Below, one piece after another: positions 1 to 64,000 of a DNA stretch of 64,000 nt. Position 1 is the stretch's first letter; each line of letters starts with the position of its first letter. The DNA lies in NCBI GenBank assembly GCA_934654475.1, contig CAKUFZ010000008.1, positions 2,361 to 66,360 of the forward strand, read 5' to 3'. The DNA comes from an uncultured Coriobacteriales bacterium. Lineage in GTDB: Bacteria > Actinomycetota > Coriobacteriia > Coriobacteriales > UMGS124. Position numbers and translations under genes: made by a program. Below the pieces are notes generated by a model. That model worked only from the letters and a program-made list of their open reading frames with translations. It did not search any database and had not been told where the DNA came from.

Positions 1-485
1 TTTGACTTTTTCCACCTTATGCTAGCCATCATGGCCTGACGCGCCTTCTCTTTAAGCGCCTCGTCAGTGATGCACGCAACTTGAGCCTCGACGCGGGCAG
101 CCTCGGCAGCCGTGAGTTCGGGCAGATACGCCGGGTCATAGGCACGCTCGACCACATCGTCGTGAGCCGGGGCGACATGAACGCGCGAGGACACCTTAAA
201 CCGCAGGCAGATGGCAACAAGGTCAGGCTGGGCCTGCGTACAGCGCATGTTCCACTCCGCCAGAAGGGCCGGGGCGTTGAGCTGGAACTCCTGGGCCCAC
301 AGAGCGGAGTCGGTGTAGAGGACAAGCTCGAGACCCTGCTTCTTCTGTATGGGGTAGCAACCCACGACATGGGTGCACACTCGCTTGTCGCGCAGGGAGC
401 GCACAACCCCCATGGCGCGTCCCACCTGCGAAGATGTGCGCGAATGACGTGTTGCACGTGAAACAACGTCGTCAAACAGACTCAC
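1..485 (-). CDS. DUF721/DciA-like protein (3' end runs off the window)
   Basis: Absent from the ORF track because it has no stop codon in the window. My translation of the third minus frame gives VSLFDDVVSRATRHSRTSSQVGRAMGVVRSLRDKRVCTHVVGCYPIQKKQGLELVLYTDSALWAQEFQLNAPALLAEWN... with no stops down to position 1. The GTG start overlaps the recF stop (GTGA). The position fits recF-DUF721-gyrB synteny. The listed ORFs 29..475(-) and 81..461(+) look like R/S/P-rich off-frame shadows. Confidence 0.6.
   Translation of the reverse strand, partial: MSLFDDVVSRATRHSRTSSQVGRAMGVVRSLRDKRVCTHVVGCYPIQKKQGLELVLYTDSALWAQEFQLNAPALLAEWNMRCTQAQPDLVAICLRFKVSSRVHVAPAHDDVVERAYDPAYLPELTAAEAARVEAQVACITDEALKEKARQAMMASIRWKKS
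450..465. promoter_or_regulatory. parS-like site (TGTTGCACGTGAAACA, 1 mismatch) inside the DUF721 gene
   Basis: 15 of 16 positions match the parS consensus. Confidence 0.55.
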
Positions 486-1585
486 GGGAGCATCACCACC
501 TTGGCACGGTCGAGCTCGGCGGCAGAGAAGTAATCGAGGTTCGTGGTGGTCACAACCGTCTGAACCCCGGCGGCAACCAGGCCGAACAGTCGGCTGCGAC
601 GAGAGGCGTCGAGCTCGCTCATGACGTCGTCGAGCAGGAAAAGGGGGTATTGACCCGACACCTCGGCGACAAACTCGACTTGAGCGAGCTTGATGGCGAG
701 GACAAGCGAGCGCTGCTGGCCCTGAGAGGCGAAGGCACGGGCCGAGGCGTTGGAGATCCGCAGGTCAATGTCGTCGAGATGGGGCCCCACAAGCGTTGCG
801 CAGCGACGTTCCTGCTCAGCCATGTTGGACATGAGGAGACCAAAAAGGGCGTCTTCCACTTCCTGGCGCGGCGTCGAGGCGTCAAAACCGCTCGCCCAGG
901 CGCTGTCGTAGGACATCTGCGCGCCCTCCCCCGCCGCAAGCTCGCCGTAGACGCGTTCCACATGGGGGGCAAGGCGGGCAAGCAGGGCTTGGCGGTAGCA
1001 AAAGAGCACCGCTCCCGCGCGAGCCGCAGATGCACTCCATGCCTCGACGAGGGTGCGGTCGGCGCCGGCGCCGGCGCGGGCGGCCTCTTTGAACAGCGTG
1101 TTTCGCTGATACACGGCCCTGCGGTAGTCGTGCGCCACCTGGGCGTACGACTCCTTGAGCTGGGATCCGAAACCGTCGAGCAGGTCTCGACGGCCGGCGG
1201 CGGGCCCCTTTACAAGCGCAAGCTCATCGGGAAAGAACAGCACGCTCGTCAGGTCGCACACCTGGCCCTGCACTGAGCGGCGCTTACCATTCACCTTATA
1301 GAGCTTGCGAGTGGGGTGAATGTCACACGTCACGTCAATCTGGCGCTTCTCGCCTTCTATATGCATGTTGAGGCTGCCCTGGTCACACCCTTGGCGTAGC
1401 AGCTCGGAAGGCGAGGCATGTTTAAACGACGCACCGCAGGTAAGCACCTGCATGCCCTCGATACAGTTGGTCTTGCCCACCGCATTGGGACCCACAAGCA
1501 CAGTGAGCCCGCGTGCCGGCTCCAGCACGCGGGTCTCCATGTTTCTGAAGTTGCGGTACCCAACCTGGGTGACGACGAGTGACAT
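482..1585 (-). CDS. recF: DNA replication/repair protein RecF
   Basis: 367 aa. Walker A GPNAVGKTN near the N-terminus and an SMC-like signature (LASQGQQRSLVLAIKLA...LLDDVMSELD). Sits in dnaA-dnaN-recF synteny. Confidence 0.95.
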   Translation of the reverse strand: MSLVVTQVGYRNFRNMETRVLEPARGLTVLVGPNAVGKTNCIEGMQVLTCGASFKHASPSELLRQGCDQGSLNMHIEGEKRQIDVTCDIHPTRKLYKVNGKRRSVQGQVCDLTSVLFFPDELALVKGPAAGRRDLLDGFGSQLKESYAQVAHDYRRAVYQRNTLFKEAARAGAGADRTLVEAWSASAARAGAVLFCYRQALLARLAPHVERVYGELAAGEGAQMSYDSAWASGFDASTPRQEVEDALFGLLMSNMAEQERRCATLVGPHLDDIDLRISNASARAFASQGQQRSLVLAIKLAQVEFVAEVSGQYPLFLLDDVMSELDASRRSRLFGLVAAGVQTVVTTTNLDYFSAAELDRAKVVMLP

Positions 1586-1612
1586 GTGCTTCCCGAACGG
1601 TTGCAGCGCCGT

Positions 1613-2719
1613 TTAGTAACCCATGCGCACGGGCATGACGAGGTAGAGGAAGTCCACCTTGTTGCCCAGCATCTTGAAGATGCCCGGCTTGGAGGGGTTT
1701 TCCATCTGGAAGGCCATCATGTCGTCGTCGCCGGCCTTCTGCACGCAGTCGTAAATGAAGCGGGAGTTGAACGCGATGGTCTGGCTCTCGCCCTCCACCT
1801 CCACGGGGATCTCCTCGCGGGCGCTGCCCTGATCGGGCAGGTTGGACGTGATGACGAGCAGGCTCTCGGCCGCGTCGATCTGGAAGCGAATCTCGGAGTT
1901 GGAGACGGTCATGGCCTTGATGCGCTGCATAGCCTCGAACAGGTCGTTGACCTTCACCTTCACGCCCGTCACGTACGAGGCGGGAATGAGCTTGCGGTAC
2001 TTGGGGTAGCTGCCCTCGATACGGCGCGTGACGTACACGACGTCGCCGAAGAGGAAGACAATCTGGGTCTGGTTCGTGCCGATGGTCATCGTGCGCGACT
2101 CGCTTGCCATGGAAAGCACGCTGCGCAGCGTCTTTGCCGGGGCGATGACCTCGAAATCCTCCACGCCGCTCGTGATCTTGGTCTCAGCCACGGCGAGACG
2201 CACCGAGTCAGTCGTGACGAAGCGCACGATCTCGGGCGTGATGTTGACAAGCACGCCATTGAGCACCGTGCGGCTCTTGTCGGTGGAAGCGGCCACGGCA
2301 ACACGGTTTACCATGTCGTTGAGGCTTGCCGTGGGGACCTCCACCATCGAGTCGATCTGATAGCTGGGGAACTGCGGGAAGTCCTGTGCTGCAAGCGTGT
2401 TGATGGAGTAGGAGGAGCTGCCGCAACGCACGTTGAGCACAGTCCCTGCAAGCTCAAAGGAGATGGCCATGTCGGGCAGGTGGCCAACGACTTCGGCAAG
2501 GAGCTTGCACGGAACGACGAGAGCACCCGGTTCCTCGACATTGGCAATGACAGTCTGCTTGATGGAGACCTCCATGTTTGAAGTCTCAAGAACGAGGGAC
2601 TGTCCTTCAGCTGTAATGAGAACACCGGAGAGAATGGGAAGGGTGGAGTTCATGTCCATACCCTTGATGGAACGGTCGAGAGCTCCCTTGAGAGTATCCC
2701 TGTCGATAACGAACTTCAT
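1613..2719 (-). CDS. dnaN: DNA polymerase III beta sliding clamp
   Basis: 368 aa. Typical N-terminus MKFVIDRDTLKGAL and C-terminus (YLVMPVRM). Lies immediately downstream of dnaA. Confidence 0.95.
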   Translation of the reverse strand: MKFVIDRDTLKGALDRSIKGMDMNSTLPILSGVLITAEGQSLVLETSNMEVSIKQTVIANVEEPGALVVPCKLLAEVVGHLPDMAISFELAGTVLNVRCGSSSYSINTLAAQDFPQFPSYQIDSMVEVPTASLNDMVNRVAVAASTDKSRTVLNGVLVNITPEIVRFVTTDSVRLAVAETKITSGVEDFEVIAPAKTLRSVLSMASESRTMTIGTNQTQIVFLFGDVVYVTRRIEGSYPKYRKLIPASYVTGVKVKVNDLFEAMQRIKAMTVSNSEIRFQIDAAESLLVITSNLPDQGSAREEIPVEVEGESQTIAFNSRFIYDCVQKAGDDDMMAFQMENPSKPGIFKMLGNKVDFLYLVMPVRMGY

Positions 2720-2923
2720 CTTGTCTTTCCCTTCTTTTCTTATATTAAAGAGTAGTTGTAGTAGTAGGTCGGTTTCAAATGTTGATTAGTGTGCTCAATG
2801 CCTGGTAGATGCCGAAAAACTTTTGCTTTCAACACGCTGATTTCTTCAACCTGTTTCAACGCGCCGCCAAAGTCTCAAGCATTGTAGACGAGTGTTGCAC
2901 ACGCTTTGAACGTCCTTTCAACC
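2720..2923. other. AT-rich dnaA-dnaN spacer with TTTCAAC-type boxes (possible second oriC half)
   Basis: CTTTCAAC at 2826-2833 and 2915-2922, GTTTCAAC at 2853-2860, TCTTCAAC at 2843-2850, GTTTCAAA at 2772-2779. An AT-rich tract lies at 2735-2770. Confidence 0.4.
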
Positions 2924-4726
2924 TCATTTCGACTCGTTGCACAACCGGTTCTTGAAGTCCTCGAGCTGACGGGCATAGGTGTGGTCGACGTTGCGCTTCT
3001 CGTTGATGACCTTGATGCCGTGCGTGATCGTGGAGTGGTTGAGCCCCACGACGTCGCCGATAGACTGGTAGGTTTCGTCGGTGAGCTGGCTGGCAAGCCA
3101 CATATAGACCTGACGAGCCTCTTTGATGGCGGCGGTCCTGCTTCGGCTTGTTACCTGCTCATAGGTGACGCCGTATTCCCTTGTGACCGCCTCGATGATC
3201 TTGTCGAGGCCGATGATGGTCGTGACGTTGTACTGCGAGTCGATGTACTCCCTGATGCCGTCCGGCGTGATGACGCTGGGGTCGTGCTCGGCGTTGAACA
3301 TGATGCCGTTGATGAGGCCCGTCATCAAACGAGGGCTGTCGGGACCGTACTCAGCCATGACCTTGAACGCCTCGTCCGAGATGCGCACGCTTGTCATGCC
3401 GTTGCGCGCTCGGTAGCGCTCATAGAAGCTTTTAAGGATGGAGAGCTTCATTTCCCAGGTAGGGGCCTTAATGTCTTGCACCATGCCCTGTGCGAAGCGC
3501 GTCTTGAGGCGCGGGTCGAGGTCGAGGTAGTCGGGTGCACGGTCGGCTGCAAGCACGATTTGCTTGTTGCCGGCGAGCATGAAGCTGTTGAAGATGTTGA
3601 AAAGCGCGCCCACCGTCTCCTGCTGCTGGTTGCGGAACTCCTGCACGTCGTCTACCAGCAGAACGTCGATGTCTTCCATGTCTTTGAGCACGGCGTGTCC
3701 ACGCAGCTTTTGAACGTGCACCTCGTCGACATAGCGCGTGATGAACATGTCGGCGCTGATGTATTCCACGCGTGTGCGGGGCTGGTTGGCCATGATGTAG
3801 GACTGGATCGCGAGCAAGAGGTGCGTCTTGCCGTTTCCCGAAGGGCCCCAGATGAAAACAGGGTTGAAAAGACTGCCGTCGGGTTGCTCGGCCACACTGC
3901 GCGCCACGCGATACGCCATGATGTTGGAATCGCCGACAACATAGGTGTCAAAGGTAAAGTCGGTGCTTGTCTGGGCTTTTACCTCGTCTTTTTGCTTGGG
4001 TCCATCCTCAAGTACCGGGATTGGTTGAGAGAGGTTGGAAGGGCTTTCAACATTCGTTGAAACGGGTGGTTGAAAACTTCTCACCGCAGGGGCGGCACTT
4101 TGCGAGGGCTCGGAGTTCTTGACCGCAGAGGGGAAGGGAACCTCTCCCGACAGGATGCGAGAGTGGATGCGGGGGCGTCCCGCTCCGGCGGCCTTGCCTG
4201 CGAGGGCTGCGGCACTCAAGGGGGCCGCAGCCGGGGTGGCGGCTGCACTGGGTTCAGGGCAGACGACGGGCGAGGGGGCCTCTGCGGGGAGAGGCTGCGC
4301 CGCATCGTTATGGCCGCCGAAGTCGGCCGCAGGTGCGCCTGCGTTGTCGCAAGCGTGTGCCTGCGTCGCCTGTTCGGTTGTGGATGGCGCCTGTGCCTGC
4401 GCTTCTGGGACGGGAGCGGCTGGAGCTGCCGGTGTGGCAGCAGGGCCTGTTGGGGCGATGTCGGCGCCGTCCACCTCGACTTCGAGCGTGACGGGCTCCA
4501 TGGTTATCTCGCCCATGAGGGCCTCGACTGCCTCGCGGTACTTGCCCATGAGGTTGCGTGCGGCCCATTTCTGCTTGGTTGTCAGACGCATGACCGCGCC
4601 GTCGAACGACGAGGGGCTTGCCCGTTCGAGCCAAGCGAGGAGGTCGTCCTGCCCTTTGGCGCGCACTTCGTCGAGCATGTCGGCCCAGAGGAACTGGGCG
4701 TCTTGTTCGAACATCTCCTGGTCCAT
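2924..4726 (-). CDS. dnaA: Chromosomal replication initiator DnaA (long Ala/Pro-rich linker)
   Basis: 600 aa. AAA+ Walker A GPSGNGKTHLL and a C-terminal helix-turn-helix domain. The SD GGAGG sits 6 nt upstream of the ATG, inside the end of the upstream gene. Confidence 0.95.
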   Translation of the reverse strand: MDQEMFEQDAQFLWADMLDEVRAKGQDDLLAWLERASPSSFDGAVMRLTTKQKWAARNLMGKYREAVEALMGEITMEPVTLEVEVDGADIAPTGPAATPAAPAAPVPEAQAQAPSTTEQATQAHACDNAGAPAADFGGHNDAAQPLPAEAPSPVVCPEPSAAATPAAAPLSAAALAGKAAGAGRPRIHSRILSGEVPFPSAVKNSEPSQSAAPAVRSFQPPVSTNVESPSNLSQPIPVLEDGPKQKDEVKAQTSTDFTFDTYVVGDSNIMAYRVARSVAEQPDGSLFNPVFIWGPSGNGKTHLLLAIQSYIMANQPRTRVEYISADMFITRYVDEVHVQKLRGHAVLKDMEDIDVLLVDDVQEFRNQQQETVGALFNIFNSFMLAGNKQIVLAADRAPDYLDLDPRLKTRFAQGMVQDIKAPTWEMKLSILKSFYERYRARNGMTSVRISDEAFKVMAEYGPDSPRLMTGLINGIMFNAEHDPSVITPDGIREYIDSQYNVTTIIGLDKIIEAVTREYGVTYEQVTSRSRTAAIKEARQVYMWLASQLTDETYQSIGDVVGLNHSTITHGIKVINEKRNVDHTYARQLEDFKNRLCNESK

Positions 4727-4729
4727 GCG

Positions 4730-6094
4730 TTACCTCCCTTGCGCGATCTCGCCGAGAAGGCGGTGTCCCGCCTCGGTCAGTACGTATTTCTGGCCGTTCT
4801 TCACGATGAAGCCGGCCTCGGCAATCTTCTGCAAACGCCTTCCTGCCGTGGCGTTTGACATGCCTGTGGCTTGCGCCACCTCGGTGCCGCCCACCTTCTC
4901 AAAGTTGAAGAAGAGCGAGATGATCTGCACTTCTTCCTGGTCGAAGGGGGTGTTTGCATATGTGGCGCCTTGGGGCAGGGGCATGTTGGCGCCTTGTGGG
5001 TTGCTTGCGGGCGCGAATGCTGCCTGGGGGGCTTGGTTCGCCTCACCGTACGGCATGCCCTGCATGGGCGCGGCGTTTGCGGGCCATTGGGCCCCGGCCG
5101 CGTATGGGTTCCATCCGCCTGGAGGCGTCTGGGGCATGCCGGCCTGGCCGTAGGGCATTGCCCCCGGTTGGTTCCAGGCGCCTTGCTGCTGTGTGCCGGG
5201 CATGGGTGCCTGCGGATAGGCGCCTTGCGGCTGCTGCCAAGCTTGACCGGGGGTACCCTGTGCATATCCGGGGTTGCCTCCTGGCATGCCGGGCTGCATG
5301 GGCGACTGGCCGTACATGGTCTGGCCTGCAGGTGCATACCCTTGGGGGCCAGGATAGGCCCCCTGTTGAAAACCTTGCGCCCCGCTCTGGGGCATTCCGT
5401 ACATATTGAGCGGCTGCCCTTGTCCCATGCCCTGGGGATATCCTCCCTGACCAGCCATGGGATAGCCGACTTGAGCCTGCATGCCGGCAGGGTAAGGGGC
5501 CGCTGCATTCTGGGAAGCCCCCGTTGCGGTGTCGGTGCTGGGCGCGCTGCCAGGCGCGGGCTCGTCCTTGTGGGCCAGCGACACGGTGATGACGGCGCCC
5601 TGTCCCAGGTTGTCCTCGATGGAAATGCTGCCGTGCTGGAGCTTGACCGTCGCCTCCACCATGGGAAGCCCCGAACCGGTGCCTCGTATGTAGCGCTTCA
5701 TTGCCTTGGTGGCGCTGGAGAACGTGGGGCGAAGGGCCGCTTGCTTGTTGGGGATACCCGGTCCCTGGTCGGAGAACGAGATGGTCTGACCCCTGTCCAT
5801 GATGGATATCGTCGGTTCGATGAACTGGGCATGGATGTAGTTTTCCACCAGCTCACGAATGATGTGCCAGGGCCAGTCGCCTCCTTGCTGAGTGGCGAGC
5901 TCCCACACGTTCTTGGTGATCTCGTCGAGGTAGGTGCGCACGTCGCTGGGTGGCACCGTCACCACGCGCGGCGGCACTGTCATGGAGTCATATACGGCTA
6001 TGCGGGCAGGCTGCTTGGGCGCGATGATCTCATCGTCGTCGCTTTCCTGTGCGTCGCCTGAGTTTTCCACGAATGGGTAGAACGTGTCCGACAA
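4730..6094 (-). CDS. GHKL (histidine-kinase-like) ATPase domain protein with a Q/G/P/M/Y-rich low-complexity linker and a C-terminal winged-HTH
   Basis: 454 aa. N-box RELVENYIHA, G1 box SDQGPGIP, G2 box RGTGSGLP. About 200 aa of low-complexity sequence. The C-terminus GGTEVAQATGMSNATAGRRLQKIAEAGFIVKNGQKYVLTEAG is wHTH-like. TTG start preceded by GGGAGGA. The stop lies 3 nt before the dnaA ATG. Confidence 0.7.
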   Translation of the reverse strand: MSDTFYPFVENSGDAQESDDDEIIAPKQPARIAVYDSMTVPPRVVTVPPSDVRTYLDEITKNVWELATQQGGDWPWHIIRELVENYIHAQFIEPTISIMDRGQTISFSDQGPGIPNKQAALRPTFSSATKAMKRYIRGTGSGLPMVEATVKLQHGSISIEDNLGQGAVITVSLAHKDEPAPGSAPSTDTATGASQNAAAPYPAGMQAQVGYPMAGQGGYPQGMGQGQPLNMYGMPQSGAQGFQQGAYPGPQGYAPAGQTMYGQSPMQPGMPGGNPGYAQGTPGQAWQQPQGAYPQAPMPGTQQQGAWNQPGAMPYGQAGMPQTPPGGWNPYAAGAQWPANAAPMQGMPYGEANQAPQAAFAPASNPQGANMPLPQGATYANTPFDQEEVQIISLFFNFEKVGGTEVAQATGMSNATAGRRLQKIAEAGFIVKNGQKYVLTEAGHRLLGEIAQGR

Positions 6095-6478
6095 GATTTC
6101 CTCCCTGAGAACGATAAGAATGAATCTTACGCTCTTTGGAGACTGGTATTTTCAACATTTCATTGATGTTGAAAACTTCTCAACTTTCCTAGGTTTCAAA
6201 CTTTTCACCTGAAAAATGAACAGATAGCAGTGAAAACAATCAACATTTCAACTGAGTTTTTCATTTTTGACAGAAAATCGGCTTCAAATTTTAGATTCTG
6301 TTGAAAAGTTAGGTGAAAAGTTGAAAAGTTTTCTACCACGTTGAACCTTGCTGGATGGCATTGAGAATTGTGGAGAGGTTTTACCGTTTTACGTGCAGTT
6401 TTTGCACGGTACTCCTATGCTTTATTGACATCATTTGTCGTGGTGGATAGGATTGGCAAACTGCAATAGCCGCCATTT
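6095..6478. other. Probable oriC / DNA-unwinding region, with divergent promoters
   Basis: Strongly AT-rich compared with its flanks. Gene orientation switches here. It holds a dense set of TTTTCAAC/GTTGAAAA boxes and two canonical-like DnaA boxes: TGTGGAGAG at 6369-6377 and GTGGATAGG at 6442-6450. Confidence 0.6.
6425..6453 (+). promoter_or_regulatory. Candidate rpmH promoter (-35 TTGACA, 17-nt spacer, -10 TAGGAT)
   Basis: TTGACA at 6425-6430 and TAGGAT at 6448-6453, about 50 nt upstream of the rpmH ATG. The spacer contains a DnaA-box-like TATCCAC on the complement strand. Confidence 0.4.
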
Positions 6479-6505
6479 GTGCTTTATATATATCAGGAGG
6501 ATTCG

Positions 6506-6661
6506 ATGAAGCGCACTTATCAGCCCAATAAGAGGCATCGTGCCAAGGTGCACGGCTTCCGTGCCCGTATGGCCACCAAGAACGGCCGCAAGGTTCTCGC
6601 CCGCCGTCGTGCTAAGGGCCGTGCCAAGCTCACCGTTTCTGACGAGCGTCACACGAAGTAA
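6506..6661 (+). CDS. rpmH: 50S ribosomal protein L34
   Basis: [22 protein letters not shown]... The SD AGGAGG lies 5 nt upstream of the ATG at 6506. The ORF-track start at 6479 is an upstream extension. Confidence 0.95.
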
Positions 6662-6685
6662 CTTTCATTGGATGACCAAGGCTGC

Positions 6686-7015
6686 ATGAACATCATTAAG
6701 TCCAGCGAGCAAATCAGCGAGCTGTTCAGCCAAGGGAAAAGGGTTTCTGCCAAAGAGATCCGCATCATCTATAAAAAGCACGATGAGCAACGCGACCCCT
6801 GTGGTCGCGTTGCTTTTATAGCGGGAAAAAAGCTCGGCAATGCCGTAGTTCGCAACCGCAGCAAGCGCGTTATGCGTGAGGTTGCCCGTGAGAACGGTCT
6901 ACCCGTTGAGGGATACGACATCCTGCTCATGGCAACTCCTGCAACGCGCGGTGCAGATCATGATGTGCTCAGCTCTTCTTTGGCAAAGGCTCTTCGTCGT
7001 GCGGACATTCGGTAA
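6686..7015 (+). CDS. rnpA: Ribonuclease P protein component
   Basis: Motif [26 protein letters not shown]. Follows rpmH. An alternative TTG start at 6668 is possible. Confidence 0.85.
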
Positions 7016-7017
7016 CG

Positions 7018-7311
7018 ATGTCTAGGCTGTCGGGCGCATGGGAGAAGGTGAGGCGCATTCCGCGTTGGCTTGGAATGTGTCTCATCAATTTTTATCGGGG
7101 GTGTATCTCCCCTCGTTTTCCTGCCTGTTGTCGATATGTGCCGACATGTTCGCAGTATGCCCTTTGTGCTGTGGAGCGCTTTGGATTGCTCAAGGGTTCA
7201 TGGCTGTCGCTGAAGAGGATTCTGCGTTGCAATCCTTTTCATGAAGGCGGTTATGACCCTGTACCACAAACCTTCTCCTTGTTTGGGAGAAACGGGAATA
7301 CAAATCGTTAG
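7018..7311 (+). CDS. yidD: Membrane protein insertion efficiency factor YidD
   Basis: [61 protein letters not shown]. Confidence 0.9.
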
Positions 7312-7374
7312 GCCGACCTGTTAGGTAATGGACCGTCAACGCCTTGTTGACATGATTTTTGACACGGAGGATCT

Positions 7375-8130
7375 ATGTGGGATTGGTTGATCACCTTCCT
7401 CTTCGACTGTATCCAGGGCCTTGAGGGTCTCCTGGGTGACTGGGGTCTCGCCATCATTATCTTTACGGTCATCATCCGCCTTCTGCTTCTGCCTTTGACC
7501 TTCAAGCAGCAGAAGTCCATGGCCGAGATGCAGATGGTGACCCCCCTGCTTCAGGAGCTGCAGACGAAGTATGCTGATGACCCCCAGCGTCTCAATGCCG
7601 AGATGACCAAGTTCTATGCCGAGCACAAGTTCAACCCTCTGGCGGGTTGTCTGCCCATGCTTGTGCAGATGCCCATCTTCTTTGCACTCTTCTCCGTCCT
7701 GCGCGACTATGTTCCTGCCGAGGCTAGCTTCTACGGCATCCTTCCCTCGCTTGCAAACAACGCCGGCGGCATTCTTGCCACTGCCGGTTTTGGCGCTGCC
7801 GTCCCCTACATCATCTTTGTGATCCTGTTCGGCATCCTGACGTTCCTTCCCATGTATCTGCAGCAGAACTCCAACTCGATGACCAAGGGCATGGGCGCAT
7901 TCATGACCATCATGATGCTCTTTGTTGGTTGGTCTTCCCCTGCTGGCGTCGTGCTCTACTGGGTTGTTTCGAGCGGCTGGGGTGTCGTGCAGCAGCAGCT
8001 CATCTTCAAGAAGAAGAAGATTGAGGCTGAGGAGGAGCAGGCGGCTCTCGCTGCTTCACAGCCTCCCAAGCCCGTCGAGGTTGATGTGGTGCGTCGCGAG
8101 CACAAGCCTCGTCCTCGCAAGAAGAGCTAA
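7375..8130 (+). CDS. yidC: Membrane protein insertase YidC (short Gram-positive type)
   Basis: 251 aa, multi-TM, with a basic C-terminal tail (REHKPRPRKKS). SD GGAGG upstream. Sits in rnpA-yidD-yidC synteny. Confidence 0.9.
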   Translation: MWDWLITFLFDCIQGLEGLLGDWGLAIIIFTVIIRLLLLPLTFKQQKSMAEMQMVTPLLQELQTKYADDPQRLNAEMTKFYAEHKFNPLAGCLPMLVQMPIFFALFSVLRDYVPAEASFYGILPSLANNAGGILATAGFGAAVPYIIFVILFGILTFLPMYLQQNSNSMTKGMGAFMTIMMLFVGWSSPAGVVLYWVVSSGWGVVQQQLIFKKKKIEAEEEQAALAASQPPKPVEVDVVRREHKPRPRKKS

Positions 8131-8131
8131 G

Positions 8132-8147
8132 TGTTTCACGTGAAACA
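8132..8147. promoter_or_regulatory. parS site (perfect TGTTTCACGTGAAACA)
   Basis: Exact 16-bp palindrome matching the ParB/Spo0J parS consensus. Confidence 0.85.
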
Positions 8148-8188
8148 TATCATTTGCCGATGCTTTGAATAAGAGAGTAGTTGAGACC

Positions 8189-8818
8189 ATGGCAGAGTTT
8201 GAAGAGGAAGTGCTCGAGGAAGAGTTTGAGGCTGAGGAGGCTTGCGATGAGCAGCCTGCAGCCGACGAGACTTCGCTGATTCCCGAAGAGTTTGCTGAGG
8301 TGGCGCGCAAGTACAAGGCTCATGAGTCCCTGTCTGATGACGACCTTGACCTTATCGCCGACACCTCGATTGAGGTTCTCCGTACGCTCCTTGGTTTCTT
8401 TGGTGCCGAGGGTGCAACCATCGATGAGTATGATGGTGGCGACGGCGAGCTGATCTTTGATGTGAGCAATGCCGACCTTGCGCTGCTCATTGGTCGTCAC
8501 GGCAAGACCCTTGAGTCGCTGCAGTACATGTTCAGCGCCATTGTGCACAACAAGCTGGGCTTCAAGTTCCCTGTCGTTGTGGACATTGAGAGCTACAAGA
8601 GCCGTCGCCGTGCAAAGCTCGAGGCTATTGCCAAGTCGAGCGCCGCTCGTGCTCTGCAGCGCGGCCAGGAAGTACGACTTCATCCTATGAAGTCCTACGA
8701 GCGTAAGATTGTGCACTTGACCTTGCGCAGCAACCCCAATGTGGTCACGCATTCCGAGGGTCAAGAGCCCAACCGCTGCGTTGTCGTTGTTCCGGCTTCC
8801 AAGAAGCAGAGCAGGTAG
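8189..8818 (+). CDS. jag: Jag/KhpB-like RNA-binding protein (KH + R3H domains)
   Basis: An acidic N-terminus is followed by LLIGRHGKTLESLQYM (KH-like) and MKSYERKIVHLTL (R3H-like). Follows yidC. The ATG at 8189 is preferred over the TTG at 8165. Confidence 0.85.
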   Translation: MAEFEEEVLEEEFEAEEACDEQPAADETSLIPEEFAEVARKYKAHESLSDDDLDLIADTSIEVLRTLLGFFGAEGATIDEYDGGDGELIFDVSNADLALLIGRHGKTLESLQYMFSAIVHNKLGFKFPVVVDIESYKSRRRAKLEAIAKSSAARALQRGQEVRLHPMKSYERKIVHLTLRSNPNVVTHSEGQEPNRCVVVVPASKKQSR

Positions 8819-8851
8819 CAAGAGTTTTTTCAACAAGCACTGTGATTGAGG

Positions 8852-8882
8852 AGAGGGAGACGAGAGTCTCCCTCTTTTTTTT
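8852..8882 (+). terminator. Rho-independent terminator after jag
   Basis: Stem AGAGGGAGAC, loop gaga, stem GTCTCCCTCT, then a T8 run. Confidence 0.65.
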
Positions 8883-9026
8883 GACAAGAAACCACGGTAC
8901 ACTGTTTTTGGTCAAAACGAGTGTACGGGCCGATTACAGAGTGGTTGAAAATCAGGCCCCAGTTTCTCAGTTTGTCCCTGCTTCTTGGGCGTCAGTGAGA
9001 AACAGACTGTGCATTGGGTAAGTTGA

Positions 9027-9510
9027 CGTCTGGGTTTGCCTCTACATTCTAGGTTTCATCCAAGAGAGTGGAATGAAAACCAAGCACTCCAAGATCTGGG
9101 TTTGCTCTTGTCCTTTGAGCCTCATCCAAGAGGGTGGAATGCAAGTTAAACACTCCAACATCTTGGTTTGTCTTTGTCTCTTGGGTGTCATCCACGAGGG
9201 TGCAATGCAAGCCAGCACTCCAACCTCTGGGCTTGTCTTTGTCTCTTGAGTCTCATCCAAGAAGATGGATTGCAAATCAGGCATTCCAACATCTGGGTTT
9301 GTTTTTTGTCTCTCGGGAGTTATCCAAGAGAGTGCAATGCAAACCAGCACTCCAACATCTGAGCTTGTCTTTGTCCCTTGAGTCTTATTTAAAAAGTTGG
9401 AATGTAAATCAGGCATTCCAACACCCGGGTTTGTCTTTGTTCCTTGGACGTCATCCAAGAAGATGGAATGCAAATCGGGAATTCCTGCTTCCAGGTTTGT
9501 CTATATCTAG
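9027..9510. repeat. Degenerate tandem repeat array: about 66-bp unit, about 7.5 copies, with a 132-bp higher-order alternation
   Basis: The unit landmark ATCCAAGAG recurs at 9058, 9124, 9190, 9255, 9322, (9387) and 9453, giving spacings of 66, 66, 65, 67, 65 and 66. All parts of the units are 75-85% similar. The array is lower in GC than its flanks. Confidence 0.85.
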
Positions 9511-9652
9511 ATGTAAGGCATGAGTCTAAGCTGCTTTGCTGATAAAGCATATGTCTCATGAGGCTCAAGCCTGAGACCTTTTACAATCATTGGGTAAAGA
9601 ATTTTCTCAAGACTCAATGTAAGTACTGTGAGCAATGGAAAGGAACCTGCGC

Positions 9653-10438
9653 ATGGAAGCAAGCGAAGCACCTCGTCGCAAACATGTTGCTGATATCCCT
9701 GAGAATCTTGAAGAACAAGCTGATAAGTTGGTTGGCTTGTGCCAGAAGCTCGATCTTGAAGTAGACCAGCAGCAGGCAAGGAAGCTCGTGGACTATCTTG
9801 TTTTGATGCTGAAGCAAAACGAGGTTATGAACCTGACTGCCATCAGGGAGTGGGACAAGGCCCTTGTGCTGCATCTTGCCGACTCCCTTGTTCCCCTGCC
9901 CGAGTTCTCCAAGGTCATGGTAAAGAACCCTGACAAGCCATTTCTTGACATGGGAGCCGGCGCCGGCTTGCCTGGCATTCCCTTGACTATCGCCACGTCG
10001 AGTACTACTGGTGTTCTGTGCGATTCGGTCAAGAAGAAGATGACTGCTGTTGAGGGATTCATTGTGGCGCTTGACTTGGGCGACAGGCTGTCGACGACGT
10101 CGGTGAGGCTTGAAGAGCTTGGCAACACGCACCGCGGAGTGTTTGGGTGCGTGACTGCTAGGGCGCTTGCGAGTTTGCCTGTTCTTGTGGAGTACGCTAC
10201 TCCCCTGCTCGCTAAAGGTGGTTCTTTCATTGCCATCAAGGGCAAGCCTGAGCCTGAGGAGATCAAGGCTGGTTCCAAAGCGGCTCAGCTCTGTGGTCTG
10301 TCGGTTGTGTCTACGCGCACGGTCGAGCTTCCTGGGGATGCCGGGGAGAGGACCATCATTGTGTATGAGAAGGTAAAGGAGACGGGGCTTGCCTTGCCGC
10401 GTGCAGTTGGCGAAGCATCCAAGCATCCTCTCGCATAA
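9653..10438 (+). CDS. rsmG: 16S rRNA (guanine527-N7)-methyltransferase RsmG
   Basis: SAM-binding motif LDMGAGAGLPGIPL. Lies upstream of parAB. The ATG at 9653 has GGAAAGGAA upstream; the track start at 9635 is an alternative. Confidence 0.9.
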   Translation: MEASEAPRRKHVADIPENLEEQADKLVGLCQKLDLEVDQQQARKLVDYLVLMLKQNEVMNLTAIREWDKALVLHLADSLVPLPEFSKVMVKNPDKPFLDMGAGAGLPGIPLTIATSSTTGVLCDSVKKKMTAVEGFIVALDLGDRLSTTSVRLEELGNTHRGVFGCVTARALASLPVLVEYATPLLAKGGSFIAIKGKPEPEEIKAGSKAAQLCGLSVVSTRTVELPGDAGERTIIVYEKVKETGLALPRAVGEASKHPLA

Positions 10439-10525
10439 CATTCTCCTGGATTTGTTGCGACAGGATGCACCCGTGTGCAGGCTCTTGAGAGACGCAAAGC
10501 AGTCCTGCAGTACTTTGGTATAAGA

Positions 10526-10541
10526 TGTTTCACGTGAAACA
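10526..10541. promoter_or_regulatory. parS site (perfect TGTTTCACGTGAAACA)
   Basis: Exact 16-bp palindrome just upstream of parA. Confidence 0.85.
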
Positions 10542-10552
10542 GTTGCACTGAA

Positions 10553-11368
10553 TTGAACGGAGCCCTCGTGGATTACCAGAAGACCAAGCGTAAATCGCCC
10601 GATAAGGACCCTAAAGTCATTGCCATCATGAACCAGAAAGGTGGCGTGGGTAAGTCCACGACGGCTGTGAACCTCTCTGCGGCACTGGGAGAAAAGAACT
10701 ACAAGGTCCTCGTTGTTGACTTTGATCCGCAGGGCAACACCACGAGTGGTTTGGGAGTGGACAAGAACGCTGTTGAGAAGAGCGTCTATGATGCCATTCT
10801 TAACGACGTGCCTATGAGTGAGACGGTGGAAAACAGCACGAGTCATAACGTGTTTGTCATTCCTGCCACCATTCAGCTTGCCGGTGCTGAAGTTGAGCTT
10901 GTGCAAGCCGATGAGCGTGAGACCCGTCTCAAAAAGGCTATCGATGAGATTAAAGACAGCTTTGACTACATTTTCATCGACTGCCCCCCTTCTCTGGGAG
11001 TCCTTACCATCAATGCCCTGACGGCATGCAACAGTATTCTGGTTCCGATTCAGTGCGAGTTCTATGCGCTTGAGGGTGTCACGAAGCTCATGGAGTCCAT
11101 CAAGATGATGAAGTCCACCCTCAACCCCGACCTTGAAATTTTCGGTATCGTGTTGACGATGTACGACAAGCGTACGTCTCTCTCCAAGCAGGTGGCCGAC
11201 GAGGTGCGCAACTACTTCGAGAAGAAAGTCTTCAAGACGGTCATCCCGCGCAATGTCAGGCTCAGCGAGGCACCAAGCTACGGTGAGTCTATTTTTGAGT
11301 ATGACAAGCTCAGCAAGGGTGCTCAGGCATACCGTGACCTGGCTAAGGAAGTGATTCGCCGTGGCTAA
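10553..11368 (+). CDS. parA: Chromosome partitioning ATPase ParA/Soj
   Basis: Deviant Walker A NQKGGVGKSTT. The start is uncertain: TTG at 10553 or GTG at 10568. Confidence 0.9.
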   Translation: MNGALVDYQKTKRKSPDKDPKVIAIMNQKGGVGKSTTAVNLSAALGEKNYKVLVVDFDPQGNTTSGLGVDKNAVEKSVYDAILNDVPMSETVENSTSHNVFVIPATIQLAGAEVELVQADERETRLKKAIDEIKDSFDYIFIDCPPSLGVLTINALTACNSILVPIQCEFYALEGVTKLMESIKMMKSTLNPDLEIFGIVLTMYDKRTSLSKQVADEVRNYFEKKVFKTVIPRNVRLSEAPSYGESIFEYDKLSKGAQAYRDLAKEVIRRG

Positions 11369-12230
11369 AAAGGGTGGACTTGGCATGGGCCTGGGAGCCC
11401 TTGTCTCTCAGAGTGCCAAGGAATCAGGCCTTGACGAGATGGTCGACAAGGATGCGTCGGTCAAGGAAGTTGCGATTGGCGAGGTGCATCGCAACCCCAA
11501 TCAGCCGCGTACCAAGTTCGATCAAGAAGACCTTGATGAACTGAGTGCCTCCATCAAAGAGGTAGGCATCATTCAGCCCATCGTGGTGCGCAAAGACACT
11601 CAGGGCTATGAGATCATTGCCGGTGAGAGGCGTTACCAGGCGGCTTGTGCTGCCGGCCTCGAAAATGTGCCGGTTGTGGTGCGTGATGACACCGATGACA
11701 TCACGAGCCTTCAGCTTGCCCTTATCGAGAACATTCAGCGTGCCGACCTCAACGTCATTGAGGAGGCGCGCGCTTATCGCGACCTCATCGAGCGCAGTGC
11801 CATGACGCAGGAGGAGCTTGCCAAGAGTGTCTCAAAGTCGCGCTCGGCGATTGCCAATGCATTGCGTCTGCTCGAGCTTCCTGACGAGGTGCAAGAGATG
11901 GTGTATGCAGGCCAGCTTTCTGCCGGCCATGCCCGTGCCATTCTCATGGCAAAGGGCGACGAGGCTCGCATTGCCCTTGCTCATCGTGTCGTCAACGAGA
12001 AGATGACCGTGCGCATTGTTGAGGCAATCGCTCCGACGTTTACGGGTGAAGAGAAGCCGGTGCGCCAGAAAGTGCAGATTCCTGCCTCGTATAAGAAGGC
12101 TGCTAAGACGCTGAAGGAAGGTCTTGGAACCCCGGTGCGTATTAAGGAATCGAAAGGCAAGTACCGTATCGAGATTGACTTTGAGAACGAAGAACATCTC
12201 GAGCAGCTGATGGCCATGATTCAAGGATAG
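11361..12230 (+). CDS. parB: Chromosome partitioning protein ParB/Spo0J
   Basis: GLGMGLGALV N-terminal motif, the ParB box IQPIVVRK...YEIIAGERRYQA, and an HTH QEELAKSVSKSRSAIANALRLL. The GTG start overlaps the parA end by 8 nt. Confidence 0.9.
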   Translation: MAKKGGLGMGLGALVSQSAKESGLDEMVDKDASVKEVAIGEVHRNPNQPRTKFDQEDLDELSASIKEVGIIQPIVVRKDTQGYEIIAGERRYQAACAAGLENVPVVVRDDTDDITSLQLALIENIQRADLNVIEEARAYRDLIERSAMTQEELAKSVSKSRSAIANALRLLELPDEVQEMVYAGQLSAGHARAILMAKGDEARIALAHRVVNEKMTVRIVEAIAPTFTGEEKPVRQKVQIPASYKKAAKTLKEGLGTPVRIKESKGKYRIEIDFENEEHLEQLMAMIQG

Positions 12231-12241
12231 GGGATGGCAGC

Positions 12242-12496
12242 ATGAAGGGTATCGTCAAGTTTCTCGGTATTGTCGGTGTGGCCGTGGGAGCAGCTGCTGT
12301 GACTGTCATTGCTCTGAATGACGAGCAGGTGCGCGCCAAGGTTGCCCATGCGACGGAGCAGGTCAAGCATGGCGTGCAAGAGATTGTTGCAACCGTGGCC
12401 GAGGGTGTCGACCAGGTTCGCAAGGAAGCGAGTCTCAACCAGGTGGAGAAGAATCAGGCCTGGGTTGACGAGCAATGGGAAGCTCTGGGCATTTAA
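12242..12496 (+). CDS. Small membrane-anchored protein (hypothetical)
   Basis: 84 aa. N-terminal TM segment IVKFLGIVGVAVGAAAVTVIAL followed by an amphipathic helical part. Followed by a strong terminator. Confidence 0.55.
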   Translation: MKGIVKFLGIVGVAVGAAAVTVIALNDEQVRAKVAHATEQVKHGVQEIVATVAEGVDQVRKEASLNQVEKNQAWVDEQWEALGI

Positions 12497-12532
12497 GGTA
12501 TATTGTCTGACGTATTTGCATAGCAGGTAAAG

Positions 12533-12571
12533 AAAATCCCGCGTACGGTTCTCTATCGTACGCGGGATTTT
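12533..12571. terminator. Bidirectional rho-independent terminator
   Basis: AAAATCCCGCGTACG, loop gttctctat, CGTACGCGGGATTTT. A/T runs lie on both sides, between convergent genes. Confidence 0.7.
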
Positions 12572-12621
12572 TGTATCAATCCAGTATTGAAAACCAAACG
12601 AACTCGTGTAAACGAGTAGCT

Positions 12622-13662
12622 TTATGCCTTCTGCTTGAGCTGACCGCAGGCTGCGTCGATGTCAGAGCCACGAGACTCGCGGATCGTGGTCTCCACGCCG
12701 GCGGCAGACAGCGTCTTGGCAAAGAGGGCGACGCGCTCCTTGTCGGAAGGCTGGAAGGGGGAGCCTGCCACCTCGTTGAGCGTGATGAGGTTTACATGGC
12801 ACAGCGTCCTGCGGCAGAAGGTGACAAGGGCCTTGAGCTGAGCGTCGGAGTCGTTGATGCCGGCCATCATGGCATACTCGTAGGTGGGACGACGGCCCGT
12901 TGCCTCGGCATAGGAGGCAACAGAGTCACGCAGGCGCTCGAGGTCGTACTGACGCACGCCGGGCATCAGCTCGTCGCGGGTGTCCTGCACGGCGGAGTGC
13001 AGGGAGATGGCGAGCGTGAACTGTTCGGGCTCGGAGGCAAAGCGGCGAATCTGCGGAAGGATGCCGGCGGTGGATACCGTGATGTGGCGGGCGCCGATGT
13101 CGAAGCCGTCCTTGCTGTTGAGGATGCGCATGGCCTCAAGCACGGCGTCGTAGTTGAGGAAGGGCTCGCCCTGGCCCATGAGGACGACGCTGCTCACGCG
13201 CGTGCCGAAGTCGTTGGCAACGACGCGCACCTGATCGACGATCTCGCCGGGGCCGAGGTTGCGGGTGTAGCCGTTGCGGCCCGTGGCGCAGAAGGTGCAG
13301 CGCATGGGGCAGCCGGCCTGCGTGGACACGCACACGCAGAGCTTGTTCTTGCCCGGCATGCCGACGGTCTCGACGAGGGTGCCGTCGCCCATGCGGACGA
13401 GGTACTTGCGCGTGCCGTCCTTGGAAACCTGCTTCTTGGTGACGGTCACCGGAAGAAGGGGGAGCTCCTGGGCAAGCCTCTGGCGCAGGTCCTTGGGAAG
13501 GTTGGTCATCTCCTCGTAGGTGGAGACGCCCTTGCCGTAGAGCCACTGAATGACCTGCTTGGCCCTAAACGCCGGGGTGTTCATCTCCTTCTTGAGAATC
13601 TCGGTGATTTGGTCGCGGCTGAGAGCCTTGACGCCGATACTTTCAACGGTTGCGCGTTCCAT
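12622..13662 (-). CDS. rlmN: 23S rRNA/tRNA (adenine-C2)-methyltransferase RlmN (radical SAM)
   Basis: 346 aa. Radical-SAM motif CPMRCTFCATG and the C-terminal DIDAACGQL. Confidence 0.9.
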   Translation of the reverse strand: MERATVESIGVKALSRDQITEILKKEMNTPAFRAKQVIQWLYGKGVSTYEEMTNLPKDLRQRLAQELPLLPVTVTKKQVSKDGTRKYLVRMGDGTLVETVGMPGKNKLCVCVSTQAGCPMRCTFCATGRNGYTRNLGPGEIVDQVRVVANDFGTRVSSVVLMGQGEPFLNYDAVLEAMRILNSKDGFDIGARHITVSTAGILPQIRRFASEPEQFTLAISLHSAVQDTRDELMPGVRQYDLERLRDSVASYAEATGRRPTYEYAMMAGINDSDAQLKALVTFCRRTLCHVNLITLNEVAGSPFQPSDKERVALFAKTLSAAGVETTIRESRGSDIDAACGQLKQKA

Positions 13663-13769
13663 GTGGTTATACCACCTCTCCTTTTAGAAAAACCCATTCC
13701 CTCGTAGAGTATCATGTGCAAAGTTGGTATCGAACAATCCGACAAACTTGCCACCTTGAGGGATGTGCA

Positions 13770-14663
13770 ATGCAGGGTAAGAGATTTAAGAATCAAAGCC
13801 AAGACCAGCCCGCGCAGACGGGCAGGGCCAGTGGTGCGCATTTTGCCAAGACCCCGTCGAAATCTGCGCCGCAAGGTGCTCCTGCGCCGGCTCGGCCTTA
13901 TCCACAGGTGCAGTCCATCCAGCTTCCCCAGCCTGTGCAACAGACGAACAGGCAGATGGTGACTGGTGAATTCGCAAAGGTCACGCCTTCTCAGCGCAGG
14001 CCGAACCAGGTCGCCCCGCAGCAGCAGGCAAAGAGGCCGCAACCCGGCCAGCCCGGCCAGGTGCGTGGTGCCGCGCAAAACCCGACATCGCGGAAGATCT
14101 CGCCGCTTGTTTCGGCAGCCATTCCGCGCGTGTCGAGTGATGCCGACGACTCTGCAGCACTTCGCCGCGCCGTTATCACGGGCGTTTCGGGCTCGATGAA
14201 GAAGATTCCTTCAAACACTCCCGCCCGCAAGGTGTCGGGATCGAACAAGGCGTACTCCCGGTACAGCAATGGGTACTTCGACAGGCCCGAGGCAAAGCAG
14301 CTGACTGATTATGTTGCTGCGTTTCAGACGGAGCCGACGGTCGGCGCGCCTGCCTATTCTTGGATGGCATTTGCCATCTATGGGGCCCTGTCGTGCGTGG
14401 CGAGCGTGGGATGGGCTGTTATGGCCATGGTTTCGGGGGCTGCCCCCTTAAGGGGTGCAAGCCCGCTTATGTTCGCGGGGTTGGTCATTCTCGCGCTCAT
14501 TGTCGTGTGCGCCGTCGTGTGCGCCGCAGCCACCTCGGCGGCAACGCTGCGCACGGGCCGGTTTGAGCCTGCCGACGTATGGGCCTCCGCTGTGGGAAAG
14601 TCCGCCCTCGTGCTCCTGGGTTGTCTTGTCGTTTGGATCGTGTGCGCAGCCGTTGTGGGTTAA
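13770..14663 (+). CDS. Hypothetical membrane protein (P/Q-rich N-terminal half, TM helices in the C-terminal half)
   Basis: The ATG at 13770 has GAGGGA upstream. C-terminal hydrophobic segments include WMAFAIYGALSCVASVGWAVMAMV, LMFAGLVILALIVVCAVVCAAA and ALVLLGCLVVWIVCAAVV. Confidence 0.55.
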   Translation: MQGKRFKNQSQDQPAQTGRASGAHFAKTPSKSAPQGAPAPARPYPQVQSIQLPQPVQQTNRQMVTGEFAKVTPSQRRPNQVAPQQQAKRPQPGQPGQVRGAAQNPTSRKISPLVSAAIPRVSSDADDSAALRRAVITGVSGSMKKIPSNTPARKVSGSNKAYSRYSNGYFDRPEAKQLTDYVAAFQTEPTVGAPAYSWMAFAIYGALSCVASVGWAVMAMVSGAAPLRGASPLMFAGLVILALIVVCAVVCAAATSAATLRTGRFEPADVWASAVGKSALVLLGCLVVWIVCAAVVG

Positions 14664-14691
14664 AGCTGCTTGAGGAAGGAAGTTGAAAGGC

Positions 14692-15633
14692 ATGTCGTTT
14701 CTTGAGAACAAGAAAGTGGCGATACTCTACGGCGGCGTGAGCGACGAGCGCGAGGTGAGCCTTGCGAGCGGTCAGAACGCCTACGATGCCCTGAGCGCCG
14801 CCGGCGTGGACGTCGAGCTCATCGACACGCGTGACGGACGCGAGGCGCTGCGTCGTCTGGCAGACGGCGACTATGCGGCGGCATTCATCGCGCTGCACGG
14901 CAAGGGCGGCGAGGATGGAACCATCCAGGGAGCCCTTGAGATGCTCCAAATCCCTTATACGGGCTCTGGTGTGGCTGCCAGTGCCATGGCGATGGATAAG
15001 TCGCGTTCTAAGGCCATGTATGCCCTCGCAGGACTTGCTGTGGCAAGGTCGGTGACGCTTGCGAGCCCCACGGCCATGTCGGTGGAGGAGATCGGGCAGG
15101 CCGTCGGCGACAAGTGCGTCGTGAAGCCGTGCGGCGACGGGTCGAGCGTGGGCATGAGCATCGTGCACAATCCCGCCGAGCTCCCCCATGCCCTGGAGGT
15201 CGCCTTTGCGTGCGGCCAGAAGGTCATGGTCGAGGAGTATGTCGCGGGCACGGAGGTCACGGTTGCCGTTCTGGGCAACGACGACCCCGAGCCGCTGCCC
15301 GTCATCGAGATCGTGCCTCATGCCGAGTTCTACGACTATGAGGTGAAGTACAGCGCCAACGGTGCCGACCACATCATCCCCGCGCGCCTTGAGGCCGATG
15401 TGTACGAGCGCGTGCAGACGGCTGCCGTGCAGGCCCACAAGGCCCTGGGCTGCCGCGGCGTGAGCCGTTCTGACTTCATCATTCGAGACGACGGCACGCC
15501 TGTCATCCTGGAGACGAACACCATTCCGGGCATGACTGCGACCTCGCTTCTGCCCGACACTGCCCGCAAGGTCGGCATGGACTTTGGCCAGGTGTGCCTG
15601 AAGCTCCTCGAACTTGCGCTCGAGGGTCGCTAG
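14692..15633 (+). CDS. ddl: D-alanine--D-alanine ligase
   Basis: YGGVSDEREVSLASG, HGKGGEDGTIQG and ETNTIPGMT motifs. An alternative TTG start at 14683 is possible. Confidence 0.9.
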   Translation: MSFLENKKVAILYGGVSDEREVSLASGQNAYDALSAAGVDVELIDTRDGREALRRLADGDYAAAFIALHGKGGEDGTIQGALEMLQIPYTGSGVAASAMAMDKSRSKAMYALAGLAVARSVTLASPTAMSVEEIGQAVGDKCVVKPCGDGSSVGMSIVHNPAELPHALEVAFACGQKVMVEEYVAGTEVTVAVLGNDDPEPLPVIEIVPHAEFYDYEVKYSANGADHIIPARLEADVYERVQTAAVQAHKALGCRGVSRSDFIIRDDGTPVILETNTIPGMTATSLLPDTARKVGMDFGQVCLKLLELALEGR

Positions 15634-15637
15634 CAAA

Positions 15638-15653
15638 CGTTTCATGTGAAACA
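15638..15653. promoter_or_regulatory. Degenerate parS-like site (CGTTTCATGTGAAACA, 2 mismatches)
   Basis: 14 of 16 positions match. Lies just after the ddl stop. Confidence 0.35.
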
Positions 15654-15666
15654 CCGTGCATGAAAA

Positions 15667-15709
15667 ACGCCCGCAGCCTGGGATTCCAAGCTGCGGGCGT
15701 TGTTGTTTT
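15667..15709. terminator. Terminator between ddl and the flavodoxin gene
   Basis: ACGCCCGCAGC, loop ctgggattccaa, GCTGCGGGCGT, followed by TGTTGTTTT. Confidence 0.6.
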
Positions 15710-15750
15710 GAGATCTGGTTTATGTGCCGCTATGCGCGCGTGATCAAACC

Positions 15751-16302
15751 TTAGCGGGCGACGCTGCGGGCGGCTGCGATGATGGTGGCGCAGGCGTCGG
15801 TGTTGAAGCGGTTCTGCTCGGGGCGCTCGCCGTCGGCAATGGCGAGCGCGAGCTTGTCGCCGCGGGTGAGCTTCTTGCCCTCGGCCTGCTTGGCACGATA
15901 GGTCTCCACGAGCTTGCCCATCTTGCCGCCGGGCTGGCAGTCCTTGTACGAAAGGCCGCCGGGAAGCGCCTGGTACAGGAAGGACTCAACGGGTAGGTCT
16001 CCGCAGTTCCTCATCTTGATCTGCTTCTCGAGGTCGGCGTTGAGCGAGGCGATGCCCACCGAGAAGACGATGAGGTTCTGCTCGCCGAAGTACGAGCAGC
16101 CGTCAATGATGCCCGAGATGCCCTCGATGCGGTTGTGGTGCAGGGGGCCGCCGAAGATGATGGTGGGGTAGGTAGAGACGTTGAACAGGTTCGCCTTCTG
16201 AATGGGCTTGATGGCATAGTCGAGCGTCTCAGCGAGATACTCGGCATAGCGCTTGGTGTAGCCGGTGAACGAGTTGTACAAGACGATGCCGTCTTTTGCC
16301 AT
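15751..16302 (-). CDS. Flavodoxin-domain protein
   Basis: 183 aa. N-terminus IVLYNSFTGYTKRYAEYLAE is a flavodoxin-like FMN loop. Confidence 0.7.
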   Translation of the reverse strand: MAKDGIVLYNSFTGYTKRYAEYLAETLDYAIKPIQKANLFNVSTYPTIIFGGPLHHNRIEGISGIIDGCSYFGEQNLIVFSVGIASLNADLEKQIKMRNCGDLPVESFLYQALPGGLSYKDCQPGGKMGKLVETYRAKQAEGKKLTRGDKLALAIADGERPEQNRFNTDACATIIAAARSVAR

Positions 16303-16358
16303 GCAAGGCTCCTTACTACGTGGTTCGCGTGCCAGTGTTGTACCTCAAAAGGTGCAGG

Positions 16359-17018
16359 TTATGCCCCAAAGGCGCAACGGCACACAAAGAAGAGAATGAC
16401 GATGATGAGAATGAGGCACGCCGCGCCGGCGCCCCAGACCGCTGCAGGCTTGCCCGCAATGAGGCCCATGACGAGCTTGTCGGTGCCGGAACGCTTGTGC
16501 TTGAAGATGACGCAGCCGGAGTTGCGCTTTGTGTCGATGGGATAGGGGTGCTCGTCGGGGCTCTCCCAGTCTCCCGTGGCGAGGACCTGGTCCCAGCCAG
16601 CGCCGGTGAGGGCGATGTCGGGGCGCTTGCCCTGGGCGAGGCGCTCCGAGGTCCTCTGCGTGTAGGCGTCGAGGTTGGCGCGCTCGGTAGTCTGCGAGGC
16701 CTTGACGTTGTAGAACTGATAGACGAGCTCGGCGTGGTACAGTTTGTCAGTGTTGTCATACCAGACGAGCGACAGCCAGCAAGCGCCGTCGTTGCCGTTT
16801 TCCAACGATTCGCGGATGGCGAGCTTGTTCTTGGGGTTCGCCGTGCCGATGACGTCGCCACCGACGGTGCTTACCGTGAAGAGGCCCGACTCGGCTTGCC
16901 AGGTGAGCTTGAGCGGCATGCCTATGATGCAGCCGTTTGAGGCGAGCAGGCGGCTCGATTGCTCGGTGATGTCATCGATAACGAGGTAATCGGCAAAATA
17001 AACGTCAACTTTTCCCAT
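16359..17018 (-). CDS. Hypothetical protein with a C-terminal TM anchor
   Basis: The ATG at 17018 is preceded by AAAGGGGGA. The C-terminal segment AAVWGAGAACLILIIVILFFV is hydrophobic. No family recognised. Confidence 0.55.
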   Translation of the reverse strand: MGKVDVYFADYLVIDDITEQSSRLLASNGCIIGMPLKLTWQAESGLFTVSTVGGDVIGTANPKNKLAIRESLENGNDGACWLSLVWYDNTDKLYHAELVYQFYNVKASQTTERANLDAYTQRTSERLAQGKRPDIALTGAGWDQVLATGDWESPDEHPYPIDTKRNSGCVIFKHKRSGTDKLVMGLIAGKPAAVWGAGAACLILIIVILFFVCRCAFGA

Positions 17019-17139
17019 GTATCCCCCTTTGATAGAGTGTGAAAAGGATACCATCACGCCTTATGCATGTGGACGGACATCGTTGAGGAGCGAGAACACT
17101 TTGAGCGAGACTATATCTGCGGAGCTTGCCTCCATTATC

Positions 17140-20103
17140 ATGCCGGGCTGCGACGAGGATGTCGCGGCGCGTTATGCCACCTTGGCACAAAGAGCTAGCA
17201 TAGCGCAGTTTGGTCTGCTTGACGAGGACGTCGTTGTGCTCGATACCGAGACAACGGGACTGGACTTCAAGGATTGCGAGCTCATCGAGGTCGCAGCCGC
17301 CCGTCTGCGCGGCAACGAGATCGTTGAGACGTTCGACATGTTCGTGCATCCTGCAAAGCCCATTCCGCCCGAGGTTGTGCAGATCACGGGCATCACCAAC
17401 GAGCAGGTGGCCGATGCCCCCTGTGCGATGGAGGTGTGCGGCAAGCTGGCAGAGTTTGCCAAGGGCGCTCCCATCGTGGCACACAACTCTGCTTTTGACC
17501 AGCACTTCATGGAGAAGGGTTTCGGCGGGCAAAGCGTGGGCGGGCCTTGGATCGACTCGCTGGAGCTGTCGCGCATCGTGCTCCCCTGCTTGAAGTCGCA
17601 CAAGCTGCACGACCTGTCGCGTGCCTTTGGCCTGCATGCCTCAACCCACCGTGCCATCGACGACGTCATTGCCACCTGCGGCCTGTGGCGCATCCTTCTT
17701 GTTGCCGCCAGCGACATGCCGGCCGGGCTTGTGAACCGCCTTGCGAAGATGTACCCGGATGTCGAATGGGGCTACCGTCCCATCTTCGCCCAGATGGCCG
17801 CCATGGCGCCTGACGAGCCGTTCTCGCTTGTGGACGCGCGCGTTCAGCGCTGCTCGCACATGCAGGTGAGCCTGCGCGAGGACGCCGACGACGTCGACGA
17901 GATGCGCGGGCTTGTGTACCCCAACGACGATGAGGTGCGCGGTGCCTTCGCCACCGACGGCGTGGTGGGAAAGATGTATGCCGGCTATGAGCCCCGCTCC
18001 GAGCAGGTGCAGATGTCGCTCGAGGTGGCCCGCGCCTTTCGCGAGAACCGTCCCGCCGCGCTCGAGGCGGGCACCGGTGTGGGCAAGTCCATCGCCTACC
18101 TGCTGCCCTCGGCCTTCTTGGCTCAGGCAAACGGCATCACGGTGGGCGTCGCCACGAAGTCGAACACCCTTGCCGACCAGCTTATCAACAGGGAGCTCCC
18201 CCTGTTGAACGAGGCCTTGGGCACGAATCTCACCTACACGGCGCTCAAGGGTTATGACAACTACCCGTGCCTGCGCAAGATTGCGCAGCTCATGCGTCGC
18301 GGCATGGCAAGCATGCCGGCGGCCGGCTCCCTCGACGAGGCACAGCAGCTTCAGGAGCAGGAGGGCTCCACGCGCAGGATGCCCGAGCCCAGCGCCGAGC
18401 TGCTCGACGCCATCGCGGCCACCCTGGGGTTTGCCACGCAGTCTGCCGTGGGCGATGTGACCTCGCTGGGTGTGCGCTGGGGCAAGATCCAGCGCAGCGA
18501 CCTCACGAGCACCTCGTCGGAGTGTCAGAAGCGCCGCTGCCCCTTCTTTCCCAACAAGTGCTTCTTGCACCTGGCACGCAAGCGCGCCCAGGCGAGCGAC
18601 ATCGTCGTGACCAACCACTCGCTGCTGTTCAGGCAGGTAGGAAGCGATATCGAGGTGCTGCCGCCTGCGAGGTTCTGGGTGGTCGACGAGGCGCATTCGG
18701 CTGAGGGCGAGGCGCGCAGGCAGTGGGCCCAGCGCGTGAACTCGCGCGAGGTCCAGGCGTCGTTCGACCTCATGGGAGGCTCGTCGAGCGGTGCTCTGGG
18801 CACGCTTGCCCGCGCTGTTCGCACGCGTGCCGCCTCGACGCTGTTCATGGGGCTTGTGAGCAAGACGGCCAGCGAGATGGCTCGCGCAAGCATCGCGGCA
18901 GGCCTCTTCTTCGATGACCTCAAGACATTCTGCAAGAAGGTCTCCCCCAAGAAGGCCTACGACACGCAAAACGTCTGGGTCGACGCCGAGATGCGCGCCA
19001 ACGAGCACTGGCTGGCTGTGGCCGAGTCAGGCCAGGCGTTTTCCGACGCCCTGGGTCACGCCCTCGAGTTTGCCGGCGGCATACAGCAGGCGATGTCGGA
19101 CGAGAGCAACCCCGACGCCGACCTACAGGACCGCCTGAACGAGCTCATGGAGGCAGCGGCCGACCTTGACCGCGTCCACAAGGCACTGAAGCTCATACTT
19201 GACGGGTCTGACGAGCGGTACGTGTATTCCGCCTCGTTCACCCAGCGCTCGGGCTTTGAAGCCTACGAGCTCGTGGCGGAGTCGATGGACGTGGGCGCCC
19301 AGCTTGCCTCGGCGTGGTATCCCACCATCAAGAGCGCGGTGTACTCGAGCGCCACGGTGGCGGTGGGCGACAAGTTTGACCACTTCGCCCACGAGGTGGG
19401 CCTTGACCGCGTGCGTGGGGGATACGCGAGCCTCAAGCTCGCGTCGAGCTACGACTTCGAGCACAACATGGGCATTGTGGTGGCACGCGACCTGCCCGAC
19501 CCCACCAAGCAGAAGGAGGCGTTCCTCGCCGAGCTCCCCCAGCTGCTCGTGGACATCCACCTTGCCATGGGCGGAAGCGTGCTCACGCTCTTCACGAGCC
19601 GCGCCGAGATGGACAGGATGTACGAGATCGTGGCTCCCCAGCTGGCCCAGCATGGCCTTGAACTGGCCTGTCAGTCGCGCAAGAGCAATGTGCGCCGCAT
19701 CTCGGAGCATTTCATCGCCGAGAAGACCTCGTCGCTCTTTGCGCTCAAGTCGTTCTGGGAGGGATTCGACGCCCAGGGCGACACGCTGCGCTGCGTCGTG
19801 ATCCCGCGCCTGCCGTTCACGCCTCCCACTGAGCCCATCTCGCTTGAGCGCAAGCTGCGCGAGGGCAAGGACGCATGGCGCAACCACGACCTGCCCGAGA
19901 GCGTGCTCACGTTCAAGCAGGCAGCCGGCAGGCTCATCCGTTCGGCCTCCGACAAGGGCGTGCTCGTGCTCGCTGACCCGCGCCTTACGGGAATGTGGTA
20001 TGGCAGGGTGTTCATGGCGTCGTTGCCCAAAAAGGAAGTTGAGACGCTCGCGGCTGGCGAAGTGGGCGATTACCTGCGCTCATGGCGCGCCACGCACGAA
20101 TAG
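17140..20103 (+). CDS. dinG: DinG-family ATP-dependent helicase fused to an N-terminal DnaQ-like 3'-5' exonuclease
   Basis: Exonuclease motifs VVLDTETTGLD and AHNSAFDQHF. Helicase Walker A EAGTGVGKS and DEAH box VVDEAHS. The start is uncertain: 17017 would overlap the divergent gene, so 17140 is preferred. Confidence 0.8.
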   Translation: MPGCDEDVAARYATLAQRASIAQFGLLDEDVVVLDTETTGLDFKDCELIEVAAARLRGNEIVETFDMFVHPAKPIPPEVVQITGITNEQVADAPCAMEVCGKLAEFAKGAPIVAHNSAFDQHFMEKGFGGQSVGGPWIDSLELSRIVLPCLKSHKLHDLSRAFGLHASTHRAIDDVIATCGLWRILLVAASDMPAGLVNRLAKMYPDVEWGYRPIFAQMAAMAPDEPFSLVDARVQRCSHMQVSLREDADDVDEMRGLVYPNDDEVRGAFATDGVVGKMYAGYEPRSEQVQMSLEVARAFRENRPAALEAGTGVGKSIAYLLPSAFLAQANGITVGVATKSNTLADQLINRELPLLNEALGTNLTYTALKGYDNYPCLRKIAQLMRRGMASMPAAGSLDEAQQLQEQEGSTRRMPEPSAELLDAIAATLGFATQSAVGDVTSLGVRWGKIQRSDLTSTSSECQKRRCPFFPNKCFLHLARKRAQASDIVVTNHSLLFRQVGSDIEVLPPARFWVVDEAHSAEGEARRQWAQRVNSREVQASFDLMGGSSSGALGTLARAVRTRAASTLFMGLVSKTASEMARASIAAGLFFDDLKTFCKKVSPKKAYDTQNVWVDAEMRANEHWLAVAESGQAFSDALGHALEFAGGIQQAMSDESNPDADLQDRLNELMEAAADLDRVHKALKLILDGSDERYVYSASFTQRSGFEAYELVAESMDVGAQLASAWYPTIKSAVYSSATVAVGDKFDHFAHEVGLDRVRGGYASLKLASSYDFEHNMGIVVARDLPDPTKQKEAFLAELPQLLVDIHLAMGGSVLTLFTSRAEMDRMYEIVAPQLAQHGLELACQSRKSNVRRISEHFIAEKTSSLFALKSFWEGFDAQGDTLRCVVIPRLPFTPPTEPISLERKLREGKDAWRNHDLPESVLTFKQAAGRLIRSASDKGVLVLADPRLTGMWYGRVFMASLPKKEVETLAAGEVGDYLRSWRATHE

Positions 20104-20283
20104 GCGGCGGTGCTGTCAAGCCTGTTTTGAGCAAAGGCCGCTCGCTGGTGAAAAACTGCCCCTTGCACTTTCTGAGGGGCCGCATTATAGTTAATTGTGC
20201 GTTTTTCATCAGGGGGATGTCGACGCTTTGTGTGTTTTGGGGGAACAGGGCGAGTCGCTCAACGAGCGGCCCGCCCTGTTTTT

Positions 20284-21282
20284 TTATCCAAGCTTCTTGA
20301 GAAGGGCCTCAGCCAGCTCGCGCACTTCCTTGCGCAGCTCGGCGGGAGAGATGACTTCCACGGCTCCCAGGCTCGAGACCACTGCCTGGGCCAACCATAC
20401 AGATCCTGCCAACCAAGGAATCTGAGCGATGTACCCTCCGCAGGCGAGTTCCTGCTCAGTGAGGTGCGCCGCTTCGCCGACGCTGGGCAGCGTGCACGCC
20501 TCCAGGCCGGGCCAGGCCTTCATATCGATTGCCTTGGGGTCATGAATCGCAAGCACGGCAAGCTGCGCCTGGCTCGTGTCGAGACTCTCGCGGGCCTCTT
20601 CCCCACGCGTCTCGAAGGTTTCTCCTGTTGCGGTGGGTGCTGCCTGCAGGCGATCGAGGCGAAACGTCCTCATGCCGTTGCGCGTGCGGCACCAGGCGCT
20701 GAATGACCACGCGCTCACCGACGTGTCGTACCACACCGAGCAGGGCTCGACCTGTCGGCAGGAGCGCTCCCCTTTTGCGTCGCAGTAGTCGATGGTGAGG
20801 ACCAAATGGCTGGCGATGGCGTCGGCGATTGTCTCGAGGGCGCCCGAGGGCCCGCACTCGCCTCCGGCCACGGTGTGGAATCGGTCGAGGTCAAAGTGGG
20901 GGAGCGCCCCGCGCACAAGGCGCGCGAGGTGGCCGTCGCTGTCCATGCCGCTCGAACGCAGGGCCACAAGCAGCGAGAAGGCTTCGGATCGGCTCAGGCG
21001 CATGAGGCCGTCGAAGGCAAAAGCCAGACGTTGCGGCACGACGTTTCCGTCATCGTCGACCTCAATCCACGCGGCAGGCAACGCGTCGCCGCAGCCGTAG
21101 TTGATCTTGTCGATGATGCGCCTGCAGTCTTTCTCGTCAAGCCCGCAAAGTTCGCAGAAACGGTCCAGACTGACAGGTTCTCCCTGCTCAAGTGGGTCAT
21201 GGGGAGCCAAGGCGTTCACCGTTTGGAGAACGCGGATCATCTTTTCGAGCGTCGTGCTTTTAGACTCGCGACCCCTAGCCAT
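20284..21282 (-). CDS. WYL-domain transcriptional regulator (PafC-like)
   Basis: 332 aa from the ATG at 21282. WYL-type core LTIDYCDAKGERSCRQVEPCSVWYDTSVSAWSFSAWCRTRNGMRTFRLDRL. The start overlaps the upstream stop (ATGGCTAG). Confidence 0.7.
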   Translation of the reverse strand: MARGRESKSTTLEKMIRVLQTVNALAPHDPLEQGEPVSLDRFCELCGLDEKDCRRIIDKINYGCGDALPAAWIEVDDDGNVVPQRLAFAFDGLMRLSRSEAFSLLVALRSSGMDSDGHLARLVRGALPHFDLDRFHTVAGGECGPSGALETIADAIASHLVLTIDYCDAKGERSCRQVEPCSVWYDTSVSAWSFSAWCRTRNGMRTFRLDRLQAAPTATGETFETRGEEARESLDTSQAQLAVLAIHDPKAIDMKAWPGLEACTLPSVGEAAHLTEQELACGGYIAQIPWLAGSVWLAQAVVSSLGAVEVISPAELRKEVRELAEALLKKLG

Positions 21283-22255
21283 GCTGGGCCACCACCCTTT
21301 CAAGACCGCCTCTGACCTTGTCCGTGAGTTCATGGGGTTCGCAAGGCTGCATGCCGGCGCGCAAGAGGGCATGCGCGGCCCAGCGTGCCGCGTCGTCGAT
21401 GTCGCGACCCTCGATCGTCCAGGTCTCGTCATCTGCCCACGTGCCGTGATTTCTCGTCAGCGCCTGGGCGCAGGCCCTGTCGGGCGCGTGCAACGTCATC
21501 TGAAAGTCCTGCGTGCCGTACTCAAATGCGAAGCCGTGGTAGTCCTCGACGCTGAAGTCGCCGGGTACCTCGAAGGTTCGCTTGCCCAGTTTGACGCTTG
21601 CCGCCTCGATGCGGTCGTCGCGAAAGACGCGCATGCCGTTCTTTGTGCGGTCCCATGCCACGAAGAACGTGTGCTCGTCATGGCGAAACACGCCGTAGAT
21701 GTCGACGTCGCGCTCGCAGGCCTGGCCTTGCGCGTCGCGATAGAGGAAACCCACGCCCCTGCGCTCGGCATAGGCGCTCAGCAGGTCCTCCCAGCCAGAT
21801 GCCTGCGCGTCGCCCTTGGTCCCCAGCAGGGTGTGCGCCTTCCCGCTGCCCAGGACCAGCTTGTCATGGGCGCGGCGGAGCCTGTCGAGGTAGGCTTCGG
21901 CGCCGGGATGGGAGGAGGCCTGCTGCGAGGAGATGTAGGCCTCGAGCAGCATGGAGATTTCCATCACGGGTTGGGTGAGGTCGGAGTTGCCCTGCATGTA
22001 GGTGGCCTCTTTGTCCACTCGCCAGACACTGCCCGCCGCCGTGGGAACTTCTTGCAGGTAGATGCCGTTGTCTTTGAGGTCTTCCCGCATGCGGCGAAAC
22101 GTGCGCTCATAGGAGTCCGCCTGCAAGCCGGGCTGTCCGAGGAAGCCGCGCTCGGCCATCTGCTCGACGCTCATGGGTTCGCTGAGCGCCCAAAAGAGCA
22201 GCAGGAGCCTCTCGTCAGCCTTGACTTGAGACGCTATGGTCTCGATCTGCTCCAT
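21275..22255 (-). CDS. WYL-domain transcriptional regulator (PafB-like)
   Basis: 326 aa from the ATG at 22255. Core FLYRDAQGQACERDVDIYGVFRHDEHTFFVAWDRTKNGMRVFRDDRI. The N-terminus LLLLFWALSEPMSVEQMAE is HTH-like. Confidence 0.7.
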   Translation of the reverse strand: MEQIETIASQVKADERLLLLFWALSEPMSVEQMAERGFLGQPGLQADSYERTFRRMREDLKDNGIYLQEVPTAAGSVWRVDKEATYMQGNSDLTQPVMEISMLLEAYISSQQASSHPGAEAYLDRLRRAHDKLVLGSGKAHTLLGTKGDAQASGWEDLLSAYAERRGVGFLYRDAQGQACERDVDIYGVFRHDEHTFFVAWDRTKNGMRVFRDDRIEAASVKLGKRTFEVPGDFSVEDYHGFAFEYGTQDFQMTLHAPDRACAQALTRNHGTWADDETWTIEGRDIDDAARWAAHALLRAGMQPCEPHELTDKVRGGLERVVAQHG

Positions 22256-22409
22256 GGGGTGTCCTTTCGACGACGTGCGGCGGCATGCGATATCAGCAAA
22301 GTATGCGACGAATTGGGGAAGTCGGGCCAAACAGGGGCGCTTCGTGAGATGATTATAGAATCTGTATGTGAGTCACCTTTTAGGCTCACGAGAAACGAAG
22401 GAGTTACAT

Positions 22410-23963
22410 ATGTGCGCAGCCCCTACAGGTAGCCACTTCTCAGCGCAGGGCCGTTCTGGAAATGCCTCCAAGCGCCCCGGTGAGTCTCAATATACCGCGC
22501 CGTCCACACCCGTGCAGTCCAGTGCCGAAGACACGTTCACGGGCATGGCGGCAGTGTCGGGCTTTGCCGGATACGAGCCTAACGGCAGCAATTCCATGCC
22601 GATGAGGCCCGTCTATCCTGCACCCACCAGCGCCGGTGAGACCGAGGAGTTCCTCGCCATCGCTTCGCAGGGCAATCCCCAGCAGCCCCAGCTCACCCCC
22701 ACCGACAACCCGGTGAGCGCCCCTGCCAACCCGCTTGTGGCTGCCAAGATGGCCAACAGCGCCCAGACGAGCAGCGATGCCGGCCTCTTCCCCATCCAGG
22801 AAGTCGACAAGAAGAACCCCGGCAAGAACTTCGACACGACGTTCAGCGAGCCCCGTTCCAGGAAGGGAGGCGTCGTTGTTGCCATTGTCATCATCTTGAT
22901 TGTGGCGCTCATCGCAGGTGCCTATCTCTACATCACCAATCAGGAAGCTGCCAAGGCCAAGGAGAAGCTCGACTCGGCAATCGAGACGCTTGTCTCCACC
23001 GACTCCGTCATGTCGGGCGTCGACGCCGCCGTTGCCCAGACCATCTCCGACGGCATGGCTTCCGACTCCCTGTCGCTTGCCCTCGAACAGACCACCACGA
23101 CGCAGAACAGCCTGTCGAGTGCCGAGACGCAGGCGAACGACGCCCTTGCCTCGAGGCTGACCTCCGAGCAGTCCGACGCCGCCAACGCCGTGCTTTCGAG
23201 CATTTCCGCGCGCCGCTCCATGCTTGAGGCCGCCCGCCAGATTCAGAACGCCTCGAGCACCACGGCAGCCGCCGCCGACACCCTCGATCAGGTGTATGCC
23301 CTCATGGACAGCGCCGTGAGCAAGTATTCCTACGCCAGCCAGCTGTGGGACGCCTACCTCAACGGCGACGAGGGCATCAACACCCAGGAGATCGTCGACA
23401 ACGAGACGGGCGCCTACAACGACACACAGCAGGCCCTGCAGATCGTGGCCCAGGCCAAGGAGGCGGGCACGGGCGTTGATTACACGGTGATGGAGACGTA
23501 CCTGTACTGCTACGCCGACCTGGTGAACGCTCGCCTGACGCACAACGGCCTTGCCATCGCCGGCGACGAGGAAGGCGCCGAGGCCCAGATGGATTGGTTC
23601 AACGCAGCCTCCGCAAACCTTGAGGCAGCCAGCGCTACCATGCCTTGGAACACGACCGACTACCTCGCCGCCTATGGTCCCAAGGACACTTCGCTGGACG
23701 CCTTCGAGTCCAACTACGCCTATGCCCGCGACAAGCTCCTCACGGCCGACGCTGCGGTTGCGGCATACGCCGGAACCACGCCTGCGGTGACGGGCTCCCT
23801 GCCCGAGGCCCCGGCGGCACCGAGCGAACCCGCTGCTGCCGACCAGGAGGCTGCCGCCCAGCCCGAGTCGACCGAGCAGCCGCAGGGCGAGGAGGCCCCC
23901 GCCGAGGGCGAGGCTCCCGCTGAGGGCGAGGCTCCCGCTGAGGGCGAAGAGCAGACCGCCTAA
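22410..23963 (+). CDS. Single-pass membrane protein with an Ala/Gln-rich ectodomain and a C-terminal EGEAPA repeat
   Basis: AAGGAG SD 7 nt upstream of the ATG. TM segment VVVAIVIILIVALIAGAYLYI. An 18-bp repeat GAGGGCGAGGCTCCCGCT occurs about 3.5 times at 23883-23951. Confidence 0.6.
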   Translation: MCAAPTGSHFSAQGRSGNASKRPGESQYTAPSTPVQSSAEDTFTGMAAVSGFAGYEPNGSNSMPMRPVYPAPTSAGETEEFLAIASQGNPQQPQLTPTDNPVSAPANPLVAAKMANSAQTSSDAGLFPIQEVDKKNPGKNFDTTFSEPRSRKGGVVVAIVIILIVALIAGAYLYITNQEAAKAKEKLDSAIETLVSTDSVMSGVDAAVAQTISDGMASDSLSLALEQTTTTQNSLSSAETQANDALASRLTSEQSDAANAVLSSISARRSMLEAARQIQNASSTTAAAADTLDQVYALMDSAVSKYSYASQLWDAYLNGDEGINTQEIVDNETGAYNDTQQALQIVAQAKEAGTGVDYTVMETYLYCYADLVNARLTHNGLAIAGDEEGAEAQMDWFNAASANLEAASATMPWNTTDYLAAYGPKDTSLDAFESNYAYARDKLLTADAAVAAYAGTTPAVTGSLPEAPAAPSEPAAADQEAAAQPESTEQPQGEEAPAEGEAPAEGEAPAEGEEQTA

Positions 23964-24070
23964 GAGCCGGAGCCGTCCGCTCCCCTTGTCTTTTCGTCTC
24001 GCCCCTTGAGTTCGGGCGGGACATGCCAGTGAAACGTCACCACGAACGACATGCTTGGAGGAACCCCCGT

Positions 24071-26554
24071 ATGGCCGACGCCAAGGAAACCATGCGCTAC
24101 CTCACGAAGGAATATGAGATCGCCCCTGCAGGAACGCGTGAGGAGAGCGACGCGGCCACGATCGTGGCGCGCGTCTTCCATCAGCATGGCCTTGAGACCA
24201 TGCAGAAGAGCTTCAACTACACCTGGCACGGCAACCTCGGTCTCGCTGCGCTGATGTGCCTGACCGCCGTGCTCTCGATTGTGGGCGTGTTGCTCAGCGG
24301 CGTGGTCTCCACCGTCATGTTCGTGCTCGTGGCGATCATCGGTGTGCTGTATCTGCTTGACCGCCGTTTCGGCATCAAGACGTACAGCCGCCTGGGCCTT
24401 TCCGGTTCGAGCCAGAACGTGGTGGCGCGCCATCCTGCCGCCGCTCCCTCCCCCACCGGCCAGAAGGCCCGTCCCGTGGTGGTCATCGCCCACTACGACA
24501 CGCCCCGTTCCGACCTTTTGAGCAAGCCGGCCATCGCATGGGTGAAGCCGTACCTGCCCCGCGCGATCGACGTGTGCGTCGTCGTCGAGGTCCTCGCCCT
24601 GTTCATGCAGGTGCTGCCTGTTCCCGCGGGCTTCAAGTCGTTCTTTGCCGCACTTGGCGTCATCGCCGGAGCCGTCCTTGTGGTGTGGGGCGTGTGCACC
24701 CTGCTGCATCTCTTCGTGCTGTCGTACACCCTCGGTGCCAACGACAACAAGTCGGGCGTCGCTGCCGTGCTCGGCGTGCTTGAGCGCATTCGTCCCATTT
24801 CCGACGGCATGCCCTTTGGTCCCGACGACGAGGTGAGGCAGGAGCAGGGCGCAGACGAGCTTGGCGTGAGCGATGCCAAGCCCCGTTCGTATCCCGAGCG
24901 CCTTCCCCTTCGCCGCGAGGAGACCGGCGAGTCTCAGGACCTCGCTTCCGACCGCGAGGCAATGCGTCCCCGCGCCGCTATGGAGCCCCGCGTCGACGAG
25001 CCCGAGTCCAACAAGCCCGTGCGTCATGGCCTTGCGGCCGTACGCGCCCTCGGCATCCTCCCCGACACGTGCCAGATTGAGTACGTGCCCGTCGAGCAGG
25101 GCGCCGTTCATCGTGCAAGCCAGCATGACGTCTGCGCCGAGCAGGCGGCTGCCGCCAGCACCATGCTCATCTCCCCTGCCCCCGTCGCCGAGTCTGCCCA
25201 GCAGGCAAGCCTCGACCTTGGCGATCAGGTCACGAACGTCGCGGCCGCCCCGGTCGACCCCGAGGCCGCCAAGGACGCAGAGGCCGACGCCATGTTCGCT
25301 TCGATCGTGCGCGAGAACCGCCTCTCGGGCGACCTCAACCCCGAGCCTGCCGCGACGTCTCTGCTGGCGCCCGTGAACGCAGGCACCGCGACGGTGACCT
25401 CCACCGACGAGCCTGACGCCGAGATCCGCGGTGCCGCGCAGGCCCCGCGTGACGTTGCCATGCATTCGGCAAGCGTTTCCCAGCAGTTCATCATGGACGA
25501 GCCCGACTCGTTTGCGGCCTCCGCCATCCAGGACCCCACGTGGGGAACCTCCTCGTTCAAGCCTGTCACTTCCGCTTCCATGACCTCTCCCCGCTTCCTT
25601 GCCGATCTCCCCGATCCGGCTGTGGCGGCTGTGGATCCCTTCGGCGTTTCGAACATCCAGACCGTGGGCAACTACAACCCCGACGACTTCTCGAGCATGG
25701 ACTTCGAGACGGGCACGCATCAGTCCGTGACCCCCACCATGCTCGAGCAGGCTCGCCGCCAGGACCTCGCCGGCTTCTCCACCGACCTTGGCGACATGAC
25801 CAAGCGCGGCCGCAAGGCGAAGAAGAACCGCCAGAAGGGCCGCATCTCCACTCGCGCCGCCGATATGCAGCAGCAGATGCAGGAGCAGTCCTTCAACGAT
25901 TGGCTTGGCCTCGATGAGGGCTTCGACGCCAAGAAGAACGGCGAGCAGATTGGTTCGTGGGACAACTTCTCCGACAGCGACGGCTCCGCTCAGGGGGGCA
26001 ACCCCCGCTGGCAGGGCGGCGCCGCTCCGCGTCGCACGCGCCATATGAGCGTTGAGGGCGAGCAGGCAGCCCGCGCCCGTCGTGCAGCCATGCGCCTGGG
26101 CGACCGCGACCTTACCTCGCATGAGGTGTGGTTCGTGCTCACGGGCGCCGGCGAGGCCGGCAACGCCGGTATCCGCGACTTCATCGCGAGCTACCGCAGC
26201 GAGCTGCGCGGTGCCTACTTCATCAACCTTGAGTGCCTGGGCGCGGGTCGCCAGTCTCTCGTGGTCGAGGAGGCCGCCGACAGCTCTCGCGTGAAGGCCG
26301 ACCGTCGTCTGGTCAACATCTTTGGCCAGGCGAGCCAGGACATCAACCGCCCCGTCGCCCTGGAGCGCATGCCGTGGCGTGCAAGCGATGCCAGCATCGC
26401 GCTTGAGCAGGGCTGCCGTGCCGTCACGCTGTGCGGCGTGCAGGACGGTGTGCCTGCCAACGCCCACTGGACCGGCGACTCGCCTGAGAAGCTCGACATC
26501 AACGCCATCGAGGACGCCGTGGACATGGTGGTCGAGGTCATCAAGAACGCGTAA
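24071..26554 (+). CDS. M28 metallopeptidase-like membrane protein with a very large low-complexity insertion
   Basis: M28-like motifs VVVIAHYDTP, GANDNKSGVAAVLG, LTGAGEAGNAGIRDF, YFINLECLG and RASDASIAL. Several TM helices. About 450 aa of acidic or disordered sequence lies between the motif halves. Confidence 0.55.
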   Translation: MADAKETMRYLTKEYEIAPAGTREESDAATIVARVFHQHGLETMQKSFNYTWHGNLGLAALMCLTAVLSIVGVLLSGVVSTVMFVLVAIIGVLYLLDRRFGIKTYSRLGLSGSSQNVVARHPAAAPSPTGQKARPVVVIAHYDTPRSDLLSKPAIAWVKPYLPRAIDVCVVVEVLALFMQVLPVPAGFKSFFAALGVIAGAVLVVWGVCTLLHLFVLSYTLGANDNKSGVAAVLGVLERIRPISDGMPFGPDDEVRQEQGADELGVSDAKPRSYPERLPLRREETGESQDLASDREAMRPRAAMEPRVDEPESNKPVRHGLAAVRALGILPDTCQIEYVPVEQGAVHRASQHDVCAEQAAAASTMLISPAPVAESAQQASLDLGDQVTNVAAAPVDPEAAKDAEADAMFASIVRENRLSGDLNPEPAATSLLAPVNAGTATVTSTDEPDAEIRGAAQAPRDVAMHSASVSQQFIMDEPDSFAASAIQDPTWGTSSFKPVTSASMTSPRFLADLPDPAVAAVDPFGVSNIQTVGNYNPDDFSSMDFETGTHQSVTPTMLEQARRQDLAGFSTDLGDMTKRGRKAKKNRQKGRISTRAADMQQQMQEQSFNDWLGLDEGFDAKKNGEQIGSWDNFSDSDGSAQGGNPRWQGGAAPRRTRHMSVEGEQAARARRAAMRLGDRDLTSHEVWFVLTGAGEAGNAGIRDFIASYRSELRGAYFINLECLGAGRQSLVVEEAADSSRVKADRRLVNIFGQASQDINRPVALERMPWRASDASIALEQGCRAVTLCGVQDGVPANAHWTGDSPEKLDINAIEDAVDMVVEVIKNA

Positions 26555-26663
26555 AGCCCTATGGCTTGCACGCATGCACGAATGAAGTAACAACGCGAGT
26601 GGCCGTCTTGCGGGCCCTAAGGGGTGAGCCGCAGGGCGGCCACGTGCGTATAGGAGGAATGAC

Positions 26664-27362
26664 GTGAAGATCATCGTCGTAGGGTGCGGTCGCGTTGGCA
26701 AGCAGCTGGCCGAGGTGCTCGACACCCCCGAGAACCAAGTGACCGTCATCGATGTCGACGCCACGGCACTCGCGCGTCTGTCGAGCGAGTTTCAGGGCGC
26801 GCGCGTGGTGGGACACGGCTATGACGAGAGCGTGCTGGAGCAGGCTGGCATCAGGGACTGCGACGCGTTTGCCGCCGTCACGAGCATGGACAACGTGAAC
26901 CTCATGGCAAGCGAGGTCGCCCGCCGACTCTACTCTGTGCCCCACGTGCTCACGCGCCTTATCAATCCCGAGCATATCAAGCTGTATCAGCAGCTGGGCT
27001 TGGACTACCTATGCGACACCGAGCTTGTGGCTGAGAACATGGTCACGAAGGTGCGTGCACGCAGGGCCCACCACCTGGATACCTACGGCGAGTACGAGGT
27101 CCTCTCGTTTACCCTGCATGTGCCGGGCGTCATTCACGTGCGCGACCTCGAGGCATTGGGCGAGGTGCATGTGGCGCTTTTCGAGCACGACGGCGAGCAG
27201 TTCCTGGCAGCGCATAACATGTTCTTGCACGACGGCGACACGGTGGTGGCCGTGGCGCACGAAAGCGCCCTGCCTGAGCTGGCCGAGTACATGAAGGGCG
27301 AAGCCGAGCAGGCAAAGCCCTCGGCAGCGTCTGTCCTCGTGGGCCTTGTGGGAAGGAAGTAG
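26664..27362 (+). CDS. trkA: TrkA/KtrA-family K+ transport NAD-binding subunit
   Basis: Rossmann motif MKIIVVGCGRVGKQLAEVL. GTG start after AGGAGG. Confidence 0.8.
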   Translation: MKIIVVGCGRVGKQLAEVLDTPENQVTVIDVDATALARLSSEFQGARVVGHGYDESVLEQAGIRDCDAFAAVTSMDNVNLMASEVARRLYSVPHVLTRLINPEHIKLYQQLGLDYLCDTELVAENMVTKVRARRAHHLDTYGEYEVLSFTLHVPGVIHVRDLEALGEVHVALFEHDGEQFLAAHNMFLHDGDTVVAVAHESALPELAEYMKGEAEQAKPSAASVLVGLVGRK

Positions 27363-27365
27363 CGC

Positions 27366-28037
27366 ATGTACTTCGTATTGGGCGGCGGTGGCAAGGTGGG
27401 AGAGGCGGCTGCAAAGCTGTTGCTGGCGGCCGGCCACGAGGTTGCCATCGTCGAGAACGACGAGGACCACACCTCGATTCTCGCCGAGCATCTCACGGGC
27501 CGTGTGATGGTCATCAAGGGCGACTGCTGCGACACCAAGGCGCTCGTGGACGCCGGCATCATGGACGCCGACGTGTACTGCGCGCTTTCGGGTCATGATG
27601 ACGACAATCTTGCATCGTGCGAGATCGCCGCGACCCTGTATCGCGTGGCACGCACGGTCGCGCGCGTCAACGACCCCCGCAACGAGCGTATCTTCGTGAA
27701 GATGGGCATCGAGACGGTGAGCTCGACCACGGCCATCGCCAACATGGTGCAGTCGGCCGTGGTGATGTCGTCGGGCGAGCGCAACGTCATGCCGCTCGTC
27801 CACGACGGGTTCGTCCTCATGGAGGTGCTGACCGCCGGCTTGTCGGGGGGTGCCGAGAGCGCTCGCCGCGTGAGCGAGATCGACCTGCCCGGGCAAGCTG
27901 CGCTTTTGGCCGTGTGGTCTGATGGCGCTTACCGGCCTGTGGCCCCCTCCACGCTCATCACCCCGGGCGCCACGGTGCTCGTTGCCGCGCAGCCTGAAGA
28001 CGAGCCTGAGGTACGCCGAGCGCTCTTCGATCTGTAG
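27366..28037 (+). CDS. trkA: TrkA/KtrA-family K+ transport NAD-binding subunit (second paralog)
   Basis: MYFVLGGGGKVGEAAAKLLLAAGHEVAIVE. Lies directly downstream of the first paralog. Confidence 0.8.
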   Translation: MYFVLGGGGKVGEAAAKLLLAAGHEVAIVENDEDHTSILAEHLTGRVMVIKGDCCDTKALVDAGIMDADVYCALSGHDDDNLASCEIAATLYRVARTVARVNDPRNERIFVKMGIETVSSTTAIANMVQSAVVMSSGERNVMPLVHDGFVLMEVLTAGLSGGAESARRVSEIDLPGQAALLAVWSDGAYRPVAPSTLITPGATVLVAAQPEDEPEVRRALFDL

Positions 28038-28133
28038 AGTCTCGCACAAGGCGAAGTTTCTGGTTGTTTAAGCGGTGAATCTGCAACGTTGTCGCTGTTA
28101 AACGCTTGCAGATGAGGTACTATCAGCCGATGC

Positions 28134-28209
28134 GGGCCGTTAGCTCAGTTGGCAGAGCAGGGGACTTTTAATCCCAAGGTCGTGGGTTCGACCCCCACAC
28201 GGCCCACCA
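28134..28209 (+). tRNA. tRNA-Lys (anticodon UUU), CCA encoded
   Basis: Hand-folded cloverleaf. Acceptor GGGCCGT/ACGGCCC, anticodon loop CTTTTAA, T-arm GTGGG-TTCGACC-CCCAC. 76 nt. Confidence 0.9.
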
Positions 28210-28478
28210 TTGCAAAAACGCAGGTCAGACGGTGTAAATCGTCTGGCCTGTTTGCGTTTTGGGGCCAAGGTGCAACACGAGGTGCGACAAAGTGCCACAA
28301 ATTCTCACATTTGGCGTACGCAACTGGCCAAGAAGTTGCCACAGACGGCTAATAATCTGTGTATAAAGCCATCGAAAGGGTTAGGGTGAAACATGCTTTA
28401 CCCCAACCATCAAGTAGGGGGGAGACGAGACCAACTCCTGAAGGGGGTAAGCATGTTCCCCTCCCAATAGAAATCGAT

Positions 28479-28530
28479 AAATGCCGCGCGCGGTGGTGCT
28501 CGACACAACCGCGTCGCGCGCGGCATTTTT
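28479..28530 (+). terminator. Orphan strong hairpin plus T-run
   Basis: AAATGCCGCGCGCG, a 22-nt loop, CGCGCGCGGCATTT, then TT. No convincing CDS lies upstream. Confidence 0.45.
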
Positions 28531-28631
28531 GCGATAGAATGCGCGGATAGTTCTCCATATGGTCGGCGGGCCTCAAAACGCAGCGCGATCCGTGGGCGTG
28601 GGGTTACTCGCGAGATGGCGTCCAAAAGCAG

Positions 28632-29861
28632 ATGGGTCGGCTCCTTGGAAACATGAACCGGGAAATCAAAGACGCTAGAGCGGAAAGCAGGGCCGTTACC
28701 TACGACTCGAAGCGTTTCAGCTGGACTCGTCGTATGGAAGATATTGCAAAGAAGGGCGGCCAGCTCGTCTTCAATGGCAACCAGGTCATAAAGGGCATGT
28801 ACAGGCCATTCTGTAAGCTGTGGGTTTACTATGACCGTATGATGAACGAAATGACCTATCAGCAACTCATGCTTTCCTCAAGTGCCGAGGAAAAAGGCGG
28901 CGACGAAAGGACCTATCAGCAACATCTCCTCCATTGCCTTGAGAACTATTGCATTAGCATGGTGTTTGGACCGCGTGATTTCTCCTGTCTTATGACGAAC
29001 GTCATCCCAGATATTCAGCTTTCATTTAATGGCCAGTGCTTCCCTCTCTACTGGTACGAGGAGTCCGAGGTCGGGACGGCGCTCTTCGACGACAACGACG
29101 TCGCTTATGACGGCGAGCAGCTGTCGCTCTTTGGCAACGGTGCCTCCCACACGGAGAAGACCGTCACAAGGCGTGACACCATCACCGACCAGGCGCTGGG
29201 CGTCTTCCGCAAGGCCTACCCGCGTGCCTTTGCGGGTCGCTACAAGAAGGACGGCGGGGAGGAGCTCTCCAAGGAGGACATCTTCTTCTACGTCTATGGC
29301 ATCCTGCACTCTCCGGAGTACCGGGAGCGCTTTGCGGCCAACCTCAAGAAGGAGCTGCCGCGCATACCCCTGGCCGAGGACTTCCGCACCTTCTCCGAGG
29401 CGGGCCGCAAGCTGGCTGGCTTGCACCTCAACTACGAGAGCGTCGAGCCCTGGGGTGGTATTGTCGAGGACGGTGACTCCGTTGATCCGGGTCGTACGGA
29501 GAAGATGACGTTCGGCAAGTGCAAGAAAGACGAGGAGCACCCCGACGGCAAGGACATGACCGTGCTGCACGTGGCGCAGAACCTCACGCTGCGCAACATC
29601 CCGCTTGAGGCCTACGACTACGTGGTCAACGGACGCTCGGCCATCGGCTGGCTCATGGACCGCTACCAGGTGAGGTGTGACAAAGCCTCTGAGATCGTGA
29701 ACGACCCCAACGACTACTCCGACGACCCGCGCTACATCGTGGACCTCGTGGAGAGCGTCGTCACCGTGTCCATCGAGACCATGAGCATCGTGCGGTCGCT
29801 CCCGCCGCTCCACGAGCGCCCTCAGCCCGCTGACTGGCCCATGGAATGGAAGATGGGATAG
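28632..29861 (+). pseudogene. C-terminal remnant of a type ISP restriction-modification enzyme (coupler/target-recognition tail only)
   Basis: MYRPFCKLWVYYD, FFYVYGILHSPEYRERFAANLKKELPRIPL and YDYVVNGRSAIGWLMDRYQVRCDKASEIVNDPNDY are hallmarks of the type ISP C-terminal domain. Full enzymes are about 1500 aa. Here no helicase or methylase part exists upstream, and there is an in-frame stop at 28548. Confidence 0.6.
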
Positions 29862-29928
29862 AGCCTGGCTTCGATCTAGACGGGGCACATGCCCCTTTGA
29901 AAGAACATGTGCCCCGTCTTTCAAATGG

Positions 29929-31623
29929 CTATGATTGAATAGCTTTGACAAGATAATGGGATTTGCTACCCTGTCCGGCTGCCATAAGCTCCTCTTTTGC
30001 AACCAGTTTTTGAAGTAGGCGATAAGCCTGCTTTCTGTTGATGTGCAAGAGGTTCTCCACATCACGCGTGGCGATTTTCCCTCCCTGTTCCCGTGCGAGT
30101 TTCATGACGAGTTCGGGATATCTGACTTTATCGATATCGGTCTGGAGTACAAAACTTTTCTCTTTGCCCGAACATCTATAGACATTTTTACTCAGTATAT
30201 ATGAACGAGGGCTATTGCCCCAAGCTTCAACCAAGCCTATTTCGACGAGTGTCTCAAGAGTCGAGCGAGCCATTGTCTCGGTGAAGTTCAGCTGCTGGGC
30301 TAGTTGCGATGCCGTGAGCCGCCTTTGGTTCTTCAACGCATCAAGTACGAGTAAGGAGCGTAAAGACAGTGCCCTACCGCTGCGCGCCTGCTCATCTTGT
30401 ATCATTTGCATGAAGGGTTTGTCGGGCGCACTACGTGCGATGAATACTTTGACGTATGTGGCTGTAGAGCCTGTGTAGTCTGGCAATGGGCGCCCGTAAT
30501 ACAAAGAACCCTCGAAGATACGGTCGACGCCTCGCCCTGTTTTCTCGGCAAGGCCAATGCGTTTGAGAGCACTCATGAGGCATTCGTTGCGACCATGGGG
30601 TTCAACGGTGAGAAGATTGTCTACAGTAACCCCTTCGATAAACCCGCCAGGATTGGCGATGGTCAGCCCTTCGTTGTCGACAAGTACACGGACGCGGCCA
30701 AGCGTCGCATAGTCTCGATGGCCAAATGCATTGACCAACGCTTCCCTGAATGCTCTCTTGTCGAACTGAGGTACAGACAGCCTGAACAAGCCGTCTTCAT
30801 ACTCTTCTTCGGGGTTCCAGGGATCAAGCATTTCGAACATCTTCTCAATTGTATAGAGAAGTGGTTGATCGAAATCCTGGTTTATTCGGACTTCAGTTCC
30901 ATCAAGAACTTGGAAAGTGGCACCTGCTGTTGGCATGCATCGGCGAATGGCATCTTCTTTGCCGACGAGAAGCATGCCTGCTACCGTGGGGGTTGGTTTT
31001 CCATCCACAACAGTAGTCATGCGTAGAGAACTCAGGATTTCGTTGTCGGAAAGTTCAAGCAATGACTGGTCGGCGCCACGACTGCGGGATAGGATTTCAC
31101 GCAGTCGAGTAATTTCCTCGGGACTAAAGTCATCGACGTTTGTGTCTGGAATGGGGAATGTTGAGTAGTCAAGCTGTCCAACGGTAGAAAGTCTAGTGAT
31201 GATTTCATATGGATACATGGGCACGCTTTCAGGCGAGCCGTCAGCCTTCAAGCGCCGTCGCATTATCTTTCCGTCAGAGGAAGCGACGATACCGACAGAT
31301 TTTGAGATTTCAATCAAGGCAATTTGGACGCCATGCTCGTCCGATTTGCCAGTGGCGTCCAGGTGTAAGACGGATATCCTGGCTGCTACGGGAGGGATTG
31401 TTTTGTTTGCAATCAGCGCTGCGAGTCTGATTACATCCTCGTGCTCTTTATGAAGGCCTGTTGGAACCCCGTTGTCCTCTACTCCGAGATAGATGGAACC
31501 CCCGTCGGTGTTGCAAAGCGCTACGACGGTATCGATGAGCTCGCTGTCTCGCAAGTGTTTCAAATCACTCTTGAATTCAACAGAGAGCGTTTCCTTTTCG
31601 GGAATCTCGCGTTGAGAAGCCAT
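29929..31623 (-). CDS. AlbA_2 (Schlafen-like) / HATPase_c_4 / winged-HTH putative DNA-binding regulator
   Basis: 564 aa from the ATG at 31623. The N-terminus KETLSVEFKSDLKHL...ALCNTDGGSIYLGVEDNG is AlbA_2-like. The middle ALVNAFGHRDY...NPGG is a GHKL-like segment. C-terminal wHTH repeats follow. Confidence 0.7.
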   Translation of the reverse strand: MASQREIPEKETLSVEFKSDLKHLRDSELIDTVVALCNTDGGSIYLGVEDNGVPTGLHKEHEDVIRLAALIANKTIPPVAARISVLHLDATGKSDEHGVQIALIEISKSVGIVASSDGKIMRRRLKADGSPESVPMYPYEIITRLSTVGQLDYSTFPIPDTNVDDFSPEEITRLREILSRSRGADQSLLELSDNEILSSLRMTTVVDGKPTPTVAGMLLVGKEDAIRRCMPTAGATFQVLDGTEVRINQDFDQPLLYTIEKMFEMLDPWNPEEEYEDGLFRLSVPQFDKRAFREALVNAFGHRDYATLGRVRVLVDNEGLTIANPGGFIEGVTVDNLLTVEPHGRNECLMSALKRIGLAEKTGRGVDRIFEGSLYYGRPLPDYTGSTATYVKVFIARSAPDKPFMQMIQDEQARSGRALSLRSLLVLDALKNQRRLTASQLAQQLNFTETMARSTLETLVEIGLVEAWGNSPRSYILSKNVYRCSGKEKSFVLQTDIDKVRYPELVMKLAREQGGKIATRDVENLLHINRKQAYRLLQKLVAKEELMAAGQGSKSHYLVKAIQS

Positions 31624-31671
31624 GTGTGTCCTGTCCTCCAATTTTACTGTCAAGTGGATTCTAACAGACGA

Positions 31672-31732
31672 TTGGGACATTGAATGGGACATGTCCTATT
31701 AAGATTAGGACATGTCCCATTCAATGTCCCAA
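31672..31732. repeat. Perfect 27-bp-arm palindrome (7-nt centre)
   Basis: TTGGGACATTGAATGGGACATGTCCTA, centre ttaagat, TAGGACATGTCCCATTCAATGTCCCAA. It lies 49-109 bp upstream of the AlbA_2 gene start. Confidence 0.95.
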
Positions 31733-31988
31733 AGACGCATGAGACTTCTGGACGACTGGAATGATGGACATTTGGGGGCCAGCGCTGGGATAAGATTGTT
31801 GGCGATTTATCCCACCTTATCCCGGATTTATCCCCCATTTTAGTCCTCTTGGTAGAGAAACCGCTGGTAGAGACGTCACGCGGAGTAGTCGATTTTGAGA
31901 CGTTAATCCCACTTATGCGCCGATGCCGCGCCGGGGGATGACGGGATTGGCCCAGTTTGAGCGACGCGGCATGGGCTGTGTGTTGGGA

Positions 31989-32028
31989 TTGGGACATTGA
32001 ATGGGACATGTCCTATTCAATGTCCCAA
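31989..32028. repeat. Second, internally deleted copy of the palindrome
   Basis: TTGGGACATTGAATGGGACATGTCCTATTCAATGTCCCAA. This is the left arm plus the last 13 nt of the right arm, with 21 nt missing. Confidence 0.9.
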
Positions 32029-32128
32029 TCCTTTTCGATGTCTTTGACGGTTTGGGTTGACAGATCCATGGCACGCCAAATGCAAAGAGGGCCAACTCCC
32101 TGGGGAGCCGGCCCTCTTGAGTGTTCGA

Positions 32129-32203
32129 TGGAGCGGGCAACGGGATTCGAACCCGCGAATACCAGCTTGGGAAGCTGGGGCCTTACCGCTTGGCGATGCC
32201 CGC
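32129..32203 (-). tRNA. tRNA-Gly (anticodon CCC), CCA encoded
   Basis: The reverse complement folds as GCGGGCA...anticodon loop TTCCCAA...T-arm GCGGG-TTCGAAT-CCCGT...TGCCCGC-T-CCA. 75 nt. Confidence 0.9.
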
Positions 32204-32369
32204 ACAAGGCAAAGCATACCATACCTTTGCTCAGGTGAACCCGTATCGTAGAAACAACCGCATTTTGCATCCATAACCCCCAAACGACCATCTCGTTGTC
32301 GTATCCTGGGCAGGTACCCTTTTGTTTTTAACCACCGCGCTATGTGCGGCACGAGCCCAGGGAGGACAT

Positions 32370-32813
32370 ATGCAAAAGAGCGAGATTCTGGAGCTTATCA
32401 AGGACGCGATGCGCGCCAAGGACAAGCCGCGCCTTTCCATCCTGCGTCAGGTCAACGAGGAGTTCAAGAAGATCGAGGTCGACGAGCGTCGCGAGGTCAC
32501 CGAGGCCGACGTCACCGCCTGCGTCAAGAAGCTCATCAAGATGACCTCCGAGACGTTGGAGTACTCCCGCAAGGCTGCCACCGACCCTGAGCGCACCGCG
32601 ATGCTTGAAACGCAGGTCAAGGTGCTTGAGGAGCTGCTTCCCGCCCAGCTTTCGGGCGATGTGCTCGCAGCCCTCATCGACGAGATCTGCACGGCGGGCG
32701 GCTACACCTCCAAGAAGGAGATGGGCAAGGTCATGAAGGAGCTGGGAGAGCGTACCCAGGGCAACTTCGACAAGCCGTCTGCGGCCAAGATTCTCGGCGG
32801 CAAGCTTGCCTAG
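32370..32813 (+). CDS. yqeY: GatB/YqeY-domain protein
   Basis: MQKSEILELIKDAMRAKDKPRLSILRQV... and ...KEMGKVMKEL. GGGAGGA SD upstream. Confidence 0.85.
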   Translation: MQKSEILELIKDAMRAKDKPRLSILRQVNEEFKKIEVDERREVTEADVTACVKKLIKMTSETLEYSRKAATDPERTAMLETQVKVLEELLPAQLSGDVLAALIDEICTAGGYTSKKEMGKVMKELGERTQGNFDKPSAAKILGGKLA

Positions 32814-33948
32814 CCAGAGCGGCGGTGGGGACCGCAACCAGTTCAGCCGCTCGAATCCCCAGTATTACACGGCGCCGCGTTCCTCGGGTCGACTCTATGG
32901 CACTGATGAATTCACTCGTCAGCAACCGGTGCAGTCCTCGTACGCCTACGATGACGCGGGGTACGGCATGTCCGACGATGGCTACGGCCAGGCCCAGCAG
33001 CCCTATGGGTATGCCGAGTGCGGCCCGACCCAGCAGCAGGCCGCCGTCGGTTTCAACAGGGCGGCTTCGAGTCATTTCGCCTCATCGCAGCCTCCCGAGC
33101 CCCCGCGCAAGAAGAAGGGTTCGAAGGGCATGCTCGTGCTCGCGATCCTTCTCCTTGTGGTGGGCCTTGTAACCATCGGCATCGCCGTCAGCATGTACAT
33201 GAACACGCAGGCCGAGTACGAGGTGGGCAACCAGGAGTACGCCTCGCTTGTGGAGGAGGCTGTGGAGCAGGACCAGGTGAGCGGCACGCCCACGGTCGAC
33301 TTCGCCGCCCTGACCTCTCAGAACCCTGAGATCGTGGGCTGGGTGCAGATTCCCGACACGCCGGTGAACTACCCGGTTGCCCAGCATTCCGACAACGACT
33401 GGTACCTTGAGCACACCTTCTTGGGCCAGTACAACCTCGCCGGTTCTGTGTTCATGGATTACCGCAGCTCCAGCGCGCTGACCGACCGCGTCACCGTCAT
33501 GTACGGCCATCACCTCAAGAACGGCGCGATGTTCGCGCGCGTGGCCGACTACTCCGAACAGTCCGAACTCGACACCGTGCGCGAGGTGTACTACGTGACG
33601 GCCGACGGCACGCTCCATACGCTCATGCCGCTGTGCTCGCTTGTGGTGTCGGGCTATGACACGGACGTCCTGCAGTTCGATTTTGCCGACGACGCGAGCT
33701 TCCAGGCGTATGTGGAATCGCTCATTTCGCGGTCAAGCGCACGTGTTGCGGGTGCGACCTCTGCAGGCGTGTCCCACATCTATATACTTTCAACGTGCAG
33801 TTATGCAACGGACAACGAGCGTACCATGCTGGTATGCGTGGAGCGCGACAACTCCGTGCTCTCGCAGGACCAGACGTATCAGCAAGTCGCAGGCATCCAG
33901 TCCGCCGCCGACGAGGCAGCGGGCGTCTCAAACGACGGAGAGGCTTAA
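32806..33948 (+). CDS. srtB: Class B-type sortase with a Q/Y/G-rich cytoplasmic N-tail and a TM anchor
   Basis: IVGWVQIPDTPVNYPVAQHSDNDWYLEHTF, VMYGHH and the catalytic YILSTCSY. The start is uncertain: TTG at 32806 or an internal ATG. Confidence 0.7.
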   Translation: MPSQSGGGDRNQFSRSNPQYYTAPRSSGRLYGTDEFTRQQPVQSSYAYDDAGYGMSDDGYGQAQQPYGYAECGPTQQQAAVGFNRAASSHFASSQPPEPPRKKKGSKGMLVLAILLLVVGLVTIGIAVSMYMNTQAEYEVGNQEYASLVEEAVEQDQVSGTPTVDFAALTSQNPEIVGWVQIPDTPVNYPVAQHSDNDWYLEHTFLGQYNLAGSVFMDYRSSSALTDRVTVMYGHHLKNGAMFARVADYSEQSELDTVREVYYVTADGTLHTLMPLCSLVVSGYDTDVLQFDFADDASFQAYVESLISRSSARVAGATSAGVSHIYILSTCSYATDNERTMLVCVERDNSVLSQDQTYQQVAGIQSAADEAAGVSNDGEA

Positions 33949-33955
33949 AAGGAAC

Positions 33956-35491
33956 ATGTACCCCGCAGACGAGCTCGACGAACTGTTCGACCCCAACGCC
34001 CCGGCGGATCATCCTGAGGAGGAATGCGGCGTCTTCGGCGTGTGGGCACCGGGCAAGGACGTTGCCCGCATGACCTACTTTGCCCTGCACGCCCTGCAGC
34101 ACCGCGGTCAGGAATCGGCCGGCATCGCCATCGGCGACGGCTCCACGGTGCTCGTGCGCAAGGACGAGGGCCTTGTGACCCAGGTGTTTTCCGACAGCGA
34201 CATCGCCAGCCTCAAGGGCGACCTGGCCATCGGCCATGTGCGCTACGGCACGGCGGGCGGTCGCGGTTGGGCCGGCTCCCAGCCCCACCTGTCCACCATC
34301 GGCGACGTCATCATCGCCCTGGCGCACAACGGCACGCTCGTGAACTTCGACTCGCTGCGCCGTCAGCTCATCGACCTGGGCGTTCCCTTCATGAGCAACA
34401 CCGACTCCGAGGTGGCCACGCGTCTCATCGGCTACTTCACGCAGAACACGAGGCACATCCGCGAGGGCATCCGCTGCACGATGGAGCTGCTCGAGGGCGC
34501 CTATGCCATGGTGCTCATCAACGGCGAGTCGCTCTATGCCTTCCGCGACCCCAACGGCATCCGCCCGCTCGTGCTGGGCAAGCTGCCCAACGACGCCGGC
34601 TGGTGCGTGGCAAGCGAGACCTGCGCCTTCGACATCCTGGGTGCCGAGTTTGTGCGCGAGGTCGAGCCCGGCGAGGTGCTGCGCATCAACGCCGAGGGCC
34701 TCGTGAGCGAGCGTGCGGTGGCCCCGCGCAAGAAGGCCCTGTGCATCTTCGAGCATGTGTACTTCGCACGTCCCGACTCCGTCATGGACGGCGCCACCGT
34801 GCAGTCGATGCGCGTGAAGATGGGCGAGCAGCTGGCACGCGAGAGCGCCGTCGAGGCCGACCTCGTCATCGGCGTGCCTGACTCGGGCCTTCCTGGCGCC
34901 GAGGGCTTCTCCCGCGCCAGCGGCATCCCGTGCCGCACCGGCTTCGTGAAGAACCGCTACGTGGGCCGCACGTTCATCCAGCCCACGCAGGAGATGCGCG
35001 AGCTGGGCGTGCGCCTCAAGCTCAACCCCCTGTGCGAGACCATCGAGGGCAAGCGCGTCGTCGTCGTGGACGACTCCATCGTGCGCGGCACCACCTCCAA
35101 GCAGATCGTGCGCATGCTGCGCGAGGCCGGCGCCACCGAGGTGCACATGCGCATCGTGAGCCCCGAGGTCAAGTGGCCTTGCTTCTACGGCATCGACACC
35201 GACACGCAGGACCAGCTCATCTCCGCCCGCAAGACCCCCGAGGAGGTCTGCGAGTGGATCGGTGCCGACAGCCTGGCGTTCTTGAGCGTCGAGGGTCTGC
35301 TTTCGTGCGTGCCTGAGGGCGGCTACTGCTGCTCGTGCTTCGACGGCGCCTATCCCGTCGAGATCCCGGCGGTGTTCTCGCAGGGCAAGTTCCTCGACGG
35401 TTACACCCCCAACAACCTGACCAAGGCTTCGGCAAACAGCCACCGCAGCGTGAGCGATGTCGCCCGCGAGATTGAAAAGGAGTACGAGTAA
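33956..35491 (+). CDS. purF: Amidophosphoribosyltransferase
   Basis: ECGVFGVW N-terminal nucleophile motif and the PRPP loop VVVVDDSIVRGTT. The track ORF (33641) has a spurious 5' extension. Confidence 0.95.
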   Translation: MYPADELDELFDPNAPADHPEEECGVFGVWAPGKDVARMTYFALHALQHRGQESAGIAIGDGSTVLVRKDEGLVTQVFSDSDIASLKGDLAIGHVRYGTAGGRGWAGSQPHLSTIGDVIIALAHNGTLVNFDSLRRQLIDLGVPFMSNTDSEVATRLIGYFTQNTRHIREGIRCTMELLEGAYAMVLINGESLYAFRDPNGIRPLVLGKLPNDAGWCVASETCAFDILGAEFVREVEPGEVLRINAEGLVSERAVAPRKKALCIFEHVYFARPDSVMDGATVQSMRVKMGEQLARESAVEADLVIGVPDSGLPGAEGFSRASGIPCRTGFVKNRYVGRTFIQPTQEMRELGVRLKLNPLCETIEGKRVVVVDDSIVRGTTSKQIVRMLREAGATEVHMRIVSPEVKWPCFYGIDTDTQDQLISARKTPEEVCEWIGADSLAFLSVEGLLSCVPEGGYCCSCFDGAYPVEIPAVFSQGKFLDGYTPNNLTKASANSHRSVSDVAREIEKEYE

Positions 35492-36550
35492 ATGGACAGC
35501 GCAAAGCAGCAGTTCACCTACAAGGACGCCGGCGTCGACACCACCGAGGGTGCCCGCGCGGTCGACGCCATCAAGGCGTGCGTCGCCACCACGAAGCGCC
35601 CCGAGGTCATCGGCGGCCTGGGTGGTTTCGGCGGCCTGTTCAGCGCCGCCAAGCTGAAGGACATGGCTGACCCCGTGCTCGTGAGCGGCACCGACGGCGT
35701 CGGCACGAAGCTGCGCCTGGCCCAGCTGTTCGACCGTCATGAGACCGTGGGCATCGACCTGGTCGCCATGTGCGTCAACGACCTGCTCGCCTCGGGCGCC
35801 GAGCCCCTCTTCTTCCTCGACTATATCGCCATCGGCCACATCGAGGCCGAACACGTCGCCCAGATCGTGGGCGGCATCGCCGAGGGCTGCCGTCAGGCCG
35901 GCTGCGCCCTTGTGGGCGGCGAGATGGCCGAGCACCCCGGCGTCATGGCCAAGGACGACTACGACCTCGCCGGCTTCTGCGTGGGCGTCGTCGACCGCCC
36001 CAAGATGATCCTGCCCGAGATGGTGCAGGAGGGCGACGCCATCCTGGGCATCGCCTCTTCGGGCCTGCACTCCAACGGCTACTCGCTGGCCCGCCGCGTG
36101 CTCATCGACGAGAGCGCCGACCTTTCGCAGTACACCGCTCCCCAGGACCGCTTCGGCGGCGAGAGCCTGGTAGACGCGATGCTCAAGCCCACGCGCATCT
36201 ACGTCAAGCCGATCCTCGGCCTGCTTGAGGCCGGTCTTCCCGTGCACGGTGTGGCCCACATCACCGGCGGCGGCATCACCGAGAACCTCAACCGCGTGCT
36301 TCCCGAGAACCTCGACGCCGAGGTCGAGTGGGGCACTTGGGACGTGCCCGCTGTGGTGCAGGCCGCTGTGGAGGCCGCCAACCTCTCCGACACCGAGGCA
36401 TACCGCACGTTCAACATGGGCGTGGGCATGTGCGTGGTGTGCGACCCTGACGCGGTCGACGACATCGCCGAGTCGCTCACGGCTGCCGGCGAGACCGTCT
36501 TCCCCGTGGGCCGCATCGTCAAGGGTACCGGCCAGGTCATCTACAAGTAA
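35492..36550 (+). CDS. purM: Phosphoribosylformylglycinamidine cyclo-ligase (AIR synthetase)
   Basis: YKDAGVDTTEG, GTDGVGTKL and DYIAIG motifs. Confidence 0.95.
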   Translation: MDSAKQQFTYKDAGVDTTEGARAVDAIKACVATTKRPEVIGGLGGFGGLFSAAKLKDMADPVLVSGTDGVGTKLRLAQLFDRHETVGIDLVAMCVNDLLASGAEPLFFLDYIAIGHIEAEHVAQIVGGIAEGCRQAGCALVGGEMAEHPGVMAKDDYDLAGFCVGVVDRPKMILPEMVQEGDAILGIASSGLHSNGYSLARRVLIDESADLSQYTAPQDRFGGESLVDAMLKPTRIYVKPILGLLEAGLPVHGVAHITGGGITENLNRVLPENLDAEVEWGTWDVPAVVQAAVEAANLSDTEAYRTFNMGVGMCVVCDPDAVDDIAESLTAAGETVFPVGRIVKGTGQVIYK

Positions 36551-36561
36551 GGGGCATACCA

Positions 36562-37173
36562 GTGACTGTCAAGCTCGGCGTCCTTATCTCCGGTTCGGGC
36601 ACGAACCTGCAGGCCATCATCGACCGCATCGCTGACGGGTCCCTTGATGCCAGCGTAGAGATCGTCATCGCGAGCCGCGAGAGCGCCTATGGCCTTAAGC
36701 GCGCCGCCCAGGCCAACATCCCCACGATGTCGCTCACGCCCGACCTGTACCGTGCCGACCCCATCGCGGCCGACGAGGTCATCGCCACCGCGCTGCTCGA
36801 CCATGGTGTGGACTACGTCATCATGGCCGGTTACATGCGCATGGTGCGCGAGCCGCTGCTTGAGGCGTTCCCCAACCGCATCGTGAACCTGCATCCGGCC
36901 TTGCTGCCTGCCTTCAAGGGGGCCCATGCCATCCAGGACGCCTACGAGCGCGGCGTGAAGGTGACGGGCGTCACGGTGCACTTTGCCAACGCCGACTACG
37001 ACTGCGGCCCCATCATTGCCCAGCAGCCGGTCGTCGTGCGCGAGGGCATGACCTGTGACGAGCTCGAGGCTGCCATCCATGAGGTTGAGCACGAGCTGTA
37101 CTCGGCCGTCATCCAGCTGCTTGCCGAGGACCGCGTGCACGTGTGCCCCGACAACAAGGTGAAGATCGACTAG
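36562..37173 (+). CDS. purN: Phosphoribosylglycinamide formyltransferase
   Basis: LGVLISGSGTNLQAII, NLHPALLPAFKG and TVHFANADYDCGPII. Confidence 0.9.
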   Translation: MTVKLGVLISGSGTNLQAIIDRIADGSLDASVEIVIASRESAYGLKRAAQANIPTMSLTPDLYRADPIAADEVIATALLDHGVDYVIMAGYMRMVREPLLEAFPNRIVNLHPALLPAFKGAHAIQDAYERGVKVTGVTVHFANADYDCGPIIAQQPVVVREGMTCDELEAAIHEVEHELYSAVIQLLAEDRVHVCPDNKVKID

Positions 37174-37195
37174 TTCTGCCTGCTTATAAGGTATG

Positions 37196-37233
37196 AAAAA
37201 AGCCCTGGGAACACCGTGTTCCCAGGGCTTTTG
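37196..37233. terminator. Bidirectional terminator between purN and the methyltransferase gene
   Basis: AAAGCCCTGGGAACA, loop ccg, TGTTCCCAGGGCTTT, flanked by A and T runs. Confidence 0.75.
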
Positions 37234-37258
37234 GCGTACTTAGGGGAGAATGGGCGAC

Positions 37259-38659
37259 TTAGCGCTTGCCGCCGCGCTCGTCCTTGTGGGAGTTGCGACG
37301 ATGGCCGAACTGGTTGCGCGGCGCACGCTCAAGCAGCACGACGTTCTCGACGTGGTCGGTGTGGGGGAACATGTCAACCGGGCAGATGCGCTTGATGCGG
37401 TAGCCGTTGTGCACGAGGTGCTTGATGTCGCGAATCTGCGTCTTGGGATCGCAGCTGATGTAGACGACGCGGCGCGGCCCCAGGCGGCTGAGGTTTGCCA
37501 GGAAGGCCTGGCTGGAGCCGGCGCGGGGCGGGTCCATGAACACGACGTCGAGCTCCTCGCCGCGACGGGCCATGCGGGCGAACTCGCTGCCGGCGTCGGC
37601 AGCCACGAACGTGGCGTTCTCGATGCCGTTGATCTGGGCGTTGATCTCGGCGTCCTTCACAGCTTCGGCATTGCGCTCGATGCCGATGAGCTCGGCGCCG
37701 CTCGCCTTGGCTGCCACGATGCCGATGGTGCCTGTGCCGCAGTAGGCGTCGCCGATGCGGTCGGAGCTGCGCAGGTCGGCCATCTCGACGGCCAGCTCGT
37801 AGAGGGCCTCCGCGGCGATGGGGTTGGTCTGGTAGAACGAGCTCGAGGAGATGCGGAAGCGGCACCCGCACAGCTCATCCTCGATGTAGCCCGGGCCGAA
37901 GAGCACCTTCTCCTCCTTGCCCAGAATGACGCTCGTGCGCTCAGTGTTGGTGTTGAGCACGACCGTGGTAATCTCGGGGTGGGCGCTCAGGATGGCGTCG
38001 ACGAACGCCTTAGGCAGCGTGGTTGCGTTGCACACGAGCGTGAGCATGATCTCGTCGGTGGCGTGGGCGATGCGCACGAGGGCGTAACGCACGGTGCCCG
38101 TGCAGGTCTTCTCGCTGTAGGGAGTCACGCCGTAATCGGGCATGAGGCGGGCGACCGTGCCGATGATGGGACGGGCGGCGGGATCCTCGACCATGCACTG
38201 CTTGCAGGGCACGATCCAGTGGCTGCCCTTCTCAAAGATGCCCCAGCGCACGGTGGGGTTGCCGTTCTTGTCCTTGCCGGGAGCCAGGGGCAGCTGCACC
38301 TTGTTGCGGTAGCCGCGCGGGTCGATCATGCACATGAGCGGCTCGACCTCGACGGGGTAGTCGGCGAAGAGCTCCTCGATGTAGTCCTGCTTGCGCTCAA
38401 GCTGCATGTCGTAGGGCATGGCGAGCCACTCGCAGCCGCCGCAGCGCTCGGCAACGGGGCAGTGCACGGTCACGCGCTGGTCGAGCAGCTCGTGGTGGTC
38501 GTACTTCTCGGCCGGCTTTGCGGGCTCATCTTCCTCGTCGGCCCAGCGGTCGGCGCCCTCATTGTCCTCGAAGGGGAAGCCGTCGTCGAAGCCGCGGCCC
38601 TCGTCGTCGCTGGGAGGCTGCCAGTCGTAGCCGTAGTCGTCGTCAAATTCGTTACTCAT
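37259..38659 (-). CDS. 23S rRNA (uracil-C5)-methyltransferase, RlmD/RumA/TrmA family
   Basis: Fe-S cluster cysteines (CPVAERCGGCEW), SAM motif DAYCGTGTIG, plus DPPRAG and VYISCDP. The ATG at 38659 is preferred over 38716. Confidence 0.85.
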   Translation of the reverse strand: MSNEFDDDYGYDWQPPSDDEGRGFDDGFPFEDNEGADRWADEEDEPAKPAEKYDHHELLDQRVTVHCPVAERCGGCEWLAMPYDMQLERKQDYIEELFADYPVEVEPLMCMIDPRGYRNKVQLPLAPGKDKNGNPTVRWGIFEKGSHWIVPCKQCMVEDPAARPIIGTVARLMPDYGVTPYSEKTCTGTVRYALVRIAHATDEIMLTLVCNATTLPKAFVDAILSAHPEITTVVLNTNTERTSVILGKEEKVLFGPGYIEDELCGCRFRISSSSFYQTNPIAAEALYELAVEMADLRSSDRIGDAYCGTGTIGIVAAKASGAELIGIERNAEAVKDAEINAQINGIENATFVAADAGSEFARMARRGEELDVVFMDPPRAGSSQAFLANLSRLGPRRVVYISCDPKTQIRDIKHLVHNGYRIKRICPVDMFPHTDHVENVVLLERAPRNQFGHRRNSHKDERGGKR

Positions 38660-38775
38660 ATGATTCTCTCTTCCTTTGGGCCGTGCACCCCGGCGTGCGA
38701 CGGTCGTGTTCGACATGCGCGTGGAGCGCCTGCATGCGGCTTGCTCCGGGTTGGCCGTATGTTGGGTGCAGTGTA

Positions 38776-38955
38776 TCAGGCGTGGGTCTCGTCGTCGTGG
38801 CCGTCCTGTGTCTGCACGGTCTCTGCCTGAGCGGCCTCGTCGGGATTTTCCTGCTCGGCCTGCGCCTGCTGCTGCCTCTCGCGATATTCGGCGCGGATCT
38901 TCTCCGTGCGCTCCCTGTACAGCTCGATTCGCTTGTTCATGGCTCGAATGTCCAC
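38776..38955 (-). CDS. Possible small charged coiled-coil protein
   Basis: VDIRAMNKRIELYRERTEKIRAEYRERQQQAQAEQEN... A GTG start is preceded by GGGAG. No family recognised. Confidence 0.3.
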   Translation of the reverse strand: MDIRAMNKRIELYRERTEKIRAEYRERQQQAQAEQENPDEAAQAETVQTQDGHDDETHA

Positions 38956-39183
38956 GGTTCTCCCTTCCTCGGCCCGACAGATGCGCCTATTGTAGCGCCC
39001 AGATATCACAGGTGTATCACATGTGATGCGAAGGTGTTTCCATCTGCTGTCGAAATCGTGCCGCACTGCGGTCTTGGCCTATACTGAGGCAGCAAGCGTG
39101 AGACAGCTCCATCTATACTCTCACGTGCTCTTTTGTTTTACTGCTTCATATCTAACAACCGCCACCGTCGAAAGGCCAAGCCC

Positions 39184-40455
39184 ATGGCACTCGTCGTCGC
39201 TAAGTTCGGCGGCAGCTCCGTGGCCACTCCCGAGCGCGTGAAGAACGTCGCTCGGAAGCTGGTCCGCCGCCACCAGTCGGGCGATCAGGTCGTCGCGGTT
39301 GTCTCTGCAATGGGAGACAACACCGACCACCTGCTCGACCTGGCCCATTCCGTCAACCCCAACCCGCCTGCACGCGAGATGGACATGCTCCTGGCCACCG
39401 GCGAGCAGGTCTCGGTTGCTGTACTCGCCATGGCTGTTGAGGCCCTGGGCGTGCCTGCCGTGAGCCACACGGGCGCGCAAGTGGGCATCGTGACGGACCC
39501 CACGCATACGAGCGCCAAGATCGACCGCATCGTGGGCATGGACCGTGTCAAGCGCGACCTCGACGAGGGCAACATCGTCATTGTGGCGGGCTTTCAGGGC
39601 GTGAACGCCGCCGGTGAGATCACCACGCTGGGCCGCGGCGGCTCCGACACCACGGCTGTGGCCCTGGCCGCCGCCATCGAGGCCGACTTCTGCGAGATCT
39701 ATTCTGACGTCGACGGCGTGTACACGGCCGACCCGCGCATCTGCCCCAAGGCGCACCGCGTGGATCGCTTGAGCTACGACGAGATGCTCGAGCTCTCCGC
39801 CAACGGCGCCGGCGTGCTGCAGCTGCGTGCCGTCGAGTTTGCCAGCAAGTACGGCGTGGTCATCCGCGCCCGTTCCACGTTCCTTGAGGATTCCAAGGGC
39901 ACCGTCATCGAGGAGGCTCCCGATCGTATGGACTACACCGAGTACAGCGAAAGCGCCGTCCTGAGCGGCATTGCCCACGACCTCTCCGAGGCCAAGGTCA
40001 CCCTGCGCCACGTGCCCGACCGCGCCGGTATCGCCGCCGCCATCTTCGGCCGTCTGGGCGAGTTGGGCGTGAACGTGGACATCATCATTCAGGACGTGAG
40101 CCACGACGGCCTGACCGACATCTCGTTCACCACGCCCCTGAACGGTCTCGAGCACATCTCCGACGCCCTTTCCTCCCTGTGCCGCGAGGTCAACGCCGAG
40201 GGTGTCGAGATCAACGCCCACATCGCCAAGGTGTCCCTGGTAGGCGCCGGCATGAAGAGCTATCCGGGCGTTGCCGCCAAGATGTTCAAGACGCTCGCCG
40301 CCAACGACATCAACATCTCGATGATTTCCACCTCGCCCATCTGCATTTCCACGGTCATCGACGCCGACCAGTGCGCCAAGGCCGTGCAGGTGCTCCACAC
40401 CGCGTTCGGCATGGACGAAGATGCCCCCGAAGGAACCGTGAAGGTGGTGCGTTAA
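39184..40455 (+). CDS. lysC: Aspartate kinase
   Basis: MALVVAKFGGSSV, TLGRGGSDTTAV, and C-terminal ACT-like repeats. Confidence 0.9.
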   Translation: MALVVAKFGGSSVATPERVKNVARKLVRRHQSGDQVVAVVSAMGDNTDHLLDLAHSVNPNPPAREMDMLLATGEQVSVAVLAMAVEALGVPAVSHTGAQVGIVTDPTHTSAKIDRIVGMDRVKRDLDEGNIVIVAGFQGVNAAGEITTLGRGGSDTTAVALAAAIEADFCEIYSDVDGVYTADPRICPKAHRVDRLSYDEMLELSANGAGVLQLRAVEFASKYGVVIRARSTFLEDSKGTVIEEAPDRMDYTEYSESAVLSGIAHDLSEAKVTLRHVPDRAGIAAAIFGRLGELGVNVDIIIQDVSHDGLTDISFTTPLNGLEHISDALSSLCREVNAEGVEINAHIAKVSLVGAGMKSYPGVAAKMFKTLAANDINISMISTSPICISTVIDADQCAKAVQVLHTAFGMDEDAPEGTVKVVR

Positions 40456-40456
40456 C

Positions 40457-41491
40457 ATGGCATGGACCAAGCCTATGCCCGCAAACCCCGTCGTTGCCAT
40501 CGCCGGTGCCACGGGCGCTGTGGGCCGCGAGATGCTCACGTGCCTGGAGGCCCTCGACTTCCCCTGCAGCGAGGTGCGCGCCCTTGCCTCTGCTCGCTCG
40601 GCCGGTCAGAAGCTGCCCTTCCGCGGCGGCGAGATCACGGTGCAGGAGATGACTCCCGGCAGCTTCGAAGGCGTCGACATCGCCCTGTTCAGCGCCGGTG
40701 CTTCCGTTTCGCGTGAGATGCGCGAGGCCGTGGTGGCCGCCGGTGCCGTCATGATCGACAACTCCAGCGCCTTCCGCATGGAACCTGACGTGCCGCTCGT
40801 GGTGCCCGAGGTCAACGCAGCCGACATTGCCTGGCACTCCGGTGTCATCGCAAACCCCAACTGCACCACCATCCAGATGGTCGTGGCGCTTGAGCCCCTG
40901 CGCAAGCTCGGCCACATCGACCGCATCGTTGTGTCGAGCTACCAGTCGAGCTCGGGCGCAGGTGCCAAGGGCATGGCGGAGCTGCAGGAGCAGACCGCGG
41001 CGGTCCTGGCGGGGGAGCCCTTCGAGCCCAAGGCGTTCGCCCATCAGATCGCCTTCAACTGCATCCCGCACATCGACGTCTTCATGGATGACGACTACAC
41101 CAAAGAAGAGTGGAAGATGGTCGTCGAGACCAAGAAGATCATGGGCGACGACACGGTGCGGGTTGCGCCCACGTGCGTTCGCGTGCCCGTGCTGCGCTGC
41201 CACTCCGAGTCCATCAACCTCGAGTTCGACCGCGCGGTGAGCGTGGAGGACGCCAAGGCCGCTCTTGCCGCCGGCGAGCACGTGGTGCTTGAGGACGACC
41301 CGGCCAACAACGTCTACCCCATGCCCGCCATGCACGCCGGCAGCTTTGACACGTTCGTGGGTCGCGTGCGCCGCGACCCCACCGTCGAGGGAGACCGCGG
41401 CCTCGCCCTGTGGGTCGTGGCCGACCAGCTCCTGCGCGGCGCCGCCCTCAACGCCGTCATGATCGCCCAGAAGTTGCTGCCACAGGCGTAG
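40457..41491 (+). CDS. asd: Aspartate-semialdehyde dehydrogenase
   Basis: IAGATGAVG, NPNCTT and SSYQSSSGAG motifs. Confidence 0.95.
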   Translation: MAWTKPMPANPVVAIAGATGAVGREMLTCLEALDFPCSEVRALASARSAGQKLPFRGGEITVQEMTPGSFEGVDIALFSAGASVSREMREAVVAAGAVMIDNSSAFRMEPDVPLVVPEVNAADIAWHSGVIANPNCTTIQMVVALEPLRKLGHIDRIVVSSYQSSSGAGAKGMAELQEQTAAVLAGEPFEPKAFAHQIAFNCIPHIDVFMDDDYTKEEWKMVVETKKIMGDDTVRVAPTCVRVPVLRCHSESINLEFDRAVSVEDAKAALAAGEHVVLEDDPANNVYPMPAMHAGSFDTFVGRVRRDPTVEGDRGLALWVVADQLLRGAALNAVMIAQKLLPQA

Positions 41492-41526
41492 CGCTCCAAA
41501 CGGCGCACATCAGTCGCTCCGCCCAA

Positions 41527-41557
41527 GCCCCGTCGCATTCGTGCGGCGGGGCTTTTT
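41527..41557 (+). terminator. Rho-independent terminator (UUCG tetraloop) after asd
   Basis: GCCCCGTCGCA, loop ttcg, TGCGGCGGGGC, then TTTTT. Confidence 0.8.
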
Positions 41558-41653
41558 GGTGGCCTTGGGTCGGCGGCCGCGCTGAATCCGATTCGCACCG
41601 ATTGCGCGGTGCGCATATAATCCCGTCCAGACATGAAGAGGAGAGGAAGCGGT

Positions 41654-43162
41654 ATGCGACATGCGCGTCAGGGGATAGCGGGGGCGGCCAAGGGAATCGA
41701 CCCGCGCGCGTTGATAGGGTCTGCCTGCCTGTGGGCCTGGGTGGACGCGCTCTATAAGAGCGGGTTCTTTGCACCGTTTCATCCCGAGGCGCTCATGTCC
41801 GAGCTGGCAGTCTGGCTCACCTTCCTGTTGATTGTTCCCCTGAGTGCGCTTGTGCTTTGGCAAAAGGAGCGCGTGCGGGGCCTGTGCGTCCACAAGGGTT
41901 TCGCGCTTGGGTGCGGCGTTGCGGGAAGCACGGGGTCGGTGCTTTTTGCGTTGAGCGCCTTCAGCGGTAATTGGGTTGTGCTTGTGGCGGGTGCGGTTTT
42001 GGCGAGCCTCTTCATGGGCATGGCTATTCTCATGTGGGGCGCCGTCTATTGCAAACAGGGTGAACGCTCGGCGACGATCTATGTGGCCGGCGGTTTTGCC
42101 TGCGCCCTTGTGGCGGACGTCACGTTCATGCTCATGGAGTCGATTGCCTCCGCCTTGGCTCCCATGGCGCTGCCCCTGCTCTCGATGGTCTTCTTCAACC
42201 TTCTGCCCGAGGGAGAGCGCGCCTATTCCCAGATGACGGGAGAGGCTGAGACCGCCAAGCGCAAGCCGGGAAGCCTCCTTGCCCGCCTGCGCCTGGGCTT
42301 GGGCGTGTCGGTGCCCACGGTGTGCTCGCTTGCGCTCATCATGTTCGGCCTTGGCTACATGCAGCACCAGATGTCGTTTGCGCCCATGCAGGGCGCGGGC
42401 CCCGACATGGGGGTGGCCCTGCAGGTCGCGCGTGGCGTCATTGCGGTTGCGCTCTTTGCGCTGGCCATCGTTGCCCCCAAGCACACACATGTCGTCTACC
42501 GTGTGGGACTTCTCGCCATCATCGCGGGTTTCTCGCTTATGCCGCTGCTTGCCCCCACCGATCACTTTTGGGTGTCGGGCGCGGTGGTGTTGAGCGGCTA
42601 CACCACGTTCGACGTGCTCATTTGGGTCATCGTGGCCCAGGTTGCCTATGCCGGTATGTCCGATGGGCTGGGCGTCACCTGTGCGGTGCGCATGCTCATC
42701 TCAAGCCTGTTCTGCGGACTGGGCGGCATGGTTGGCATCTGGCTTGATGGCCTTACCACAAGTGCCCCCTTTGCCTATGCCGACGCCATCTTCATGGGCT
42801 ACCTCATGACCATCGCCGCTGTGCTTGTGCTCTCCGGTCGCGACGTGTGGGACCTTTTTGACGCGCGCCCTGTGGCCGCCCCTGACGCGGCCGCGCAAAC
42901 CGCCGGTGCCCCCAGCATCGAGGACGCGCTCGATGAGCTTGCCCAAGCCTGGGGCCTGACGGGCCGTGAGCGCGAGGTCTTTGGCTTCCTTGCCATGGGG
43001 CGCACCCAACCCTGGGTGGCAGAGCGCCTCTCCATCTCGGAGTCCACGGTGAACTCCCATGTGCGCCACATTTACGGAAAAGCTGGCATCAACAGCCGAC
43101 AAGAGCTGCTTGACCTGGTGTTTCATGCGCAATCACCTGAAGTTGTCGATAGGGTCGAGTAG
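41654..43162 (+). CDS. Membrane-embedded LuxR-family transcriptional regulator (multi-TM N-domain plus C-terminal HTH)
   Basis: About 10 hydrophobic segments. The C-terminus reads LTGREREVFGFLAMGRTQPWVAERLSISESTVNSHVRHIYGKAGINSRQELLDLV. The start is ambiguous between 41633 and 41654. Confidence 0.8.
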   Translation: MRHARQGIAGAAKGIDPRALIGSACLWAWVDALYKSGFFAPFHPEALMSELAVWLTFLLIVPLSALVLWQKERVRGLCVHKGFALGCGVAGSTGSVLFALSAFSGNWVVLVAGAVLASLFMGMAILMWGAVYCKQGERSATIYVAGGFACALVADVTFMLMESIASALAPMALPLLSMVFFNLLPEGERAYSQMTGEAETAKRKPGSLLARLRLGLGVSVPTVCSLALIMFGLGYMQHQMSFAPMQGAGPDMGVALQVARGVIAVALFALAIVAPKHTHVVYRVGLLAIIAGFSLMPLLAPTDHFWVSGAVVLSGYTTFDVLIWVIVAQVAYAGMSDGLGVTCAVRMLISSLFCGLGGMVGIWLDGLTTSAPFAYADAIFMGYLMTIAAVLVLSGRDVWDLFDARPVAAPDAAAQTAGAPSIEDALDELAQAWGLTGREREVFGFLAMGRTQPWVAERLSISESTVNSHVRHIYGKAGINSRQELLDLVFHAQSPEVVDRVE

Positions 43163-43322
43163 CTCGACAGCATCGTAGGATTTGCATCGCATAGCGTCTT
43201 TCAAGCGTTTCGAGGCGCATGCCGTTTTCCCAAACTGATGATCAGCACATGCCGACGAGGGCATGGCTCACATCAGTCATGAGGGCCCGCGACAACGGGC
43301 CCCAGGCAGAAGGGGATACGGT

Positions 43323-44990
43323 ATGTCCACCATCACGAGAAGGTCCTTTGTAAGCGCAGCCGCAACGGGTGCCGCCCTGAGCGCCGCCGCGGTTGCCCCT
43401 GCGGTCGCACTGGCCGACGAGGCCGTCGCGCCTGCCGAGGGCGCCCTGCACACCTGGGAGGTCGCACCCGACCCCATCACCGACATCGCCGAGACCTACG
43501 AGTACGACGTCGTCGTTGTCGGCGGTGGCATGGCCGGCATGGGTGCCGCTGAGGCGGCCGCCCGCAACGGTGCAAGCGTCGTCGTCGTGGAGCGCAGCGA
43601 GTGCGGGCGCTTCTGCGGCCTCGACATGTGCGCCATCGGCTCCAAGGTCCTCAAGGACAACGGCCTCGAGATCGATCCCGACAAGGCTGCCCGCCTCATG
43701 TATCAGGCCAGCCAGCAGACGGCCAACTACAACCTCATTCGCACCTGGGCCACGCAGACCGCCGGTGTCATCGACTACATCACCGAACTGTGTGCCGCCA
43801 ACGGTGTGACTGTGGAGCCCTCGACCGGCGGTACCTCCAAGGCCGGCTGGGACAAGATGCCCGAGCGTTACATTGTGTTCCAGGATGCCGTGCGCTACTC
43901 CAGCGACGAGTGGGGCGTGTTTGACCGCCCCGACGGCAAGGAGCCTCACCAGAACCTGGGCGACGTGCTCATCAAGTCGGCAACAGACAACGGCTGCGAG
44001 TACTTCTTCAACACCCATGTCGAGCAGCTCGTGGGCAGCGCGGCCGATGGCGTGACGGGCGTCATCGCTACCGACGCCGACGGCAAGCACGTGCAGTTCA
44101 ACGCCAAGAAGGGCGTCGTGCTGGCCACTGGCGACATCTCCGGCAACCAGGAGATGATCGACTGCTGGGCTCCCATCAAGAACTACGCCAACGAGAGCGC
44201 TTACGTTCCTCAGGGTGCCAACTCCGGCGACGCCATCCTTATGACCAAGTGGATCGGCGGCGGCATCTCCAAGAGCCCGGCTGCTCCCATGATTCACCAG
44301 TTCACGATTCAGACGCGCGGCTACCAGTGCACGGCGTTCTTCCTCTCCATGCTCGCGGTGAACTCTGACGGCAATCGCTTCATGAACGAGATGCCCTTCG
44401 AGCCCTACATTACCGACGCCCGCATGAACTCCAAGGGCAACGTCGCCTGGTCCATCCTCGACTCCAACTACGCCGAGTACGTGACCAAGCAGTTCCCCGA
44501 GGGCTACGAGTCCATGCTGCAGAACATTCCCGGCGAGCTCGAGGGTCGTGTGGCCGACGGCGAGGTCTTCCAGGCCGACACGCTTGAGGAACTGGCGGAG
44601 CTGCTCGGCGTGCCTGCCGACAACTTCACTGCTGCCGTGGAGGGCTATAACGGCATGGCCGACAAGGGTGAGGACACGCAGTTCGGCGTTGTGGCCGACT
44701 GGCTCTCGCCTGTCCGCGAGGCCCCGTTCTACGCCATCCCGATCTTTGCTTCCAACCTGGCCGTGTGCTATGGCGTCCACGTCAACGACGACTCCCAGGT
44801 CTGCACCGACGACGACCAGCCCATAGCTAGCCTCTTTGCCGCCGGTAACTGCCAGGGCGACTTCTTCGGCTTTAACTACCCCGTGCACTGCCCGGGTTGT
44901 TCCACGGGCCGCTCGCTCGTGTTCGGCCAGCTCATCGGCGAGGCCCTCGCCAAGGACGAGACCATCACCGAGCTCATCGCCTCGCGCTAG
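43323..44990 (+). CDS. Tat-exported FAD-dependent reductase (fumarate reductase/flavocytochrome flavoprotein family)
   Basis: Twin-arginine signal MSTITRRSFVSAAATGAALSAAAVAPAVALA. Dinucleotide fold YDVVVVGGGMAGMGAA. Confidence 0.8.
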   Translation: MSTITRRSFVSAAATGAALSAAAVAPAVALADEAVAPAEGALHTWEVAPDPITDIAETYEYDVVVVGGGMAGMGAAEAAARNGASVVVVERSECGRFCGLDMCAIGSKVLKDNGLEIDPDKAARLMYQASQQTANYNLIRTWATQTAGVIDYITELCAANGVTVEPSTGGTSKAGWDKMPERYIVFQDAVRYSSDEWGVFDRPDGKEPHQNLGDVLIKSATDNGCEYFFNTHVEQLVGSAADGVTGVIATDADGKHVQFNAKKGVVLATGDISGNQEMIDCWAPIKNYANESAYVPQGANSGDAILMTKWIGGGISKSPAAPMIHQFTIQTRGYQCTAFFLSMLAVNSDGNRFMNEMPFEPYITDARMNSKGNVAWSILDSNYAEYVTKQFPEGYESMLQNIPGELEGRVADGEVFQADTLEELAELLGVPADNFTAAVEGYNGMADKGEDTQFGVVADWLSPVREAPFYAIPIFASNLAVCYGVHVNDDSQVCTDDDQPIASLFAAGNCQGDFFGFNYPVHCPGCSTGRSLVFGQLIGEALAKDETITELIASR

Positions 44991-45095
44991 GAGGCTGTGC
45001 GTGAGGGGCGAGGGTCGCTTCCCCCGCAGTGCTCGCCCCTCTGCGGCATTTCATCCCCCTTGCGACATATATACCAAGAAGAAGGGAAACCTACG

Positions 45096-46919
45096 ATGAA
45101 CACCATCTCCCGTCGTTCCATGATTTGCGGTGCTGCCGGCATGGCTGCGTTGGCTGCTGCCGGCACTACCGCCGCCCTTGCCGACGTCGACCACAACCTC
45201 GAGGTCACCGACGGCAGCCCCATCGTGGGTGCCGTTGACCCCGCTGGTGTCGAGTGGGACTATGAAGCCGACATCGTCATCATCGGCGCAGGTGGCGCGG
45301 GCTTGCCTGCTGGTGTACGCGCCCTCGACGAGGGTGTCTCGGTCCTCTTTGTTGACGCCAACTATGATTGCGGTGGCCGTTGCGCTCTGTCCGGCGGCAA
45401 CATGCACTCGGGCTGCGGCACAAAGATCCAGGAGAAGTATGGCATCGAGGACTCTGCCGACAAGTATTACGAGGACCACACCACCCACGAGTGCATCAAC
45501 TCGATTTATGGTGACCGCAACGTGGTGCGCTCGGTGGCCGACCATATGGCCGAAGCCTATGATTACATCCTGGACAAGGGCGTGCTCGTGAAGGACGTCG
45601 AGCCCATGCACCTGCCCGACTACACCGAGGGCGGCGACCAGCCTGAGACGGTGGGCCGTTGGACGTATGCCGATCAGACCACCGAGGATTGGGTCTCCTA
45701 CGCCGACTATCTGCCGCCCTCTCAGGAAGGCGCCTACCAGGACCGTTGCGGCATCGCTATCACCCGTCCGCTTGAGCGCGTTGCTCGTGAGGCTGGCGCC
45801 CAGTTCCTTCTGAACTACCACATGGATAAGATTTACCGCGAAGGTGTGCTCGAGGGTCGCGTATTGGGCGTTCAGGCTCACTACTCGCCTACCATCCTGC
45901 CTGGTGAGGACGCTCCCCTTGCCCCGCTCAGCCCCTTCTCCGACGGCAACATCGATGAGACCAAGGAGACGGTAAACGTCCGCGCCAACAAGGCGGTCAT
46001 CATCGCGACGGGCGGCTCGACCGGCAACGTTTACTTCCGCACCATGATTGATGCCCGTCGCGGCGTTGAGTACGACTGCACTTCAGGCGACCCCTTCTGC
46101 CCCAAGGATGCCTCGGGCGAGATTGCAGCCATGGCCATCGGTGCCTGCCTGGGCGACATTGCCAACCAGGTTATCGGTGACTCCTTCCTCACCAAGGCGG
46201 CCATGATCGGCACGCAGTACACCGATTCTTTCGCCACCGTGCAGCCCACCTCGCCTCTCTTCAAGCTTTCCCGTGCCACGGGCCTGCGCGTCTATGACTG
46301 GTCGAACCTGCTTCAGGTGAACATGCTCGGCGAGCGCTTCGCCAACGAGGCCGACTCCTCCACCGACTGGAACGGCGCTGCCCTCGCCAGCGTTTTGACC
46401 GTCGACCCCTCTGACGGCGAGCTGCACCGCTATGGCGGCCCCCTCTGGACCATCTTCGACTCCAAGGCTGTCGAGCGCGAGGGATGGGTCATCGACGACA
46501 CGACCGTTGACCGCGAGGACGGCCGTTTCTTTGAGGCCGACACCCTTGAGGAGCTCGCCGAGAAGGTTGTGAACAAGTACTACGAGCAGATCAAGATGGA
46601 CCCCGAGACCCTCGTGGCCACCGTCAAGCGCTACAACGAGCTGGTGGACAAGGGCACCGACGAGGACTTCGGCAAGGAGGGCATGACCGACAAGATCGAG
46701 ACCGGCCCGTTCTATGCCGCTTGGTCCACGCCTGGCTTCCATGACTGCACCACGGGCCTGCGCGTGAACCGCAAGATGCAGGTCATGGACCTGTTTGGCC
46801 AGGTCATCCCCGGTCTGTACTGCGGCGGCGAGTCCTCGGGCGGTATGCGCATCCATGGTCTGGGTCGCGTGATCACCACCGGTTACATCGCGGGCCTGTG
46901 CGCCGCAACTGAGGAGTAA
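45096..46919 (+). CDS. Tat-exported FAD-dependent reductase (paralog)
   Basis: Signal MNTISRRSMICGAAGMAALAAAGTTAALA. ADIVIIGAGGAGLPAG. The C-terminus YCGGESSGGMRIHG is typical of the FAD_binding_2 family. Confidence 0.8.
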   Translation: MNTISRRSMICGAAGMAALAAAGTTAALADVDHNLEVTDGSPIVGAVDPAGVEWDYEADIVIIGAGGAGLPAGVRALDEGVSVLFVDANYDCGGRCALSGGNMHSGCGTKIQEKYGIEDSADKYYEDHTTHECINSIYGDRNVVRSVADHMAEAYDYILDKGVLVKDVEPMHLPDYTEGGDQPETVGRWTYADQTTEDWVSYADYLPPSQEGAYQDRCGIAITRPLERVAREAGAQFLLNYHMDKIYREGVLEGRVLGVQAHYSPTILPGEDAPLAPLSPFSDGNIDETKETVNVRANKAVIIATGGSTGNVYFRTMIDARRGVEYDCTSGDPFCPKDASGEIAAMAIGACLGDIANQVIGDSFLTKAAMIGTQYTDSFATVQPTSPLFKLSRATGLRVYDWSNLLQVNMLGERFANEADSSTDWNGAALASVLTVDPSDGELHRYGGPLWTIFDSKAVEREGWVIDDTTVDREDGRFFEADTLEELAEKVVNKYYEQIKMDPETLVATVKRYNELVDKGTDEDFGKEGMTDKIETGPFYAAWSTPGFHDCTTGLRVNRKMQVMDLFGQVIPGLYCGGESSGGMRIHGLGRVITTGYIAGLCAATEE

Positions 46920-46975
46920 GGCCGGTCTTCGGAAGACGCCGTGCTTCCGTGCTCCATAGAGCCTGATTTCCGTGA

Positions 46976-47008
46976 GCCCCTGTCGCATTCGTGCGGCGGG
47001 GGCTTTTT
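46976..47008 (+). terminator. Rho-independent terminator (UUCG tetraloop), near-duplicate of the asd terminator
   Basis: GCCCCTGTCGCA, loop ttcg, TGCGGCGGGGGC, then TTTTT. Confidence 0.8.
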
Positions 47009-47205
47009 GCTGGGCTCTGGGCGAGGTGGTCGCGCTAAAAAGGTGCGCCCACGGCACTCGGGCAATACCTTTTGCCCAGCTTCTTGCCGCTGCGTTGCAT
47101 ATGCAATCGACCTTGGTACACGTCACACACATAATCACGTGTTGCTTGCGCGCCTATGTGGCGCGTTTTTGTCAGGGACCGAAACACCACCAGGGGAGGG
47201 TGCAG

Positions 47206-48252
47206 ATGTCGTGCAACAGTGATTGCAGGCGTGTCCGCTGGTCTGACGGGCGGGAAAACGTCGTCATCGCTGTCATGGCCGCGCTTGTGGTTGTGCTTGC
47301 CGGTGTGTCGCTGCTCTTGGGCCGCTTTCCCATCAGCCCGGCTGAGGCGCTCGCCATGCTGGCGAACCAAGTGGCGCCCGATCTCATCGAGCCGACGTGG
47401 ACCAATCAGCAGGCTTCCATTTTCTTCAACGTTCGCTTGCCCCGCATCGTGCTTGCCCTCTTGATTGGTTGCTGCCTGGCGAGTGCGGGTGCGGCGTTCC
47501 AGGGAACGTTCCAGAATCCCCTGGTCTCCCCCGACCTGCTCGGCGCCTCGCAGGGTGCAGCTCTGGGTGCGGCAATCGCCATCCTCATGGGCCTGTCTTC
47601 GATCCAAATCTCGATGTGGGCGTTCGTGTTCTCGCTCATCACGGTCGGACTCGTGGTGTTCATCTCTATGCACGCGCGTGGCAACCCCATCACCGTCGTC
47701 ATCTTGGCCGGCGTCATGGTGAGTTCGCTGTTCTCGGCGGGCGTCTCCTACACCAAGCTCGTCGCCGACCCCAACGACACGCTTCCTGCCATCACCTACT
47801 GGCTCATGGGCAGCCTCACCGGCGCCAAGTTTGCCGACATCAAGCTGGTCATCGTGCCCATGGTCATCGGCCTGGTGACGCTGTTCGCCCTGCGTTGGCG
47901 TATCAACATCCTCACCATGGGCGACGACGAGGCCGCTACGATGGGCGTGAACGCCCGCCTGGTGCGCCTGCTCGTCATGGTGGCTGCGACGCTCGTGACC
48001 GCCTCGAGCGTGGCGGTCTCGGGCATGATCGGCTGGGTCGGCCTTGTCATTCCGCACCTGTGCCGCATGCTCATCGGCTGCGACTACCGCAAGCTGCTGC
48101 CGGCCTCCATGGTCATGGGCGCAGGATTCTTGCTGCTCGTTGACGATGTGGCCCGCGTTGCCACTACGATGGAGATCCCCATCGGCATCCTCACCGCCTT
48201 TGTGGGCGCGCCCTTCTTTCTCTACCTCATCACGAAGGGCAGGAGGATTTAA
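47206..48252 (+). CDS. FecCD/BtuC-family ABC transporter permease (iron-chelate/corrinoid type)
   Basis: GGGGAGGG SD upstream. About 9 TM segments. Typical motifs LPRIVLALLIGCCLASAGAAFQ and GWVGLVIPH. Confidence 0.85.
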   Translation: MSCNSDCRRVRWSDGRENVVIAVMAALVVVLAGVSLLLGRFPISPAEALAMLANQVAPDLIEPTWTNQQASIFFNVRLPRIVLALLIGCCLASAGAAFQGTFQNPLVSPDLLGASQGAALGAAIAILMGLSSIQISMWAFVFSLITVGLVVFISMHARGNPITVVILAGVMVSSLFSAGVSYTKLVADPNDTLPAITYWLMGSLTGAKFADIKLVIVPMVIGLVTLFALRWRINILTMGDDEAATMGVNARLVRLLVMVAATLVTASSVAVSGMIGWVGLVIPHLCRMLIGCDYRKLLPASMVMGAGFLLLVDDVARVATTMEIPIGILTAFVGAPFFLYLITKGRRI

Positions 48253-49034
48253 TGCCTATCGAGATCGAGCATCTGAGCTTCTCCTACGGTGCGCGCGAGA
48301 TTCTGCACGACATCAGCCTCACCATTCCCGATCGCACGCTTGTCAACGTGCTGGGCCCCAACGGCGTGGGCAAGTCGACGCTTTTTCGCTGCATCCTGTG
48401 CCTCAACGCCAACTACACCGGAAAGATCCTGGTAGACGGGCGCGACCTGCGCAAGATGTCCATCCGTGAGCGTGCCAAGCTCATCTCCTACATCCCGCAG
48501 TCGCATTCGAGCGTCTACAACTACGAGGTCATCGACGTCGTGCTTATGAGCACGGGAACCGACCTGGGCCTGTTCAACAACCCGCGCAAGGCCCACAGGG
48601 ACCGCGCGATGGAGGCGCTCGACAAGATTGGCATCGCCCATCTGGCGCATCGTCCCTATACCGAGATTTCGGGCGGCGAGCAGCAGATGGTGCTCATCGC
48701 CCGCGCCTTGGCCCAGAACGCCAAGACCATCGTGATGGACGAGCCCACAAGCGCCCTCGATTACGGCAACACCGTGCGCGTGCTGTCGTGCGTGCGTCAG
48801 CTCGCTCGTGACGGCCTCTCTATCATCCAGTCCACTCATCAGCCTGACCAGGCGTTTCTATATGCCGACAAGACGCTCGTCATCTACGACGGCCGCGTGA
48901 AGGCATACGGCGACCCCAAGGACGTGGTCACGGCAGGGCTCATCTCCGACATCTACGGCGTCGACGTCGAGATCAACTCGCTCTACGACGACCGCGTGCG
49001 CGTGTGCGTGCCGATGCACGAGGCCGAGAAATAG
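48252..49034 (+). CDS. ABC transporter ATP-binding protein (FecE/BtuD type)
   Basis: Walker A GPNGVGKST, signature ISGGEQQ, Walker B IVMDEPTS. The start overlaps the permease stop (TAATG). Confidence 0.9.
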   Translation: MPIEIEHLSFSYGAREILHDISLTIPDRTLVNVLGPNGVGKSTLFRCILCLNANYTGKILVDGRDLRKMSIRERAKLISYIPQSHSSVYNYEVIDVVLMSTGTDLGLFNNPRKAHRDRAMEALDKIGIAHLAHRPYTEISGGEQQMVLIARALAQNAKTIVMDEPTSALDYGNTVRVLSCVRQLARDGLSIIQSTHQPDQAFLYADKTLVIYDGRVKAYGDPKDVVTAGLISDIYGVDVEINSLYDDRVRVCVPMHEAEK

Positions 49035-49134
49035 CCTGCGTGCTGACGCCCCCTTGTTGCTCTGCCCGCCCACATCCCCGGTGCCGGCGGTTTCCTATAG
49101 GGGGCCTTCGGGCCCATTGGTTTGAGAGAAAGGA

Positions 49135-50262
49135 ATGCGGATGGTAAAGAACGCAAGTCGCCGCACGTTCGTCGTGGCCCTGTGCTCGGCTGCCTTGGCA
49201 TGCGGCCTGGCCGTTGCGCCTCTGGCTTTCGCCGAGACCGCTGCTACAGGCGACAAGGCAAGCGCCGCCCAAACCGGTGAGACGCGCGAGTTCACCGACT
49301 CGCTTGGCCGCACCGTCGAGATCCCGGCTGAGATCACGGCCATCGCACCCTCGGGCTTCCTGCCCCAGCAGGTGCTCCTGACGGTTGCCCCCGAGAAGAT
49401 GGTCTGCCTGGCAAGCCCCCTCACCGAGTCTCAGGCCCACTTCTTTGGCGAGGAGTACGCGGGCCTCGAGGAGGTCGGCGCCATCTTCGGTGCCAAGGGC
49501 GACTTCAACCGCGAGGCCGTCGCTGCCTCCGGCGCTCAGATCGTCATCGACGTGGGCGACACCAAGAAGGGCATGGCCGAGGACCTCGACGCCCTTCAGG
49601 AGCAGCTCGGCATTCCCTGTGTCCACATCTCCAGTAACCTGGCCACGTACGGTGACTGCTACCGTGCCCTGGGCGAGCTGCTTGGTGTTGAGGAGCGCGC
49701 CAACGAGATCGCCGATTACTGCGACGCTGCCTACAAGGAGATTTCCGATGTCATGGAGACCATCCCGGTTGAGGATCGCGTCGACGTGTTGTACCTCAGT
49801 GGCGAGGACGGTCTGTCCTGCGTGGCCAACAGCTCCTATCAGGCCAACGTCGTCGACATGGTTTCCGACAACATCGCCGTGGTTGACGACCCCTCCGGCA
49901 AGTCTAACCAGACGAACATGGAGCAGATCATCAGCTGGGACCCCGATTTCATCATCTTCGCCCCGCTGAGCGCCTATGACCTCGCCGGCACCGACGCCAC
50001 CTGGCAGACGCTGACCGCCATCGAGGGCGGCAACTACTGCGAGGTTCCCAGCGAGCCTTACAACTGGCTCAATGGTCCGCCTTCCGTGAACCAGGTCCTG
50101 GGTATGCAGTGGCTGCCCCGCGTGCTGTATCCCGAGAAGTTTGACGACGACATGTACGAGACCGTCGCCGCGTACTACAAGACCCTGTACCAGTACGACC
50201 TGTCTGAGGACGAATTCAACGAGATCACCGCTCGCGCCGTCCCCGTGGTCGACCAGAAGTAG
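49135..50262 (+). CDS. ABC transporter periplasmic-binding lipoprotein (cluster A/FecB-BtuF type)
   Basis: Lipobox-like LCSAALACG. Lies in an operon with the FecCD-type permease and ATPase. Confidence 0.75.
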   Translation: MRMVKNASRRTFVVALCSAALACGLAVAPLAFAETAATGDKASAAQTGETREFTDSLGRTVEIPAEITAIAPSGFLPQQVLLTVAPEKMVCLASPLTESQAHFFGEEYAGLEEVGAIFGAKGDFNREAVAASGAQIVIDVGDTKKGMAEDLDALQEQLGIPCVHISSNLATYGDCYRALGELLGVEERANEIADYCDAAYKEISDVMETIPVEDRVDVLYLSGEDGLSCVANSSYQANVVDMVSDNIAVVDDPSGKSNQTNMEQIISWDPDFIIFAPLSAYDLAGTDATWQTLTAIEGGNYCEVPSEPYNWLNGPPSVNQVLGMQWLPRVLYPEKFDDDMYETVAAYYKTLYQYDLSEDEFNEITARAVPVVDQK

Positions 50263-50298
50263 CTTGTAAAGCAAGCTTCTTCTGTAGGCTTTGCCGAG

Positions 50299-50341
50299 AA
50301 CCGCCGTCTGTGCCTCAAGGGGCATGGGCGGCGGTTTTTTG
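50299..50341 (+). terminator. Terminator after the ABC operon
   Basis: AACCGCCG, loop, CGGCGGTT, then TTTTT. Confidence 0.6.
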
Positions 50342-50500
50342 CACCCTTAGAAAGAAATGCCAGTTCAGAGCCTACACAACAATGCATTAAAGCGCTGTAG
50401 AGCTTCATTCGCAGCCGCTCAGGGGCAAAAATCTGGAATCAGACGCGATGAGATCGCAGGCGCCGAGGGGTCGGCGCAAAAGGGACAAAGGGGAGCGACG

Positions 50501-51649
50501 ATGGACGATCAGACGATGCTTGCGGCGATTGACGATGAGGCTGTCGAGCCTGATATGAGCGTTGCCTCTCCTGAGTCTGTACCTGCAATCGACGAGTCGG
50601 CCGAGGCTGTGGACACCGTCGAGGAAACCCCCGAGGAGGCTGCCGCCCGCGAGGCTGCTGAGCTTGCCGAGAAGCGGGAGCGCGAGGCCCGTGAGGCTGC
50701 AGAGCGCGCGGCTGCCGACGAGGCTGCCCGCGAGGAGCGTGCCCAGGCTGCCGTCGAGAAACTCTCGAAGGGCGCCGGCTGGGCCGCGCAGGCAGGCGTC
50801 TACTACGACGCGACCCACGGTGCGGTCAAGGCAACGAGCGTTTCTGCGGCAAAGCAGGCGGCCCGCCCCGCCGATGAGGATGCCCCTACCGACGAGCGGA
50901 CCGAAGACGAGCTCGTTGCCGAACTTACCGACGTGGCACATGAGGGCGACTCCCTCGACGACATCCAGGCCAGCGAGGCCGATGCCGGCTACATCGACCC
51001 TGTCGTCTTCGGCCGCATGGTCGCCAAGGTCACCGAGGCTGTGACGCGCAACCCCCTGCAGCGCGAGCTCTTCTACAAGGTGCTCTCATTTTGCCAGGAG
51101 TCCAAGCCCCTGCGCGAGATCGAGCAGATGGTCATGGCGCTGCCGGGCTTTGAGCGCACCTCGGCCAACGCCTATCACTTCATCGCCGTTATGGAAAACG
51201 CCGGTGGCTTGGAGCGCTTCGAGCTTGACGACGAAGGCGATGTCGTGGACGACGCCCGCAAGGCCGGGCTCACCGAGGACGAGATCGACGACCTCGTGGC
51301 CGAGTACGCGTTCATGACCACGCCCGCCGGGCAGGCCGTGGTGGAGCAGCACACGCCCCGCGCGCGCATCATCGAGCTCTTGGGCCTTGTGCCCGAGCGT
51401 CGCGACACCTACATCGAGCTCATGGAGTTCCTGGCCGAGGAGCCTCGCACCTACAACGAGGTCACGCAGTTGCTCGACGGCCGCGACGTGCTCTGGCACC
51501 TGGACTCCAAGGGCAATCCTGAGCGTATGCAGCCCAGCGTCTTCTTGGACAAGCTGCATGACGCCGCCGCCATCGAGTGGCACCAAGGTTGGCAACTTAG
51601 CGAGGAGGGTCGCACCTACCTCGATGAGTTGAAGAGCGTCCAAAACTAG
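50501..51649 (+). CDS. Highly acidic hypothetical protein (E/A-rich coiled N-part, globular C-part)
   Basis: 382 aa from the ATG at 50501 (AAAGGGGAG upstream). Contains EEAAAREAAELAEKREREAREAAERAAADEAAREERAQ. No family recognised. Confidence 0.55.
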   Translation: MDDQTMLAAIDDEAVEPDMSVASPESVPAIDESAEAVDTVEETPEEAAAREAAELAEKREREAREAAERAAADEAAREERAQAAVEKLSKGAGWAAQAGVYYDATHGAVKATSVSAAKQAARPADEDAPTDERTEDELVAELTDVAHEGDSLDDIQASEADAGYIDPVVFGRMVAKVTEAVTRNPLQRELFYKVLSFCQESKPLREIEQMVMALPGFERTSANAYHFIAVMENAGGLERFELDDEGDVVDDARKAGLTEDEIDDLVAEYAFMTTPAGQAVVEQHTPRARIIELLGLVPERRDTYIELMEFLAEEPRTYNEVTQLLDGRDVLWHLDSKGNPERMQPSVFLDKLHDAAAIEWHQGWQLSEEGRTYLDELKSVQN

Positions 51650-51696
51650 GCGCTCTTCCGTATATGTACGTAAAAGCAAGGGAGAGGGAGGAAAGC

Positions 51697-54570
51697 ATGG
51701 CAGCAAACACCAACGTCACACGCCGCAGCTTTGTCAAGGCAGCAGCGCTTGCCGGCGCGGCGGTGGCCATCGGCACCCAGATGAGCGGTTCTCTCGTCGA
51801 GGCGCCTGCGGCATACGCTGACGAGGCTGACGACGTCAAGAAGGTCTACACCTCTTGTCACGGCTGCATCCAGATGTGCCCGGCTATCGCCACCATCGAG
51901 AACGGCGTGGTCACCAAGCTCGAGGGCGACGACCGCGCCCCCGTGTCTAAGGGCTCTCTGTGCATCAAGGGCCTCAACCAGCTGCACACCATGTACAGCC
52001 CGCGCCGTATCCTGCACCCGCTGAAGCGCGTCGGCGAGCGTGGCACGACCGACTTCGAGGTCATCTCCTGGGACGAGGCTATCGAGCTTGCGGCCACCCA
52101 GATCAAGGACGCCATTGACCAGTACGGCAACTACTCCTTCTTCTCCTCCGTTGGCGGCGGCGGCGCTTACTCGTTCATGGAGGCCATGACGCTTCCTATG
52201 GCGTTCGGCTCCCCCACCGTCTTTGAGCCTGGTTGCGCCCAGTGCTACCTGCCCCGTTGGTCCCTGTCGAAGCTCTTCTACGGTGGCGACGACCAGTCCA
52301 TCGCAGACAACGCCGTCCAGGAGATCTTCCGCGACGAGGAGAACAACAAGACCGAGCTCGTCGTGATCTGGGGCGCCCAGCCCTCCGTCTCCGAGACCGC
52401 TGAGTCCGGCCGCGGCATGGCCGAGCTGCGCGCTCGCGGCGTCAAGACCATCGTCGTCGACCCGAACTTCTCGCCCGACGCCGCCAAGGCCGACGTGTGG
52501 CTCCCCGTTCGCCCCGAGACCGACACGGGCGTGCTGCTGTCCTGGTACCGCTACATCTTCGAGAACAAGCTCTACGACGAAGAGTTCACCAAGTACTGGA
52601 CGAACCTGCCCTTCCTGATCGACCCCGACACCAAGCTTCCCGTCAAGGCTCAGGAGCTTTTCCCCGACTTCCAGCAGACCACGCCCGAGAACACCCCGGC
52701 GTACGTGTGCTACGACCTCAAGACCGGCGCCGTTGCTCCCTTCGAGTACAGCGCTCCTGCCGACTCCGCCGTTGATCCCGAGATCTTCTGGGAGGGCGAG
52801 CACGAGGGCAAGACGTACAAGACCGCCGGCCAGATCTACAAGGATCAGGCTGAGCCCTGGACCTTCGAGCACACCGAGGAAGTCACCTGGGTTCCCGCCG
52901 ACCTCAACGAGAAGGCCGTCAAGATGTACGCCGAGAACTGGGGCGGCATTGCCAACGGCGTCGCAGCCGACATGAGCGAGTCCGCCTCCCAGGTGCCCCT
53001 GGGCTGCATGGGCTTGGACGCCATCATGGGCCGCATCAACAAGCCCGGCGTCACCATGACGCAGAAGGGCGGCGGCTACTTCGCCACCATGACCGACACC
53101 GGTGAGACCGTCAACACGCGCCCGGTCACCTACAACAACGGCTTTAGCGGCATGTTCTCCGACATGTACGGCGTGGGTGCCGTCATCGGCATGTCCGACG
53201 CTGAGAACGAGGAGCGCATCAAGGCTCTGGGCGAGGCTATGCCTGACTCCCAGAAGACCCTCAACAAGCTGCTCCAGGATCGTCTGGGCATGAAGTACCA
53301 CAAGGGCCTCTACGCTTGGTGCCACTCCCACATCCCCACGGTGCGCGAGGCCATCGCCACTGGCGAGCCCTTCAAGCCGCGCGTGTGGTTCGACATGTCG
53401 GGCAACAAGCTCGCGATGCTCGGTAACGCCAAGAGCTGGTACGACGTCTTCCCCGAGGTGGACTTCATCATCGGCCAGTACCCGATGCTGACCTCCTTCC
53501 ACATCGAGGCCGCCGACCTGGTCTTCCCGCTGCGCGAGTGGCTCGAGGAGCCTATGGTCAACATGACCCAGCTCGACACCCAGTGGCTGCAGAACGAGTG
53601 CACCCACATCGGCGAGACCGTCTCCCACTCCATTCCTGCTGCACAGGTCATCAAGAAGTGCCAGGAGCTGTGGGGCGGCTCCATCCCCGGCGGCCTCGAG
53701 CTCGCTCCCGGCGTCTCCGCCTACCTGGGCAACGCCACCGAGCAGGAGGTCAAGGACTCCGTCGCACAGACCCTGGGCGCTGCCGATTGGGATACCCTCC
53801 AGTCCGACATCGACGCCTACGTGCCTTGCGTGACGCCCGACTACTTCAACTACCTGCAGCATGAGCAGCTCTGCGACGACGGCCTGCCTTCGGGCTTCGC
53901 CACCGAGTCGCGCAAGGTCGAGGTCTACTGCCAGATTCTTCTGCGCATGGCCCGCAACGGCTACCCGTTCTGCTACCCCGAGCCGCAGGAGGCCTGCGAC
54001 GACTACAGCCCGATCTGCGAGTTCATCGAACCCGCCGAGTCGCCTATCAACGACGAGGCCAACGGTGAGGGCGGCCAGTACCCGTTCATCCTGACCTCCG
54101 GCCGCGTGCCGTACTTCCATCACGGCACCATGCGCCACGCCGCGTTCTCCCGCGAGCTCTATCCTGCGCCTCACGTGCGCATCAACCCGCGCTCCGCTGC
54201 CGACCTCGACATCGCCGACGGCGACTGGCTCAAGATCACGAGCCGCCGCGGTGAGATCGCCGGCATCGCCGAGCTCACCGAGGGCGTGGCCCCCGGCGTT
54301 GTCTGGATGGAGCGCTACTGGAACCCCGAGTGCTTCGACGAGTCCATCCCCGCAGAGCAGCGCTCCGCTGGCTGGCGCGAGATGAACGTCAACGTGCTGA
54401 CCAAGAACGACGCCCCGTTCAACGAGGTGTACGGCTCTTACACCAACCGCGGCTTCACCGTGCGCGTGGAGAAGGGCGACAAGCCTGCCAACGTTTGGAT
54501 TGAGCCCGAGGAGTTCCAGCCCTTCATGCCCACGCTCCAGAGCGAGCCCAAGACTGAGGATGTGTTCTAA
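51697..54570 (+). CDS. Tat-exported molybdopterin (bis-MGD) oxidoreductase catalytic subunit, DMSO reductase superfamily
   Basis: Signal MAANTNVTRRSFVKAAALAGAAVAIG. N-terminal 4Fe-4S motif CHGCIQMCPA...C. 957 aa. Confidence 0.85.
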   Translation: MAANTNVTRRSFVKAAALAGAAVAIGTQMSGSLVEAPAAYADEADDVKKVYTSCHGCIQMCPAIATIENGVVTKLEGDDRAPVSKGSLCIKGLNQLHTMYSPRRILHPLKRVGERGTTDFEVISWDEAIELAATQIKDAIDQYGNYSFFSSVGGGGAYSFMEAMTLPMAFGSPTVFEPGCAQCYLPRWSLSKLFYGGDDQSIADNAVQEIFRDEENNKTELVVIWGAQPSVSETAESGRGMAELRARGVKTIVVDPNFSPDAAKADVWLPVRPETDTGVLLSWYRYIFENKLYDEEFTKYWTNLPFLIDPDTKLPVKAQELFPDFQQTTPENTPAYVCYDLKTGAVAPFEYSAPADSAVDPEIFWEGEHEGKTYKTAGQIYKDQAEPWTFEHTEEVTWVPADLNEKAVKMYAENWGGIANGVAADMSESASQVPLGCMGLDAIMGRINKPGVTMTQKGGGYFATMTDTGETVNTRPVTYNNGFSGMFSDMYGVGAVIGMSDAENEERIKALGEAMPDSQKTLNKLLQDRLGMKYHKGLYAWCHSHIPTVREAIATGEPFKPRVWFDMSGNKLAMLGNAKSWYDVFPEVDFIIGQYPMLTSFHIEAADLVFPLREWLEEPMVNMTQLDTQWLQNECTHIGETVSHSIPAAQVIKKCQELWGGSIPGGLELAPGVSAYLGNATEQEVKDSVAQTLGAADWDTLQSDIDAYVPCVTPDYFNYLQHEQLCDDGLPSGFATESRKVEVYCQILLRMARNGYPFCYPEPQEACDDYSPICEFIEPAESPINDEANGEGGQYPFILTSGRVPYFHHGTMRHAAFSRELYPAPHVRINPRSAADLDIADGDWLKITSRRGEIAGIAELTEGVAPGVVWMERYWNPECFDESIPAEQRSAGWREMNVNVLTKNDAPFNEVYGSYTNRGFTVRVEKGDKPANVWIEPEEFQPFMPTLQSEPKTEDVF

Positions 54571-55172
54571 TGAGAAACTGCCTTGTTATCGATCTGGACC
54601 GCTGCTCCGGCTGCGACTCCTGCATCGCCGCTTGCAAGCATGAGAACGGCATCGGCCTGGGCGTGTACCGCAACACCGTGGACCGCATGGGCCCCATCGG
54701 CGAGTGGCCTCGCCCGCAGCAGTACTGGCTGCCTCGCCAGTGCCAGCAGTGCGACAACGCCCCCTGCCTCGAGGTGTGCCCCACCGGCGCCACCTATCGC
54801 GATGACGAGTACGGCCTGATCGTCATCAACCAGGAGCAGTGCATCGGCTGCCAGCAGTGCATGACTGCCTGCCCCTTCGACGCCCGCTGGTTCGACGCCG
54901 CCAACTCCGTCGTTGAGAAGTGCGACGGCTGCATCGACAGGCTCAAGAAGGGCGAGAAGCCTGCATGCGTGCACAACTGCTGCTGCGGCGCCCGTCTCTT
55001 CGGCGACCTCGACGACCCCGAGTCCGACGTCTCGAAGGCCCTGGCCGCAGCCGACCCCGCGTCGCTGCACCAGTTCAACGACGAGCTCGGCGTCTCGCCC
55101 CGCACCGTCTACATCCTGTCGGAGAAGGTTTGCCCCTGGCAGGACGAGAAGACCGCCTATCGCGCTCGCTAA
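54570..55172 (+). CDS. 4Fe-4S ferredoxin-type electron-transfer subunit (DmsB/PsrB-like)
   Basis: Four Cys clusters: CSGCDSCIAAC, CQQCDNAPC, CIGCQQCMTAC and CDGC...C. The start overlaps the upstream stop (TAATG). Confidence 0.9.
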   Translation: MRNCLVIDLDRCSGCDSCIAACKHENGIGLGVYRNTVDRMGPIGEWPRPQQYWLPRQCQQCDNAPCLEVCPTGATYRDDEYGLIVINQEQCIGCQQCMTACPFDARWFDAANSVVEKCDGCIDRLKKGEKPACVHNCCCGARLFGDLDDPESDVSKALAAADPASLHQFNDELGVSPRTVYILSEKVCPWQDEKTAYRAR

Positions 55173-55173
55173 A

Positions 55174-55465
55174 GCGTTGCGGAACCTGGCCTGCTGCGTT
55201 CTCGGGAGGCTCACGTACATCTAGTACGCATCGCCTCCCGACGCCTTGCAGGCCAGAACCCGCGTTTTGGGATGTTGCGGAACCTCGTCCGCCGCGTTCT
55301 CCACGGGACTCGTCGCAAAGGACGCTCCGTGCACAGGAGCTCACGTACATCTAGTACGCATCGCACCTGTGCGCCTTGCGGACGAGAACCCGCGTTTGGT
55401 TCACTGCGGAACCTGGAATGACGCAATGGGACGGATGTAATGCGTCATTCCCTTTGAGCGGGTTG
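55174..55465 (+). repeat. Three tandem extended stem-loop units (intra-operon), each headed by TGCGGAACC
   Basis: Unit 1 spans 55174-55270, unit 2 spans 55271-55399 and unit 3 spans 55400-55465. Units 1 and 2 share a 26-nt core, GCTCACGTACATCTAGTACGCATCGC. The flanking stems differ in sequence but stay complementary. Confidence 0.85.
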
Positions 55466-55609
55466 GGTTGAATGATTGATTGATGGGGGCGGGGTTGCCT
55501 GTGTGGCGCCTCGCCCCCATGACACAAAGGGACGGGTGCAGTGCGCTGTTCTCGGACCTTGCAAGATGGAGCTGCCGCTTGTGCGGCGTTGTCACGGAGA
55601 GGAACCACA

Positions 55610-56416
55610 ATGAGCGAGAACACGATGGCCGAGACGCTAGATACCCAGGCCGAGGCCACCTCCGCCGACGCCGCCGCACAGGCTGAGCAGGCTGCGACTG
55701 CCGTTCCCGAGGAGGTTGCCGCTGCCCTTGAGGGCCGCGCCGCCTTCTACGAGACGCTTGCAGGCCTTTTCTGGATGCCGCTTACCGCCGAGCAGGTAGA
55801 GGCCATGGCCAACCAGGACTTCTCCGCCTATGCCGAGCTCAACGAGGACTTCGCCGACGGCGTGAACGACATCACGCGCTACCTGCGCAAGCGCAACACC
55901 GGCACGCGCGACGAGATGGCCGTGGACTTCACGGGCACCTTCACGGGCATCAAGACCTACGAGGGCAAGACCGCCGTGCCGTACAAGTCGGTCTTCACGA
56001 GCGAAGACGGCCTTATGTACCAGGAGGGTTTCCGCGAGGTGTACCACGCCTTCAAGGCTGAGGCCATCAAGAAGCGCGCCGGGCTCGACTACCCCGACGA
56101 CCACATCTCGTTCCTCTGCCAGTTCATGGCCATCATGAGCCGCCGCACGCTCGAGGCCCTGCAGGCCGGCGACTACGACAAAGCCGCCCACGACGTGAAG
56201 GCCTCCGCCGACTTCCTCGACAACAACATCCTCTCCTGGTACGACCAGCTCATGGAGCGTTCGCTGTTGCTCATCAAGACCCGCTTCTACAAGGGTGTCA
56301 TGAAGCTTGCACGTGGCTTCTTCACGCTCGACCGCGAGACGCTGGCCGACCTGGCCGATGAAGTTGCCGAGCTTGCCGAGGCGGCCAAGAAGGCCGAAGG
56401 GACCCCTGCCGAGTAA
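55610..56416 (+). CDS. TorD/DmsD-family redox enzyme maturation chaperone
   Basis: RAAFYETLAGLFWMPLT and PDDHISFLCQFMAIM are typical TorD-like segments. GGAGAGGAA SD upstream. Confidence 0.75.
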   Translation: MSENTMAETLDTQAEATSADAAAQAEQAATAVPEEVAAALEGRAAFYETLAGLFWMPLTAEQVEAMANQDFSAYAELNEDFADGVNDITRYLRKRNTGTRDEMAVDFTGTFTGIKTYEGKTAVPYKSVFTSEDGLMYQEGFREVYHAFKAEAIKKRAGLDYPDDHISFLCQFMAIMSRRTLEALQAGDYDKAAHDVKASADFLDNNILSWYDQLMERSLLLIKTRFYKGVMKLARGFFTLDRETLADLADEVAELAEAAKKAEGTPAE

Positions 56417-56471
56417 CGCAAAGCTTGCCTGTCCTTTCAAGGCATCCAAAAATATAGTTGAGCTGCCACTT

Positions 56472-56499
56472 TTGCCCTCTCCTCTTTTTTGCGTACAAT
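56472..56499 (+). promoter_or_regulatory. Candidate promoter for the second LuxR gene (-35 TTGCCC, 16-nt spacer, -10 TACAAT)
   Basis: TACAAT at 56494-56499 and TTGCCC at 56472-56477. Confidence 0.35.
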
Positions 56500-56532
56500 C
56501 ATGTGCGTGCATTCAAGGGGAGAGGGTTTTGT

Positions 56533-58113
56533 ATGGGGCAGACGAGCGCTTCTGAGGGGAAGCGAGGGTTAACCGAAGAGCTGGCGACGCGCTGGCCGTC
56601 GTTGCCGTTCATGGCGTTTGGCGTGTGGACCGCCTGGTCGTCGCTTACCTATTCCGGGTCGCTGTGGCTTTCTGACAACGAGGTCAACGGGTTCTATCTG
56701 TCGTTGCTGTTCGTCATCTCCACCATGGCGTGCGCTGCCGTGTTCCTTGGGGCGCCGTTCTTTGCCCGCCGCCATGCCGATAAGGGCGACGTCTCGAATC
56801 GTGCTGTCATGGGACTCGGTCTCACGGCCGCTCTGGGTGCCTTCCTCATCATCCTCGCTGGCCCGTACTGGCTGGGCGTTTCCCGCCAAGCAACCTCTGT
56901 GTTTGTAGTCGGAGCCCTTATGACGGGTGTTGGCACGGCCGGCATCGGTCTGCGCTGTGCGACGCTCTATGGCGGGCTGCCGCCGCGCAGGGCGCTCATC
57001 GTGGCGGCATTGTCGCAGCTTGTGGCTTCGTTTATCTATTTTGTTGTGCTGGAGACCCCTGCATGGGCTCCCATTGCCCATGGTCCCTCGCTTGCCCATA
57101 TCCTGGCGTTCACGTTGCTGCCAGTGATTGCCGCCTGGCTTTCGTGCATCAAGCCGTCGCGCGAGTCGCTCTTTGAGGAGGGGGTTCGCCAGTACCCGGC
57201 AAACAGCGGCGCGCTGCCTTCGGCGTTTTGGCGTTTTACGGCCTTTGCGTTTGCGCTTGCCCTCATCACCACGTTCATCCGTTCCTCCATGGTGACGGTG
57301 AGTGCGCTTGCCAACACGGTCGAGGGCAACAACGTGCTGCAGCTCCTGCGTATCGCGATGGTGCTCGTCGTGATCGCCTGGACGCTGCGCTCCGACGCCC
57401 AGGGGTTCGACCTGGGGCGCGTTTGCTCGCTTGCCACGGTGCTTGCCGCCGTGGTCACTGCTTGCTCGGCGGCTCTGGGCGGAACCACGAGTGCGCTCAG
57501 TGTGATCGTGTACTTTGCCAGCAGCATCTTCGAGTTCTTCATGTGGTGCCTGCTTGCCTTCATCGTGTACCAGAAGCACATCTCGCCGCTTGCCGTGTTC
57601 GGCTTCGGCCGCGGCCTCTTCATGCTCGGTTGCGCCCTGGGTTGGGCGCTTGGTATCGTCGCGATGCCGATCATCGAGGCGGCCTCGGCGCAGGTGGTTG
57701 TGAGCATCGTGCTTGCCGGTGCCATCATCATCTTGTGGCTTGCCCTGTTCTCGGGCAAGGACTACGAGCGCCTCTTCTCCACGGTGGGCGAGGACGAGCT
57801 GTCGCTGGAGGACCTCTTTGAAATCGATCAGCGCCCTGACGAAGGCACCGAGGCGGGCCAGCCCAAGTCGGAGCGCAAAGGCAAGTTCGGCCAGGCAGTG
57901 GAGGCAGTCGCGGGCCGCAACGCCCTCTCTGCCCGCGAGGCTGACGTGCTGCGCTACCTTGCCATGGGCTATGGCTCGGACCGCATCGCCCAAACCATGG
58001 GCGTCAAGGTGAACACCGTGCGCACCCACACCCACAACGTCTACGTCAAGCTCGACGTCCACTCCCGCGAGGAACTCATGCGCCTGGTAGACGACGAAGT
58101 GGCGGGGATGTAG
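56533..58113 (+). CDS. Membrane-embedded LuxR-family transcriptional regulator (second paralog)
   Basis: Multi-TM N-domain. The C-terminus reads LSAREADVLRYLAMGYGSDRIAQTMGVKVNTVRTHTHNVYVKLDVHSREELMRLV. Confidence 0.8.
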   Translation: MGQTSASEGKRGLTEELATRWPSLPFMAFGVWTAWSSLTYSGSLWLSDNEVNGFYLSLLFVISTMACAAVFLGAPFFARRHADKGDVSNRAVMGLGLTAALGAFLIILAGPYWLGVSRQATSVFVVGALMTGVGTAGIGLRCATLYGGLPPRRALIVAALSQLVASFIYFVVLETPAWAPIAHGPSLAHILAFTLLPVIAAWLSCIKPSRESLFEEGVRQYPANSGALPSAFWRFTAFAFALALITTFIRSSMVTVSALANTVEGNNVLQLLRIAMVLVVIAWTLRSDAQGFDLGRVCSLATVLAAVVTACSAALGGTTSALSVIVYFASSIFEFFMWCLLAFIVYQKHISPLAVFGFGRGLFMLGCALGWALGIVAMPIIEAASAQVVVSIVLAGAIIILWLALFSGKDYERLFSTVGEDELSLEDLFEIDQRPDEGTEAGQPKSERKGKFGQAVEAVAGRNALSAREADVLRYLAMGYGSDRIAQTMGVKVNTVRTHTHNVYVKLDVHSREELMRLVDDEVAGM

Positions 58114-58116
58114 GCC

Positions 58117-58317
58117 TTAGAAGCCTTGTTCCTCCACCATCGATATAAGCTCTTGCTTGGAATGGACTCCGAACTTGGCGTAGATGCGTTGGACATGCGT
58201 CTTTACTGTGGCGTCGGAGATGAAAAGCTCTCCGCGGATGAACGACCGGTCACGACCGTGTGCAAGGAGTACGAACACGTCGGTCTCACGGGGGTCTATA
58301 GTCTGCCGGTGGGTTTG
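58117..58317 (-). pseudogene. Remnant of a LuxR-family HTH domain (no start codon, N-terminal part missing)
   Basis: My codon-by-codon translation gives QTHRQTIDPRETDVFVLLAHGRDRSFIRGELFISDATVKTHVQRIYAKFGVHSKQELISMVEEQGF*. It is bounded upstream by an in-frame TGA at 58318-58320. No plausible start codon exists. Confidence 0.6.
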
Positions 58318-58411
58318 TCAGCGGTGAACTCCGGATGAGAATCCTCCCTTGTGCTATAGTTTACTCAAAAAAGTTGACTCAAAAATATTGAGTAACATGC
58401 AAGGAGGAAAA

Positions 58412-59794
58412 ATGGGCTTTGTTGGCAGGAAGGACGAGCAAAAGAGGCTCCTCCGTGTATTTCGAGACGATGCCCAGAATGCCACGCTCGTTTATGGCCG
58501 TCGCCGCGTTGGCAAGAGTGAGCTGTTGTTGCACTGCCTTCGGCAAATTGACGTCCGGACAATCTATTACGAGTGCCGACAAACCTCTGAGGCTCTGAAT
58601 GTAAAGGGCCTCGCTGATGTCGTGGCGGAGTCGTTCGATATTCCACGCCCCGCGTTTGATGGCATTGAGGAAGCGCTAGGGTTCATATTCGAGAGGGCGA
58701 CGCGCGAGAAGATAGTGCTGGTTATAGACGAATATCCGTACCTGCGAGATGCAGTCAAAGGGATGGATTCCATCCTGCAGGTGCTTATCGACATGTATCG
58801 AAATCGCTCGCACATCTCACTGGTTGTGTGTGGCTCCTACGTCGAGGTCATGAGGTCTCTTTTGGAAAGGGAGAACCCCCTGTATGGCCGCATAGACCTC
58901 AAAATCAATCTCAAGCCGATGGACTACCTCGATTCCTCCGAGTTTTACCCGGATTTCTCTTGCGAGGACAAGGTGCGTCTCTACAGCGTGTTTGGCGGCA
59001 TCCCTTATTACAATCGTTTGATAGACCAAGATGCCACCGTACGCGAGAATCTCATTGAGTTGCTCGTGCGCCCCGACGCACGTCTTGAAGATGAAGTCTC
59101 CGCGTTCCTCTTGTCCGAGATATCCAAGATCGCCAATGCCAACGAGGTATTTTGCGCCCTGGCGGATGGGAGTTCGCGCTACAAAGACATACTCGATCAG
59201 TCGCACCTCTCCAGTCCTTCGATGCTTGCCAATGTGTTGGACAAGCTGGTCAAGATGCAGCTCGTGCAGAAGCGCGCCCCCATCAATGACATGCAGAACA
59301 AGAAGAAGTCGTCCTATGTCATCTCAGACGGCCTTTCCCTGTTTTACTATCGGTATGTGTTCCGCTATGCCTCGCAACGCAATGTGCTCGACTCTGATGT
59401 CTTTTTCGACCGTTTCGTTGCCAGCGATTTCGAGAATCGCTATGTGCCCCACGCTTTTGAGGAGGTTTGTCGACAGTATCTCGTGCGCCAGAACCGTATC
59501 GGACGCATCGAGCCGCCGTTCAATTTCATTGGCAGGTATTGGTATGACGACCCGGCGCATAAAACCAACGGTGAGTTCGATGTTGTGACGGAAGACCCAC
59601 AGGGCTATGTCTTCTATGAGGCGAAGTTCCGGAGCACTCCCGTTACGCAGACGATGATTGACGAAGAAATCTCCCAGGTGGAGGCGACCGGTCTCAATTG
59701 TCACCGTTACGGGTTCTTTTCTCGCTCGGGATTTGATGGGGTCGCAGCAAGCGATGAAATTGAGCTTATCAGTCTTGAGGACATGTACGTCTAG
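58412..59794 (+). CDS. AAA+ ATPase (Arch_ATPase-like) with a C-terminal DUF234/PD-(D/E)xK-like domain
   Basis: AAGGAGG SD upstream. Walker A GRRRVGKSELL and Walker B LVIDEYPYL. The C-terminus GEFDVV...YVFYEAKF is nuclease-fold-like. Confidence 0.75.
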   Translation: MGFVGRKDEQKRLLRVFRDDAQNATLVYGRRRVGKSELLLHCLRQIDVRTIYYECRQTSEALNVKGLADVVAESFDIPRPAFDGIEEALGFIFERATREKIVLVIDEYPYLRDAVKGMDSILQVLIDMYRNRSHISLVVCGSYVEVMRSLLERENPLYGRIDLKINLKPMDYLDSSEFYPDFSCEDKVRLYSVFGGIPYYNRLIDQDATVRENLIELLVRPDARLEDEVSAFLLSEISKIANANEVFCALADGSSRYKDILDQSHLSSPSMLANVLDKLVKMQLVQKRAPINDMQNKKKSSYVISDGLSLFYYRYVFRYASQRNVLDSDVFFDRFVASDFENRYVPHAFEEVCRQYLVRQNRIGRIEPPFNFIGRYWYDDPAHKTNGEFDVVTEDPQGYVFYEAKFRSTPVTQTMIDEEISQVEATGLNCHRYGFFSRSGFDGVAASDEIELISLEDMYV

Positions 59795-59881
59795 GTTTGA
59801 CGAATACAAGCAAGCTCCCGCGGCTCGCTCGCTTGGTTGCGAGGGACGCGGGGTTCGGTGTTCTCGATGACACCCAGTCTC

Positions 59882-61162
59882 CTAATGCGCCAGGCATCCC
59901 AAGGGGATGACGTGCACTCCGTCAGGACGTGTGTAGGCGTAACGGCCTCCGGTCACCACGGCGAGGAATGAAGGTGCACCCGTCTTCTTCTCATCGACCT
60001 TATCGGCGAGCGTCAGCAGGTTTGATGCGCCCTCATTGATTCGCGCCTCTCCGCCAAGCTTGACTTCGATGCCGCCCCAGCGTCCATCTTGCAGTCGCAC
60101 GATGATGTCGGCCTCAAGGCCACCCTTGTCACGATAGTGATAGATGCCTCCTCCCATGGTGCGTACATATACGCGCAGGTCTCGCGCACAAAGCGATTCG
60201 AACAAGTATCCCATGGTGTTGAGGTCGTTGAGGAGGCCGTCGGGGTTGGTTTCGAGCGATGCGGCCGCTAGCGACGGGTCGCATAGGTGCCATACGGCTG
60301 CGGCCCGCAAAGGGGTTTTCGACCTGAGGGTAGGTGCCCATGCCTTTGCTTCCTCGATGACGAAGAGTCGCCTTAAAGCGGTCAGATAGATGCGCAGAGT
60401 TGGTTCACTCATGCCGACGCCAACATCCTTGACGTCGGCGAGGAGAGTAGAGATGGATGCCTCCTGGGCGCTGCTGCGGGATATGGAACGCAGCAGCGCC
60501 CTGGCGCGGTCGGGGTCAAGCGTAGCTCCACTTGCTTCCGAGATGTCCGACTCGCAAAGCGCAGCGATGTAGTCAGTCGCCACGCCTGTATCGAGTGTTC
60601 CCCGTGCTATGGGTGCCGGCCATCCACCGGCGCAAATGAGCTTTGCGTAGTCCTCCACGCTGATGTTCGAGACGCCTTCGACCCTTTGTGCGCCTCCGAA
60701 GAGGTCGTTCAGCCGTACTTCGCAGCTTGACCGTCCTGACTCTTCAAGCGACATGGGATCCATGCTGACGCGCGCGATACGTCCGGTGCCCGTGTGCTTT
60801 GGGGCGTCGTCTTTGTCGAAGTTGGGCGGTGTTGCCGAGCCAGTTAGGAGGAACTGCGCCGGCTCGCCTCCCGCCATGTCGATTGCATTGATGACGGCAT
60901 CCCAGAGTACAGGTGCGACCTGCCACTCGTCGATAAGGCGCGGCTTGTCTCCGCGCAGCAGCAGCGAGGGCTGGATGGATGCCGCTTCCATGTTTGCGGC
61001 ATACGTGTCGGGGTCGCGCATCTTCAAGGCACTTGCAGCAAGCTGCTCGCAGGTCGATGTCTTTCCGCACCACTTTGGACCTCGCACAAGTACGGCTCCC
61101 GTGCGATTGAGACACTGCTTTAACTCGTTATCAATGACTCGTGGCATATAAGCCATATCCAT
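59882..61162 (-). CDS. AAA+ ATPase (AAA_14) with a C-terminal DUF4143/PD-(D/E)xK-like domain
   Basis: Walker A GPKWCGKTS and Walker B RLIDEWQ. The C-terminus reads GGLEADIIVRLQDGRWGGIEVKLG. The start may be 61156. Confidence 0.75.
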   Translation of the reverse strand: MDMAYMPRVIDNELKQCLNRTGAVLVRGPKWCGKTSTCEQLAASALKMRDPDTYAANMEAASIQPSLLLRGDKPRLIDEWQVAPVLWDAVINAIDMAGGEPAQFLLTGSATPPNFDKDDAPKHTGTGRIARVSMDPMSLEESGRSSCEVRLNDLFGGAQRVEGVSNISVEDYAKLICAGGWPAPIARGTLDTGVATDYIAALCESDISEASGATLDPDRARALLRSISRSSAQEASISTLLADVKDVGVGMSEPTLRIYLTALRRLFVIEEAKAWAPTLRSKTPLRAAAVWHLCDPSLAAASLETNPDGLLNDLNTMGYLFESLCARDLRVYVRTMGGGIYHYRDKGGLEADIIVRLQDGRWGGIEVKLGGEARINEGASNLLTLADKVDEKKTGAPSFLAVVTGGRYAYTRPDGVHVIPLGCLAH

Positions 61163-61184
61163 CCCCTTTCAACTGCGGTAATAG

Positions 61185-61276
61185 TAGCACTTTCGACTTT
61201 GGCGACGTTTGACTTTCGGATTTGGCGCAGTTTTACTTTCGGGTTTGGCGGCATTTGACTTTCGGGTTTGGCGATT
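61185..61276. repeat. Four tandem 23-bp direct repeats (iteron-like)
   Basis: ACTTTCG(A/G)(C/A/G)TTTGGCG occurs at 61189, 61212, 61235 and 61258, with exact 23-bp spacing. Confidence 0.9.
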
Positions 61277-61331
61277 GGAACAATCTGTTTGCGTTTGCGA
61301 GCGATGAAAAAACCTTTCGTCGCTGCTTTAG

Positions 61332-61384
61332 AAAACAAAGGTTATTTGATAACCTTTGTTTTTGAGAGTCGAAAACAAAGGTTA
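61332..61384. promoter_or_regulatory. Palindromic operator candidate plus a third half-site upstream of fic
   Basis: AAAACAAAGGTTAT, spacer ttg, ATAACCTTTGTTTT at 61332-61362, and AAAACAAAGGTTA again at 61372-61384. The fic ATG is at 61396. Confidence 0.55.
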
Positions 61385-61395
61385 GGCGGCAAACC

Positions 61396-62700
61396 ATGGG
61401 TGTGTATCAGTCAGATTATTGGCAGTCCTGTGGGTGGGGAATGAACCGGCGAGAGACGCAGAGCGGGACATGCCATCCGTTTTTGCCCGACAAGCTGGCA
61501 GGGCTCGATATCATGCTGACACCCGAGGCGGTCTCGGCCGTAACGCAGGCGCAGTCTGCCGTGTTGCTGCTCAACCAAGAGGCGCGTTTTCTGATCAATA
61601 CGGAACCTCTGGCGCGCTTGCTGTTGCGCTCTGAGGCGTTGGCCTCTTCTCGTATTGAGGGCTTGCAAATGAATGCTGGCAAGCTGCTCGAATTTGAGGC
61701 GCTTGACGAGCTGGGTGTGTCGCATCGGCTCGATGGTGTGGAGGCCGCGGTCATGGCAAATATCGCCGCCATGAGCGACGCGGTGGGTAACATCGGGGCC
61801 GGTGACTCGATTACGGTGGATGACATTCGTGCCGTCAATGCGACCCTGCTTCAAGGATCGCACCTTGAGGATGAAGGTGGAGTGCTGCGCACGATTCAAA
61901 ACTGGATCGGCGGTAACAATGTCAACCCGGTTGGCGCCGCCTATGTGCCGCCTCGGCCCGAGTATGTCCTGGAACTGATGGAAGACCTTGCCCAATTCTG
62001 CAACACGTCGCCTTTGCCGGCGATTTCTGTGGCGGCGATTGCGCATGCCCAGCTCGAAACGATTCATCCGTTTGCGGATGGCAATGGGCGAACGGGTCGC
62101 GCCCTTGTGCACATGTTGCTGCACCGCGCGGGCCTGACTCCGAATAGCGTCCCTCCCATCTCGCTTGTGCTGGCAACGGACAAGGCGCGCTACATCAACA
62201 ACCTGGCAGCGTTTCGATGCGATGACGGGCAATGTGAAGGGGCAGATGAAAAGGCCGCTGCGTTGCAAGGGTGCATCAGCGATTGGGTGGAGTATTTTGC
62301 CAACGCAGTGCTGCTTGCCTGTGAGCGAGCGCGGGAGTTTGAACACCGTATTGCCGATATCCAGGAAGAATGGCGCGGACGCGGCGCGATTCGCAAGAAT
62401 TCATCTGCCGATGTGCTTATCGAAGTCCTGCCAGGCAACCCTGTTGTCAGCGTCGTTTCAGCCGCTCGTCTGACAGGGAAAAGCGTCCAAGCCGCGCGTT
62501 TGGCGCTCAAGCAGCTTGAGGGCATGGGCATCCTGGTGCAGAATGCCAAGAACCGCAAGAGCAACATCTATGTTGCGCAGGAAATTTTGGATGCATTTAC
62601 GGCCTACGAGCGCGCTCTGGCGGTGCCTGGTGGCGATACATCTTCAGAAAAGCCCATGCGACCCGTGCCCCTGCGCGTCCCGCGAGACCGCCGTCCATAA
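61396..62700 (+). CDS. fic: Fic-family protein (AMPylase-type) with an N-terminal inhibitory helix and a C-terminal wHTH
   Basis: Fic motif HPFADGNGRTGRALVH. Inhibitory motif S-x-x-x-E-G in ASSRIEGL. C-terminal segment ARLTGKSVQAARLALKQLEGMGILV. Confidence 0.9.
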   Translation: MGVYQSDYWQSCGWGMNRRETQSGTCHPFLPDKLAGLDIMLTPEAVSAVTQAQSAVLLLNQEARFLINTEPLARLLLRSEALASSRIEGLQMNAGKLLEFEALDELGVSHRLDGVEAAVMANIAAMSDAVGNIGAGDSITVDDIRAVNATLLQGSHLEDEGGVLRTIQNWIGGNNVNPVGAAYVPPRPEYVLELMEDLAQFCNTSPLPAISVAAIAHAQLETIHPFADGNGRTGRALVHMLLHRAGLTPNSVPPISLVLATDKARYINNLAAFRCDDGQCEGADEKAAALQGCISDWVEYFANAVLLACERAREFEHRIADIQEEWRGRGAIRKNSSADVLIEVLPGNPVVSVVSAARLTGKSVQAARLALKQLEGMGILVQNAKNRKSNIYVAQEILDAFTAYERALAVPGGDTSSEKPMRPVPLRVPRDRRP

Positions 62701-62706
62701 ACGCGA

Positions 62707-62751
62707 AAGGCCCCGCGCTGCCTGCTGGTTTGCAGGGCGGCGCGGGGCCTT
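62707..62751. terminator. GC-rich hairpin after fic
   Basis: AAGGCCCCGCGC, loop, GCGCGGGGCCTT. No clean T-run follows. Confidence 0.4.
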
Positions 62752-63048
62752 GGTGTGCGAGGTTTGCTTGGAGTCGGAACCTTAGGCCTCGACGGCCACG
62801 AGCACGTCGGTGCTCTTCACGAAGGTAATATCGCCCGCCCATTGTAGGAGCCAATTCCCCAACGGGTACCGCATCCATGCCAGCAAGTGGCTGTGGCTCA
62901 GATTGGCGAAGACGGTCGCTTCGTGATCCTGCGATTTACAAAGATAAATTTCTTTGCCAGGTCTATTTACAATCATAAATTGCCTTGCTACACTGAGCTC
63001 AGCATCGCTGCTTACAAGTGTAAATTGCAGGTAGAAAGGATTTCTACA

Positions 63049-63651
63049 ATGAACGCGATTACTTGTGCATCAGAGTCCGTCTCTCGCCGTGATTTTCTGA
63101 AGACGACAGCCCTCACTGCTTCCGGCTTGGTTCTCGCTGGTGTCGGCTTGATTGTAAATCCCGGCCTGTCCCTCGCTGAAGAGGTTGACACAAGCACTCT
63201 GCCCTTTGCTGGCATGACGCTCGCTCAGTTTGAAGAGGCGATGAATCCAGAGCATTACGCTGGTTTGACCGAAGAGGTTAAACGAGAACTGAGCGAGTAC
63301 TATATGTATGAAACTCCTTCGGGTAATGACCAGCTCGCCCGAGCTGATACGGGCGGTTCGGTTTCGTTTTCCGATGTGAGCAGCGGTTACCAGCAAATTG
63401 CTTTTACCTCTGTTTATCGACCTGCAGTTTCCTGTTCCAGCCTGTTCATGAGGGTTACTTTGAGTCATAGCTCTGGGTACTATGAGTCCAGGGAATTTAG
63501 CGGTGCCGGCTCGGAACTGTGGGGCAGTGGCACTTTCTACAACCTTACGAGGAGTGGCACTTACACACTTGTCGCAACCGCCTATGCACCGGCGCCTCCT
63601 GCGGGTTGGTCAAGCTCGCCGAGGCAGTCGATCCGCTATATCTCAAAGTAG
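63049..63651 (+). CDS. Tat-signal secreted hypothetical protein
   Basis: MNAITCASESVSRRDFLKTTALTASGLVLAGVGLIVNPGLSLA. GAAAGGA lies upstream. No family recognised. Confidence 0.55.
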   Translation: MNAITCASESVSRRDFLKTTALTASGLVLAGVGLIVNPGLSLAEEVDTSTLPFAGMTLAQFEEAMNPEHYAGLTEEVKRELSEYYMYETPSGNDQLARADTGGSVSFSDVSSGYQQIAFTSVYRPAVSCSSLFMRVTLSHSSGYYESREFSGAGSELWGSGTFYNLTRSGTYTLVATAYAPAPPAGWSSSPRQSIRYISK

Positions 63652-63653
63652 TT

Positions 63654-63691
63654 CTTGCTCCCCAGCCAGCATTGTCTGGCTGGGGAGCAAG
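63654..63691 (+). terminator. Perfect 16-bp-stem hairpin after the secreted protein gene
   Basis: CTTGCTCCCCAGCCAG, loop cattgt, CTGGCTGGGGAGCAAG. Confidence 0.5.
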
Positions 63692-63778
63692 CCTGTTGCG
63701 ATTGTGACTATCGACTCTTGATTCTCTGGCAGTCATTGTGTGGCATTATATTGAATTATGCCGTGAGAGGGGAGCACA

Positions 63779-64000
63779 GTGAAAAGCCGGGTTGATTTGA
63801 CGGAACCGGAGCTGCAGGTCATGCAGGCTGTCTGGAATCAAGGTGAAGTTTCGGCAAAGGATGTCATTGCCTCGTTGTCACAAACTTCCTGTTACAGTTC
63901 AAGCACGGTTTACACGTTGATTTATCGCTGCATCAAGAAGGGCGCAATCGAACGAAAGGATCCAGGTTTCATCCTCATGCCGCTGGTGAGCCGCGAGGAG
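63779..64000 (+). CDS. BlaI/MecI/CopY-family transcriptional repressor (5' part, runs off the window)
   Basis: My translation gives VKSRVDLTEPELQVMQAVWNQGEVSAKDVIASLSQTSCYSSSTVYTLIYRCIKKGAIERKD... The GTG start follows GAGAGGGGA. Confidence 0.65.
   Translation, partial: MKSRVDLTEPELQVMQAVWNQGEVSAKDVIASLSQTSCYSSSTVYTLIYRCIKKGAIERKDPGFILMPLVSREE

Follow-up and report, generated by a model that had tools for sequence, protein, structure and literature searches.

A family of LuxR-type regulators with 10-12 transmembrane (TM) helices was defined by Dong et al. (2022, PMC9734109). Of its 83 copies in Eggerthella lenta, 50 are found close to flavin enzymes, and the same work described DadR, HcdR and CadR as substrate-specific activators of the adjoining reductase. 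Exported flavin reductases with a PF00890 domain were reported to be respiratory and substrate-induced (Little et al. 2023, bioRxiv 10.1101/2022.12.26.521950). According to that study, active-site position 6 is Arg in some of their clades and Tyr in others, experimentally verified cinnamate reductases as a rule have Tyr in place of the carboxylate-binding Arg, and the superfamily's dehydrogenases are cytosolic proteins without signals. The LuxR-adjoining arrangement is the commonest in E. lenta, where 64 reductase genes neighbour such regulators, and is not rare. In gut Eggerthellaceae the substrate of the exported reductases is known for a minority, and those enzymes act on drugs, neurotransmitters, polyphenols and immune metabolites.

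We analysed a locus of this design in a 64-kb stretch of DNA (the window; positions are counted from its first letter) from an uncultured Coriobacteriales bacterium. It comprises a LuxR-type gene (LuxR1) and two flavoprotein genes (Flv1 and Flv2), which likely constitute a self-contained reductase module of the kind known from Eggerthellaceae, inducible by its substrate. The design is already described and the locus adds one more defined entry to a large catalogue; its unusual points are the two-enzyme arrangement and the missing electron donor, and it leaves current understanding unchallenged. It resembles by description the loci of UrdA, CrdA-D, IrdA and CirA-D (E. lenta, Holdemania filiformis) in the PF00890 domain, the signal peptide and the neighbouring TM regulator. 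It differs from the enzymes of Little et al. in its uncultured lineage, in having two enzymes of different clades under one regulator, and in the invariant Glu at the catalytic-Arg position of Flv1.

The first-pass annotation had likened this architecture to that of Cgr2. The resemblance of regulator and secreted reductase stands: by description, Cgr2 too is a PF00890 flavoprotein exported by Tat, rich in cysteines and divergent in its active-site residues, and its cluster includes Cac3, of LuxR type, and Cac4, another flavoprotein (Koppel et al. 2018, PMC5953540). However, Cgr2 makes an atypical comparator, having a cytochrome dedicated to it, the multihaem Cgr1 with which it is co-transcribed (PMC5953540), whereas no cytochrome is found here. 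Cgr2 also needs [4Fe-4S] cluster(s) (PMC5953540), while no set of four cysteines is conserved through the present orthogroups.

Layout and boundaries of the module

The three genes follow one another on the + strand in the order LuxR1, Flv1, Flv2, and their coding frames are marked by GC3 values of 0.76-0.86 (Table 1). This confirms, at the same coordinates, the earlier reading of a polytopic LuxR regulator followed by two Tat-signal FAD_binding_2 flavoproteins. The open reading frame of LuxR1 spans 41633-43162, and the ATG at 41654 is preceded by a good ribosome-binding site (RBS; AGGAGAGGAAGCGGT-ATG), in agreement with the start chosen previously. Flv1 is preceded by the RBS AAGGGGA.

Table 1. 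Features of the reductase module and of its borders, in window positions.
Feature	Position	Strand	Basis
Intrinsic terminator 3' of asd, upstream module boundary, flanking direct repeat copy A	41526..41559	+	13-bp GC stem then UUUUU; -41.3 kcal/mol, z = -3.2
Putative sigma-70-like promoter for the LuxR gene, TTCGCA-18-TATAAT	41592..41621	+	10/12 consensus positions
LuxR1, membrane-spanning LuxR-type transcription regulator, 502 aa from RBS-supported ATG	41654..43162	+	GerE HTH, hydrophobic segments
Bipartite motif 5' of Flv1, GCGTTTCG ... CCCAAACTGATGATCAGCAC, candidate operator or inducible promoter	43205..43248	+	Conservation across loci
Flv1, Tat-signal FAD_binding_2 flavoprotein, 555 aa, non-canonical active site	43323..44990	+	Pfam E 6.7e-42
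GC-rich hairpin between Flv1 and Flv2	45003..45041	+	Perfect 10-bp arms
Flv2, Tat-signal FAD_binding_2 flavoprotein, 607 aa	45096..46919	+	Pfam E 4.8e-30
Intrinsic terminator 3' of Flv2, downstream module boundary, repeat copy B	46976..47009	+	14-bp stem then UUUUU; -48.3 kcal/mol for the folded 106-nt stretch 46915-47020, z = -3.0

Strong terminators close the module on both sides and form part of a direct repeat of about 65 nt. The 20-nt core of copy A recurs exactly at 46982-47001, and these two copies are the only ones in the whole window. Downstream lie FecCD, ABC and binding-protein genes, which we rejected as module members: the strong terminator and a separate RBS stand between (the FecCD gene most likely starts at 47206, with its own RBS), and they are not beside the trio in two related loci where it occurs in other surroundings (L008 and L012). 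An Rfam scan returned two tRNAs and nothing else, hence no riboswitch.

Both enzymes carry predicted Tat signals, with a twin-arginine motif, an Ala-rich hydrophobic stretch and an A-L-A site: MSTITRRSFV...AVALA/DE with T-R-R-S-F-V in Flv1, and MNTISRRSMI...AALA/DV with S-R-R-S-M-I in Flv2 (the slash marks the putative cleavage point). The dinucleotide-binding motif of the GxGxxG type is intact in each (VVGGGMAG and IIGAGGAG, respectively). In the AlphaFold models (pLDDT 83 for Flv1 and 85 for Flv2) residues 1-39 and 1-45, respectively, are disordered. The closest folds of Flv1 are UrdA, Fcc3 and the ketosteroid dehydrogenase KstD, at 21-26% identity (Foldseek: 6T86, E 6e-34, TM 0.81 on target); Flv2 has the same Fcc3/UrdA/KstD fold (Foldseek: Fcc3, E 6e-35).

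The membrane regulator and its candidate target sites

LuxR1 ends in a GerE/LuxR helix-turn-helix (HTH) domain (PF00196, residues 442-495, E 2.4e-12, 46.7 bits against a cut-off of 23.5 bits). Upstream of it, ten Kyte-Doolittle peaks of at least 1.68 (19-residue window) are distributed over residues 51-394, and two weaker hydrophobic stretches lie nearer the N-terminus. This hydropathy profile suggests at least 10 membrane segments, within a range of 10-12, and the predicted domain layout fits that of the 10-12-TM LuxR family (PMC9734109). LuxR1 resembles DadR, HcdR and CadR in its C-terminal HTH and polytopic N-terminal domain of at least 10 helices, in the position of its gene directly beside an exported redox enzyme, in its Coriobacteriales host, and in combining a fast-diverging sensor domain with a constant HTH. 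It differs from them in its neighbours, which are flavin reductases, whereas the targets of DadR, HcdR and CadR are molybdopterin catechol dehydroxylases; moreover, its sensor domain has no detectable similarity outside its own orthogroup. Within this orthogroup identity runs from 93% down to 42%, below which matches are restricted to the HTH. An alignment of nine loci shows an invariant recognition helix and a divergent sensor domain, and TM motifs are conserved among the orthologues.

The LuxR1 gene lies 160 nt upstream of Flv1. Upstream of LuxR1, the TATAAT(C) element of the putative promoter is kept in L001-L007, and an inverted repeat (ATTCGCACCG/CGGTGCGCAT) overlaps it. A candidate for a regulated site is the bipartite motif 5' of Flv1. 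Its two blocks, CGTTTYG and CRAACTGA, lie about 20 nt from each other and are conserved in 10 loci, down to a relative whose Flv1 is 65% identical, in surroundings that are not conserved. The motif is kept just 5' of Flv1 even where insertions part Flv1 from the LuxR gene. It is only weakly palindromic (5/7), with a wider spacing of the arms than a classical lux box has. There is no terminator between LuxR1 and Flv1, and some constitutive read-through may thus occur. The hairpin between Flv1 and Flv2 was rejected as a terminator: it has no T-run, its stability is close to that of shuffled sequences (z = -0.83), and it is missing in L005-L007, where the intergenic gap is only about 30-45 nt. 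It is present in L001-L004, and different hairpins occupy this place in L008 and L012.

Conservation of the trio and relation of the two enzymes

The matches of LuxR1, Flv1 and Flv2 agree in the lengths of their longest contigs, which points to shared contigs, and the nearest genomes are Coriobacteriales/Coriobacteriaceae metagenome-assembled genomes. At least nine related loci from uncultured human-gut Coriobacteriales keep the three genes together; the bin labels Alistipes and Acutalibacteraceae attached to two of the compared loci are evidently wrong. Synteny in L001-L007 is as at the present locus, while L008 and L012 have other flanking genes, at identities of 55% for LuxR, 78% for Flv1 and 82% for Flv2. 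The trio is conserved across species-level genomes and persists in moved genomic contexts. The adjacency of LuxR and Flv1 reaches further, to relatives with 65-71% Flv1 identity (L013 and L022) and with 47% (L009).

The two enzymes had been annotated as divergent tandem paralogs. They do stand side by side and are divergent, but close paralogy does not hold: with 25% identity they are not the product of a recent duplication, but deep paralogues from different clades, with separate evolutionary histories. The relatives of Flv2 at 50-68% identity are Tat-signal enzymes with an FMN_bind domain, either fused at the C-terminus or encoded by an adjacent gene, which assigns Flv2, by sequence, to a clade whose other members work with an FMN_bind partner. 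Shewanella UrdA and Listeria FrdA are described FMN_bind-dependent flavin reductases of the extracellular type. Flv2 differs from such enzymes in having neither fusion nor neighbour, and in the TM-LuxR rather than LysR nature of its regulator. Pfam found no PF04205 (FMN_bind) domain in Flv1 or Flv2, nor any match among the window ORFs scanned. As its closest non-syntenic relatives need such a partner, Flv2 may depend on a gene that escaped detection, or be less active. Two apparently close Flv2 variants with an FMN_bind domain or a foreign N-terminus (P0144 and P0147) were treated as chimeric assemblies because their junctions fall at conserved motifs and their contigs are short.

These data could be read as the trace of a lineage-specific invention. 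A LuxR-Flv1 ancestor, still standing alone in the 47-71% relatives, would have captured Flv2 from the FMN_bind-dependent clade without its electron donor, either to reduce in succession the two reducible bonds of a single compound from diet or host, or with a new electron route to Flv2, and the 65-nt terminator repeats would be the scar of a single-crossover insertion. We regard this scenario as doubtful.

It is unlikely that the two enzymes depend on each other, whether as an obligate Flv1-Flv2 complex or as the two steps of a pathway, with one enzyme providing the other with electrons or substrate. The pair is indeed kept in tandem in 9/9 trio loci, with the short gap of L005-L007, a single sensor stands over both genes, and the FMN_bind partner used by relatives of Flv2 is lost here. 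However, Flv1 and Flv2 are each equipped with a Tat signal, an FAD motif and conserved pocket residues particular to the family, the 65-71% Flv1 relatives stand with LuxR and without Flv2, and relatives of Flv2 occur without any Flv1. In addition, the Flv2 orthologue of L012 is split by frameshifts while its Flv1 is intact, although this may be a sequencing error.

Active sites and proposed function

To examine the active sites, as the earlier annotation had proposed, we aligned both enzymes with characterised reductases. The catalytic Arg is absent from both. In Flv1 its position (R402 in Fcc3, R411 in UrdA) is occupied by Glu360, invariant in 116/116 family sequences; the carboxylate-binding Arg (R545 in Fcc3, R560 in UrdA) is replaced by Tyr519 in 115/116 sequences, the remaining one having a gap. 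His325 is invariant, and the His of the HPT motif is replaced by Ala. In Flv2 the catalytic-Arg position falls in a variable Ser/Thr loop (Ser421-Thr423), and the carboxylate-Arg position corresponds to Arg585 (83/120) or Arg591 (113/120), depending on the alignment. His549 and Asp550 are invariant, and His587 is found in 119/120 sequences. Both proteins have Cys-rich loops (C94/C98/C103 and C523/C526 in Flv1, C92/C96/C107 and C328/C335 in Flv2), but a Fe-S site was not supported: the orthogroups keep only C98, C157, C494, C523 and C526, and C107, C328 and C335, respectively. Nor does such a site appear to substitute for FMN_bind or a cytochrome, since a 68%-identity relative of Flv2 keeps C107/C328/C335 and yet has an adjacent FMN_bind protein.

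Tyr519 raises the question of an oxidative role, as KstD polarises its ketone substrate with tyrosines. One or both enzymes would then desaturate a cyclic ketone or steroid outside the membrane in the manner of KstD, feeding electrons into the respiratory chain. Flv1 aligns over its full length with the 3-ketosteroid delta4-(5alpha)-dehydrogenase 4AT0, KstD and cyclohexanone dehydrogenase match it nearly as well as the reductases do, and KstD-type NCBIfam models reach 138 bits. These scores are nevertheless far under the cut-offs. The exported members of the superfamily are respiratory reductases, its dehydrogenases being cytosolic, and a Tyr at this position is equally the rule in the cinnamate reductases, as in clades 2-4 of Little et al. 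(bioRxiv 10.1101/2022.12.26.521950). We consider this role very unlikely.

That Flv1 and Flv2 are housekeeping fumarate or urocanate reductases with an unrelated LuxR gene as neighbour is largely refuted: in the PDB, sequence and fold comparisons alike match them best to flavocytochrome c3 fumarate reductases and UrdA, and flavo_cyto_c is the top NCBIfam model, but identity to these solved structures is only 21-26%, the TIGR01813 scores of 160 and 164 bits are below the 285-bit cut-off and no equivalog cut-off is reached, the catalytic Arg is absent from both enzymes and, in Flv1, the carboxylate-binding Arg and HPT His are replaced, and the LuxR adjacency survives deep divergence. The grouping that the first-pass annotation had named as fatal to its proposal is thus not found for either enzyme; both lack the catalytic Arg and score below all curated family cut-offs, and neither is a housekeeping enzyme.

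The inducible exported reductase module under a polytopic LuxR regulator, as proposed at first, is supported by the family layout of LuxR1 and the two Tat-signal PF00890 enzymes. In this module, the 10-12-helix domain of LuxR1 would detect a small molecule, either extracellular or at the level of the membrane, and the HTH of the regulator would activate a promoter within the 160-nt spacer, in or close to the bipartite motif. Flv1 and Flv2 would be co-transcribed; each protein would take up FAD and fold in the cytoplasm before the Tat system carries it to the outer side of the membrane. In this position both would draw electrons from the respiratory chain via a carrier encoded elsewhere in the genome, and reduce an organic acceptor, most probably at a C=C bond in conjugation with a carbonyl or an aromatic system, in a form of anaerobic respiration. 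Flv1 would do so with a Glu360/Tyr519/His325 active site like that of the tyrosine-type cinnamate-reductase clades of Little et al., and Flv2 with His549 and Arg585/Arg591, without the catalytic Arg. Their substrates are most likely identical or closely related compounds, which the single regulator senses. By analogy, a molecule from diet or host probably serves the cell as electron acceptor through this module.

The absence of a nearby cytochrome, noted previously, was borne out: no ORF of the 64-kb window has two or more CXXCH motifs, and no cytochrome or membrane anchor was found in it. Pfam scans of the large candidate coding ORFs of the window likewise detected no FMN_bind, ApbE or NrfD-type protein. 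As no electron-donating partner was detected in the 64 kb, the link to respiration is assumed by analogy. The module is small, has clear boundaries and is kept in several species of an uncultured lineage, which makes it a workable target for substrate finding. It is also widespread in human-gut metagenomes, with database clusters of up to 250 member sequences.

Anatomy and boundaries of the LuxR1-Flv1-Flv2 module

The first-pass annotation had described a membrane LuxR-type regulator followed by two Tat-exported flavoproteins, and both its coordinates and this three-gene description were borne out by the open reading frames (ORFs), the Pfam matches and the twin-arginine signals. GC content is high in the region (about 63%) and the coding frames are clearly marked by GC3. 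The sole Pfam domain of the regulator, LuxR1, is a C-terminal GerE/LuxR helix-turn-helix (HTH; residues 442-495, E 2.4e-12), and the approximately 400 residues N-terminal to it contain ten strong and two weaker hydrophobic segments. LuxR1 agrees with the 10-12-TM LuxR family in those defining features that could be tested. Eggerthella lenta encodes 83 members of this family, 50 of them near flavin enzymes; three have been proven to be substrate-specific activators (Dong et al. 2022, PMC9734109). Flv1 (MSTITRRSFV...AVALA/DE) and Flv2 (MNTISRRSMI...AALA/DV) both start with a twin-arginine signal followed by an A-x-A site; at the level of sequence they have the hallmarks of the exported, respiratory-type PF00890 reductases described by Little et al. 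(bioRxiv 10.1101/2022.12.26.521950).

Coordinates of the module, its signals and other features of the window
Feature	Position	Strand	Remarks
recF	482-1585	-	origin region
dnaN	1613-2719	-	origin region
dnaA	2924-4726	-	origin region
YidC-family gene	7375-8130		origin region
ParA-like ATPase	10553-11368		origin region
tRNA gene	28134-28206	+	start of lower-GC patch
ORF in lower-GC patch	28632-29861
tRNA gene	32132-32203	-	end of lower-GC patch
Direct repeat, first copy	41526-41590
Intrinsic terminator after asd	41526-41559		strong, -41.3 kcal/mol, z = -3.2
Promoter-like site	41592-41621		TTCGCA-18-TATAAT; L001-L007 keep the TATAAT ahead of their LuxR gene
LuxR1	41633/41654-43162	+	ATG at 41654 is the likely start, behind AGGAGAGGAAGCGGT
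Bipartite motif	43205-43248		candidate operator or inducible promoter
Flv1	43323-44990	+	555 aa, FAD_binding_2 E 6.7e-42
Flv2	45096-46919	+	607 aa, FAD_binding_2 E 4.8e-30
Direct repeat, second copy	46976-47040
Second terminator, 3' of Flv2	46976-47009		strong
Ala/Glu-rich protein	50357-51649		430 aa
Molybdopterin module	51664-58113
Stretch without convincing ORF	55173-55540		370 nt

The module is preceded by the housekeeping gene asd, whose last position is 41491. Downstream, the FecCD permease has its own ribosome-binding site, with 47206 as its most likely start. The LuxR1-Flv1 interval showed no terminator. The 105-nt spacer between Flv1 and Flv2 holds a GC hairpin, which was considered as a terminator and rejected: it has no T-run, it is not unusually stable compared with shuffled sequence (z = -0.83), and it is absent from three related species, where the intergenic gap is only about 30-45 nt. 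For these reasons we read Flv1 and Flv2 as a single transcript.

Just upstream of Flv1, ten loci share a bipartite motif (CGTTTYG, about 20 nt, CRAACTGA), including those in which Flv1 and the LuxR gene are separated by 1-1.4 kb of intervening DNA. We propose it as a candidate operator or inducible promoter. Its conservation fits an unchanged DNA target of the recognition helix of the LuxR HTH (ISESTVNSHVRHIY), which is invariant across the nine loci compared.

The module is exactly flanked by a direct repeat of about 65 nt, with no further copy in the window. Each copy includes a strong terminator hairpin, and the 20-nt core of the hairpin is the same in both. Among the related loci, L001 shows the same altered loop in both copies, and in L003 both copies are those of the window. 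This suggests that the repeats are the insertion scar of a single-crossover integration, or that gene conversion has occurred between the copies.

Enzyme family and active sites of Flv1 and Flv2

The two flavoproteins had been described as paralogs in tandem. They are indeed adjacent and divergent, but a tandem duplication is not supported, since they share only 25% identity and belong to different clades. Both score below every curated NCBIfam cut-off: the best model is TIGR01813 flavocytochrome c (160-164 bits for a cut-off of 285), and the vinyl-phenol reductase and 3-ketosteroid dehydrogenase (KstD) models score far under their own cut-offs. Compared with solved structures, Flv1 and Flv2 are 21-26% identical to Shewanella flavocytochrome c3 fumarate reductase (Fcc3), urocanate reductase (UrdA), 3-ketosteroid dehydrogenases and cyclohexanone dehydrogenase, and their AlphaFold models (pLDDT 83 and 85) adopt the fold of this group.

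The active-site Arg and His positions, whose inspection had been proposed, were mapped in Flv1 through HMMER alignments, with conservation scored over 116 relatives of 52-98% identity. Both arginines are replaced: Glu360 occupies the position of the proton-donating Arg (Fcc3 R402, UrdA R411) and Tyr519 that of the carboxylate-binding Arg (R545, R560). The HPT histidine is aligned with an Ala, and His325 lies three residues further on. Glu360, His325, His486, Arg367 and Arg530 are invariant in the 116 relatives, while Tyr519 is found in 115, with one gap. In Flv2, the position of the catalytic Arg falls within a variable loop; His549 and Asp550 are invariant, His587 is kept in 119 of 120 relatives, and either Arg585 or Arg591, depending on the alignment, lies at or beside the carboxylate-binding position. 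Little et al. describe a matching split: in the urocanate-type clade, Arg is found at active-site positions 4 and 6, and three other clades, containing verified cinnamate reductases, have Tyr at position 6 (bioRxiv 10.1101/2022.12.26.521950). Judged from these residues, Flv1 is of the tyrosine type and Flv2 is intermediate. Neither enzyme is a fumarate or urocanate reductase.

Two cysteines of Flv1, Cys98 (43614-43616) and Cys526 (44898-44900), vary together within the family: members of the orthogroup (at least 62% identity) have Cys at both sites, and nearly all of the sister group at 52-60% has Arg/His and Ile/Val, respectively. This pattern may reflect a disulfide or a switch in specificity close to the flavin.

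Gene linkage, electron supply and proposed mechanism

The nearest genomes are uncultured human-gut Coriobacteriales/Coriobacteriaceae MAGs from the Hadza, HRGM, UHGG and UMGS124 collections (Flv1 identity 95-98%). Seven loci, L001-L007, are fully syntenic, with purMN, asd, LuxR, Flv1, Flv2 and then an ABC transporter. Two of them (L006, L007; Flv1 88%) were submitted under bin names of Alistipes onderdonkii and Acutalibacteraceae, probably through contamination or mislabelling. The three genes stay together amid other neighbours in L008 and L012 (LuxR 55%, Flv1 78%, Flv2 82% identity); the trio therefore relocates and is retained as one block. The Flv2 orthologue of L012 (9794-11607) is spread over three reading frames, either as a pseudogene or through frameshift errors of assembly; its LuxR and Flv1 genes are intact, with an insertion of two small nuclease-like genes (YhcG_C, DUF1016_N) separating them.

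Flv1 relatives of 65-71% identity adjoin a TM-LuxR without Flv2. In L013-L016 the LuxR-Flv1 pair is lodged between an FTCD_C-domain (fchA-like) gene and folD, another example of lodging within a housekeeping cluster; in L013 (3741-8807), this folate C1 cluster lacks Flv2 and its Flv1 relative (65%) comes from a database cluster of 416 sequences. L022, which belongs to the same 65-71% range, lies in an Eggerthellaceae-like reductase island. A more distant Flv1 relative, in L009 (47%), also has a LuxR upstream. Across the LuxR1 orthogroup, divergence is faster in the sensor than in the enzymes: full-length identity falls from 93% to 42%, beyond which only the HTH is matched, in agreement with the published identity of <20% between sensor domains of paralogues (PMC9734109).

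That no cytochrome or other electron-donor partner is encoded nearby, as first noted, was upheld: no ORF of the window contains more than one CXXCH motif, and Pfam scans of its large candidate coding ORFs revealed neither FMN_bind nor ApbE, nor a quinol-dehydrogenase anchor. Both Flv2 and Flv1 would therefore have to draw on a donor encoded elsewhere. Flv2 relatives at 50-55% identity have a C-terminal FMN_bind domain. Those of L017 (6001-8909, 54%) and L020 (5001-7575, 68%) are followed by a separate FMN_bind protein, with a LysR regulator divergently transcribed upstream. L022 encodes a fused FMN_bind-FAD_binding_2 protein, so that the FMN_bind route is used within the family. The FMN_bind gene of L017 is followed in turn by genes for cytochrome c biogenesis (ResB, CcsA). 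Two near-identical Flv2 variants on short contigs, P0144 and P0147, carry a foreign N-terminus joined at conserved motifs (an FMN_bind lipoprotein-like domain and another flavoprotein, respectively) and are most likely chimeric metagenome assemblies.

The digoxin reductase Cgr2 of E. lenta, put forward as the described example, is less suitable for comparison, since a cytochrome is co-transcribed with it and it needs [4Fe-4S] cluster(s) (PMC5953540). A Cgr2-like Fe-S entry site formed by cysteines was discarded, the conserved sets being too small and one relative keeping them beside an FMN_bind partner.

We propose that LuxR1 would sense a compound at the membrane and activate the Flv1-Flv2 promoter; FAD-loaded Flv1 and Flv2 would then be exported via Tat and reduce an organic acceptor, probably at a conjugated C=C bond, with electrons of the respiratory chain. 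The anatomy, export signals, divergent active sites and conserved gene linkage are direct observations, and the general scheme of a sensor-activated, Tat-exported respiratory reductase module appears probable by analogy. The original interpretation as a candidate LuxR-governed exported reductase module was correct. The module is ordinary for its bacterial family; three features go beyond routine, namely a single sensor over a pair of unrelated reductases, an Flv2 without its expected FMN_bind partner, and near-identical terminator repeats on both sides.

Other features of the window

The molybdopterin module is a second reductase module of the window. It encodes a 968-aa molybdopterin oxidoreductase, a 4Fe-4S subunit of 200 aa, a chaperone resembling NarJ/TorD and another polytopic LuxR, with 11 hydrophobic segments. 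It has no membrane-anchor gene and includes a stretch without a convincing ORF. Between the ABC transporter and the molybdoenzyme lies an acidic, Ala/Glu-rich protein without Pfam match, which is 72-93% identical in six related loci, including L001-L004 and L006; the matches in L002, L004 and L006 are N-terminally truncated.

The start of the window (482-11368) is the chromosomal origin region, and GC content is about 50% between 6 and 12 kb. A lower-GC patch (28134-32203, 50-56%) lies between two tRNA genes and is possibly the leftover of a mobile or defence island; its ORF resembles a Type ISP restriction enzyme, but solely in the C-terminal specificity domain.

Follow-up and report, generated by a model that had tools for sequence, protein, structure and literature searches.

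In a molybdoenzyme operon of an uncultured Coriobacteriales bacterium, the FeS subunit gene is separated from the chaperone gene by a 437-nt gap. This gap most probably (we put this at about 0.7) contains a short tandem array, now in decay, of a hairpin repeat that is non-coding, dispersed and of a mobile, MITE- or REP-like type, and that did not evolve for this operon. The units belong to a repeat family, their copy number varies between strains, and their stems covary by Watson-Crick pairing as palindromes do. By sequence, the family is also related to elements of other phyla that have TA flanks and terminal inverted repeats; among these, the main Streptomyces form has its ends in common with an IS630-family insertion sequence. 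What could have been taken for a regulatory RNA of the molybdoenzyme operon is thus strain-variable repeat DNA, and expression of the A/B subunits relative to the chaperone may therefore track unit number between strains.

Layout of the array

The gap extends from the TAA stop codon of the 4Fe-4S subunit gene (55170-55172) to the ATG of the chaperone gene at 55610, and unit 1 starts 6 nt after the stop codon. Its features and those of its flanks are as follows.

54570-55172, + strand: 4Fe-4S subunit gene of a molybdopterin oxidoreductase (ORF list; Pfam Fer4_11, 1.3e-26)
55179-55269, + strand: unit 1, the basic 88-nt hairpin module with its T-run (covariance model R1; inverted repeats I2 and I6)
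55179-55182/55260-55263: foot helix of unit 1
55186-55194/55248-55256: outer helix of unit 1
55196-55201 and 55242-55249: conserved loop motifs of unit 1, GCGTTC and CGCCTTGC respectively
55203-55210/55233-55240: inner helix of unit 1
55214-55228: apical CGTAC-ATCTA-GTACG of unit 1
55277-55399, + strand: unit 2, the same module with other outer and inner stems (R1; inverted repeats I3 and I7)
55405-55416, + strand: 3'-truncated unit, made of the 12-nt header stump TGCGGAACCTGG alone (direct repeat D4; no R1 match)
55415-55451, + strand: local 11-bp hairpin GGAATGACGCA/TGCGTCATTCC, then CTTTGAG; not a unit (I5)
55466-55609, + strand: leader of the chaperone gene, kept in all strains (haplotype comparison; I1)
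55610-56416, + strand: NarJ/TorD-type chaperone gene, 3' of the array (Pfam Nitrate_red_del, 1.2e-22)

The header TGCGGAACC occurs at 55178, 55276 and 55405, and these are its only three copies in the 64-kb window (the whole stretch of DNA analysed); shuffled sequences held 0.76 copies on average, and three matches were reached in 2 of 100. The 26-nt core is found twice without any mismatch (55209-55234 and 55339-55364), a repetition for which the chance expectation is none, even when 3 mismatches are allowed. The gap region folded far more stably than its shuffles did, with z = -6.5 on the plus strand and -7.7 on the minus strand. The two units carry different arms: the outer ones read GCGGAACCTGGCCTGC/GCAGGCCAGAACCCGC in unit 1 (I2) versus GCGGAACCTCGTCCGC/GCGGACGAGAACCCGC in unit 2 (I3), and the inner ones TCGGGAGGC/GCCTCCCGA (I6) versus GCACAGGAGC/GCACCTGTGC (I7). 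A sequence-only reading of this region had described the gap, the headers, the core and these helices, all of which are present at the positions it gave. It had also counted three units, and here the count has to be amended: units 1 and 2 are true copies, whereas the supposed third is the header stump followed by an unrelated local hairpin, whose arms lie at 55415-55425 and 55441-55451.

The covariance model R1 matched unit 1 at 55179-55266 (114.7 bits, E 9e-27) and unit 2 at 55277-55396 (55.9 bits), and these were its only matches in the window; a search of the gap with filters off, for further decayed units, gave nothing convincing. Unit 2 contains a side hairpin (55302-55331) that the sequence-only reading did not mention, inserted 3' of the GCGTTCTC motif; the same side arm recurs in units of three other loci (L005, L070 and L117). 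The local 11-bp hairpin is variably intact between strains, two of which (L009 and L012) keep its right arm only.

Other repeats were observed in the same gap. A GC-rich inverted repeat, GGGGGCGGGG..CCTCGCCCCC, with 19-nt arms that are 79% complementary, lies at 55476-55527, 3' of TTGATTGATTGA and 5' of the chaperone gene, and is conserved across all strain haplotypes. A 27-nt direct repeat, ATGACRCAAWGGGACGGRTGYARTGCG, has one copy within the local hairpin (55418-55444) and another 3' of the GC-rich repeat (55519-55545), with 81% identity; in strain L016 the first copy bears the second copy's variant, a sign that the two may have exchanged sequence. The segment 55543-55565, GCGCTGTTCTCGGACCTTGCAAG, resembles a collapsed unit in which a GCGTTC-like motif is joined straight to CCTTGC. 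The covariance model had no match there, and the likeness hints that the entire gap is perhaps made of old unit debris. On the 3' side of the chaperone gene, the operon is followed by a gene for a 551-aa LuxR-type protein with a GerE domain (56458-58113) and by an ATPase_2/DUF234 gene (58349-59794). The latter is replaced by a TOBE-domain gene in strain L011, so that the 3' flank of the operon is strain-variable too.

Structure and covariation of the unit

The unit is composed of four helices, namely a foot (GCGG/CCGC), an outer helix, an inner helix and the apical CGTAC/GTACG, between which stand invariant unpaired motifs: GAACC in both arms, GCGTTC in the 5' arm, CGCCTTGC in the 3' arm, and the apical loop. 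Units are modular, and the gain or loss of a side arm and of one or two apical extensions accounts for sizes from 88 to 158 nt; chimeric units with mismatched outer arms are also present. The units of the window are palindromic over their whole length, but the two tips of a Coriobacteriales unit (GTGGGAT.. versus ..GTTT) form poor inverted repeats.

Among the 21 Coriobacteriales units from which R1 was built, 97.4% of the cells in the stems are paired and both sides have changed in 15 of the 26 pairs. This covariation score was reached by none of 500 shuffles, and the signal was lost when partners were shifted by one column. In 15 copies from other phyla, 86% of the cells are paired and both sides have changed in 21 of the 26 pairs; this set was gathered by exact pattern, which inflates the apparent invariance of its core and apex. 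Two of the 15, which fall outside the search pattern, are second, inverted cores of Lachnospiraceae elements, and both keep the apex.

The sequence-only reading had argued from structure-preserving divergence to selection on the fold. This argument is less strong than it seems: the pairs are Watson-Crick on both strands, G-U accounting for only 2 of 546 cells in the Coriobacteriales units. Complementarity that is valid on both strands in this way is the signature of palindromic DNA, rather than that of an RNA evolving via wobble intermediates. Palindromic DNA repeats yield Watson-Crick covariation without selection at the RNA level, and a DNA palindrome accounts for the pattern observed better than does a fold selected in RNA.

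Variation between strains of the same species

Unit content differs between strains. Sixteen metagenome contigs of the same species, picked because they encode exactly the same chaperone or FeS protein, were compared at this locus. With an identical 268-aa chaperone, the gap measures 170, 176, 285, 297, 309, 319, 437 or 446 nt, and the differences correspond to whole units, of which there are 0, 1 or 2, of three stem types. The third stem set, seen in some of the contigs, has outer arms TGATGCGC/GCGCATCA and inner arms GCGAAACC/GGTTCCGC. Optional inserted arms are also found among the strain alleles, and about 140 nt located 5' of the chaperone gene are conserved in every strain. Since both the number and the type of units differ among strains of one species, the units are dispensable and variable. 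The shortest alleles keep fragments resembling unit starts (AGTGATGCG..) and are, judging from these remnants, probably deletion products rather than pristine empty sites; the locus thus offers no clean empty site, and both insertion and deletion are compatible with the alleles seen.

Dispersal in Coriobacteriales

A scan over one genome per species, with a pattern made of the apex and a single loop motif (GTACATYYAGTACGC, then a gap of 8-20, then CGCCTTGC), matched more than 118 stretches. Metagenome-assembled genomes (MAGs) of gut Coriobacteriales and Coriobacteriaceae carry tandem arrays of the same 88-nt module behind many unrelated genes; among the matches listed, such arrays stand at about 9 other, unrelated loci. 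At least 4 arrays were found in a single genome, HRGM_Genome_3264, whose identity to the window is 93% over 4 kb. The Coriobacteriales evidence comes mostly from MAG contigs. In this respect, three loci (L078, L116 and L128) from a MAG labelled Acutalibacteraceae bear arrays of Coriobacteriales type; L116 is orthologous to L110, from a Coriobacteriaceae MAG, and is 80% identical to the first 2.8 kb of the window. From these similarities, the label probably reflects a binning error, the three loci being truly from Coriobacteriales.

These arrays share a strict layout. All are direct, and 16 of 17, which represent about nine independent loci, begin 1-9 nt 3' of the stop codon of a co-directional ORF. 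At convergent gene pairs, each gene has its own array in its own direction, the units meet head-on, and the spacers (234-556 nt) are made of units alone. Junctions read (G)TTT(T)-TA-GTGGG.., with TA in 23 of 32 and a T-run of at least 3 in 29 of 32; the two internal junctions in the window are without TA. At its left end the unit reads TA-GTGGGAT-GCGGAACC, similar to the IS630-type ends seen in the relatives described below; the right tip shows no such likeness. All Coriobacteriales arrays examined close with a 3'-truncated unit of 12 to 36 nt, and the stump at 55405 is one of these. Arrays persist at orthologous loci as their unit types turn over, as seen in the window and L048, in L110 and L116, and in L046, L066 and L087.

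Relatives in other phyla and the link to IS630

Many Streptomyces species have recognisable relatives, several to a genome, and others were found in Lachnospiraceae and in a Smithella, an Elusimicrobiota and a gammaproteobacterial MAG. By BLAST, the Streptomyces form was found at 163 places on 78 Streptomycetaceae plasmids, nearly all of them unannotated. Full Streptomyces copies are hairpins of about 168 nt with terminal repeats CTAGTGCTG..CAGCACTAG, edged by CTAGTGCTGYGACCGGAAAGG and its inverse. In 27 of 68 copies, a co-directional upstream gene has as its stop codon the TAG of the left CTAG, and in 24 of the 68 a convergent gene uses the right CTAG. The two orientations being nearly equal, the Streptomyces element thus targets CTAG/TA with free orientation; relative to GC skew, its orientation is weakly biased (p 0.03-0.06). 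Mismatches between the arms of these elements comprise 422 A.C versus 131 G.T, a difference which rests on about a dozen fixed positions.

Of the terminal 29 nt of the Streptomyces element, 27 are shared with the end of an insertion sequence of 1.24 kb that has TA flanks (L138, 3001-4238; Streptomyces virginiae plasmid NZ_CP107873, 128900-130137). Its frameshifted ORFs scored 115 bits on the NCBIfam model NF033545 (IS630 family transposase, cutoff 100) and include HTH domains; the insertion sequence itself is devoid of the central hairpin module. It is missing from the gene table of the plasmid and adjoins transposase genes of the IS5 and IS110 families. Terminal inverted repeats are clear in the relatives from Streptomyces, Embleya, Lachnospiraceae and Smithella. 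Although the terminal repeats differ in the other Streptomyces subfamilies and in the Lachnospiraceae elements, these too are TA-flanked and carry the same module. Only the Streptomyces relatives are established as IS630-type MITEs.

Several further observations concern these relatives. In Lachnospiraceae (L018, L025, L090 and L098, including Lientehia hominis), the TA-flanked elements are about 330 nt long, with long terminal repeats (CCCTCAGTGGACAAGGGGA..) and two core hairpins in inverted orientation, a REPIN-like layout. Streptomyces loci such as L019, L024, L041 and L051 show GC-rich mini-hairpins, about 35 nt in length (one reads CTCCCCCACTGCCCGAAGGGCGTGGGAGGTGCCCCC), in either arm of otherwise identical elements; they resemble the side arm of unit 2 in the window and amount to small hairpins inserted as a second, nested layer. 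In the Smithella MAG, a copy of the family (L043, 917-959) lies between tRNA genes of a tRNA gene array.

Searches in databases and in the literature

The family appears to be undescribed, in terms of Rfam models, of literature matches to its sequences, and of annotation, which nearly all plasmid copies lack. Rfam 15, searched to a limit of E = 10, gave, over the region, a single chance-level miRNA match (E = 4) and none at the element, and no Rfam family was found at the element in 8 relatives either. The core 13-mer and the Streptomyces terminal repeat were found in no paper by full-text search, and a keyword search for a Streptomyces MITE of this type returned nothing relevant. Viral contigs scanned with the pattern and phage genomes searched by BLAST gave no match, and the units of the window had no match on plasmids. 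Clustering of the ORFs in the 8-kb flanks of the 118 loci listed revealed no recurrent transposase, the recurring ORFs being repeat read-throughs and ABC transporters only. A tblastn search of the window and all loci with the Streptomyces IS630 transposase returned only L138 itself and a fragment in L052. Neither the window nor the 8-kb flanks thus contained an autonomous partner of the Coriobacteriales units, of IS630 type or other.

Other known structures were considered and dropped. A hammerhead-like CUGAUG/GAAAC is confined to one stem type, a sarcin-ricin-like UAGUACG stands in the wrong pairing context, and the element is far too short to carry group II intron ends. Integron attC sites have an R''/L''..L'/R' organisation with GTTRRRY, one per gene cassette, next to intI; the units have no GTTRRRY core and abut directly, with no cassettes between them. 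A CRISPR array was rejected as well, the parts between junctions being conserved hairpins from a small set of types and not unique spacers.

Origin and possible effects of the array

The sequence-only reading had offered three candidate functions, and the dispersal described above sorts them. A REP/MITE-like family is supported, with core and header in many other loci and genomes and with stems backed by covariation across the family, in the 21 Coriobacteriales units as in the 15 cross-phylum copies. An RNA stabiliser or processing element specific to the operon finds no support as the cause of units that come and go beside an identical chaperone and also stand behind unrelated genes, and this same dispersal leaves the idea of a protein-binding module for the molybdoenzyme operon unsupported.

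Mechanistically, the family may spread, or may once have spread, through a transposase acting in trans at TA sites, which in GC-rich genomes would mostly be the TA of TAG or TAA stop codons. Recombination and deletion between units would then remodel the arrays, and palindrome dynamics (template switching or arm-to-arm correction), not RNA selection, would keep the arms complementary. A co-transcribed unit would form a long hairpin ending in a U-run a few nt past the stop codon, and this structure would be expected to cause partial termination or to shield the A/B mRNA upstream of it, in the manner of REPs. Judged from the sequence, a terminator or 3'-end-protecting effect of the units on the operon is likely, and an incidental REP-like effect on the transcript is plausible. 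The orientation of the arrays calls for something more: a DDE cut-and-paste transposase should insert either way, as in Streptomyces, so that co-orientation in Coriobacteriales needs selection or another mechanism, and points to selection of a terminator or stabiliser or to an orientation-specific single-strand mechanism.

The former possibility overlaps with the main reading: the repeat would be the origin of the units, and the effect of hairpin and U-run their selected function, so that they would be mobile or domesticated terminators or 3'-end stabilisers. We hold this as a tentative but substantial alternative. It is favoured by the co-orientation of 16 of the 17 arrays with the upstream gene, by convergent genes that each have an array of their own across spacers consisting purely of units, by the T-run that follows the foot helix in 29 of 32 units, and by arrays kept at orthologous loci across species despite the turnover of unit types. 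However, several arrays, this one among them, are flanked by co-directional genes that seem to form an operon, a setting in which strong termination would do harm; the helix adjoining the T-run is just 4 bp long and is followed by a 3x3 internal loop, a simple consensus terminator scan made no call at the units, and strains with 0, 1 and 2 units coexist. The single-strand mechanism, which we consider unlikely, would involve a hairpin transposon of the HUH/Y1 type (IS200/IS605- or RAYT-like) inserting in a fixed orientation immediately 3' of a short target, for instance TAG or TAA; the TTTAG end of a unit would serve as the next target and so build direct arrays behind stop codons. Such a scheme suits the strictly direct arrays co-oriented with the stop codon of the sense strand, the lack of a convincing target duplication in Coriobacteriales, the conserved non-palindromic loop motifs within the hairpin, and the two inverted cores of the Lachnospiraceae copies, which recall REPINs. 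It agrees poorly with the absence of a Y1 transposase or RAYT gene within the 8-kb flanks of the 118 loci listed and of a conserved 5' GTAG, with the terminal inverted repeats, TA flanks and IS630 partner of the relatives, and with an orientation relative to GC skew that is just weakly biased in Streptomyces (p about 0.03-0.06).

Two readings would tie the array to the molybdoenzyme operon itself. A dedicated cis-regulatory RNA, riboswitch-like or acting as a processing site, could set the ratio of subunit to chaperone, and the position between the two genes, the strong fold and the strong covariation are what such an RNA would show. The Moco riboswitch family has an Rfam model, and neither it nor any other Rfam family was found at the element; strains with the same chaperone have no units or different ones, the same units stand behind unrelated genes, and pairing is Watson-Crick on both strands with G-U nearly absent, the minus strand folding at least equally well. 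This reading is largely refuted by the dispersal, and we regard it as highly improbable. An array of operator sites is, in our estimate, even less probable: the CGTAC-N5-GTACG palindrome, bound by a DNA-binding regulator such as the adjacent LuxR-type protein, would be the functional part. The apical 15-mer is indeed a perfect dyad, and a LuxR-family gene lies 1 kb downstream, but the dyad is also found in copies beside unrelated genes and in five other phyla, and its place is at the end of a long hairpin rather than in a promoter.

A dispersed hairpin repeat remains our preferred explanation. A further reading, which we consider possible but improbable, is that the central module is itself a portable functional device. 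This device would comprise the CGTTG/C loop, the C-GTAC-N4-5-GTAC-GC apex and the CGCCTTGC loop, set among stems that covary freely; it would travel as payload, in at least five phyla, within elements that have TA flanks and whose ends are unrelated, and its domestication in gut Coriobacteriales would have given the orientation-locked arrays less than 10 nt from stop codons. Such a device could act as a transferable terminator, stabilise RNA as a hairpin, or give a universal host factor a place to dock.

Three aspects take the family beyond a routine MITE. The central hairpin is conserved better than the transposon ends, the Coriobacteriales arrays adjoin stop codons and are co-oriented with genes, and the Streptomyces branch is tied to IS630-type ends. 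From a practical standpoint, such arrays can break assemblies, and they may mislead RNA-motif discovery, because palindromic repeats mimic covariation.

Comparison with known systems

The units resemble intrinsic (Rho-independent) terminators in having a GC-rich paired foot followed by 3-5 T and in being oriented with the upstream gene. They differ from them in that the hairpin is much longer, interrupted, endowed with conserved loops, present in multiple near-identical copies, and found inside operons. The general description of MITEs, which are short (less than about 500 bp), non-coding and dispersed, applies to units of 88-158 nt found in more than 118 stretches and to their relatives at 163 plasmid places. 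With the MITEs of the IS630/Tc1-mariner group, the Streptomyces branch shares TA flanks, a CTAG target, terminal repeats starting (C/T)AGTG and an end in common with an IS630-family insertion sequence. By contrast, the central module does not derive from the L138 insertion sequence and is common to elements with unrelated terminal repeats, and the units of the window depart from such MITEs by their poor tips, direct arrays and orientation bias.

REP, BIME and REPIN sequences of Proteobacteria are likewise extragenic imperfect palindromes that often occur in tandem clusters, right after stop codons and within operons. REPs act as 3' stabilisers of mRNA or as attenuators, and near stop codons they lower the expression of the upstream gene; they are 20-40 nt long, have GTAG on their 5' side, change orientation from copy to copy within BIMEs and are associated with RAYT transposases. 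These defining features (size, 5' GTAG, alternating orientation and, within the 8-kb flanks, RAYT) were not found for the units described here, which measure at least 88 nt and carry the header GCGGAACC, GTAGAACC being present only as a covarying variant.

Correia elements (CREE/NEMIS) of Neisseria come with a duplication of TA. Like the units, they are non-coding and multi-copy, at roughly 100-160 nt, and both families combine terminal inverted repeats, clear here in the relatives of the units, around a conserved core with hairpins in transcripts and an effect on neighbouring genes, the last two being predicted in the present case. For Correia elements, an inverted repeat with a conserved core and binding by IHF and RNase III have been described (PMC2649163), and the Correia repeat begins TATAGTGGATTAA (PMC5039591). 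This start may be compared with the ends found here, namely TA-GTGGGAT in Coriobacteriales, CAGTGGACAAGG in Lachnospiraceae and TAGTGCTG in Streptomyces. Correia elements nevertheless have other hosts and no sequence homology with the family past a few terminal bases; they are single insertions, whereas the Coriobacteriales units form direct tandem arrays locked to stop codons, and they bind IHF, for which no site was identified in the units. By analogy, the family would work most like Correia elements, and also like REP/BIME sequences, as a member of neither group.
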